NCBI RefSeq assembly: GCF_003704095.1
Contig: NW_020846126.1
Coordinates: 186,001-250,000 of the forward strand
Length of the DNA: 64,000 bases
Source of the DNA: Pocillopora damicornis
Taxonomy: Eukaryota
Direction: 5' to 3'
The notes below the pieces were generated by a model. That model did no database searches. It saw nothing but the letters and a program-made list of their open reading frames with translations, and had not been told where the DNA came from. Each line of letters starts with the position of its first letter. Position 1 is the first letter of the stretch. A program made the translations under genes and the position numbers. Positions 1 to 64,000 of the stretch are shown here, in pieces.

Positions 1-76
1 TTCTCTTGAATATCTGAGCTTCTTATGCTGGAGGTGTATTTAAAATTCTCTATCCACCCTTCTTGTTGGTTGTTTT

Positions 77-2296
77 TCAGACCGTGAATCTCCTCTGCCT
101 TTTTCTGACCAGCGGTTCATTTACTTGGCATTGCTCATGCGTAGTGTAGTCAACCGTGTAAGCTCTCTTTCTTTGTTTTTCCCGCATGTCGTACCCATTA
201 CTTTTTGGTTTGAACTCCTCCTGCTGCTGATACCGGTTAAACTTTTCAAAGATGATTGGCAAGAAGGGTGTGATGAGTAAAGCTCCAGACACTGAACACA
301 CTCCACCTGTTATCTTACCCCCTGTTAGACAACATCAAGAAATTGTTAGGATTGTCTGTCTGAGTACCAGTCCAGCAGTGTGATAGAGAAAATAAGTGTT
401 ATTTATTGATTACAAAGCCACTCGAATTTCCTGTGATCGTGGAGTTGTCATGGTGAAAATAAGCACGTGAGACCTTACATGGCTTGGTGTATAAGAAGAA
501 ACACATAATCTCCTTAAGCCTTTTACTCCTTTTTCCCCAAAATATCAAAGCATTTTCCAGAAAACAGGTTGTAAAAAAAAGTCTTATTTTGATAAGACAC
601 TAAATATTTTGGATAACTCAAAAGGAAAAGTATGGAATTAGCTAAGGAGAAATCCTTATAAGGTATTTGGATACTTCATGAGCCAATAGCCCTGTAATTA
701 ATCATCATCCCGATGTAAGATAGCGCAAAAGTGAGAGATGCTTGAATTGAAGTAACTATACTCTGAAACCCACGATCAGAAAATTGTAAACAACAGAAAC
801 CATGATGTTTCTGGAATGTTGTTTTGTCTCAAGGACAAAGCCAATCAAGCGCGAGGAAACTAAACCACAATCAGCAAAGTAATTAGTTTGTGGTTTTGGG
901 TTTGATCGCGTGCACTGAACTTTATTAAGATCGACCAGTACACAATTGACCTCTCAGGTTCAAATAAAAGCGTTCACGGTTTGCCGGATCTCAATTTGAT
1001 AAGAAAGTAACCCAAACCACTGAAGAATGTATAGAAAACTAGGCTAAGAAACAGCCCCAGGAGTGATATTTCATTCTTACCTAGTGTTTTAGGAACGATA
1101 TCTCCATAGCCGAGCGTTGTTATGGTAACCATAGCCCACCAACAGCTCACCGGGATACTCTCAAACTTAGTCCCCTCGTGCCACTGTTCACAATAGTAAG
1201 CTATGCTCCCAAAGAGAACAGTTCCAATTATGTTCAGAAATAACATTGTCCAGAGGTCACCAATACTGTCCTTGAAAGTTTTTCCCAGTACTTTCATAGT
1301 AGTAACATAGCGAGATATTTTTAATACTCTAAAAACTCTTGACAAACGGAGAATACGCAAAATGTACAATGAGACGCGAATAGATCCAAAGGATATAAAC
1401 AACGAGATGTAGAATGGAACAATGACTACTAAATCGATGATATTCAAAGCTTGAACAAAAAACTTTCGTTTTTCTGGAGAAACGGAAAATCGTGCAATGA
1501 GTTCCAAAGTAAACCATGAAATACAAGAAGCCTCCAAGATATGAACGATCCCTATTTTTTGTGTCTTTGTGGAATGGTTGCCATAACTCGAGTTCTTTGA
1601 TGTGTTCGATGCAGCATTTGATGCCAAGGTCATGGCTTTGTAGTTCCTGAAGGTAGGGAGAGTATCAACACACAGGATTATAGCTGAACAGACAATAACG
1701 AGTAAAGAGAACAAGTTGACCAGCCTAGCTAGTGCGTTTGAATCTGGAACTTCAAAGATCTTCCATACTTCTCTTTGACACTTTCTTAAAGGCATAACTT
1801 GTCTCTTGGTCAAAGCACTTGGCAAGGCTAATTTTGTCTTTTTGATATCTTCGTTAATGTACTCATATAGCCCAAAAAAGTAAAGCTCATCCGCCAGAAG
1901 CTGTTCTGGAAAGTTTTCATCGGGAAACATCAATCGCCCCTTTGACACGTAGAAATGGAACACGGTTTCGAACGCTGTTCGATTCCTGTCGAAGAACAGT
2001 TCGTCGCGTATAGAATCGTAGAAAAAAGCTCGTTTTCTACAATGCGCCAGTAGACTGTTGGGAAATAGAGATAACAATCTTCCAGTGAAGAAGTATTTCT
2101 TTCCACTGACGTTCACAGTAATTCCATCATTTCGATCACTCACTTTTCTCTTTTTGCTGCTGTATGGTTGGATGATCGGGTGTTTGGAAGGCTCTTCAAA
2201 GCGGTTAAATATATGGGGCTGCGTCAAGCTGACAGCTCTTCGTCCCCTTCGTTTCGGCGCTCTCCTGGGTAATCCTTGTCCGTATAAATGAAGCAT
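77..2296 (-). CDS. Shaker-family (Kv1-like) voltage-gated K+ channel subunit, probably regulatory/silent type; 2 exons (2296-1081, 321-77)
   Basis: T1 domain (INVSG-like VNVSGKKY; FFDRNRTAF), S4 LRILRLSRVFRVLKISR and pore TITTLGYGD. A phase-1 GT-AG intron joins to S6 GGKITGGVCSVSGALLITPFLPIIFEKF. Confidence 0.93.
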
Positions 2297-3822
2297 GTTG
2301 GTGTTTTGATGAGAAACGGTAGACGTGACACAGGTGTTCCGAGTTAGGTAAGACTGATCGTCTTGTATCGTGCGATGTTGTTATTTAAGCTGTTATTCTA
2401 ACAGCGGTGCAGATTTCTAGAATAATTAGTCACGCGACACAGATTTCCGAAGATGACTGATTTTTTTTGACATGATATGTGAATAGATTAAGGATCAAGA
2501 ATTGACTCTTGATAAGAATTGCAGCGAAAAAAAAATTCTGATCAGATTCTAAAAATGCGTGGAAGCGTACTTCAGTGGTAATCGAAAGAGGAGTCAGTAT
2601 CAAGTCTGCACTCCTTCCATTTGGTCATTTTAAAGCGACAGCGGCTCTTAAGATACTAAGTGATTCGTAAACAATATAAATGAAGTAAGCTATTGTTAGG
2701 ATTAATTTTATGGGCGTACAAAACTTAAAAATATTATGAATTAATTTTGCGAAAGAGCATTTCCCTTTTTATGATAACTCAATTACTGAACGGATCCGAT
2801 GAAGATCATTAACCTTTGCAAAAATTAAAAATGTTTCGAGACTCACTACTACTGAAATCGTTCTTAATAACCTTCTAATGCATCACCGACGTTCGATAGA
2901 ATTGTTATCTTTTAAACGTATAAATAACCTCTAACCCGTTCGTTTCACTGTTAAGTCTGTTACCTAATGAAGCACGTTCAAAGATGGCAACTTATAGCAC
3001 CTGATTTATGATCAAGATTTTACGTCCGAGTTTAACTAACTTGTATGCCTTGTCCAGGAAAATCAGGAGTTTGGAATGCAAGTGACTAAAACATGGAAAT
3101 GCGTTTAAGGGCGAGCAACGCACTAATGTTTGATCCCCTGATGGCCAGGAGTGATAAACTGATAAAGTTCAGGACCGGAATGCTTTATTAAAGCTCACAT
3201 TCATTGAAATTGCCTTCTAAATTTATCAGTGTTTTGACGTTGATTGACAGTAATTGTCCACATTTTTATTGCGTAGTAGAGGTTCTAGAATTCTTGATCA
3301 TATCGGAGTAAATAGGATTTTACGTATTACACGTGTTTTCCATAAGAAATTCTATTTCTGTACGTCAGCAAGAACTGAAAGAATCTTAGTATACTGAGTT
3401 TTCGTGCGCAATCAAAAGGTTCGACCCAGTCAAAATTCTGTGGAATTTTCAGCTCGATAATTTCAAGTACCTGTAATTTGGTTAGGATCCGAATTGAAAT
3501 TGACCAAAACGTAGTATACTTTAGAAAACAAAAACCTGTGCACCGCTCAAAAATGTTCAAAATCAATTTTGGTTCTTTCGTTTTATGCCAAATTATAGTC
3601 CATTTTCACACTAATTTATGCGATATATATTTGTTAGAGATTATTACGCTCTTTCTGGCATATGAGCTTGTTATAATAAGGCACCTGTCAAACGTCACTT
3701 AGGCGACATGGAGCAGGTACCCTCATTACCAGCTAAACCTGAGAACGAAACTTCATTCCCTGGTTCTAAATTGATGAGTTCTCCTTTTGCAGGCTGCTCT
3801 TGAATCCTCAGCAAAGTTTCCA

Positions 3823-6800
3823 ATGAAGGAAAATTCAGCCATTTTTAGCGTAATGGTCTTTGGTCTCATTCTCAGCACACTTGGCGATCAAGGTATCAAA
3901 CATGTAATGCCTGCTGTGACGGTATTAACTTCTTGAGGATAAAACTTAGGCTTGTTAGTGACATCTGGTATGATTTGACAGTCTTTTCTTCGGTTTTGAG
4001 GAAGTGCCTTGTACATACGTTCGCGGTCATAAACATTGTCCAAATTATCTTTCAACTTTGTCATAATTGTTAGATCTGATGAATATGTGGACGTTGGAAG
4101 TATGTTCTAGGTTCCCCTTTTTCAATGAATGGATTGGAAATGTACCAAAATTCTGAAAAAGGAACTTGGAACCTTTCGCTTCTTGGACAATTTTGACATC
4201 GCACGCGACATTTGAATTCAAGTGTTGCAAGTGTTGCAAAATATAATTACACCTTATGAAGTTTCGGGCCGTTGGAAAATATCGATTTCCCGAAAAAATG
4301 GAAAGCAGCGTTTTTGCAAGCGGAACAACAACTAATGGAAAACATTATTAAAAATCCGCAGATTGTTCGCTCAGGAAAGGCAACAAGAACGAAAAGATTC
4401 TGCGACGAATCTTGTTTGCAAACTACAGCAAGAACCAGCGTCCTACGACTCCAGTGCATATCTCTCTACACCTGGTTGTTTCCAATCTTGATGAAGTGGT
4501 AAGTGAATCCCGACTGGAATTGGGCCAAAATAACATCAATTAAAGTTCAAATTTGTAAAACACGTCTCCAAATTGCGTCCTTTTGACTCATTGTTCAGCT
4601 TTAAAATGTTAATTTCTAATACCAGTTGCATTAAAAATAAAAACATTTTATTGAGATATTCGGGAAATTGCCAAAGAATTGAATTTCCTCTTTTAAATAT
4701 ATTGACATTAAATCCATTCCTTTCTCAACCTCAACTTTAAGCTTAGTATTTTCATTCTTCATCATGAATTTCAGCCTCCTTAGGAAAAGTTATTTTCAGG
4801 ATTTGCAAACTTAACTAAATTTTGCTGGAACCTTTTCTAATGATTGAACAAGTGAGACTAATCTTTGTTGCCGCTATGTATTTTGAATTAAGGATCCGAA
4901 GAAGGAAGAAATTGGTTTAGCAATTTGGCTTCGAATGGTGAGCATGTCTTGGGAAATATCTTTATAACAAGACACTTAGTGACAAGAGAGGAACTTAAAC
5001 TTAAACGTTTGGTTGAGGGTCCTCATTTGAGAACAACTCAAAGGGACCCGAGTTGGAACTCTTTCCTTCAACAGAATTTTTTTTCTCACGAGGAGGGAAG
5101 AAAGCAGATTTTGCCACAATTTCTATCATTCGATCTGGTTTCGTTGTGATTGTGAGGTGAAAGTCGTCATTAGAGCTTTCTGATGTGTTTTTGTAACGCT
5201 CAGCTTGCAGAATGAGTAAGTGAATGAGTGAATGAATGAGAAAGTTTTTATAAATGATTATTTACGTACATTAAACTCCTTTTTATCAATTTTTCCACTG
5301 TTATCCTTCAATGTAACAGAATTTTGTTGTACCTTACGAAACATACCATGAAGATTAAATAACTTGATATTTAGATTGCAAAATGTCTCCCTAAACTTTC
5401 CTTTCATTTCCAATCTAACTTTAGTTCTGGTTGGATAACCGCTTACGATGGAACGCAACCCAGCACAATATCACATCTCTTACCTTAGATTTCAAGGAGG
5501 TCTGGACCCCAGACATGGTTCTTTATAACGCGTGAGTACAGTTCATAGGCGGTCCTGTGATTTGCCACTGGGGAAACCAGTTGAATCTTTCTTTCCCTAT
5601 TCTTTCCTACTTCGCTTTTGTAGAGTTGGTGCCGTCAGAGATTTTGGTTTATCAAGCGATGACGATCTACCCATGGGCCTTATCGTTAATAGCAGCGGTA
5701 GTATCTTCTTCTCCCAGCCAACGACCATCCGTAGCGCATGCGCGTTAAACGTTGCCGACTTTCCTTTTGACGATCAGACTTGCCAATTGACGTTTGGTTC
5801 ATGGACTATGGACTCCAGCCTTGTGATGCTGGACCTGCGCAAAGAAGGAATCGACATGACGCAATTTGTGAAAAACAGCAAATGGGATGTACTTCAAATA
5901 TCTCCTGAAGTACGCATGCACGACAATTTTCAGGACAACGATTTTTCTCTTGTGGTGTATACCATAATGGTCAGGCGAAAATCACTTTTCTTTATTGTCA
6001 ATTACCTCATTCCATCGGTAGTTATTTTGGCTTTATCCCTGCTACTGTTTCTCATCCCGCCTGAAGTTGGAAAGCGAATGGGTAAGAATTGTTCTCGTCT
6101 TTTGACTTCTGGCATAACAATAGACTTTGAATCAAGTCAAGGGTTGTGTATTATCATAATATCTAACACGGGAAATAGATTCTATCTCCTCTCGGTACTA
6201 ACAGACAGACAAATAACCACGAGAAAAATAACACGCAAACAAACCTGCGAGTCGAGTTACACGCAAAGAAAAATCAAGAATGCGCCTGCAGATATTGCTA
6301 AACGGTCAGGGGTAGCTCCAAACAGAATAGTAATACAATATACTATTCATTATAGAGAATCCTCTTTGAGTTCTTAATAGTGAGGAGTTACTGAAGACTC
6401 CAAACGCTGGCTAGCTTGATAATTTGTACTGAGGAAGAGACTGGATCCCAATTGAAATTGTTTCATAATTAATCCTGTAGTAATAGCGTTATAAAATGTG
6501 TTATTATTATTGTGAACATTAATATTTCAGAGGCCGGTATAAACCTTCTACTGTGCTTATCTGTGTATCTCCTGCTGTTAAACACAAAGATGCCAAACGC
6601 CTCAAAAAATTTCCCTCTGTTGACAAAGTTCTCCGGCTGCGCAATCATAATCCTTGCATTGGCTATGTGTTGCACGTGTTTAGTGTATGCTGTTTATTTC
6701 ATGAACTCATCCGGTGTGGAGTTGCATCATACTTCGCTGTTTATTCTTTTTAAGGTACGAAAAAACCAGTAGCGAAAGAGTGACTTGCATATTCTCAAGG

Positions 6801-8459
6801 ACAATCCGAAATCGTGGACAAAACTGTTGAGACAACTAAGCCGAATGTAGGCTTATTTTCAATTCAAGCACCTTTGTTACCTTTCCTGTCAACTTTCTCT
6901 ATTTCAAGGTTGTCAAAGCGTTTTTTTCTACTTCCATGATGTCGGGTAGTAACAATTTTAGAAGCGGTTTGTTCAGAGGGCTGGTAAATGAATCGTCTCA
7001 ACAGTTTTTTTCTCGCGATTTTTGATGGTGAGGAAAGTTGTTACCCTCCTACTTCAGATTGTCCGAAATTGAAGAGACCAAAATCGGTATTAGCTTCAGT
7101 AGGATCTCTGAGTATTTAAGAAAATTAAAAAACTGCTTTCCAAATTAAAATAAAACCAAGAGCATAAAAATCCACTTAAGTAACTGCCACAATTAAATCG
7201 AGTTATATCTTTTATAGAATTTCATATTACAACGGCTACAACCACTTCTCTTTACCAGTCCCTGCAGACGCTTAAAACGCACACGATCTCGAGCACGATC
7301 AAAGGTTCATCCTTCACAAACAGGTATGCAAATAAGACAAGCTCTCACGCAAAGCTCATATTTTTCACTAAATGATGTATGAAAGAATTTAATTTTCCAC
7401 GTGTCGTCTGAAGAGGATGTTATTTCTAGAAGACACACGACAAACGGAACGCTTATAGATAATTACATTTTATTTTAATTATTTCATAGAAGAGGTAGTT
7501 TCATTTTATTTTCTCCCATCAGTAGACTTAGATTTGACGCCAGATTTCGATGCCAGGAAGGATAAAACTCCCGAGGAATGTCACAAAGATGATGGACAAG
7601 CCCATTCAATTCAAGACCCACCCCTGATAATTACTAGTGATAGTCATGGTACAATTCCCCGGATTTCTGCAGCAGGTCGAGTAGATCAGGAGGGTCGCCT
7701 TACACTGGTTTCAGTTGGTTCTTCTTTCGAATACAGCAGTAGCGTTTCGAGTACTGCCTCTGTCAGGTCAGATGAAAATGTCAAAGCTGTTATGGCTACC
7801 TATAATGAATCAATTGCAGCTGAATTTGTAAGAAGTGAAAGCCTGACCGAAGATTGCAAAAAAGTTTCTTTTGCTTGCGAGAAAAGCGAGTCAAGAAAAG
7901 TTGTCAAACGAAGAGCAACCAAAATACACGACGGTGAGTCAGCAGTAAAACGTACTGAGCACACTCTGGTTTGTTCAGCGGGATCATCTTGGTTCACTCA
8001 GGTATCTTGGGATGAATCATTGGACGACAATGGCAACGATATCGAGGACATTTCAGGCCGTCTACAAGAAGGCGTAGATCAGCTAAGAGGATTTAACAGC
8101 GGTTCAGATACCAAAGATTCTGACATAGGTAAGAAAAGATGCTATTGGACAAGGTGTTGTATATTATATATTCAATAAGTCAGCCCACTAATACTTCAAC
8201 TTAATTAATGACTTACCGGTTAACCATTGACTTTAATATTTTTGTTTTAGATGACATAACCACTGCTATTGATGGTTTGGATTACATTGCTGAGTATTTT
8301 GAAAGAGAAAACACTCAGAGGGCAAATACAGAACAGTGGAAAAGAGCAGCCATGGTTTTAGACAGAGTATTTTTAATCATTTTCTTTACGGCTATTGTAG
8401 TTTCGCTCTTAACTTGTTTGTTGTTGGCTGCAAGAGTCAGGAAGTATTTCATTTCGTAA
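3823..8459 (+). CDS. Nicotinic acetylcholine receptor-like Cys-loop ligand-gated ion channel subunit (non-alpha); exons ~3823-3892, 4362-4498, 4893-4937, 5425-5531, 5624-6081, 6531-6754, 7218-7323, 7522-8128, 8251-8459
   Basis: Signal peptide MKENSAIFSVMVFGLILSTLG, EKILRRILFANYSKNQRP helix, WTPDMVLYN (loop A), Cys-loop CALNVADFPFDDQTC, FGSWT (loop B), RRKSLFFIVNYLIP (M1), M2-M3, and WKRAAMVLDR (M4). There is no vicinal CC in loop C. Splice phases are consistent. Confidence 0.92.
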
Positions 8460-10811
8460 CTTATGACAATTTTGAGATATTGAATGTTTTACATTGCATC
8501 TTACCTTTTTCTCGCCAAATCTCTGTTTTTATCCCAGGTATAGATCACAAATAATGCGAAAGTAGCCATTGTAAAAAATAAAATGTACCGTAAGAAATGT
8601 CTTAGTTATTCCAGGTTCTTTCGGGCAAAGTCTGATGCATTTGGTTCGATTTTGGTCTAATCCATGATCGCTCGACGAAACCCACCTTTTTCTATTGGGA
8701 AGGGAACGCATTCTACACATTCCCTAGAATTATCAATCATTTCAACATTTGGTTATAAGACTTTTTAAATCGGCGAGTCTCTTTTAGGAGAACCATGGCC
8801 TTCTACCATCCTAAACTCCTAAACACCTTTTTCTTAAAACTGAAACTGTGCTAAACTGATTGATGTACGAAAAATGAATAAATAAACTCGCAGTGGATAA
8901 AGAAGGAGAAAAGACCATTAACTGTGAACAGGAGAGAAATAGGATGTCGCTGTCACCGATGAAAAGGTAGCCAATAGTACGTATTTGTTGCACCTCGGCA
9001 TATGTTATCCAAGGCTGTAGCGGACTTATCAGATGGCGATGGTGTTTAATCGCTGCATAGTGTCATCTGTTGTTCACATTGTATAAATTTGTGAACGCTC
9101 AAACTATAAGTGTCAAGGGATGCTCCATGATAAAACAACATGGAAAACCAGAAACCATATAAAAACGTGGACTTTTTTGTTGCCATGTCAACCTGCAGGT
9201 ATTTAAAAGTTTCTTAAACGATTGGCAATTGAATGATATTAAATTAGCTTTATTGGCCTCCTAAAAATTACTAATTATCTGTAATACTAATTGCCTTTTT
9301 CTTTTGATGATAATTTCAAATCATTTCCATTTCATTATCACCCTCAACCTCGTCCTGTCTCACACAGTTTGGCAGTCATTGCGTTTTGCCCTCTGCGACT
9401 TTTAAAAACAACTCAACACTGGTCTTTCCTCTGCCTTGTAACACAGGAAGGTCAAAAAGACTGGATAACAGCTGGTATGTGCAGAGGTACCTCAGTTTTA
9501 AACATTAGTACATCGCTTTATCTTCACTCCGATTCCAAAGATATTCCAGCAATTAGAGAAATATATGCATTTATATCTGAAGTAAAAAATTTGAAAATTT
9601 CCTCAGTATAAATTTTATTGATCATTGTTTCTACTTTTTCCGTTCATGAATGTCTTAAAAAATCACTCTCGGACATTCCATATTCGGGAATCAATTTCAG
9701 TTGGAAATGCCATGATGGTAAAAAATTTTGCTGAAAACGATATTGTGGAGAAATCAACCTGCACCTGGAGGTACGTTAGGTAGATCATTCAACTGAAAAA
9801 AAAATCTGTGCGCACATATGAATTACAAAAACTAAAGAACAACATACAACTTTTTTTTAATTTTTGACATGATCGCTGACCTATATGTAAAAAATCTTAA
9901 GTGACTGTTCGCACGATTTTATTTCTGCTCTGTTTCTAGTGACAGCTTTCTTCGGAACGAAGTAAACAGCTGTGATTTTTGATTTAAGAGATTTGAGAAA
10001 ACAACTTTTAAATAACTTAATCATACGTAACATTGGTAGAAGAGTCGGGCGATGTTTCCGCTAACTCAGTTTTGAAATGATGATAAAAATTCAACCTCCC
10101 TTTCCAGAATAATTTAAGAGTCCTATTAAAGGTGAAAAGAAAACGAAATTCCACCGAAAATATTTTCAACTGAAAAACTGTTCTGACAAAAGAATGGACC
10201 CTTTATTTCTTTTGATACATCCTGTTTCAGGCGAGATAAAATCCATCATAACGACAATCTTATGTCAAAAACATCTTTTTAAATCGTTCCGAAAAACCTG
10301 AGAATTTGAGGGGATTTCCTACAAACGCCGAACATCTGGCGTATTGTTTAGTTTAATAATAAATATCATAACAGCGATGATAATTAAATTTTTATCACGT
10401 TCAAGTCTGTTGTGACCGCTTTTATACAGTTGTTGATCCAGTTTCGTCTTTCTGAGACCATTCGATGCTTTATAGAACAAAATTCAAGCAGAAAGCTCCT
10501 GTGCCAAGTGGCCCTTTTGTTTCCTGTTGACATTCTTTTCAACTCTTTTACCGCCAACACCCCACAATAAAGAATTTGGACATTTTGGTAAACAGAAAAA
10601 TAAAGAAATAAGAGCTATACACGCTGATAATATCAAAAATATTAACGCTTGAGGAGAACAAGCTGAGGGATTAAGGCTTAAGTTTCAAACCCATTAACTT
10701 ATCATTTACCTCTTCGTGCAATAAGGAATGTCATGGTCTTACTTGTGTTCATTCTTTAGATTTCAAGTGCATCCAGCATCAGCAGGTGGCGTGACTTATC
10801 ACCAGCGAATA

Positions 10812-12227
10812 ATGTTCATCGTTTCAAGTACCCTTCAACTTGTACTCGCCAGTGCTCTGGTGTTTTTAGGTGTGAGTGGAAATCTTGCCATTCCCTTTAT
10901 TTCTTATCGTTCAACCCTCAGATGTCCTCACATAACAGTTTTAGCTGCACTCGACTTCACGGCCACACTGCTTGGCCCTGGGCACTTCCTCGTGACTCTT
11001 GTTACAGGCCTGGTTTGGTGGGAACATAATAAGACACTCTGTCAGAGCTTGACGTTTCTAAACTTCTGGGTGCAATTCGCTTGTTTCTTGGTTCTGTTTG
11101 TTCTTGCTCTGTTTTGTCAAAACATTGACCATCAATTTCCTTTATACGGCAAACTGCACGTCAAGAAGAGAGGAATTCTTTTTCTTGTAATTTCCCTCTT
11201 AACAGGGTTACTTTTCAGCATTCCTCCTATTCTGGGGTGGAGCTCATACAATGGTCTCTATTTATTGAATCCTTGCTCCTTGCTCAGCCACGTTCATAAT
11301 TTGTCTTACTACACCATCATCTATCTTGTTTCCTCCCTTATCGTTTTATTCATCACTTTGTCTCTAACTGTGAGAGCAATAAGAAGACGGCGCCGGTTTT
11401 ACCCGCTGCAGCTCCTCTGGGAAAGACACAAATTGGAAACGATGATCAATGATCCTGAAATGACAACTACTGCTTCGTCATCCAAGTCATCGTCCAAGAC
11501 AAGCTTTTCCAGGCGATCGAGTGTGATTTCTGGTAGACTATCGGGTGTAGTTTCCTCTTGTAACAGTCCTTTGCCATTCAGAAAGACTTCTCAGAGATCT
11601 CGCCCAATCGAAGGCAATCTGAATGTTCTACTGGAAATCATTGCTCGGGAAAGGACGCTCAGTGTGCAAGCCGGAAACGTAGGCGAATCAAGTACTACCA
11701 CGGGAGTCTCAGAGCAGGTAATACCTAGTGCCACTACTGGGAGGTCCCTCTCTGGTATCCCTGGGAAGCCGTTTGTCATTTCCTCACAGGTCCCCCATCC
11801 AATGTGGACAGGGAGAAAGAGAATTTTCCATGACCCGCGGTCTCTCCCACCGTTCAAAGGTATAAAGCAACAGAAGTCCTTTTGCAGACTGTTGTTACTC
11901 AGATGTTGCCTCAGCATTTTGTGTTGGTTACCTCTCTGCACCTCGGTTGCACTAAGCCTTTGTTTCACCAACTACCCTCAACAACTAAATACCATCATAA
12001 AATTTGCGATTTATCTTCATTCCTCCATCTCCCCGCTGTTGCCATTGTTTGACGCCAGCTACAGGATGATTTGCCGCCGGGCAGCGATTTTCTGCTTCAA
12101 GCCATGTGCGAGAAAAAATGACACACACGTGGACCTGTCCAGGTCACGTGATGTGGATCCCAGGAATGACGGGGGCCAGGATGTTCGATTACAAGACGTG
12201 GTTCGTCTTGAGGGATCGAAGCTTTAA
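10812..12227 (+). CDS. Orphan rhodopsin-like (class A) GPCR, single coding exon
   Basis: Seven hydrophobic segments, TM1 GN (GVSGNL), TM2 LAALD, Cys at the top of TM3, TM4 PPILGW, TM6 CWLP and a long Ser-rich ICL3. A splice acceptor at ~10760 makes ATG 10812 the likely start rather than 10728. Confidence 0.8.
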   Translation: MFIVSSTLQLVLASALVFLGVSGNLAIPFISYRSTLRCPHITVLAALDFTATLLGPGHFLVTLVTGLVWWEHNKTLCQSLTFLNFWVQFACFLVLFVLALFCQNIDHQFPLYGKLHVKKRGILFLVISLLTGLLFSIPPILGWSSYNGLYLLNPCSLLSHVHNLSYYTIIYLVSSLIVLFITLSLTVRAIRRRRRFYPLQLLWERHKLETMINDPEMTTTASSSKSSSKTSFSRRSSVISGRLSGVVSSCNSPLPFRKTSQRSRPIEGNLNVLLEIIARERTLSVQAGNVGESSTTTGVSEQVIPSATTGRSLSGIPGKPFVISSQVPHPMWTGRKRIFHDPRSLPPFKGIKQQKSFCRLLLLRCCLSILCWLPLCTSVALSLCFTNYPQQLNTIIKFAIYLHSSISPLLPLFDASYRMICRRAAIFCFKPCARKNDTHVDLSRSRDVDPRNDGGQDVRLQDVVRLEGSKL

Positions 12228-13419
12228 ATAGCATTGATTTTAAGCATGGTATTTTTATTAGCTGTTCTTCCCCTGATCCGTCTCTTCGCACATGGCATTT
12301 TCTAGGAATCCCCTCGAAGAACTCTGACGCGAGTACTGAAGAGAGTATAATATACAAACTGATATCTGTAACACACTGATAGCGTTTGCTAAGTTTTTTT
12401 CTTTTTCAGAAAAGTTAGAACTCTGCAATCTTACATTTTTGTTTTGAGAACAGAGACCAGTGGTTAGTAAAAATACTGTAATAGCTTTAAAAAGTGACTG
12501 TAAGAAGGAAAAGGTTTTAGTCTTTAAGTCAAGCTCAAGCTTGTAACTCCAACTTAACGTCAGAAAATGTAGTTGCTGCTGAAACATGATCTGACTCAGT
12601 TTGTTGACGACCAAATAGCCAAGAGAATTGCGAAGGAAATGATAAAATAAATCTTAGGGGAGGGGTAAGGGGGGGAAGGGAGTGTTACTTGTGATCTCGG
12701 GAATCATGAAAACTTCAAACTCCATTAGTGAAAAATGAAATTTTGAAATTTTGGCTGTAGTGGGAATGATTGCTGGTAATTGAGGATCCGGGAAACTAGC
12801 GATGGCCCAGAACTTCATTGGTTTTAAATATGTTAAATCACTTTGAACACCACAGATGTTTTGCGTGATAGAAGCTGAAGTTCAGCGCTAACCAAATCTA
12901 TGCTGCTTCTTAGAGGACGAAAACCTGTTAGAACTTCAATCAACCTAATATATCGAAAATGTCACAAGAACCTGTCACATACATGAACTCTATATTTTCA
13001 TTTATTTCTCGAGGGCCAATCCTTTTTTAATCCTATGTTACATTTTAATTTCCTGGTTACCATCTCCTTTTCTCGTCGCATTGATTCTTATTTTCAATGT
13101 ATGACTGTTGCGATAGCACACAACCTCGTCTCCAATCTCTTTCTTCCTCGGTGATGTCTGAAAACCAGGCCTGAGAACAAATTCGTGAATGTTTGATACT
13201 TGTTTTGGTTTTTACAAAAATTTGTAAAAAAAAAAAAACCTTGGGAAACCTTTTAAACACTTCCTCGAGAAATACAAAAAAAACTTAAGGGAACCCAGGA
13301 TCGTCAGGCGGTCTCTGTGACACATAGCAATTGCAAGACGCTCTGAATTATTCGTGTCTATTTTCAGACACACTCACCTTACTGTGGATACGAGAAATAC
13401 AAAGATGGATACTTTCTGT

Positions 13420-15908
13420 TCACTCTAGGACGATGTTGCTATGAATCTGTCTTCCATTCAGTGGCATAACGTTTCGAAAGTTATTGCACATACGACCAAC
13501 ATTTGGACCTTGAGCATGCGCCTTGCTGCTTTTTAGATTTCGGAATGCCAGTATCTATTTTCAAGATGAAAAACAGCGTTTGGATTAAAAAATTTCTAAA
13601 ATTCTTGAGGTTTGAATTCCTCGAGTAGTGTGTTGTTGAAAAATATTTGTGTAAAGATGATTTCTTACTTCTTGCTCTGTTATCTGTGGATGATTGTTCA
13701 TCACAAACCACGTGACCGATTCATAACACCCGGGAGTCGTGAGAGATCCTTTGTATTTGTAAAACCTGTCTGCAACATCTGGCGACGCGAGTAATGGTGC
13801 CAAGTCCTCGATATGCAGCCCCTCGCTTTGTGTTACCACGTAATTGCTGTCTTTTTATGAAAAGACGAGGTAAATATGGCTAGCATGATGATAGAGACTG
13901 AGAGCTGAATTTTGTCTCGATCTCAACCCAGTCCCCCTCATTTGCTTCAGTCTATCGCGAACAAAAATACTGAGTTATATGAAGAACTGAGTTTCCCCTC
14001 CCAAAACATCATGGTACGCGTCTCTATGGTTGAACGTTAGGTGACATCATCATGCAAGTATGTTAAACATATGTTAGGACTCTGAGATCTGTCCCGAATG
14101 GTTTAAATTTCAATTATAGCTGTAATACATAAGCTTAATCTAAACAATCCACAGGTGTGCGAACTACTTACTCTCTTCGACAACGTTGTTAAGAAGACGC
14201 GCAATTTTTTCCAGAGCATTATTTGCTGGTGTGGTGCCAATGTTTGCCATTGGAAGCTGCAACATGAGATGTGCCACATAAGATTTCTGTGTACTTAGAG
14301 GAGCTAATTTGTGATCAGATAAGTCTTAAATGCTGCTTTTATTCCAATATTTATTTTATATATTTATTTTAGCAACATCCTTGACTTTAGCTATACATTA
14401 GGCAGTCAACTACGATCAGAATGGATTACGATCTTCCGATATTAGATTCACTTAAAGGGTAAATAAACCATTGTTTGTTAATTGTGCAAATGCTTAATTT
14501 TTCTATTTGATGAGCATGTTCTCATAATTTTATCCTGACTAATAAAGTTAACACTAATATGCCAATTGACGACTTGATTTCTAGAGATAAATAAGAGAAG
14601 AAATAGTTAAGTGATATACCTCGTAAAGCACAGACACCACAGCCAGACCATCTTCTCCCTGAGCTGCTAACTTATACGTCGCGTAATTAGTGTTGTCCCA
14701 AAATACCATGTGCAACTAACATACAACAGAAATTCCAAATAAGCACCGGGGTGCTGCAGGAGGATTATGGAGAGTAGAATACTCAAGACTGTTTTCGAAA
14801 AAAAATTTTTTTTTGAAGGTATTCAGTGAGTTAAACATCTTAATAACGTTTGCAAAATCTGCGAGCTTTCTTTTCTACACTTAAGGATGAAATGGAGGAG
14901 AAGTCATTGGCTCGTCTTAGCAGACGAGCCAGAAGATGTCGGATTTTACCTCAATCGGATACGTGTTGCCATCAATTGTGTGCTCCGAACCGACTGTATT
15001 ATTGCAGCCAAAGTGAAAATGAAATTGCTTCAGAAAGTAGTTTTCCTGAAGTAGACCGCCTGCCAACTTGACCGTCAACTCCTCTGCGAGGAAGAACGTG
15101 GGCGCATATCCATTGTTCCTAATCTCACCGGTGATTGGTTTATTGCCAGCCACTGTCAACCTCAGGTTGGGTGGATTGGTGGGGTCTTTCTGCATCACCT
15201 GGTCTGTGCCCACGTCGATTGGGGACTGTTTACGTCCATTGCAAGACCAGTTACCGTTTAACGTTTCCCATTCATCCGGGCCTTGACAGAAAAAAAACCA
15301 ATAACGATTATGCTTAACTTGAAATGCTCTGTTGAAAATCAAAGCAGCTTACACACAGTAAAATTCCACTGGCTTTGTTAACTATGAGCTTTGTAAAATA
15401 CCGTGATTCTGTTTATTTCCTGTACCTTTGGCTCCGGCTATTCCTCGGTCGTAAGTCCAGGGTGTGCCTCCTAGCTTAACTGCTATTAATAAAAAATATA
15501 TCAAGTCATGTGGCTCCTCGTTTGAACAGAAACGAGGCGATAAAATGATCCACAAAGAACCATGCGGGCGTTGAATTAATGAAATATCCGTCACATAATA
15601 CACTGATTAGGTGACCGAAGAGGTAATGTGTTGACACTCTTATAGAAAAGGTTAAGTTGAGATAGCGCCTGATAGATCGAGAGGCTTACGCGCGCTGGAC
15701 GAAAGAAAAATCCTCTTTCGATCTTTCCGAGCCCCCAAGACATTGAATCTTTAGTTATTAGATAACTCAAAGGCCATGAATAAATTTACCCGACAACATC
15801 GTCATTTAAATTGCTATATACGACTTACTTGAGAAAGCGATGTCCACTTTCAGGAAAAGTGCCACACCTGTCCACAAAAGAAAATTGCTAGTCCTTCTAC
15901 TAATTCAT
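13420..15908 (-). CDS. Alpha-carbonic anhydrase, probably secreted (copy A); exons ~15908-15829, 15482/15479-15426, 15281-14950, 14715-14620, 14256-14172, 13850-13669, 13554-13420
   Basis: WTY, C-x-G-xx-QSPID, QFHFHFG (His94/His96), GSEHTIDG, ELHMV (His119), GLAVVSV, YKGSLTTPGCYESVTWFV and NFRNVMPLNGR. The start codon is uncertain (see findings). Confidence 0.9.
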
Positions 15909-17115
15909 TTCTAGTGGAAACCAGTCATCCTCTCTTGTCCTAGACTCAGTTACGCAAAAAGTCGTCAGCTTATCAACCTCAATTTTTTTATATTAATACT
16001 GTTGTGATAACTTTAGGAGTTCCAGCCAAACCACACCGAAAGAATAGTAAAATATGTAGCCCTGAACAAAATGTTTGTAAAAGTAGCACTTTATGATGAA
16101 ACGAAGAAAAGATGCAGGTGTCTGTGATGTCATTTGATATCTCATGGATACTCAGTTAAACCGTTAAGGAGACAGAATATATTTCAGCCTTTGTGCGCAA
16201 CTTAAAAAATTTGTTTTGAAGAGATTAGGATATTCAGCTGAAAAAATAACACAATCTTTTTCGCGGTAAAATAACGGTAACGTTATNNNNNNNNNNNNNN
16301 NNNNNNNNNNNNNNNNNNNNNNACTTAGATAAACAGATTTTTAAAAGAGGAAATTGTCAGTGAGTTACCCTCTCTCCCGAAATGTTTTTGAAAGAGGTTA
16401 CCAGAATCATTTTTGTTACATTTTGAACAAACACCTATTCATAGAAGTGCAAATAAACATTTAGGTTTTGAGTGTTAAACGGACAAACAATTTGTAAATA
16501 ATCATGTTACCTGCAAACAAAATAATGGAGTATAACTTGCTCTGTTTAGAGTACATCAGGGTTAACTGTTTTGATCCAGTTGCGTAAATGAAGAACGGCT
16601 TGGCTGAAAAAGTCTTACAACCTGAAATCTGAGTCAGACACCAACTAAGACTTTTTACGTCTATGTTATTTATTATCTTCCTGAGGATCATTAATGATTG
16701 AATACATGAAGCTCATCAGGTGTAATGTGCTGTGCCCTCGCTTATCGAAAAAAATAAGATGATATTGCGACATCTTTAAATTGACGATGAAAGAATTTCG
16801 GTTTCCAATTTCAATAAGCCCAAGCCAGGATTTTGTTGCTCACTAAGTTCTCCATAGGAAAAAGTCAGTTGTGGTTCATTTTCTAACTTTCTAATGTTTC
16901 AGAATCCAATCTACTAACACATGACCAGCACCTGTCAATCGGCCGTCAAAATTTGACCTTCGATCACCACAGGCGGTCCAAGCTCCAACCATGAGGTGAT
17001 CATCTTGCGAAGTAAGAGTCATGGCGAAATCATAAAAGTTAATATGGGAATATTTACGACCGCTCTTAGGAATAAAAAAGTACAGTCGAATTCTTAATAC
17101 CACGCTTTACTTTCA

Positions 17116-17870
17116 CAGTGCACTGCTTGTTATCTGACCGCTTACTATGTTAAATAGAATTCGCCATTGTAGCGAGTTATCCATTTCTAGGTTTACTACA
17201 TANNNNNNNNNNCTCTTATGTAGTACAAAGCTTAAGGTGCTGCCTCCTTACAGTCCGTTTCTCAACATCGTGGAACAAGCGATCAGTAATCTTAAAGCTG
17301 TAATCAAGGCCGATATCTCTCAACCTGGCACTCAAGAGGAGTAAAACAACCGGGAAGAAGCAAGACGTTAAGGCATTCCACTGGGAGACTATCACCAAGG
17401 AATTCTGTTATGACCATGCAGGCTGAAGAAATATGAACGCAATAACTGTCTGAAAATACGCTCAATTATTTAGGTTTATGCAAACCTATATCCTGTGTTG
17501 CTTAAACCGCGAAGCAATATAAGGATAGGCTATTACTGGAACACAAACTTACTTGAAATTCTTAAGTTGTTAATGTAGCTGAGAACTGATTGCACAACAA
17601 CATTAAAGATTGTACTTTAATTTAAAATGAAAGTATATTTGTGTAAATGAATTTTTGTATTTATGCAAACAACCTAAATGAAATTTAAATCTGTCATAAT
17701 GATTGTCTTCTCTTAACTTGATAACACTTTCGTGTTATTTAACTTAAATGTAGCGCTAATTAAATTTATCTTGCGTTCCTGAAGGGCAAACGGTGTAAAC
17801 CTAGAGATAGATGACCCGCTAAAATGGGTTCTTTTCAAACACAATAACATAGTAACAATAACAAGCAATG
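17116..17870 (+). mobile_element. Decayed Tc1/mariner (IS630-Tc1, DDE_3) DNA transposon remnant with imperfect terminal inverted repeats
   Basis: LPPYSPFLNIVEQAISNLK (third acidic residue of the DDE motif) at ~17230-17300, followed by stops. 17164-17198 (ccattgtagcgagttatccatttctaggtttac) is an imperfect reverse complement of 17793-17827. Similarity extends outward to ~17121 and ~17870. An N-gap lies at 17203-17212. Confidence 0.75.
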
Positions 17871-18219
17871 NNNNNNNNNNNNNNNNNNNNNNNNNNNNNN
17901 NNNNNNNNNNNNNNNNNNNNNNNNNNNNNNNNNNNNNNNNNNNNNNNNNNNNNNNNNNNNNNNNNNNNNNNNNNNNNNNNNNNNNNNNNNNNNNNNNNNN
18001 NNNNGATGATCATCTCACGGCTGGAGCTTGGGGCACCTGTGGTTTGGCTGGTTAAAAAATGAGTTACTGAACTTAGAGCAGTCTAGACGGTCTAAGAGTT
18101 GTAGGAAGAAAATACATTCNNNNNNNNNNNNNNNNNNNNNNNNNNNNNNNNNNNNNNNNNNNNNNNNNNNNNNNNNNNNNNNNNNNNNNNNNNNNNNNNN
18201 NNNNNNNNNNNNNNNNNNN

Positions 18220-19622
18220 TATAACTCAGTATTTTTGTTCGCGATAGACTGAAGCGAATGAGGGGGACTGGGTCGAGATCGAGACAAAATTCAGCTCTCA
18301 GTTTCTATCATCATACTAACCATATTTTACCCCGTCTTTTCATAAATAGACAGCAATTACGTGGTAACACAAAGCGAGGGGCTGCATATCGAGGACTTGG
18401 CACCATTACTCGTATCCCCGGATGTTGCAGACAGGTTTTACAAATACAAAGGATCTCTCACGACTCCTGGGTGTTATGAATCGGTCACGTGGTTTGTGAT
18501 GAACAATCATCCACAAATAACAGAGCAAGAAGTAAGAAATCATCTTTACACAAATATTTTCCAACATCACACCTTAGATTTCTTGAAGAAGGAAAACTTT
18601 GGGAGGATGGCTTTCTCAGTGTAAAGTTATATACAATGTGAAGTCATCGAAAACACGAAGACTCGCAAAAATTTGACTGTCCTCCTTCCCAGTTTTCAAA
18701 TCCCATTTCAGAAATTAAGAATAATCTATCTCTTCGTCACTCTTAACGTTAAGAGTCAAGATTTTAAAAGAAACAACGGAAAGTTTCAAACCACTTGAAG
18801 GATTCAAACCTGAGGAACTTTTAGAGATTTTTTTAATCCAAGCGCTGTTTTTTCATCTTGAAAATAGATAATGGCATTCCGAAATCTAAAGAGCAGCAAG
18901 GCGCATGCTCAAGGTCCAAATGTTGGTCGTATGTGCAATAACTTTCGAAACGTTATGCCACTGAATGGAAGACAGATCCATAGCAACATTGTCCTAGAGT
19001 GAACAGAAAGTATCCATCTTTGTATTTCTCATATCTACAGTAAGGTGAGTGTGTCTTAGAACAGACATGAATAATTCAGAGCGTTTTAAAATAGCTGTGT
19101 CACAGAGACCGCCTGACGATCGTGGGTTCCCTTAAACTTTTTTTAGTATTTCTCGCAGAAGTGTTTAAAAGGTTTCCCAAAGTTTTTTTTTTTGCAAATT
19201 TTTTGTAAAAACCAAAACAAGTATCAAACATTCACAGATTTGTTCTCAGGCCTGGTTTTCAGATATCACCGAGGAAGAAAGAGATTGGAGACGCGGTTGT
19301 GTGCTTTCACAACGGTCATACATTGAAAATAATAATCAATGCGACGAGAAAAGGAGATGGTAACCAGGAAATTAAAATGTAACATAGGATTAAAAAAGGA
19401 TTGGCCCTCGAGAAATAAATGATAATATAGAGTTCATGTATGTGACAGGTTCTTGTAACATTTTCGATATTTTAGGTTGATTGAAGTTCTAACAGGTGAA
19501 AGAAATCCGGGTGGTAACAAGAAGGACTGGCACGAGCTCATGTTAACCATGGCTGGAATAAAGGAATGAACTGTTATATTATGCTGTGACAAGTTGCATT
19601 AGTTTTCTTCCTCTAAGAAGCA
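18220..19622. repeat. Inverted duplication of ~12904-13979 (3' half of the carbonic anhydrase gene plus flank)
   Basis: Direct reverse-complement match including introns and 3' flank. This copy carries extra blocks at ~18573-18791 and ~19498-19601. Confidence 0.9.
18350..19002 (+). CDS. Alpha-carbonic anhydrase copy B: last two coding exons only (18350-18531, 18868-19002); 5' part absent or hidden in assembly gaps
   Basis: Near-identical inverted copy of copy A exons (YKGSLTTPGCYESVTWFV; NFRNVMPLNGRQIHSNIVLE*), with intact splice sites. It begins right after the N-gap at 18120-18219. Confidence 0.7.
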
Positions 19623-19859
19623 TGTTTGAAGGAAAGTTCTATAGATCACTCCAAAGACGAACAATTAGTGGAAACATGTACATGTAATCCAAATGATGCA
19701 GACGCCTGTTATAATCATAAAAGGTCTTATGATCTTGCAATTTCTGCCTCCAGTGTCTGTTGCTTTTTTCCCTGTGAAAGTCAAGTTAATGATGAGTAAT
19801 TTTGGTTAAGTAAACTGGAACCGGAATATGATCAGAGCGCTCGCGGCATAGAATTGGTT

Positions 19860-20047
19860 GGATTGCAATGAGTGCTAATCCGTGCATGCAAAATGCAGCT
19901 ACAAGACATACTTGTATATGAGTTAATTTGTTAAATACATAATTATTGTAAATCCCACGATCTGCATTGCAAGCATCGCCATCCGACTCCAAAATGCTGG
20001 CATTCAGACGGCTTTCTTCAATATTGCAAGCAATCCCAGAAGTCCAC
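19860..20047 (-). pseudogene. Inverted, frameshifted fragment of the 21211-22044 membrane-protein gene
   Basis: The reverse complement matches ~21515-21697 (FNKLTHIQVCLVAAFCMHGLAL). It has a 1-nt deletion (tatttaac vs tattttaac), is truncated on one side and abuts the N-gap on the other. Confidence 0.75.
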
Positions 20048-20147
20048 NNNNNNNNNNNNNNNNNNNNNNNNNNNNNNNNNNNNNNNNNNNNNNNNNNNNN
20101 NNNNNNNNNNNNNNNNNNNNNNNNNNNNNNNNNNNNNNNNNNNNNNN

Positions 20148-20490
20148 TCCTTCTCGTTCGGTTCACAGGTGAGTTCGTTCATAGAACAGATTCGTGAACC
20201 TCTCGTTTGCTTTTGACTTTTTCATTTCATCCCTCGCCAGCAGTTGGATCAAAACCAACGTAACAACGAACAAGTATTTTTCTTCACCAAAAACAAACAA
20301 CAGAATGAAAATGCCAAGACATTTGGTAAAAGTTTCAGTTTCTAGCGGCGTGAATAAATATCAGGATCATCCGATAGCTGATAACTAAGACAGTTTGTTA
20401 AAGTAGTTTATTCTTGCGGATACCATTTGGCCTCTCCTTCTCGGTTCACAGGTGAGTTCGTTCATAGAACAGATTCGTGAACGTCTCGTT
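20148..20490 (+). repeat. ~60-bp direct repeat (20148-20210 and 20436-20491) containing a CAG|GTGAGT splice donor
   Basis: cggttcacaggtgagttcgttcatagaacagattcgtgaac occurs twice. The first copy abuts an N-gap. Confidence 0.8.
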
Positions 20491-21210
20491 TACTTATTTT
20501 TTTGTTTTGTTTTAGTTTTTTTTTATTTCCAGGTCTACCCACCGCCCCTTGATTAACGGTGACCCTAATATTCTTCAACCTGGGGGGTCGATCGATCCAT
20601 CACACAAAATGTTGAATATAATTAATTACCGTACGATTGGTAACAATCTGTCGGGCGATTTTTATGGCTCAGGGGAAACTTTGATCCATTTTAAAAAACA
20701 TGACAAAACTCTCGCGCATTTACGAGCGCTAGTGAAGCAGATTGCAAACAGATTCAGTCGTTCACAGTTGTTTGAAAGATAATAAAGAAGGCGAGACATT
20801 GATTGTTCAAACTTCTTTAGGTTAATTTAAAACAAGGGGTTGGGGTGTGTTTTATTTTAACTTCAACTTTTGCCGCAATGATTCAGAATTAAAGAACTGA
20901 TTAATTTTTTACGAACGAAATGACGTTCGAAAATGAAAAACAATAAAAGGAATGTGAATAATAAGCATAAAGATAAGTATTAGAGAACATGATCTGCGAT
21001 CACAGTATCAGCTGTATGAGTTATGTTTTGAAATGAGGCTTACTCATGTTCTAACAAAGTCTGTCTTTTTGTTTTATTTTATGAAAATTGGAACGCAAAA
21101 AGTTTTGGATCTTTAACTAAAACCTTTTCGTTTTTTAACAGGAAAGAAGCAAAATCCACCTGAAGCACTTTGATAAAATGGTTAGTTCTGTAAACTAACT
21201 GGCATCCTGG

Positions 21211-22044
21211 ATGGAAACCTTACCTTTGATAATCTCGCAAACGAAAAAACAAGACCGTTTTTGCGACAAATCGAAGTTGCTTCTCAGCAACCTTGCCCGT
21301 TGCTGTTTTGTTCTTCTTCTCCTGTGGCAGATTATAGGGACAGTTCTTTACTTCCTGCGTGCCTACGATTGCTGTTTAAGGGATCGACACGCAACATTTA
21401 GTTGCTCAAATTTTACAAAAATTCCTCACTCTAAAGAACTTGAACTGACATGGCTGGTCTCCCAGGACATAAGCATTGGCTTGACAGCATTTGCCCTGAG
21501 AAAAGTGCCTGAATTTATGGGATTTCGCGCAATATTGAAAAAAGCCGTCCGAATGCCAGCATTTTGGAGTCTGATGGCATTGCATGCAATGCAGATCGTG
21601 GGATTTACAATAATTATGTATTTTAACAAATTAACTCATATACAAGTATGTCTCGTAGCTGCGTTTTGCATGCACGGATTAGCACTCCTTGCAATCCTTT
21701 TCGTGCTAAATTTTACGCCGATAAATCGAATTAGACGAAGGCGTAACTACTTTGTTTTTATACTCCTCAAATTCACGTTACTGGTATTTTTCGTGCAAAC
21801 TTCTACAATCTTTGTAGTTGGATCCCTTCAGTTTACTTTTAAAGTCACTGGTTTAGATGAGGTGGGACGATCAGCTAATTTCGTGACGATTTTTCGAAAA
21901 CTTCGAGAATTTCCACAAGTTATTTTCTTCTACAGGACAGCAACTTTCTTCTGGCACAAGTTCTTTTTGGATAGTAGAAATATACTCAGCCATTTTCAAA
22001 TGCTGAAGTCAAGGAATGATATTTCGAATAGATTTCATGAATAA
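21211..22044 (+). CDS. Uncharacterised multi-pass membrane protein (277 aa, about 6 TM)
   Basis: Intronless 277-aa ORF with regular hydrophobic segments and a Cys-rich first loop (YDCC...FSC). An acceptor at ~21141 suggests a 5'UTR intron. No family recognised. Confidence 0.75.
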   Translation: METLPLIISQTKKQDRFCDKSKLLLSNLARCCFVLLLLWQIIGTVLYFLRAYDCCLRDRHATFSCSNFTKIPHSKELELTWLVSQDISIGLTAFALRKVPEFMGFRAILKKAVRMPAFWSLMALHAMQIVGFTIIMYFNKLTHIQVCLVAAFCMHGLALLAILFVLNFTPINRIRRRRNYFVFILLKFTLLVFFVQTSTIFVVGSLQFTFKVTGLDEVGRSANFVTIFRKLREFPQVIFFYRTATFFWHKFFLDSRNILSHFQMLKSRNDISNRFHE

Positions 22045-22558
22045 GAGTATTTTTCTATCGACCCCCATGAAACTGAAACCAAAATAAGCCACTGATTTGC
22101 ACAACGGAGAGAGGGTGAGACTACAGATTTCAAATTAATGAAATGTTTGACACCTTGGCATAACTCTAAAATACCCGTTTAAGAAACGAATAAAATATTT
22201 TTGAAAGTAACTTTGACCAATAAATCAAGGAATCTTCATTCGTTTGTTTTATTTTGGAAGATTAAAACAGAAGTTAATAAGATCATAATAGGAATGAAAA
22301 CAGTACAATAGTATTTTTTTTTCTGACAGAAGATTTTCTCCTATGACAAAACCTATATACAACATAGATTTTAAGATACAGTCCTGTATATAAACAAAGC
22401 AAGGATTGTAATTATAATTGAAAGAAACTGTACATGATTTAGCACAAGCGGCGGTTCTTTCCCTTTGCAGGCTATCGTGTATAATGGTAACTGGTTTATA
22501 TATGATAACTTTTATCGAAAATAAATGTTCTGAATAAAGAAGTGAAAGAGTAGTTTTG

Positions 22559-25500
22559 TCATGCAATTATTTCAAGATAGGACAGTTCGTCTTCAGAGCA
22601 CTTATGACTTTCAGCATTTTCCTTACCAGCCAAAATGATGTTTACAGGTTCCTCGTAATCGGTGACCAAAGCTTGATAAGCACGACAATTATCACTCTCG
22701 TTGTTCTGTTCAGTTGAGTCCGTTTTTAATGCACTGTAGTCTTTTGTCACCTCTCTATTTTCTCTGCCTTTATTCAGCGGGTATTTACCTTTGAGTTCAT
22801 CGCTGCTCTTTCGTCTTATTGCTAACCGCCTGGAGATTGAGAGTTCTCCAGGAGTTTTGCACGGGGAAGCGTATTGAACGTTTCTGTTTTCATTGTTTGC
22901 CGATCGCTGTAACAGGTGATAGTTCTGATCTTCGCAATCAGGCGAGTCTTGAAAATGCACTTTTAGCTTGTTGACTTCGCGGAAATTGTTTGCCCCATCA
23001 TCCTGTTTGCGAAGAGATCGTGTCTGTGCGTCATAATAAAATGGCTGTGCAGTTATGTCGCCGTTTTGTTTGCGTGTTTTCATTTTCAAGCGCCAAAGAA
23101 GGAAGCCAATGACGCAAACTAAGACCAGTATCACGCAAACGAGCGGAATTATTGCGATTGTCCAATGGATGAAGCCGGCAGGAGGCTGAACTGAATTAGA
23201 AAAAGAAAACAAAAATAAATGAAAACGTTTAGGGGACGGAGAAAGTTTAGTGGAGAGGATAAATTAGAGCACCTATTCAGCTGTGGGGCAAAAAAATCAT
23301 AATACGGCCAGCAGAACAAACACTAGTTTTCCGTTTGTGTGGGTGTGACTCCCGCTTCGCCGTTGGCGCTTTAATCGAATGAGTACGGTGTAATATTTAA
23401 GATACTGTCTGAACTTTTCTTGTAACTGACATTTGTAGTCAGTGACAAAACTGGTGGTCACTGTGCTCAAGTTGATCGCTACTCGATCGGTTCTAATTCG
23501 CACAAAAAATACTAATTAAAAACATGAATTCACGTTTCTGTGAAACATATCCCTTACCTTTTCTTACCATGGAAATAATATCAGTATTGCTGGCTCGCGT
23601 GTTTTTTTCAGTTCTCAACGTCGGTGGCGTTTGTTTGCTACTTGTGCCAGATGGAACTGCTCTGAATACTTCAGTGATCTTGCAGGTTAAACCACTTCTT
23701 GAACACTCTGTGAAACGAGTTCCACAATTAGTTATATACAAGGGCAAGTGGCAAAGAATTCAACGTGTTTGTCCGGTTTGTGAAATTCCCCTCATGGCAA
23801 CACCCGTCTTCTTTTCTTCCGAGTGTGTCTTTACGTAGCTGCTCGTATTCCTTTACCCAGGCTATATCTGTCTGCATTATATATTTAGCAGTTCTAAATA
23901 ATTTTTCGAACAAAATGGGTTTGATTTGAGTGCTGTCACTTTACTTTTGGTTACTTATTTGCGCCTTGTTATACACAAAGTAGAATAGTTGACATCCACA
24001 TTTAAGTCAAATACACGGTTGTAATCAATCTAAGACAGAGCTCATATGAGGTCATCATGCGTTATAAACAGTCTGGAATGCTAACGAGTTACTGTAGCTA
24101 ATGCCGAAGATTTCAAACTAAACTAATCCCATTTCTATACACATCCCCACCCCTAACAGGATTTCCTTTTGGATATAGGATGGGGCTGGCGTGGGTGTGT
24201 TGGAATGCGACAAAGTAACAAACTTACGAATAAACACTAAAAAAACCAACAAGGAGTCTGTCAGACAAACGAATAAAGGGGGTAAGTTTCTAAAGAAACT
24301 GTTGTGCTGCGTCTGTAAGAGAGCACATCAGGATCATTTAGTATTATCAACTGAGTTGATAACGTAAATTGGCCAGTAAATTGCTTAGGGTTGCTTGGGG
24401 TTAGGGTTAGCTTTAAACCCTAAAGAGTTTAAAGGTGACGTTTCGAGCGTTTCGAGCGTTTCGAGCGTTCACCTTTCATCAGAGAGATCGCCATCGCGCT
24501 GACGAAGGGTTAACGCTCGGAACGTCAGCTTTGAAACTCTTTCACGTTATCAACTCAGTTGATAATACTAAATTACCCTGTCAGACAGACAGACAGACAC
24601 ACACATAATGCAAAACAGGATACCAATGGCCGAACAATATTTAATAAAGCAACGCACACACCAGAGGGTATTTCGCAGATGAAGCCGGCGAAAATGTTTC
24701 CTCTTATGTCATTAAAAAGCCCCCTAGTTCCCGGCGGGTAGTTTTTCGCCATCACCACATACGGCGCACCATCTCGAGGCTGCCAAGGCTGCCAGTGGTT
24801 AATGGTTAGTGGCTTTCCATTCACCCAGGTCCAGGTCCAGTTCCCTATCACTGTGGTGTTCCTTCGCAAACCGATATGCCAGTCATTGTTGAACTTGTTC
24901 GTCAGGTTTTGGATGTAATCTCTTACAACTTGCCATTCATGTGGTGTTTCCATGGAGACAAGGTCTCCTCCGTTAGATTGACACGACTGTCTGGCCGCAG
25001 TCCATGTGAGCCCGTCTTCGTGGAATGTGTAGCATGAGCAGTCCGCGGCATAAACTGTACAAGCAGATCACAAATGACTTATTACAATGATTTCTAGAAG
25101 CTTCGGAAACAAATATTCAGCAGTTATTCCCTCCTTTAACTGCAATGAAAGACGATGGCTCCAGTTATAAAATTGAGACTTGCCGCAGTTCTGTGAACTG
25201 GTATGATGTTCTACGAACTGGTATGAGGGCCGATAAAGCGTTGTCGTCGGGTGAGAAAATCTGCTCTCAAAATCTCTTAATCATTGAACAAATGTAATAC
25301 CATTCATTCTCTGGTAGCGGTTAACGAAAGGACCTTTTAAGCTCATTTAAAAATAGATCTTTGTTTTTACCGTAGAACATAGACGCGGCATTGATTAGTC
25401 CCATCATCTCTTAAATCTAAATATCGTAATTCTGAACCGTCGAAAGGGAAATTAAGGCTTTCTTGATATTTGTGGTTGTTTAGAGCACAAGCGCGGATAT

Positions 25501-25742
25501 AGCAGTGCAGTCCAGTCGAAACTATTCCTCAGCGTTTCACAGTTTTAAAGATCTAGGATTGGAATTTATTTACTTCTGTTCTTTTGACTAAGGATTGTAG
25601 AAACCGGTGCCTAGATTATTATTACTGATACTTAAGTTAGACGTTGACATATGCGAGTGCGTGACTCAAACAGAAAAATCATCTTACCTTTGACCACAAA
25701 TGGAAGAAAAACAACGACTCCAAGAAAAAGCGTTAATTCCAT
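22559..25742 (-). CDS. Type I membrane C-type-lectin-domain receptor with Tyr-motif cytoplasmic tail; exons 25742-25688, 25054-24662, 23867-23558 (+1 frameshift), 23190-22559
   Basis: Signal peptide MELTLFLGVVVFLPFVVKV, CTLD (CYTFH..LTWTAARQSC...GGDLVS...WHIGL...W.NG...W...QP...FND...FICE), a Cys/Thr-rich stalk, TM IAIIPLVCVILVLVCVIGFLLW and a cytoplasmic tail. All introns are phase 1. Confidence 0.82.
24268..24577. mobile_element. Penelope-like-element-derived palindromic repeat with two opposed, decayed hammerhead motifs, in a lectin-gene intron
   Basis: Inverted arms atttagtattatcaactgagttgataacg / cgttatcaactcagttgataatactaaat. CTGAYGA...GCTC-G(A/G)AACGTC motifs occur on both strands. 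It is flanked by a 10-bp direct repeat ctgtcagaca (24258-24267, 24578-24587) and belongs to the same family as 34630-34811. Confidence 0.65.
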
Positions 25743-27120
25743 GGTGGAAGTACTGTGATCTTACTCTTTTTTCGGTTCAAGTTGGCAATTCTTTTTTATG
25801 TATGGAATAGATGTGCTTACGTATTCAGACCGATTCCACATTTCATATCCGGTGTGTTACTGGGCGTTCTCTGAAGCTCAACATTTTTACACGTATACGG
25901 CAATAATCAAAATACTTTACAATGAAAGGATCGAGTATCGCTCAGTCACGCTAAGTTCCAGTTTTTGACAACAGCGTTTCTTAATGTTCTTTCCTAATTT
26001 AGCAATACCTAAGGATCGATTGTTATAATTGGGCATCTCATCACATGGGTATCTTTCAATACCCTTGTCATGCTTGAAAAGAATTTGCTTTCCAGATATC
26101 ATCACAAGACGAATTAAAATGAGGTTAGTTTTCACCAACTTCCCATAGTATTCAAACCACACCGTGGGAACGTCTCTCACGACAATGCTTTTTCTGTTGA
26201 CCAGTTGACAATGAAGAGGTTTTCTGTTTGTGTGTTAAAACAAAAAAATATACAAATAAATTCTACTGATAACCTATTTGTGTCCTTTACAAGATCACAG
26301 GGAGAGAGGAGGCTTGGTGGATAAGCGGATTATGGTGTTTTGATTTAAAACCGTACATACGTACTTCGCAGATTATTCCGGTAGGCGTAGGATAACACTG
26401 CTTTAAGGGAACATGCTCTTGTGATTACTTAAATTGTTTTTATTACATGTTATTATCATTATCAGTGCTGTCTTTTATCACAAATCAAATGCTCTTGAAC
26501 TAAAAGTAGATTCTTATATCCAAATAAAGTTTTTTACTAGTAAACGCATCTACGTATTATTCCATTGTTTTTTATTTGGCATTGTATGGTGTATGGTCGC
26601 AATGTATTTACAAACAGATTGAAGCAAATAAGGATACGATTACTCTCGTCACAAGCGCAGAACAAAAGAGAAATATCTGTGTTCCCTGCGAAAAATCAAA
26701 CCTCAGACCTTCTCGATAAGGCTGAGATGTCTTGCGTGCTCGAGGAATTCCTGCTCTTATTTCTTTTTCTCGATTTTTTTGCACCATTATCTTGTTTTAA
26801 TTAATTATGCTTTAATGTAACACTATTAATATCTCCACGCCCTGATAAGTAGATATGTGATCACTGATCTTCCTAAAAAGAGATCCGTATTATGGAGATA
26901 ATGCGCAAACAGCGCTTAAGTGTCGCGATCTTGTAACTAAAAAATCAACATCTATATCTACAAAGATAAAAAGCTTTACACCGAGTATAAAATACTGGAA
27001 GGTTCTAATAAGCCATCTGAAAGCAAATGTCACAGTGCCTAGCTCAATGGTGTGGCAAGTACGCTACAGGCGCCCATAGACGTATCACTTCAGAGGGTTT
27101 ATTACTGAAAAAATATTACT

Positions 27121-29085
27121 TTAAGTCTTGATCGACTTCGTCCATTGTCTGGCTTTAATCTCTCCGCGGAGCTTGGTCTTCCTCGGATCGTCTCTAAAAG
27201 ATATCTTTGAGGAGTCAAATTCTAGCAAGAGTAAAACAAGGCTTGTTACACTTTGAACCAGAATGTTTCCTAAGGGAAAGTGATTTTAAAGATGAGATGA
27301 GTTTCCAAACACAAACCTGTTCATTGTTCCCACCATTTGAGAGCAGCTTTGCGTTCCGCAGATTTAACCCCAGTTACTAGAAAAACACACATAAAAGTAA
27401 TTTTTAGTCTCGGGGTCTAATACGTTTGGCTAATTGCGTACTTACGAGCAGTCTAGCTTTTAATAATATGAAACACAGTCCAGATTTTTTTGCGCACCAT
27501 ACAGAAATCGCAGCAGAAAAAAAAAGGTCGTTCCGTATGGGGCAAAAAATGTACCCTTGGTCTTGAGCATAACAAAGATCAAGGCTATCTCCTAACTTCG
27601 GGATAATTTTATCCATAAACCCACTGTAGAGATGAAAGCAGGGTTAGTTAGTGTTCCGGCAGACCTGTCGTCGTGCACACAAGAGGACAGTCAATAAGTA
27701 CATACTACGATTTTACAGCAATGTTTGACTGACCAGCGTAGACAGAATTTCTCCATCGTCCACCACAGGACTCAAACGAATTTTCAACGTACTCAACAGG
27801 ATCGTCGGGTTTTCTGCACTTAATGTTACATTCCTTATCATCAGCTCGGCCATACTTGTCAAAAGTATTCCCACAGAAACAAAGATCACCGTTTTGCAGA
27901 CCAGCGTAAGGAAAACCTCTGTCAGCGCATTGGTCAACACAGTCTTGTTTTGAGGAAAAATGCTGAATTTCATATCCAAGTGCTCGAGGCTGCACCAGGC
28001 GGAAGTTGTCATCCAGCGCCTTATCGTCCTTATAACAGCCAATCATATCTGCAAAGATGACATATTAAACTTTTGACGTATAATGGAATACCTTAACCGT
28101 TCATACCGTGTGTGATGAGAGATTTTTCCTATTTATATGTTGAACTGACCTAAAGGTACGCTTTATTTAACGGACAGATACGACGAAACTTCATGGTTTA
28201 GTCAGTGCGCAAGTGCAGAACAGCGAAACTTGCCTCGGTTTGAAACAGAGACAAATAACAATGTCGGAATTTTTAACCGCAGTTGTAAAGCTCTGTCAGC
28301 GTAAAAGACTCACAGGCATGTACAGTTTTACTAAGATGTAGGGGAAAAAGGCAAAGGCAAAATATTCCGTTTTTATCAAAAGCACGACTTATCTGGAAGT
28401 TAAATCTAAGTGAGGTCAAAAACTAAAACTATATAATCTTTACACAAACTGACAAACGAGATTTGAATGTTTTTTGTAAAGAAGTGAGGCACACTGAAAC
28501 TAAATAGGTTACCTGGGTTTGTGTCCACAACTTCTATGTAGGAATACGACAAACCTGGTGATTTCAAAAAGGAAACGTATGTGGCACCTGTTATGGTGAT
28601 AACACTTTTGACTCAATAAGTGGATCTGATCGAGTGTTCTCTTCTGAAATTACACGGTCCTGTTCGCTTCAATGCATCAGAAGATCAACACATATATAAC
28701 TCAAACATCAGCACTTTCTCAGGATTCTACCTTTTTGAGGTGTTTGTCTGCCAAAAAAATTCGCCTTTATTTCGTAACTTCATGTTTGTATTTTTCAACT
28801 AGGTATACAAATCAGGTACCACTTGTTAAAACCTTCTTCTCCAACCTGGTCGCTAAAATGGGCTGTCTGATTTAATTTTGGTAAAAAGCACCGTTTTTAG
28901 GATTCGTTAACTCCTCCTTACATCCAGCACAGTTTTTTAAGTTTTTGAATGGATTAGAGAATTTCGACTAGTTAATTAGGGTTCTGAGACTACTTACCAA
29001 TTAAAGAGAAGATCCCAAGGACGAAGGCTGAAAAGTATAAAAAGCGTGAAAATTCTGGAATACGTGGAAATAAAAGCATTAACAT
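27121..29085 (-). CDS. Small secreted WSC-domain protein (~181 aa); exons 29085-28998, 28554-28513, 28048-27734, 27221-27121
   Basis: Hydrophobic N-terminus and WSC pattern IGCYKD...CVDQCADRGFPYAGLQNGDLCFCGN...YG....ECNIKC...ESCGGRWRNSVY. The four exons total 546 nt and are all joined by phase-1 introns. Confidence 0.85.
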
Positions 29086-30641
29086 CTCCAAAGACACATA
29101 CCTGAAACTCTTCGCAAAAACATTTTGAAGACTTAGGCTTTTCCCACGAGAAATCAAACTTTCCCGTTGGGAAGATTTCCTATCTGTGTCGACTCTATAC
29201 ACTATTAATGATCACAGGTGAATGACGCGATCTCCACCAATTAGCGCTACGCTAGATTCAATCGTGTTTAACTTAAACAGTTTCCTTATGAGCTAAGTTC
29301 ATAATATAGAGAGTAAGGAAACGTGTGCAACAAACGAATTGTGACCACGTGCAAAGGATTTTATGGGGTAGCTCACACTGGACAGTTATTGTCTGGAGTT
29401 ACGAGCCGTGAAAACTGCAGTAAAACTTTTGAAGTGTCCTCTTAAAAAAATAAAAAATAACCTTCAGGGGTCACTGGTTCTAATGATGTGTGGGATTTTT
29501 TTGAATCGAACACAATTGATAGAGTGAAAACGTTAAAATGAAAATAAGACATCGTGTAAAAATGTGGTCTTAGTTCGGTCAACCTCGCGGGCTTGTCTTC
29601 AGGTTACTCACATGAAGAACTATTTATCTTATGGTCATTATTCAACTTTAGATTTTCGCCGGTGGAGAACAGTTGACGGATGTTTTAAAACGAGTAACGG
29701 GTATGTATATGTACCTGCATGTGTTGACACTGAAACATGAAACAATATTTGTTATGACAGTTTTCGTGTTGAACATTTAAGCAAAATTTGTCAATAAAAA
29801 CTGGTGTTGTTTTATGTAAAAAGCTTTCCGCTAGAAAACGAGATTCGTGACGGTTTTTTGAAGTTGAATACTTGGCTTGTATAGGTGACATGAAGTGGGT
29901 ACCAACTTTTTAAACCTGCTACTTTTCTTGTGATTCGGCTCCATAATGACGAAACTTTTTTCCGGGCCAAAAGAGTGGAAACCACATTGCCAGGATCTGT
30001 TAGTCACCATGCGCGCTTTGCTTTCAATTTTGAGGGCGTTAGTACACTTTGAGCATAACAACTTACAATGGGTCCATGTATCGTAGTCATGGGAGTTGAA
30101 AAGAGAGTATGAACTGTTCATATTTTCTTGGAGTTGATTAACAGATTCAGGTGCCCTGCTGTTATCATTGTATGATGGTGTTTTAAATAAATTTAGGAGC
30201 TTTTGGATATTGAAATCATTGTGCATTTGAAGGCTCCTCTCTCTGATTCTTCCCATTTTCCCTAAGAATGACAAACATTTTAGTAGCTCCCCATGATAAT
30301 TCGATTGTGTTTCCAGATAGCCCAAAGTTTAATTTGTTAATTTCCAAAACCCGTCGCGTAATCGACCCAACAATATACTCAGACCAGCATAATTCGCTTA
30401 TCACTTCGCTTAGAACTTTCTTCTGTTTTTTTGCAACTGTTGAGCTGTAATGAGAGAACATTTTAATTTCAGATTACTCTACATGATAGGGAAAGTCTTT
30501 ATTACATTCATTGTCACTTTTTATCTTAAAAAAAATATCAAAAGAAAGTTTTATGAACAAAACACAAAGCTAATACCCCTACATAACTAAATGACAGAGT
30601 AAATTTCTCGAAGATGGGTTCATAGGTGGAAAAAGGTGTAG

Positions 30642-31097
30642 TTATTCTTGTACGGCTCCGTTCTGGTAAGACTTATCCGTGGCCGGATAATTAAATGGGG
30701 GATAATACCCATGTTGCATTTGATAATCACTTAACAAGAACCAAGCCACTTCATTTGGCTTGGCACATGTTAACCAACGAACAAAAATTGATTTCCATTT
30801 GTTCCTTGCCGGGCCGCTCAAATATCGACCAATTGGGAGGCCATCGTTCCCACTGAAATGAGCATTTAAACAGTCCCGGATGTTCGCCAGGCAGGGGTTT
30901 CCCCCAATGTAAATGACTCTGGAGTCTTGGGTGATCTCGTAGACACCAGGCAAGCGAGTAGACTCGTATTTGTCGTTAATGTCAAAACTTCGTAAAGCCG
31001 AGGTAAGAGGACGAGCGTTCAAGCGTTCACGGTAGTATTTCATGTTGTTCAAGTCCTCTTCTGTGGCCTGGTAGTCGTATGCATCAACATAAGCCAT
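30642..31097 (-). CDS. Stand-alone GIY-YIG-fold protein A (151 aa, intronless CDS, probable 5'UTR intron ~31117-31432)
   Basis: PGVYEI-x6-IYIG, NIRDCLNAHF helix and C-terminal LL..Y...HG..PPFN match the GIY-YIG layout. It is a paralogue of 33449-34374. Confidence 0.85.
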   Translation of the reverse strand: MAYVDAYDYQATEEDLNNMKYYRERLNARPLTSALRSFDINDKYESTRLPGVYEITQDSRVIYIGGNPCLANIRDCLNAHFSGNDGLPIGRYLSGPARNKWKSIFVRWLTCAKPNEVAWFLLSDYQMQHGYYPPFNYPATDKSYQNGAVQE

Positions 31098-33448
31098 TTT
31101 CTGACGGAAATGCCCTTAAAAATATTTAAAGAAACAGTGAAATTCATTCCATGACAAAAGTACGAGGAAGACAGTACGTAAAGGATAATAATGGTGACCA
31201 AGACTGTGAGAGTAAACGTCAGAAGTTAGTAAAAAAAGGAAGGAATAGAGCTTGTTGCTAATGAAATAAGGAAAAAATGTTTGTAGTCAATTAGAGAAAA
31301 GGACCTCAAACAGTCTTCACAGGATTCGCTCTACCATAAACTTAAGCAGGCTTTATTAATAAAGTCATTCTTATGAAATACACCCTCCAGTAAAAGACTT
31401 AAAAAGTTCACAGACGTTAAGAGTTTCTTTACCTTCCACCTACAAATCAGCCTCAGGCTAAGGATTTTCTCACAAAGCCACGACATTAAAACCTCATTAC
31501 ATAATGTAATGCATCGAGCAGAGCAACTTGTTCTATTTTATTTTCATAAACCTGTAAAATTGCATATAAATTGTTGCGAAAACTGGAAAATGCAAAAACT
31601 TACTTTTACATTAGTCTCCTTTGATAACACTCAGGTTTATTCTCGTAAATCTTCAACTCCTCGTTCTTCCTTCTGTCAATTTTTCCGTTGAGACGGTTAA
31701 CGGTTGCAATTGGTTTTGGTGCGTGATTTAAAACCCCATAGATGTGCGCGCGCAATTTTCTTGCAATACATCGACTGATCTCAAGTGTGCAAGATTGGAA
31801 ACAATCGAAAACAAAGGCGCATTGGAAAGGAACGTCTTAAATGAGTTGAAATTTTTAACTCGTTCGCAAATGGTCTCCATAAGGGTACCTTTGTATCTGT
31901 CTACAACAAAGGAAATGCAGGACTCACTTCCATATTAGTTTAGTAACTCTGATTGTTAATCTTGAAGTAGAGAGTATTCATTAAAAGCGTTTTTCAAACA
32001 TTCCCCACCAAACTATTGTTTTGTCCAGCGCTCTCTTAGTTTTCTTTAATCAATCTTTGCTTCCTCCTCCTTTCTCTCATAAACTTCAATAGTCTTCTCT
32101 TTCCAAAGAGCACTGTTTGCCAGAATATTTTCACGCAAATCAAAGCAATACCCGTGAACAATATCAACAAAAGCCATTCCCCATTAATACTCAATAATAT
32201 AACAATTCGAAAATATGCCACAAGCAACAAAAAGTCAAACAAAACTCAAACCCGTCTGTTAAAGGTTTGCGTGATTGAAATTTCATTAGCGTGATAATTT
32301 TTGGAAGTTTGCAAAACATACAACAATTTTAGTGTTTCGCCCAGGTCATGAAGATTTTTATCCATTTCCGTTTCAAATTACAGAAAAGTTAAAACTTTGT
32401 GTATTCGTCTGCAAATCTCTTTTATGAAGAAAGTTTTCTTAAGCTCTTGCCTTACCATAAAATCTAAGGTCGATTTTTCCAATGACGGAGAATCACGGTT
32501 CTTTAAGATACTATTACATGATTTTTCTCCCATTGCGTTATTTTCACCGCCGACCGTTGTTCATCAAGTCTACCACAATTATCTTCCTGTGCTGCGGTTA
32601 CTCAAGAGACGTGTTTTACTTCTGGGATTTAGATAAGTGTGTCGGTGTACGCTGTGTCATAGCCTCCCCAAGTTCAGTGTTGTGAAAGAAATCTTACTGG
32701 CACTGCGAGTTGGGTTCCTCTGTGGTTGAGTCGTGCAAAAAACTAGATTTAGAGGTTTTCACCTCAAGGAATCAATAATACCGGAATTCTTTAACCGCTG
32801 ATATTAGGAAAAACGATTGCAGTTTCTATGTCGTGGTAAAGGTTATGATTATTACGTAATATTATAATCGAATTTCGGTACGGCGCGTGCGCTTCATCGC
32901 TGTACTCGATCAGTTTTATCCGGTAGCATTTTGAAGTCAACATAATTGATTTACATGGATGATTTGATTTAAAGCTATCGTTTCTTTAAATGAAAATTTT
33001 GGCTCAAACAGAAATTTCGCCTAACTATTGTCGGAAAGGAGAAATTTTAAAATTATGATGCGTACCCATTATGTCACCGGTTAATTGAACGTAACTTTGT
33101 TGCTAGGCCACTGAGATATATTCATTCGCCGCCAGCCTGCGTGAAAAGCTCTTAACTATTTCTAAGAATTTTGAAGAACAAAAGCTGTGTTGAGGTATGT
33201 ACGATTCAGCTGTAACGACAAACTCTCACCACAACAAGACTTTTGTGCTTGTTTTAAGTTTTAAAGGCATCATTGCAGTTGTAGCGTTTGTAGGATGTAG
33301 TAACAGCATTAAGATAGAGATTCAGAATTTTTGATATGTTCATCAATGTTTGAAAAAACTCAGAAAGAAAATCGATGTTTACATCCGCGGAAATATTACA
33401 TTCTAAAATGATTTTCTGTTTTTTTCTTAATGGCTGAAGTAAATCGAA

Positions 33449-34374
33449 ATGAAGAGATCCGGGCTAGAGACAACGGTCAAGGAAACAGAAGTGGATCAAG
33501 ATCACTTTAAGGTGATTCGTTTCTACAGAGAAAAAATGAACCAACAGCCTTTACACAGTGCACTCAGAAGCTTTAATATACAAGATGGTGTACGTATGTC
33601 TGGAGTTTACGAGATTCATAGAAATAACGAGGTAAGCGTTAGGATCTTTGTAGATTATGGGCTTTTCGGCAACGACTACCTGCATGGAGAGATTTCGAGA
33701 GATTGCACGCGAGTTTTACAAAAAAAGCAAACTGTTAAGTTCAGATTAGTTTGTATTTCAATAATAATACCTTACTGAGAAAAAGCCAGCTTCGGAGTAA
33801 GGCAGAAAAGGAAAATGTCTGAGATCCCTCCATCTCGATGTTATATGTTATATTGTTTCCTATGATCGACTTGGCATCGGAGTTTTCAAAGCCGTCATGT
33901 CTACCCGGCTTTGGTTCGTCTCCTTTGCAGCTGTTGTGTGGTGTCGTCAAGCAAAATGCTCTTGTTTGGTCCCGTCACGTTGCGAGGGCATGTGTTGCGT
34001 GACGTTACCAAATAGCAGTTGCAAAGAAGACACAGCTTTAGCTAGCCCCGTAGAAAGTTGTCATAACGCAGTTGTCTTATGATATCATAACGCAATTTTC
34101 ACAGATCATCTACATCGGAGGGAACCCTTATTTTAGCAACATCCGGGACTGTCTAAATGCTCATTTTAGCGGAAATGATGGACTTCCTATCGGTCGATAT
34201 CTTAGCGGCCCTGGAAAGCGACGCTGGAGGAACATTGCTGTGCGATGGTTGACTTGTCTGAACCCCCCTGAAATAGTGTACTTCTTGTTAGAGGATTATC
34301 AACTGAGGAATGGCGCGTTACCGATTTATAACAACGCTCCTAATGTTCAGTCAAGAGATTGGGATTGTGACTGA
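33449..34374 (+). CDS. Stand-alone GIY-YIG-fold protein B (150 aa); exons 33449-33631, 34105-34374
   Basis: A phase-0 GT-AG intron joins SGVYEIHRNNE to IIYIGGNP. A 25-aa block is identical to paralogue A. A probable non-coding exon ends at the donor at ~33194. Confidence 0.85.
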
Positions 34375-34629
34375 ATTTACCAAGAATCTCTATCTCGTAC
34401 ATCGGGTAGACTTGGGGGTATTTGTCGCTGGGAGCTTTTAAATTCGAAATATCAATAATTTTGACTTTCATTATTTAACCCGCAGAAATGCCTGAATAAA
34501 AGTCATACACTTCGATCTATGGTGTCTTTTGTAGATTTTAAATGTTCAGTCCTTATTGTCCCCCTGCTGTTGTAAATGGAATAGGATGAGTGCATTCTTC
34601 TGTTTACACCTGATAGTCCATTGTTCTTA

Positions 34630-34811
34630 AGGTAATTTAGTGTTAACAACTGAGTTGGAAAGCTCTGACGAAGGGCTAACGCTCGAAACATCAGCTTTTT
34701 TACCCTTTACGATGGCAAATTTACGTTTTCAACTCAGTTGTTAACACTAAATTACCTGCTATACTCTCCCACTGACGCAGCACCACAGTTTCTTTAGAAA
34801 CTTGCCCATTT
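34630..34811. mobile_element. Penelope-like-element-derived hairpin repeat
   Basis: 32-bp inverted repeat (34630-34661 / 34726-34757, one mismatch) enclosing a hammerhead motif. The tail gacgcagcaccacagtttctttagaaactt matches the reverse complement of 24283-24313. Confidence 0.7.
34659..34698 (+). ncRNA. Minimal type I hammerhead ribozyme motif (Penelope/retrozyme type)
   Basis: aaagct-CTGACGA-a-GGGC-taac-GCTC-GAAA-c-ATC-agcttt: 6-bp stem I, conserved core, 4-bp stem II, NUH triplet AUC and essentially no stem III. Confidence 0.6.
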
Positions 34812-35098
34812 ATCTATTATTCATAAGTTTGGCAGTTCACTCTGACTAAAATTTCCATACTAGAAAACTCGCGCACGCCTCAATGATATATCCGCCAGCC
34901 AAATTTTCACTTTGTGCAGGCTCAACCGTTACGAAGATATTTCTGCGGGCGCCATTTTCCAAACTCTTCCTTCGTTACGTTGTATTAGTTACCGCCACGA
35001 ATTTTCACGGACCTCCTGATTTCCAGCAGTTTGAAAGAAATGCAGATATATTTATTTTTCCTGGTGAGAAGTAAGTTCTAGGAGGTTTCTTTTTGGAG

Positions 35099-48095
<12,997 letters not shown>

Positions 48096-49533
48096 GGCAC
48101 GCCTGCTGCCCTTATCAGTAAATTATATTTAGCTCCGAATGAAAAGAACATTAACAATGTTTGAGCCTAAGTTTCACCTCTAGGAGAGAATTCAGGTTGC
48201 ATAGAGTGTTTAGTAAGCGATAAAATGGCTTTGATTGGCGGTACATCTTCTATATTTGTTCATAGGAGAGTTACGACCTTGGTCTTATACTGAGTGCTAC
48301 TAACAAAAGCAAGAAAGCGATCAAAATATGTCAATTTGAAAAAGTGCTGATCGCTGGGTGTGAGTAGAGTAGTGAGATACGGAAGGTAGGCACCTTAACA
48401 CAGAATCTAGACCACATTTACTTTGCCATGACTATTGCTAAAACCATCAGTTGAAATGAAAAACAACTAAATAATCACAGAAAATTGTCTCTTTAACTTA
48501 ATATCTTATATCATTGCAGATACTAAAAAATTATTTTCAAAATGTAAATTTTTCACATCTAAAGATTTTGATTATTATTTTTTTGGTCACTAAGCTACCT
48601 TCACAAATCGTAAGTTACGCAGGCGTAATTTGTTGTTGATTGAATTTCCCTTGGATTGAATGCCAGTAGTTGATAAGGTGTATAATTCCATATTTTAACG
48701 TGCAAGTTTTGTTACCCTGGCAAATAACTTCATTTTTGTCTTATTTAGTGTTAGTTCTCAAATTAAGTGCGAGATTTCCCTCGGGTGTAGGCGCACAAGG
48801 GTTTTATTCTCGCAAATGCCAAGTGTGTTCTGGCTATAGTTTATCAGTTAAGTCGTTCTCTACTTTCAAACTGGAATAGTAGTAAATGAAAATGAAAGCT
48901 TTTTCTGAAAAAGAGAAATGGGCGAGCAAGGGAAAAAAGTGGCTTACTTCCCCATGTCTCCTGACAGAGAGCTCCACAGAGGCTAATATAATTAAAAGTG
49001 TGATAATAAATGTTGGCAATGTACTTCAACTGAATTTGCCTTTTTATTTAATCAGACCCTTTTATCTGAACTTTGGTTAGATCAATCATTTGACTCTACC
49101 ATCAATCATTAATCTGCAATAAGGCGTTAACTTCTGTTGTGAAAAGCGAAATTCGAAGGTTGGCGACAGAGGAAAAAAGGGAAGACTTATTTTAATCCTT
49201 TTATCAAGGGTTTGACTTGCGCCAGTAAACTACTGTCGCTCTAGCTTATATAATGCAAGAAGAATGGAACGAGTCATGGCAGGTTTCTAACCTTTTAAAC
49301 GACACGGCAATAAAAGACTGCTGTATTAAACTTCCTTTTCATTTACCTTGCATGTATTAACTCGAAACAAGGAGTGAAAGCGAAGGACGAGAGTTGACCT
49401 CGGATTCCGAATACGAGGTCAATTTACATAATGAAGTGAAGCAGATAACCCTCGGGAGGGTTTAATTTAATTTCGGTAGTTTCCAATCTAAATTTAAAAA
49501 CTTTCGTAAATTCGAGATTTTTTATCTCCTCCA

Positions 49534-52500
49534 TCATTGCTGGGGACATTGATTTTTGGTCTCACCCTTCTTGACGTTGATAACAACAGGAGCAGTTTTC
49601 TGTCCTCTCACAGTGACCGAGGGCATCTGTTCTTTGTGGCTCTCCTGTGAAATACAAATAAATACATTGCAAACAATACCAGTAATTGTGGGGGAGAAAG
49701 ATACACGCCTTGTCGTTTTACTAGATTTTTTAACGGCGTCAATACTCGCTAGTGGCATTTAAGTATATAGAATCAGCTAATGCCAACATACTCGGGCTTT
49801 TATACCTAGGATATGTATACAAGAGATTTTGCAACAGTGACAACCATTTAGGAACACTTATTATACTGGTGTCACGTATGCTACAGGACAGGCACCAGGA
49901 TAACACTTAACTCGGATTTCAATGTAACTGTAACCAGCATCAAGTTAGTTTACCTCAGGTTGAGAATTTTCTTTCAAGAGCCCTCCATAGTCCGGTGCAT
50001 TGTCATGCGTGCTTTGAGTTTCTGATAAATCGATGTCGTCCGTTGCAGTTTGAAAGCGCACCATCGGCTTTCTTTTCAATTCTACCTTACTTTTGGCCTC
50101 GTTTTCGACGTCATTACTTGATAAAGGCAATTTCCGTGGTACATTGCTGGTAATTAAACTTTCTGCAGCAGATTCAACTTGTAAAGGAAAAGTCACATCG
50201 CTGCCTCGTTGTTTTTTGTCGCTTGTTGTGTCAAGAGTGTTAACCAGAACAACAGGAGGTTTTAAAATTGAGGGCTCTAGTTTCGCAACCTTTGCATTAA
50301 TTGACACGGTATTTTCTTGTCCTTTTTTTATGAGTGCTGATGTTCTGGTATTTTTTGAATTGGCCTCGCTGAGCAAAATGGCGGATTTTGTTTTCCGGAG
50401 ACCAGACGAGGTGGATGTTTGAGAGACATTTTGAGGGTCTTTTTGAGAATCTTGAAAACAAGAGGAAAAAAAAGAGAGAAAAAGTAAATATTGAGCGAAA
50501 AGTTGACCTTCTCTTGTCACCCAAGACCAGAGAAACGTTGGAAAATTTGTTTCCTGCTTTTTCCCGCTTGTTGAAATGGGAGAAATTATCTCCTCCTCTC
50601 TGTCGTTTTCGTTCTCTTTCATCTTTTACTCCTCCACATCCCTCAACTTACTCCTCAAATGAATCCTTCGATTGTGAGTTTCAATTTAATCTGTAGGTGA
50701 CTAAAGCAGATTTATCTTTGGCGACAATACTTACGGCTCTGCAGCTTCAGTCGTAAGTCGTCAATTTTCAACCTAAGCTTGATATTTTCACCGTTCAGTC
50801 GCTCGACGTTAGACTCGGACACATGCAGTTGATGTTCAGTGTGACGAAGTCTGTCAGTTTCGGATAACTGAAGTAATGTTTTTGTCTGCAATTCTTTATT
50901 CAGTGCTGCCAAGGCTTTCCTATAGACAAAGTATAAAAGGAAGAATCAGGTAAAGAGCAGGGAACTCCATCCTTACACNNNNNNNNNNCCCCATTTAGAT
51001 TGTCAGAATATAAGAGATTTCTGACTAGAGATTAGTAGGCCATTCGACTTCACTCTGGTAACTGTCTTGTATAAGGTCTAGATTCAGGGTTATGAGATAA
51101 ACTACTCCGTGCAAGCTACACATAAGCTTACTTGGAATCTTCAAGCTGTAACTGAAGAAAGTTCACGTAGTCCTTCTTGTCTCCAAACTCCGAGAATGCG
51201 TCGTGAAACTCCATCAAACGGCTGCTTATGTTGCGCTCTTCCTGAAGGACAAAAGATCAGGGAAACACGCGGTTGGTGTGTAACTTATAGGAGCAATATA
51301 TGATTTAGAATCAGAAACCAAAATTAACGTAACAACGGCTAATTAGGAAAAAGGTAAAAACTACAAGGAGCCAATAAGCCTCCAAACTTGCCACGTGACG
51401 AGCAAGCGACCAAGACATAATTATTGTATAGGAAAATCACGGAGCAACAATTGAAGTGACTGATACCAAACGCCATAAGCTAAGGGAAATAAAGAGTACT
51501 ACCTTCTGCTTCTCTAGACTTGATATCTTTGTGTTCAACATCTTCACCTCGCCTTCTTTCTGCACCAATGCCTGGGTGAGCCTTTGGATCTGTGAGGCGT
51601 CTGCATGACAGCTCTTGACTTGGAGCAGAGTCGCTACTTGATTCTGTAAAGAAAAAATGTTTTTGTTTCCTGGGTTTATTTTTACCTTTTCGTCAAATAA
51701 ATTAATTTCCCTGGTAAAACAGGGTTAGCTTGTGCAATGATTTTCCTTTCAAAAACTTTTTGTTACCTTCAGTCTCTGTAGATGTTGTTTCGTCATGTTG
51801 TGCACTTTCATCGCACCCTCGTGTCTGGCTCGTAGACTTCCATATTTCTTCTCAAGTTCCAATCGCTGGTCCTCAACCTGTAAACAGGTACGTTCAGGCC
51901 AACTTACACCTTGATTGACAAATAAGTGGCGATGACTAAAGAATAACTGAAGTTACACAAAGCCACAACATACCTCTCCGAAGAGAGAATTTCCTTGTTT
52001 TCCAAAGTTTCTCCTGGCATTGTCTGCCTTTAGGTTTTCAAGTTCAGCTTTTAACTCGCCTGCTTCGTTGCGAGCTTCCTGTTAAAATTATACAAAATAC
52101 AAGGTTTTTGTTACAGCTCATTCCTTTTGGGGTGGATTATACTGCATCTGNNNNNNNNNNNCCCCCCCCCCCCCCCCCCCCCGCGAAAGTGTTCTGTCGA
52201 GTGGTTGGTTTCACCCTAGACCTATAAATTGTCTTACCTGTAAACAGTTAAACCAGGTTTGCCCTTGTCGAGCCTTCTCTTGGAGTTCTTCCTCAAGATG
52301 CTCAACTCTTTCCTTCAGTACGTTTCTGTCGAATAAAATTCTCTCCTGACTATCTTTCAAATCAGCCAGCTTCATGGTCAAAGCATCCCTCTCTTCTGAG
52401 AGCTCGGAGGCTAAATGGATGTACTCTTCAATACTCTCTAATCGTGATCGTCCTTTGTGTTGCAGTTCTTCGCTGCTTCGGCGAGCAGCTTGTAGCATCT

Positions 52501-53017
52501 CATCCTGCTTCTTAATCTTTTCTTGCAGCTGAATTTCTACCAGCGTGTGCTTGCTGATATCGTTTTGCAGAGATTCTATTTCTTTTCTCAGTTCACAGAT
52601 CTTTTTTTCTGTTGTCATCTGTTGAGATTTTTCTTTCGCTTCGAATTCCTTTTGAAGCTTTACCTTCAAGTCGTCCAATTCATGGGCATGGTTTGAGTTG
52701 GTTCGAACTTCTGTCTCAAGTCTGGATCGCAAAGAATAATTCTCTTGCTTTAGTTCCTATGAAGAAAATAAATTCATAGAGAACATTTTTCTTCAAACTA
52801 AGTGCTTACAGGAATGAATATTACAGCGTACCTCAAGATTCCCTAACGTTGTTATGTAGTCGTTGTTCACTTCTTCAAGTTTTCTTTCCAATTCCTGGTT
52901 ATTTTCGAGCAAATTCTTCCCAATCTCTCCTGCCAATTGTCCATCCTGCTGCAAGCTTTCGTTTTCTTCTTTTAAACGGATTATTTCCTCTTTGAGAAAA
53001 TATATTTCGTTATCCAT
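49534..53017 (-). CDS. SPDL1: Spindly, kinetochore dynein adaptor (~9 exons; first 53017-52832, last 49644-49534)
   Basis: N-terminal CC1 box (QLAGEIGKNLL), long coiled coil, Spindly motif KQGNSLFGE|V at ~51974-52000, low-complexity tail, and C-terminal farnesylation motif CPQQ* identical to human Spindly. Confidence 0.9.
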
Positions 53018-53322
53018 GATTGCAAAAATACGGCTTTGAGTGCAGATCGAGAATGTTTACGAGGGGTAAATTTCAAATTTCGCTGGAGACGACTTGGGAT
53101 CCAAATGCTAAGGCTGTGATTGGCTGCTTCGTCGATTTAAATCAATCAAAGGCCAATCAAATAGCATAATTTGCTATCATGGGCTCAAATAAAGTCAGCG
53201 GAAATCCAAGATAAACAAAAATGGCGGACCAATCTATAGAGCGAGCTAGCGAAACTCATGATATTTTGAATGGGTAAACTGTGAACTTGGAAAAGATAAA
53301 AAGGATAATTGATGTAATCAAA
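53018..53322. promoter_or_regulatory. Bidirectional promoter SPDL1/GUF1 with CHR, two CCAAT boxes and a YY1-like motif
   Basis: The start codons are ~305 bp apart. TTTGAA lies on the - strand at 53072-53077, ATTGG at 53119-53123, CCAAT at 53153-53157 and AAAATGGCGG at 53218-53227. Confidence 0.65.
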
Positions 53323-56300
53323 ATGAGTATTGCTGAGAAACTTTTTAGGCAGGGAAGTCCTATAACCGGAAAATTACTCGCAAAATCGCTATTTTTGAGG
53401 AGATGTTTCACGTCATTTGGTTATTGCAAGGTCACAGAGTTTCTCACTAAAAGAACATGGTGCAACCTTCGGCACAATTTTCTTGTAAAGGAAACACTTC
53501 AGAACAGAAAGTAAGATGACGATGGTAAAAGTGTATCCTCTGAATCCTCTGTTTCATGTAAATGTTGGTTTCTCACTGTTGAATAGCTTATCCACAGTTG
53601 AATGGTTAAAGGATGTTTTCAATAATCTTTTAGTGGCATTACATGGAGTCAATTTCGAAGAATCTGCAGTCAGTCAACAAGCCATGGAATGCCTACCCAG
53701 GTAAGAAAAGGATCTCTTCGAATTTGTGTCGTAGGTTTGATTTACTGAAGCCATTTCAAATCAGATCTCTTAGAAGTTATGATATGTGATATCTTTTGTA
53801 ATTTTCTTGTTAGGATACAATTGATATGTCTATGTTTCCAGTGTCAAGAATTAAAAATTTTAGCATTATTGCTCATATTGACCATGGAAAAAGTACTTTA
53901 GCTGACAGACTTCTTGAAATGACTGGTAAGTAACAAGTGTATTGTAAATATTCAGACTACATGCATGCAATAAGTGTTTTGTGTTGTATATTACTTTAAA
54001 AGTCAGAAAACTATGAATGCTGGAAATATCTTATGAGCTCATTCTGCATGAGGAATCCTAACAATAGCACAAATTTGTGTCTGGTTTGTGTACATTGTGA
54101 TCTCCATATGATTGGTCATTTGCAAGATGCATTCCAGACATATTTCAGCTTTGTGTGGTTCTCTGAGTTTAACAGAAAAACATCTTGATATGGGACTCTC
54201 CATGGGAAAACGGACACTAACACTTGTCCGTTAAACAGCTTAGAAAAAAGGTTTTAAATGGATACTAAACAGCCAACTCAAGTGTTTAAATGGTTTCCAT
54301 AACCGCCTAAACGGATGACAAAAAATTTAAACGGTTGACCAAAGTCCAAAAATGAATAGCTTAGGCCTTCAAATGGTTGACCAAAAATAGAAACGGATTG
54401 CATGAAACGTTAAATGGTTTACCAAAGTCCCAAACCGGATAGCTAAAACAGTGCTAAATGGTTGACCAAAAATAAAAACAGTTGGCTCAAAACATTAAAC
54501 GGTTGACCAAAAGTCCTAAAAAGTGGATAGCTTAAACCAAACGAAGCACTAAAAATTAATTTAAAACAGTTGTGGTTGAGCTTGCGAGATCTTTGCAGAT
54601 TAACTTTCCGAGCGCTAAGGGATAATTATCTTGAAGCGAAAACATTGAGCATAATAACTTGAAAAATAATAACTAGGATATACTTGTGCATTTTATTTCT
54701 GGGTAAAGTCTATTGCCGTTTTCATGTGACATTCATGAAGTAAGTGCAATTTACCAAGAATAGTTTCGCTGCCAAATATCCTGAATGGTCACTGGGAGAA
54801 AGTCATAATCTCTTCCTTTGTTTATTCTTATTATTATTGAAAATGAACTTTTTGTTTTGAAATCAGGTACAATTTCAAAAGACAATGTCAATAAGCAAGT
54901 GCTGGATAAACTTCAAGTGGAGAGGGAGAGAGGAATAACAGTTAAAGCTCAGACTGCGTCATTAATTTTTGATTATGAAGGAGAAACATACTTGTTAAAC
55001 CTTGTTGATACACCAGTGAGTGTAAATACGTGTACATAGATTGACTTTGATAATAAACCACTATGTCAGATATTAGGCTTGTTAGTGTAACAAGATCAAA
55101 TTAGTGAATAATTTCTTCCTGTTTTAGGGACATGTGGATTTTAGCTATGAAGTGTCCAGATCTTTAGCTGCTTGTCAGGGTGTTATTTTACTGGTTGACT
55201 CAGCTCAGGTACAGTACCTCATCTTTCCTTGTTACATGAAGCATCTTTCTTATTACTTAGGTGCTCTGTAGGAGGCCTGAGTTTCAAATATGCTGTTGTG
55301 TGGTGTGAGTCACAAGTGGCCATCAAGACCGAACAGGCTTGCTTGAGTCCTATGGGTGTTAATTTGCATAGAACAAGTTAAATGACTCAATGGTTACTTC
55401 TAGTGAAGGCTGATTTGTTGGAAGTCCAGGTGTTGAAAGTGAGAGTGAATACTGCGATGTCTAAATGGCTCAAGAAACACACAAATACACATGCTGTCTC
55501 TGTTAGGTCCACATGAAAAGATGTTGTGTGTGTTTATAAAAAAAAATTGGTCTGTAGGCTTCATTAGAGATCAGTTTTAAACGGAAAATGGTATACTCAT
55601 CAACAATCATTCAACTTCCATGTCAAATAATGCTATCTATTGATGCAAAATACTTTGATTGAAATAATTCTTCAAAGTGGGCTTCATCTAATTTCAAGGG
55701 TGTAGTGTAGGGAAACCAAGTTGCATAGAATTGTTTGCTGATATTTTGCCATTGCAAGCTTCTTGAGTATGTACATGTATATGAATCTATTGTTATTGAT
55801 AATGAACTCTCACAAAATGTACCAATTATTTTTTTATTCATGCAGGGTGTCCAGGCACAGACAGTATCAAATTTTTTCCTAGCATTTGATAAGGATTTAC
55901 ATATAATCCCAGTACTCAACAAGGTACATGATTGTATGTCACAGTCACGATTTAACGTTTTCAGATACAGTACTTTTTAATCCTGATTTAGTCGCAAACA
56001 ATGTTCTAATTTTATTCTTTTGAAGATTGATATGAAAACTGCTGATCCTGACAATGTCTCAAAACAAATGGAAAAATTGTTTGATGTCAAACAGAATGAG
56101 ATTTTAAGAGTAAGTTAACAAATATGTAGATAATGAGCACAATTACTTTCAAAGGCTCTTCAATTCCTAAGATATCATCAATCATTCTCCCTTAGAGCTG
56201 CTAGAAATTCTCTCAAAAATTAAGCCGATAGAATTTCATATTATCTCAAGGTAACACTTTCTCACCAGTATTCTTCTTTATTCTCAACATCTATTTGCTG

Positions 56301-59300
56301 ATTAATGCTTTTAAGTTGAGTAGAGAGGTTAATTGTCAATCAGCTCTCAGAGTTAGAGATAATATTAAATCTTTTATGTATTGTAAATGACACCTGAGGA
56401 TAAAACTGTTGCTCAGGAAATAAAAAAGAGATATAATTGAAATTCTGGCTTAGCACCATTTCAGCAGTCCTCTCTAATGTTTTCTTTCATGTATGGTATT
56501 ACCCTAGATCTCTGCAAAAACAGGAGTTGGAGTGGACACTGTTCTGAAAGAAATTATTGAAAAATTACCATGGTGAGTTACAACTAAAGGAAATTATTTC
56601 AAATTTCAAATGATCACCCTTGAAACAAAATTTAAAATAGATATTTCTTGTGATAAGAGTATCTCAACAACCATTAACTAGAGGAACTTTGTCATTGAGG
56701 CTTTTATTCAATAGACTTTGAAAACTGAAAACTAAAACTTGCAGTCAACACTGTAAGATGAGGTTATTAAATTGTAGTCCTTGTAGTCCTCAGGGTGAGG
56801 TGTCAGCCCCCCTAAAAGCTCTTCTGTTTGATTCATGGTATGATCAGTACAGAGGAGTGATCTGCCTTGTTGCTGTTCTTGATGGATCACTGAAAAAGGG
56901 TAGGATCACTTACTTAATACCATTAGAGGCAATGTTTAATATTAAAATAATTAATACCAGATAATTTATGAAGTAAATATCTCTGAGGAATGACTGCTGT
57001 AGTGAGGCTTAATAATCAATAGTATCAGACTTTTTCTTTGTTCATTTATACACATTGTCCAATTTTTGTTAATTTTTTTAACAATGTGGTTTTTTAAAGT
57101 AATCTCTGCTGTAACAGAACAGACTTCTTGAACTGCTGATGTACCATTTTCTCTTCCATCTCTTATCCTACAGGAGATGATGTCATGTCTGCCTACACAC
57201 AACAGAAATATGAAGTCTTGGATATTGGAATAATGCACCCAGGGGAGATCTCTACTGGTGCTCTGTAAGTTTAATTTTTAACACCAATTTATATATTTAG
57301 GAGAAAGTTTTCCCCAGAGAATTGCAAACCTGAACCTACTACTTGTAAGTTAGAGGTGCCAGTTTCTGTCCAGTGGTATGCTTGTAAACAGCTGACATAA
57401 ATAATCTCCTTCAGTCTGCTCGGATCTAACAATGATTTTTTTCATTCAGTTGTACAGCCTCACTAGCTTTTGTTCTGTTGAGGGAAAACATAGACATATT
57501 ATTTTTTAAGAAAATAGAATCAATTATTTCCAAACTTTCCCTTGAGCCTCATTAATCAAGACTGAATGTAATTCACTGCTATAACATGTACTGTATGTGC
57601 TTTGTCTTATTTAACAGGGTAGTACCCTGTAAATTAAAATGCATAATTCATATTGACTTGTTCTGCTTCCAGATTTGCTGGTCAAGTAGGATTTGTTGTT
57701 TGTGGAATTAGGAACAGTAAAGATGCTCAGATTGGTGATACATTTTTCCATCCTCATGCACCTGTTGAACCACTGCAAGGATTTAAACCAATGAACTCCA
57801 TGGTTAGTTGATTCTGAACATTTTTCATTCTTTCACATTCAACTCTTGTGTTATTCTCTTCACGCAAACTTTTCTCACCAGACTCATTTTGCTCCTTGTG
57901 TTCTTTGTAGGTGTTTGCTGGTGTGTACCCTGTAGATCAGTCAGAACATCTCTACTTAAGATCTGCAATTGAAAAGCTCACACTCAATGATGCTAGTGTC
58001 TCAGTTCACCCAGATAGTTGGTACGAATAGAAGTTGCAATTTTGTGAATCATTTTGTAAATGTTGTCTACAGGATGTATGATGTAGTTAATCTAGTTCGA
58101 TGTATTTTTAGCATGCAAATCTGATGTTTGATCATGTTTTTATGTGTACAGGATTAAATGCACAATGTCCTAATGCTATTTGTGTAACTTTGTGAGATGA
58201 TACTTTGGTACAGAAAAGTTATGTAACAAGGGCCATCTCTTAAGCTATCCAGAAATACAATGAACATGCTGTGTGGTTCCCATGAGATCATCCCATGTTC
58301 AATTTGCTTGTATATCATTATTACCTGATATAATATTACAAAAAAAATTGTGACTGATGAGATCTTCATAGAGATCATAAATTCTCCTTTTCAATTATGG
58401 AATGTGGTATTCAGCTGAAAGTTTTTCTCTTTCCTATTGTACCTTATAGTCTGGCTCTGGGTCAAGGATGGCGTCTGGGTTTTCTTGGCTTGTTACACAT
58501 GGATGTCTTTAAACAGCGGTTGGAGCAGGTTTGTATGACTGGTATAGGGGCGCACCTGAGTTAATTGGGTGTAACCCCTCCCAGAAGGGATAGCACAAGA
58601 AAAGTGTTTTTTGTAATATTTGTCCATCAATTTGAAGTGAAGACATCTCACTTAATGACTGCCACATCTCCTATCTGAATTTTTTAGCCATCACTGAGTT
58701 TTCCAATTGTTTTCCATTTCAGGAATATGATGCAAGTATCATCATTACTGCTCCAAATGTTCCTTACAAAGGTGCATAACTGTAGTTTATTATTTACTAT
58801 GAAGGATAGAATGGTATTCAGGGGCAGGATAGCCATTAGTGGATCTTGAAATCAATATAAATGAAGATGATTTTTGGTATCAAGATCTCAGCTTAAATGT
58901 GAGTCCTCTACCACATGCTTATAGAGAGAATATTGGGTAAATGTACATTAATCATAATTCATGTCTGGAGATCAACCAGGACAGGGAAATACTTTTGAAT
59001 TTATCTTAATTTTTTTTCCACATTTTGTTTTACAGCAATTTTGAAAAAGGATGATGTTGAGGTGATGATTCTGAACCCTTTGGAGGTAAGCTGCTGTTTG
59101 ATACAACAAACTAGCTAAACTGAAAATGTCTGTCTTTGTAAGTTTTCTTTTTCATGACTACATTTTGTTGGTTTTCTTGTTGTTGCTTTTTTTCTGTTAA
59201 CTTGACAGCACTGCTAGCTACTACATCGTCTTTGAAACGTTTTGACCAGAATAATTCGGTGAAAGGTAAAATTTCATGTATTGAATCATTTTTGTTTGTA

Positions 59301-61166
59301 GCTCCCAGAGCCCTCTCAAGTGCACGCGTATTTGGAGCCTTATGTAATGGGTACGATTGTGTTCCCTGAAGAGTGTATGGGCAAAATGTTGAGTCTTTGC
59401 GAGGTGAGCTGTGTAGGATAAACTGATTGTGTAACATGTCTTATTTTCCCCTCTCCTCCCCATATGGGATGCTATTACCGTTGAAGTAGCACAGGTTACC
59501 ACCCCTGCCCTCCCTTAAAAAACCTGGTCGTTCTAATTTGTCTATTTTTATTTTTTTACTTCCAGAGCAGGCGCGGTGAGCAGCAAGAAGTACTTTACAT
59601 CGACGAGTCACGTGTCATGCTGAAATACTTGCTTCCGCTGAACGAAGTTATCGTGGACTTCTACGATGATCTCAAATCCAAGTCATCTGGCTATGCAAGG
59701 TTTGTCTTGGATTGTGAAGAGTTGTTACTGTGGTTACTCTTGGTTCGCACTCGTCAGTGTGAAAGTAAAACCGCGGGATAAGAGGCTGAAAACTGATTGT
59801 TGGTTTTCTTCTTTTCAATTTATTTTAGCTTTGATTATGAAGATGTTGGATACAGAGAAACAAACGTTGTTCGGGTAGGGCTAAGCTGAAATTTTACTTT
59901 TTAATATTTTGTAGATTTTTCTAAAAAGTAGTCGACTATTTAGCGGCACAATGATTCCTTATTTACAATTGACATAACTTTTTTCTCAAGGTATAATTTT
60001 TTTTACATGTTTCGTGGTTGTTTGTACAGATGGATATCCTGATAAACGGTCATGCTGTTGACGCCCTAAGCTGTATAGTTCACAAAGACAAAGCCTTACA
60101 ATCAGGACGGTCCATTTGTGCTAAACTTAAGGACGTCATACCCAGGTGAATATGGTGACATAGTTTTGGCCCTCTTTCATCATACCAGCCGGTTAGTGCT
60201 TAAAGTCAGACATTTGTTGTGATAAGATCCCAGAGAGTTCCGAATGGTTACCACGGTCACGCTTAAGCTTTTTCGCGCGTGCGCTCTCAGTTTTCCGCTT
60301 GTTAAGGATGACGTGCCTTATCGGACATTTCTGCGCCCTGCCGGAATGTCAGTTTAGGGTTTTTATTGGTTAATTTTGTCAGTGTCCATCGTAGTCGCAG
60401 CGATTCAAAGTGAGATGTGAATTAGCGCGCTACTACTCATCAGATATTCTATTTAGTATTGATCGGAAGTTTGGATATCATCAATTAATGCTTTCTTTTA
60501 TGGCACAGGCAACTATTTGAAATTGTTATTCAAGCTTCAGTGAGAGGAAAAATCACATCAAGAGAAACGTAAGTTCCGGTTCTTTAAATAACTATTGAGA
60601 GAGTCAGATCCGTAACGTTGTGCTTTCCGAAAGCAAGGCATTACCTGATGATATTTAGATACACCAGCCGAGTTGGCAATGCAGGGATAAATTAGTCCTC
60701 TATTTTTCTCTTTTTCTCAAGAATAAAGCCCTTAAGAAAGGATGTCACTGCAAAATGCGTAAGTATTGACTCTTGATTAATATTCAGCTCCGGTTGTTTC
60801 TTTGAGTCTTTAGTGCCTTTTAATTTTTTGTGTCATTTTTGCACAGATGAGAAGATCATAATTTTTTTCTGATGTTTTTGTTACCTTTTTGTTAATTTTT
60901 GCCCAACTGGGTCATTTTTTTTAACAGTTTTAATTCTTAACTTGTTTCCGCTCATGGTAATTTTTTCGTTATGACCTCTGAGATTAGCTTGTTTGTTTTT
61001 TCTAATTGATGTAAGTACAGTAATTGTTTTTTCTTTCTAGTATGGTGGTGATGTGACAAGGAAAATGAAACTACTTCGGCAGCAAAAGGAAGGAAAAAAG
61101 AAGATGAAAAGGATCGGAAAAGTGGACATACCACACCATGCCTTTCTGAGTGTTTTAAAAAGATGA
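53323..61166 (+). CDS. GUF1: Mitochondrial translation factor GUF1 (LepA/EF-4), ~20 exons
   Basis: Arg-rich presequence, [97 protein letters not shown] and [20 protein letters not shown]. Confidence 0.96.
54228..54570. repeat. Degenerate tandem array of aaacggttgaccaaaa/aaacggatag-like motifs in a GUF1 intron
   Basis: The motif (a)aa(c/t)ggtt(g/t)accaaa recurs about 5 times at ~40-45 bp spacing, alternating with (c)ggatagc-like motifs. Confidence 0.55.
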
Positions 61167-61237
61167 CGATGACCTATGGACACTTCATTGGCGTTATATA
61201 AATCCGTATCCCTTGATTGGCTGAAAAAACCATCTCC

Positions 61238-61635
61238 GTGAATATATGAAATTCATATATGTGAACTGCTGATTAAGAAATTAATATGGAAGCGATCCTC
61301 GCAGTAATGAACACTACTTAAACAGTACTGAAACTTAGGCTAGACAAAAATTCAGGCCGGACAAAAATTCAGGCCTGTACGGCCAGGTTAGTTCATGGGT
61401 TCAAATCCCGTACAGGCCTGATTTATTTATTCATCACTTCGCGGGTTTATTACGAACCAACATAATAACCAGTTCCCAGTTGCCTTGTTAGCTCAGTTGG
61501 TGAAGTACTGTACTACACCGGTATCGCAGAAGTCATGGGTTCAAATCTCGTACAGGCCTGAATTTTTTACCAGGCGTTAATTTAACTACTGCTTAAGTAG
61601 TGTTCATTACTGTGAAGATCGCTCCCAAATTCAAT
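61238..61635. mobile_element. tRNA-derived palindromic interspersed element with 9-bp target-site duplication
   Basis: accatctcc at 61229-61237 and 61636-61644. ~50-bp inverted arms lie at 61283-61333 / 61580-61631. An internal tRNA-like unit at 61482-61558 has an A box (tagctcagttgg) and a B box (ggttcaaatc), with a second B-box half at ~61394-61420. Confidence 0.75.
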
Positions 61636-62089
61636 ACCATCTCCATAACGCATCTATTCGAGGATTTTCAGTCGACTAGATGGAATTTTATTGAATAATA
61701 ATTCAACGACTATTGCGGGGGTAATTTTAGACTTTGGCTCCCTTTTCCTCAGGAAGCCCAAGGTATAAGAAATTTTAGGCCCCAAAGAGGTGCTATTAGT
61801 TGGAAACATGTTTCTCTTTCATAAATGATGGGCCTACTTATCGTCTAACGAGTGATCATATGGCTGCAAGGTCTACCGAAAACCGAATTCGACGGCTTCT
61901 TTTAAGGTCGTAAGGTTGAGTATTGAACTGGTAGGTGAGTAGTGTAGTACAGCAACCTGTTCGTCTGTAAATCTCACCACCCGTGATAAACACACCTATT
62001 CTCAAAGACAAAAGACAACTTGCACCATCGTTAAGCTAGCCTTCATTACGTTCTTAGCTTTGAATTTTACATCAAGACGAGAATTCGAC

Positions 62090-62855
62090 ATGCCTCGAAG
62101 TATTGTCAAGTACTTTCTGATGTTGTGTATTGTCGTAGCATTTGGGATTCTAGTCTTGATTTTTGATCGCCTAATTTTTGCATTCAGTGGTCTTCACAAC
62201 TTTGGTTTGGCTGATGAATCGAAGGCTTTTCACGCAAGTAAAAATTCAGAGAAAAATTTATCGTTGATAACCACGGCAAACTTGGTCGGCAAGGTTCTTC
62301 CTGCTAATTCTGTTCGCTCGGAGCGGCTGAAGACTAAAGAGCGTAGGGAAACAAACGAATTGTTTTTGAAAAACAACGGGTCGGCAGCCGCGAACAAAAA
62401 CCTTCGGCAGAAGCTTCCTGAGGAAAAAGCGCTGGAAAATTTTCAAAATGACTGGTGTCGAATGCAGCGAGCTCGTTTGGAGTGGAAAGATGTTCTTCGT
62501 CCATGTTGGAATTCAACTGTTTGGGGGGCGTCAAGCAGGTTTGGAATCAATCAAATGAGTGATCCACAAAAGAGTTATATTTCACAATGGGATATTAAAC
62601 CGTCCGGCGACTTTAGCCGATTTTTTATTCAGTCGGTGTCAGTTAACAATGAATTGAAGACAATTGGGGGAGATTCTTGGAGAATTCACCTTCATGGGCC
62701 CTCGTCTTTAGCTCCAACAGTCATCGACCTTAATAACGGAAGCTATGAGGTTTTATTTCTTATGCTCGAGGAAGGTGAATACGAAGCAAAAATATTCCTG
62801 GATTACAGCCTCTGTCATGGCTTCAAAGACCCACCTCCACATTGGTTTAGGAAAG
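62090..62855 (+). CDS. NXPE-family (neurexophilin/PC-esterase domain) type II membrane protein, first coding exon; gene continues beyond this exon
   Basis: N-terminal signal-anchor, stem, then KTIGGDSWRIHLHGP...VIDLNNGSYEVLF...EGEY...IFLDYS typical of the NXPE Ig-like region. The donor AAAG|GTAAC is at 62855. Confidence 0.75.
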
Positions 62856-63102
62856 GTAACAAGCGGATACCAATTGTTTTATGCACATTACCCTCTATAA
62901 GATCTTCGCTCTCGTGACCTTAAAGAGGCTCTGTCAGGCCATTAGTTTGCGCACTGAGCTCTTTCACTTTAACATATAGGTGTTAGGTCGCAGATTAGTC
63001 CCTATTGTAACAGATACGAAGCAGAACGCGTGGTGTTAAGCCGGAATTGGTCTCTTACTGTTGTGTTTTGTTACCAAACAGAATTTCGTTGATTCCAAAC
63101 TA

Positions 63103-63142
63103 GGGAAGGGGGGAGGGTGAGGGTGAGGGTGAGGGTGAGGGT
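63103..63142 (+). repeat. (GGGTGA)n G-rich microsatellite
   Basis: gggaaggggggagggtgagggtgagggtgagggtgagggt. Confidence 0.8.
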
Positions 63143-64000
63143 TTATTGTCAATCCTCTTACAACTGTGTTACAACCGTTACAAGTCTCTTCTGCTCTTTC
63201 AACATTAAAGCTTACTCATATTTAAGGCAAAGGAATAAATTACAATTTTCTGTTCCATAAGGATGTTTGTTATGCATGGTTTAGTGATTTCAGCTGTTTG
63301 GATCAAATGAAGTCCCGAGTTGTTTGTGAATGAAAAAAAAATTTTCTTTGAAAAGATCATATAAAAAAAGAACCTCCGGCCAGGAAAGAACGCGTCAATC
63401 AATGAGTAAATAGATAGTATATGTGATCGAATTTGCATCCAGAAGACGAAAACGGAGAACAAAAGGTTTGAAAATATGACAAAGATAAGAAAAGGAACCA
63501 AGTTTTGATGAGTTCAGCAAATTCACGAATTTGTGACTTGGAGATGTAAGGTGTGAGGTATTTACAGCTTAAAACAAACTGAGGTTCTCTCATCCGAAGG
63601 TGAAAATAATACACCTGAAAAAACTCTGACAGCTACACTAATACAGGGTATATCTTTCCTTGGCACAGTTTAAATTGAAAGAAAGACTAATTGTTCCCCG
63701 AACTACTGTTCGTCCAAAAGATTAAGACAGTACAGTCTTACATCTTATTTACGATCTTATAGTGCAGGAAAGTTGCTTGATCTTATCAAGCCTTATTTTA
63801 TTATTATCATGATTAAATGTATCACTAGAGTACGTCACCAAGTGAAATGAGTATTGAATAATTCATACGCAACACCCTTTAATTAAACCCTAAATTGTCC
63901 CATAAATTATATGATGAATAAACCTTAACTTAAGAGATATGTTGATAAATAGAGCCAATAACCCTAAATAACCTTACGCTTGATAAAGGTTATTTTTGTG

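What the first reader, a model, noticed from the sequence alone, without database searches (positions are those of the whole stretch)
30642..34374. Head-to-head pair of conserved stand-alone GIY-YIG-fold genes that look like pseudo-nucleases
Seen: two divergently oriented ~150-aa paralogues lie 2.35 kb apart with the GIY-YIG layout (GVYEI-x7-YIG ... H ... P-x-x-N). They have no RT, transposase, UvrC, LEM/ankyrin or SLX1 RING partner domain. A 25-residue block (NIRDCLNAHFSGNDGLPIGRYLSGP) is identical in both, yet 11 of its 25 codons differ synonymously and none non-synonymously. This indicates an old duplication under strong purifying selection. Both have spliceosomal gene structure. Established: GIY-YIG catalysis needs Arg27 (4 residues before His31) and Glu75 in I-TevI numbering. 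Here the residue 4 before His is Cys in both copies. The usual E-x-x-L-[IL] reads A-W-F-L-L and V-Y-F-L-L, with a conserved Glu two residues earlier, while Tyr/Gly/His/Asn are kept. Inference: a domesticated, possibly prokaryote-derived GIY-YIG family repurposed as a nucleic-acid or damage sensor, redox-sensitive (Cys) binder, or heterodimer. I do not recognise it as a described animal family.
Basis: partly seen in the sequence, partly recalled or inferred. Interest (0 to 1): 0.85.

Follow-up and report, generated by a model that had tools for sequence, protein, structure and literature searches.

The report
Paired coral GIY-YIG genes lacking catalytic arginine
Two neighbouring, oppositely oriented coral genes encode small proteins with the fold of a GIY-YIG DNA-cutting enzyme, but the arginine that such enzymes need is a cysteine, so this old, conserved, expressed cnidarian family probably no longer cuts DNA in the usual way and its job is unknown.

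Summary
Gene A (30642-31097, minus strand, 151 aa) and gene B (33449-33631 plus 34105-34374, plus strand, 150 aa) are divergent paralogues. They are the only two copies in a 234-Mb genome that appears to be Pocillopora damicornis.

- **Expression and selection:** both genes are spliced and present in poly(A) RNA. dN/dS against Stylophora is 0.04-0.21.
- **Age:** the head-to-head pair also exists in Stylophora and in the sea anemone Actinostola, so the duplication is ancient.
- **Fold:** AlphaFold models of A and B match only GIY-YIG nucleases at the top of an unbiased PDB scan. Profile searches link the family to small mollusc and coral GIY-YIG proteins, prokaryotic DUF7508-like proteins and UvrC.
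- **Arginine:** the invariant catalytic Arg is replaced in every cnidarian member: Cys in 38 of 40 anthozoan clusters, Ser in 2, Ala in jellyfish.
- **Glutamate:** In the register shared with DUF7508 and UvrC, an invariant Asp/Glu (D124) sits at the Glu position.

My best reading is a host-domesticated GIY-YIG module that is non-canonical and probably does not cleave DNA. A re-tooled active enzyme is not excluded. No Pfam model covers the family and I found no paper describing it.

The parts
30642..31097 (-). Gene A coding sequence, 151 codons plus stop, with no intron in the CDS. It encodes a stand-alone GIY-YIG-fold protein. Landmark residues: Y53, Y63, R74, C76, H80, E116, A118, D124, N136.
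   Evidence: ORF. Paralogy to B. AF2 model pLDDT 82.4, pTM 0.77. The top 7 of 48,161 PDB chains are all GIY-YIG nucleases, Z 7.9-5.6, and the next hit is Z 3.4.
30576..31114 (-). Gene A last exon as seen in RNA (short 5' UTR part, CDS, 3' UTR). The 3' end is not defined; one contig runs on to at least 30300.
   Evidence: RNA contigs: X7 record 15 and X1 record 1. The AG acceptor at 31116-31115 is read on the minus strand.
31115..31603 (-). Gene A 5' UTR intron, 489 nt, GT..AG on the minus strand.
   Evidence: Joint 31113>31603 (cut +1) in RNA contigs of two runs. It is well anchored in X7 (side 72).
31604..31674 (-). Gene A proximal 5' UTR exon. The contig ends at 31674 in adapter sequence.
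   Evidence: X7 record 15 and the loose end at 31674.
32456..32828 (-). Probable alternative distal 5' exon of gene A, spliced to 31114 with an intron of 1341 nt. Support is weaker than for the proximal exon.
   Evidence: One joint in run X1 (side 28). RNA contigs cover 32357-32828 in three runs, and one of them starts exactly at 32455.
32829..33077 (.). Gap of at most about 250 bp between the outermost transcribed ends of A (distal exon) and B. This is a candidate shared bidirectional promoter, and it is an inference.
   Evidence: Ends of the RNA contigs. If only A's proximal 5' exon is used, the gap is about 1.4 kb.
33078..33194 (+). Gene B non-coding first exon. Its 5' end lies at or before 33078.
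   Evidence: RNA contigs X1 record 5, X7 record 17 and X8 record 24.
33195..33439 (+). Gene B intron 1, 245 nt, GT..AG, in the 5' UTR.
   Evidence: Joint 33192>33438 (cut +2) in three runs from three studies. AG at 33438-33439.
33440..33631 (+). Gene B exon 2. The CDS starts at 33449 and this exon holds 61 codons.
   Evidence: The N-terminal part is 47% identical to A.
33632..34104 (+). Gene B intron 2, 473 nt, phase 0, GT..AG. It lies between the GIY strand and the YIG strand. Stylophora B has an intron at the same position (533 nt).
34105..34508 (+). Gene B exon 3. The CDS runs to 34374 (89 codons plus stop), followed by 3' UTR to about 34508.
   Evidence: Spliced product equals P0011. AF2 model pLDDT 79.8. 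The top 7 PDB hits are all GIY-YIG nucleases, Z 8.2-4.6, and the next hit is Z 3.2.

Best explanation
A and B are two ancient paralogous host genes of a cnidarian-restricted, unannotated branch of the GIY-YIG superfamily. Each encodes only one GIY-YIG domain with an N-terminal helix. The domain is closest to the small stand-alone Eco29kI, DUF7508 and UvrC-N-terminal types.

Shown here:
- The fold.
- The homology chain to bona fide GIY-YIG domains.
- Two copies per genome.
- Transcription and splicing.
- Strong purifying selection.
- A duplication older than the stony-coral radiation.
- A head-to-head arrangement shared with a sea anemone.
- Replacement of the invariant catalytic arginine by Cys (Ser or Ala in some lineages) in every cnidarian member. 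Both tyrosines, the His, the Asn and an acidic residue (D/E124) at the UvrC/DUF7508 glutamate position are kept.

Inferred: in solved GIY-YIG nucleases that arginine positions the attacking water and holds the scissile phosphate. Without it, these proteins most likely no longer hydrolyse DNA by the canonical mechanism. They still use the conserved pocket and the invariant loop after the His (H-F-S-G-N-D-G-L-x-I-G) to bind a phosphate-bearing ligand, most plausibly nucleic acid. I therefore read them as a non-cleaving binder or regulator. The two may be expressed together and may act as a pair.
For: Fold:
- AF2 model of A has pLDDT 82.4 and B 79.8.
- An unbiased scan of 48,161 PDB chains puts only GIY-YIG nucleases in the top seven for both models, followed by a clear drop in Z.
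- Foldseek against the PDB and the ESM Atlas agree.

Homology:
- The family profile matches mollusc and bacterial small proteins. Three of them pass the Pfam GIY-YIG threshold.
- hhalign of the family against these kin: 99.5%.
- hhalign against the DUF7508-like prokaryotic set: 98.7%. That set against UvrC: 96.8%.

Arginine loss:
- C76 aligns with the Arg four residues before His in every alignment.
- The position is Cys in 38 of 40 anthozoan clusters, Ser in 2, and Ala in 3 medusozoan sequences.
- The Arg's catalytic role is described in PMC3045582. It is part of the superfamily definition in PMC1564403.

Host gene, not a mobile element:
- Two copies in 234 Mb.
- dN/dS 0.04-0.21.
- Conserved neighbours: WSC gene, A, B.
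- Spliced poly(A) transcripts.

Age:
- The tree places sea-anemone A-like sequences with A (support 93/86).
- An AU test rejects a clade of coral A plus coral B (p 0.007).
- Actinostola has the divergent pair on one contig.
Against: - No activity or binding data exist.
- Five of the six classical active-site positions may still be occupied (Y, Y, H, D/E124, N). That pattern is unusual for a dead enzyme and fits a modified but active site.
- R74, two residues before C76, is conserved in most members and might reach into the pocket. I could not test this because the tools return no model coordinates.
- The isoelectric point of the domain varies from 5.5 to 9.4 across members, which gives no consistent signal for DNA binding.
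- Pairing of A with B is only weakly supported: median ipSAE 0.38, runs 0.00, 0.50 and 0.38, best control 0.00. The tool states that a pass of this strength is more often wrong than right unless the pair was already likely.
- In Porites, B is not within 10 kb of A.
- The bidirectional-promoter reading depends on a distal exon seen as a joint in one run only.
Confidence: 0.5

Rival explanations
1. A and B are still enzymes with a re-tooled active site. The conserved Cys (or Ser) lies one helical turn before the His. Together with Tyr, Tyr, Asp/Glu and Asn it would support phosphodiester or another transfer chemistry, possibly thiol- or redox-gated or using a different metal.
For: - The rest of the pocket is invariant under strong purifying selection.
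- Cys is kept in 38 of 40 anthozoan clusters, and the only substitute there is Ser, a classic nucleophile swap.
- D/E124 occupies the UvrC/DUF7508 glutamate column.
- Sea-anemone A-like members carry C-x-C at this site.
- The best structural hit for A is the redox-linked GIY-YIG domain of the plant glutaredoxin AtGRXS16. That link is a resemblance only.
Against: - Jellyfish members have Ala and the most distant members have Val at this position, so a nucleophile is not universal in the family.
- No GIY-YIG enzyme is known to work without the Arg (PMC3045582, PMC1564403).
- No geometry could be checked.
Confidence: 0.25
2. A and B are fully dead pseudo-nucleases. Both the Arg and the Glu are lost, and the fold is kept only as a protein-interaction or scaffold module, for example an A-B heterodimer that regulates another factor.
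For: - In the E-x-x-[LY]-[IL] register, all 14 Arg-bearing kin have Glu 18 residues before the Asn: 12 tabulated and two coral ORFs read.
- All 30 cnidarian sequences tabulated lack that Glu (A, V or R).
- Two Haliotis proteins lost both Arg and Glu independently.
- There is a published precedent: the GIY-YIG-like domain of ANKLE2 has no nuclease activity (PMC13179284).
- Co-fold of A with B: weak support, 0.38 against 0.00 for controls.
Against: - The rival register has better profile support. DUF7508 column 75 matches UvrC's catalytic Glu, and the family aligns to the DUF7508-like set without gaps.
- The GIY and YIG motifs, His and Asn are strictly kept here, unlike in ANKLE2.
Confidence: 0.2
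3. The ORFs are parts or relics of a mobile element (a Penelope-like element endonuclease, a homing endonuclease or a transposon), or a recent bacterial contaminant or transfer.
For: - The genome holds at least 33 other Pfam GIY-YIG matches.
- A dispersed repeat sits just downstream of B.
- The nearest non-animal kin are prokaryotic.
Against: - Only two copies in the genome.
- Spliceosomal introns and poly(A) transcripts.
- Orthologues in syntenic positions in Stylophora, Porites and Actinostola.
- dN/dS well below 1.
- No RT or transposase next to them.
- The profile found no long fusion proteins among 1.84 billion representatives, apart from one spurious repeat protein.
Confidence: 0.03

Closest known systems
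UvrC N-terminal GIY-YIG domain (PDB 1YCZ, 1YD6)
   Same: - Same fold: Z 6.8-7.0, rmsd 2.8-3.0 over 83 of 89 residues.
- The kin profile hits UvrC at E 3.7e-7.
- Same G-x-Y and Y-x-G hairpin, same P-x-x-N ending, and 12 residues between D/E124 and the Asn, as in UvrC.
   Different: - No UvrC C-terminal domains.
- The catalytic Arg is Cys.
- Eleven extra residues lie between the His and the Asn, including an invariant S-G-N-D-G-L-x-I-G loop.
- It is a eukaryotic gene with introns.
R.Eco29kI and T4 endonuclease II (stand-alone GIY-YIG nucleases with an N-terminal extension)
   Same: - Best or near-best structural matches. These matches cover the N-terminal helix as well (Eco29kI Z 7.3 and 8.2; EndoII Z 7.8 and 6.4).
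- Eco29kI-family clusters are the nearest ESM Atlas models (TM 0.62-0.65).
   Different: - No detectable sequence similarity to either.
- The Arg is absent.
- No restriction-modification or phage context.
Pfam DUF7508 (PF24348), small prokaryotic GIY-YIG-like proteins
   Same: - hhalign 98.7%, E 2e-16 against a DUF7508-like set, ungapped over the last helix (P, L-L, D/E-Y-Q/K, G, P-x-x-N).
- Some prokaryotic members also lack the Arg: Burkholderiales have Ser, and Bathyarchaeia have Asp or Thr by my reading of the ORFs.
   Different: - No cnidarian member reaches any Pfam hit.
- The middle region (I-G-x-Y-L ... W) is shared with the mollusc proteins and not with DUF7508.
Small stand-alone GIY-YIG proteins of molluscs (Tegillarca, Haliotis) and two canonical ORFs in this coral genome (G000 contigs C3862 and C3500)
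   Same: - Closest animal relatives: profile E 3e-7 to 2e-4; hhalign 98.5-99.5%.
- Same length, same H-x-S-G-x-D-G-Q-x-I-G motif and same Trp in the linker strand.
   Different: They keep the R-x-R-L-x-x-H arginine and a Glu 18 residues before the Asn. They are very basic (pI 9-11) and lack the acidic residue 12 before the Asn.
ANKLE2 'Unc-1' domain (GIY-YIG-like, experimentally not a nuclease; PMC13179284)
   Same: An animal protein with a GIY-YIG-like fold that lacks key catalytic motifs. It is the published precedent for a GIY-YIG pseudo-nuclease.
   Different: - ANKLE2 has lost the GIY and YIG motifs themselves and is one domain of a large LEM/ankyrin protein.
- Here the motifs are intact, only the Arg (and perhaps one Glu) is changed, and the protein is the domain alone.
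AtGRXS16 N-terminal GIY-YIG domain (PDB 2LWF)
   Same: Top structural hit for A (Z 7.9, 100 residues aligned) and third for B (Z 6.6).
   Different: It is fused to a glutaredoxin domain in a plant chloroplast protein. No sequence relationship was detected here.

Membership tests
GIY-YIG nuclease superfamily | Beta-hairpin carrying the GIY and YIG motifs with their two tyrosines | tested here: met
   G51-V-Y53 and Y63-I-G65 lie on strands 51-57 and 60-67 of the model. These positions are invariant in the family.
GIY-YIG nuclease superfamily | Three-dimensional fold: hairpin, arginine helix, linker strand, glutamate helix | tested here: met
   The top seven of 48,161 PDB chains are all GIY-YIG for both A and B, followed by a drop to Z 3.2-3.4. 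Foldseek agrees.
GIY-YIG nuclease superfamily | Invariant Arg on the first helix, four residues before the His/Tyr | tested here: not met
   C76 in A and B aligns with that Arg. The position is Cys in 38 and Ser in 2 of 40 anthozoan clusters, and Ala in jellyfish.
GIY-YIG nuclease superfamily | Metal-anchoring Glu on the last helix | tested here: inconclusive
   There are two registers.
- A118 (V in B) aligns with the Glu conserved in all 14 Arg-bearing kin.
- D124 aligns, via the DUF7508-like set, with UvrC's catalytic Glu.
No model coordinates were available to decide between them.
GIY-YIG nuclease superfamily | Conserved Asn after the last helix | tested here: met
   P133-x-x-N136 is invariant.
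GIY-YIG nuclease superfamily | Match to Pfam PF01541 above its cut-off | tested here: not met
   No Pfam hit for A, for B or for any of 30 members. Kin found by the family profile do pass it: P0066 31.2 bits, P0067 27.6 bits, P0070 25.7 bits.
GIY-YIG nuclease superfamily | Metal-dependent nuclease activity | not testable with these tools
   Needs a biochemical assay.
Pfam DUF7508 (PF24348) | HMM score above 26 bits | tested here: not met
   No hit for cnidarian members. There is only profile-profile similarity to a DUF7508-like set (98.7%).
Penelope-like element endonuclease or other mobile-element nuclease | Linked RT or transposase, and many dispersed copies | tested here: not met
   Two copies only. 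Transcripts of about 0.6-0.7 kb carry this ORF alone. The neighbours are a WSC-domain gene and a NEK-like kinase.
SLX1, ANKLE1, UvrC or Cho | Partner domains: RING; LEM and ankyrin; UvrBC and Endo V/HhH domains | tested here: not met
   The proteins are 150-151 aa, and the single domain plus an N-terminal helix fills them.

The most novel reading that the evidence does not exclude
The family is not dead. It would be a new catalytic variant of the GIY-YIG fold. The invariant arginine has been exchanged for a conserved cysteine (serine in one lineage) sitting one helical turn before the active-site histidine, while Tyr, Tyr, Asp/Glu and Asn are retained. That would give a thiol- or redox-gated chemistry, or a mechanistically different one. 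It would be used by an ancient, co-transcribed A/B pair throughout sea anemones and corals.
Probability: 0.15. Interest if true: 0.75.

Novelty: new variant of a known kind. Interest (0 to 1): 0.5.

Why it matters
GIY-YIG domains in animals are known from SLX1, ANKLE1, the degenerate ANKLE2 domain and Penelope-like retroelements. This family adds a stand-alone, two-gene, cnidarian-wide branch. It has been kept under strong purifying selection at least since before the split of sea anemones and stony corals, yet it lacks the one residue described as invariant in the superfamily.

It is a clean natural test of what a GIY-YIG pocket can do without its arginine: bind only, or catalyse differently. 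It also gives a name and a fold to genes now annotated only as uncharacterized in Pocillopora, Stylophora, Acropora, Montipora and Exaiptasia. The same arginine loss in Haliotis proteins and in some prokaryotic DUF7508-like proteins suggests the change is recurrent.

Tried and rejected
Searches that gave nothing or were set aside:
- **Direct family and structure searches.** Pfam and NCBIfam scans of A, B and 30 family members gave no hit. A family-profile search of PDB sequences gave only chance hits at E about 2.
- **Transposon reading.** Rejected on copy number, synteny, introns and selection.
- **P0048.** This 2,598-aa protein has 13 matches to profile positions 59-89. It lies next to PKD and Por-secretion genes on a metagenome contig, so I treated it as a spurious repeat match.
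- **Literature.** I found no paper on this family by gene identifiers, by 'GIY-YIG' with cnidaria or coral, or by 'pseudonuclease'. Two papers mention unnamed 'GIY-YIG' transcripts in Nematostella and Montipora. Neither could be tied to this family.

Heterodimer test:
- Complex prediction gave weak support only: median 0.38, best control 0.00. By the tool's own counts a pass at 0.60 or under was reached by only 5 of 78 solved complexes and by all 4 mismatches that passed.
- I do not claim that A and B bind each other.

Glutamate register:
- I tried to settle it from secondary-structure spacing, hydrophobic periodicity and indel parsimony against UvrC, I-TevI and Eco29kI numbers. Those numbers partly come from memory.
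- The arguments cancel out, and I left the question open.

Other:
- The search for related loci with a three-sequence alignment failed for lack of conserved stretches. I repeated it with one protein.
- The joined coding sequence of gene B was never typed or sent to a search. Its exons were searched separately by reference.
- For folding, the tree and the co-fold I used the identical database protein P0011.
- Exons were joined only inside scripts, for the identity check and for dN/dS.


Full report
**What is in the sequence.**
- Gene A is a single 151-codon ORF at 30642-31097 on the minus strand.
- Gene B, on the plus strand, has 61 codons (33449-33631), a phase-0 GT..AG intron of 473 nt (33632-34104), and 89 codons ending at 34374.
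- A script showed that the conceptual splice of B is identical to database protein P0011, named Pocillopora damicornis LOC113676808.
- The window's contig is 314,640 bases long, which is the length recorded for P0011's contig. The assembly has 234 Mb in 4,393 contigs. The genome is therefore P. damicornis or something very close to it.
- A and B are 67% identical over the C-terminal 82 residues (E 5e-43) and 47% over the N-terminal part.
Exactly 11 of its 25 codons differ, all synonymously.

**Transcripts.** RNA contigs from poly(A) or oligo-dT libraries of three studies were laid on 30300-34700.
- Gene B is transcribed as three exons: about 33078-33194, 33440-33631 and 34105 to about 34508. 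Both introns are GT..AG and both joints appear in all three runs that carry the spliced B transcript.
- Gene A has an intron-free coding exon (31114 down to at least 30576) joined to a 5' UTR exon at 31604-31674 across a 489-nt intron. The joint is seen in two runs and is well anchored in one.
- One run also joins the coding exon to a distal exon at about 32456-32828.
- If that distal exon is real, the outer ends of the two genes lie at most about 250 bp apart, which would indicate a bidirectional promoter. Otherwise the gap is about 1.4 kb.
- These data are assembled contigs, so they show presence and splicing but not expression levels.

**Host genes, not mobile elements.**
- A six-frame search of the whole genome with A found only A and the two exons of B.
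- dN/dS between Pocillopora and Stylophora is 0.04-0.06 for A and 0.12-0.21 for B. Synonymous sites between A and B are saturated.
- The region from a WSC-domain gene (27705-28046) through A and B to the NEK-like kinase start (35093) is colinear with Stylophora.
- In Stylophora, A (single exon) and B (same intron position) are also head to head, and the WSC gene lies beyond A.
- Porites has A next to the WSC gene, but B is not within 10 kb.
- The sea anemone Actinostola has a B-like and an A-like gene diverging from each other on one contig, with a 721-aa gene between them.
- In the tree, sea-anemone A-like proteins group with coral A (support 93/86). Coral B forms its own clade (96/99).
- An AU test rejects a clade of coral A plus coral B (p 0.007). 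The group was named after the tree had been seen, which is a caveat.
- The duplication therefore predates the stony-coral radiation and probably the split between anemones and corals.

**Distribution.**
- The 40 close homologues are, wherever named, hexacorals: Porites, Stylophora, Pocillopora, Acropora, Montipora, Desmophyllum, Exaiptasia and Actinostola.
- A profile search of 1.84 billion representative proteins found only 39 proteins at E up to 0.001.
- Beyond the hexacorals these include a jellyfish protein (Sanderia), small proteins of the bivalve Tegillarca and the abalone Haliotis, and short metagenomic proteins. One of the metagenomic proteins sits among bacterial genes.
- A distinct 11-member clade (P0024 to P0035) comes from unnamed assemblies.

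**Fold.**
- AlphaFold2 gave confident models for A (pLDDT 82.4, pTM 0.77) and B (79.8, 0.73).
- The order of elements is an N-terminal helix, two strands, a helix, two short helices, a strand and a long helix.
- An exhaustive structural comparison with 48,161 PDB chains put seven GIY-YIG nucleases in the first seven places for both models: the AtGRXS16 N-domain, T4 EndoII, Eco29kI, UvrC, PD-T4-3, I-TevI and Hpy188I.
- Z was 7.9 to 5.6 for A and 8.2 to 4.6 for B. The next hit was at Z 3.4 for A and 3.2 for B.
- Foldseek against the PDB and a viral library, and the ESM Atlas, point the same way.

**Sequence bridge.**
- No Pfam model hits any of the 30 family members tested.
- Three proteins found by the family profile do pass the Pfam GIY-YIG threshold, and one of them also passes DUF7508.
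- Profile-profile comparisons gave:
  - family against mollusc and bacterial kin, 99.5%;
  - family against a DUF7508-like prokaryotic set, 98.7%;
  - family against the mollusc and coral canonical set, 98.5%;
  - prokaryotic set against 27 UvrC N-domains, 96.8%.
- The kin profile hits the UvrC structure sequence at E 3.7e-7.

**The arginine.**
- The superfamily is defined by the GIY and YIG motifs, an Arg in the centre and a Glu near the C-terminus (PMC1564403).
- In the Hpy188I-DNA complexes the 'invariant arginine' holds the attacking water and the scissile phosphate, and the Glu anchors the metal (PMC3045582).
- In every alignment made here, C76 of A and B falls on that Arg. The kin read R-x-R-L-x-x-H where the family reads I-R-D-C-L-N-A-H.
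- The position is Cys in 38 and Ser in 2 of 40 anthozoan clusters, Ala in three medusozoan sequences, and Val in two very distant ones.

**The glutamate.** Positions are counted back from the conserved Asn (N136 = 0).
  - All 14 Arg-bearing kin have Glu at -18, in an E-x-x-[YL]-[IL] motif. Twelve are tabulated and two coral ORFs were read.
  - All 30 cnidarian sequences tabulated lack it.
  - Two Haliotis proteins that lost the Arg lack it too.
- *The other register.* UvrC's catalytic Glu lies 12 residues before its Asn. In UvrC from locus L023 these are E79 and N91, and N91 falls on Pfam PF01541 profile position 78, which puts E79 at about position 66.
  - The Pfam DUF7508 model, run on bacterial genomes, repeatedly aligns UvrC so that the match ends on that Glu at model column 75.
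  - By my count from the ranges, column 75 is the Glu at -12 of the bacterial relative P0067.
  - The cnidarian family aligns with the DUF7508-like set without gaps over this helix. Both share P at -22, L-L at -15 and -14, D/E at -12, Y at -11, G at -6 and P at -3.
  - D124 is Asp or Glu in all 25 anthozoan sequences tabulated. Jellyfish have Tyr or His there.
- The tools return no model coordinates, so I could not superpose the active sites.
- I judge the -12 register somewhat more likely, at roughly 60:40. The Glu loss is therefore unproven.
- The perfect co-occurrence of the Arg with Glu at -18 is real. A structural partnership between the two residues would explain it as well as a catalytic role for that Glu.

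**What it probably does.**
- The invariant Arg is gone in the whole clade, so canonical hydrolysis is unlikely.
- The rest of the pocket, the loop after the His (shared with the mollusc proteins, so older than the Arg loss) and R74 stay under strong constraint.
- My preferred reading is a non-cleaving module that still binds a phosphate-bearing ligand, most plausibly nucleic acid (confidence 0.5).
- A re-tooled enzyme is the main rival.
- A co-fold of A with B gave weak support only: median ipSAE 0.38, runs 0.00, 0.50 and 0.38, best control 0.00. The tool's calibration says such passes are more often wrong than right without a strong prior. I do not claim binding.

**Origin.**
- The coral genome also holds two small canonical GIY-YIG ORFs of the mollusc type, with both Arg and Glu. 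They are on contig C3862 (124 aa, above the Pfam GIY-YIG cut-off) and contig C3500 (138 aa).
- A wider animal family of small stand-alone GIY-YIG proteins therefore exists, and A and B are a derived branch of it.
- The nearest non-animal relatives are prokaryotic DUF7508- and Eco29kI-like proteins. A prokaryotic origin is plausible but was not tested with a rooted tree.

**Novelty and score.**
- I found no paper describing the family.
- The closest published parallel is the inactive GIY-YIG-like domain of ANKLE2 (PMC13179284). That domain has lost the motifs themselves and is part of a large protein.
- I rate this a new variant of a known kind, with interest 0.5.

Noticed in passing
window 34632-34812: This stretch is absent from the otherwise colinear Stylophora region. 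The alignment jumps from 34631 to 34813. The RNA-contig word depth of the bin 34563-34700, which covers its start, is far higher than that of its neighbours (4,300 to 23,000), with many loose ends. It looks like a dispersed repeat inserted downstream of gene B. It overlaps the scan note on a hammerhead-like hairpin.
   Followed up: partly
G000 contig C3862:35726-36100 (L015 2727-3101, minus strand) and contig C3500:4092-4508 (L016 2593-3009, plus strand): Two further small stand-alone GIY-YIG ORFs (124 and 138 aa) in the same coral genome keep the canonical Arg and the Glu at -18. They resemble the mollusc proteins. One passes the Pfam GIY-YIG cut-off. Whether they are expressed or linked to a mobile element was not checked.
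   Followed up: partly
window 27705-28046 (-), 24573-24953 (-), 35093-35236 (+): Neighbouring exons: a WSC domain (E 3e-15), a weak C-type lectin match, and the start of a NEK-like protein kinase. The WSC gene is also the neighbour of gene A in Stylophora and Porites.
   Followed up: partly
proteins P0063 and P0064 (the latter named as Haliotis rufescens, 331 aa, several loci): Two relatives, of which P0064 is named as abalone, have independently lost both the Arg (Thr or Ala) and the Glu at -18. P0064 carries a long Cys-rich N-terminal extension. This parallels the cnidarian change.
   Followed up: no
L017, L018 (Burkholderiales MAGs) and L019-L021 (Bathyarchaeia MAGs): Prokaryotic DUF7508-like domains are fused to other domains: an N-terminal domain of about 130 aa in the bacteria, and a C-terminal region of about 150 aa with CxxC pairs in the archaea. 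They also lack the canonical Arg (Ser, or Asp/Thr). Loss of the Arg in this subfamily may be recurrent.
   Followed up: no
L004 6447-8612 (Actinostola): A 721-aa gene with no Pfam hit on record lies between the divergent A-like and B-like genes of the sea anemone. The B-like gene there may carry a frame problem near its N-terminus, because two overlapping tblastn pieces lie in different frames.
   Followed up: no
L012 2-7798 (JGI metagenome contig): A 2,598-aa repeat protein next to PKD and Por-secretion genes matched profile positions 59-89 thirteen times. I judged it a spurious match to a repeat.
   Followed up: partly
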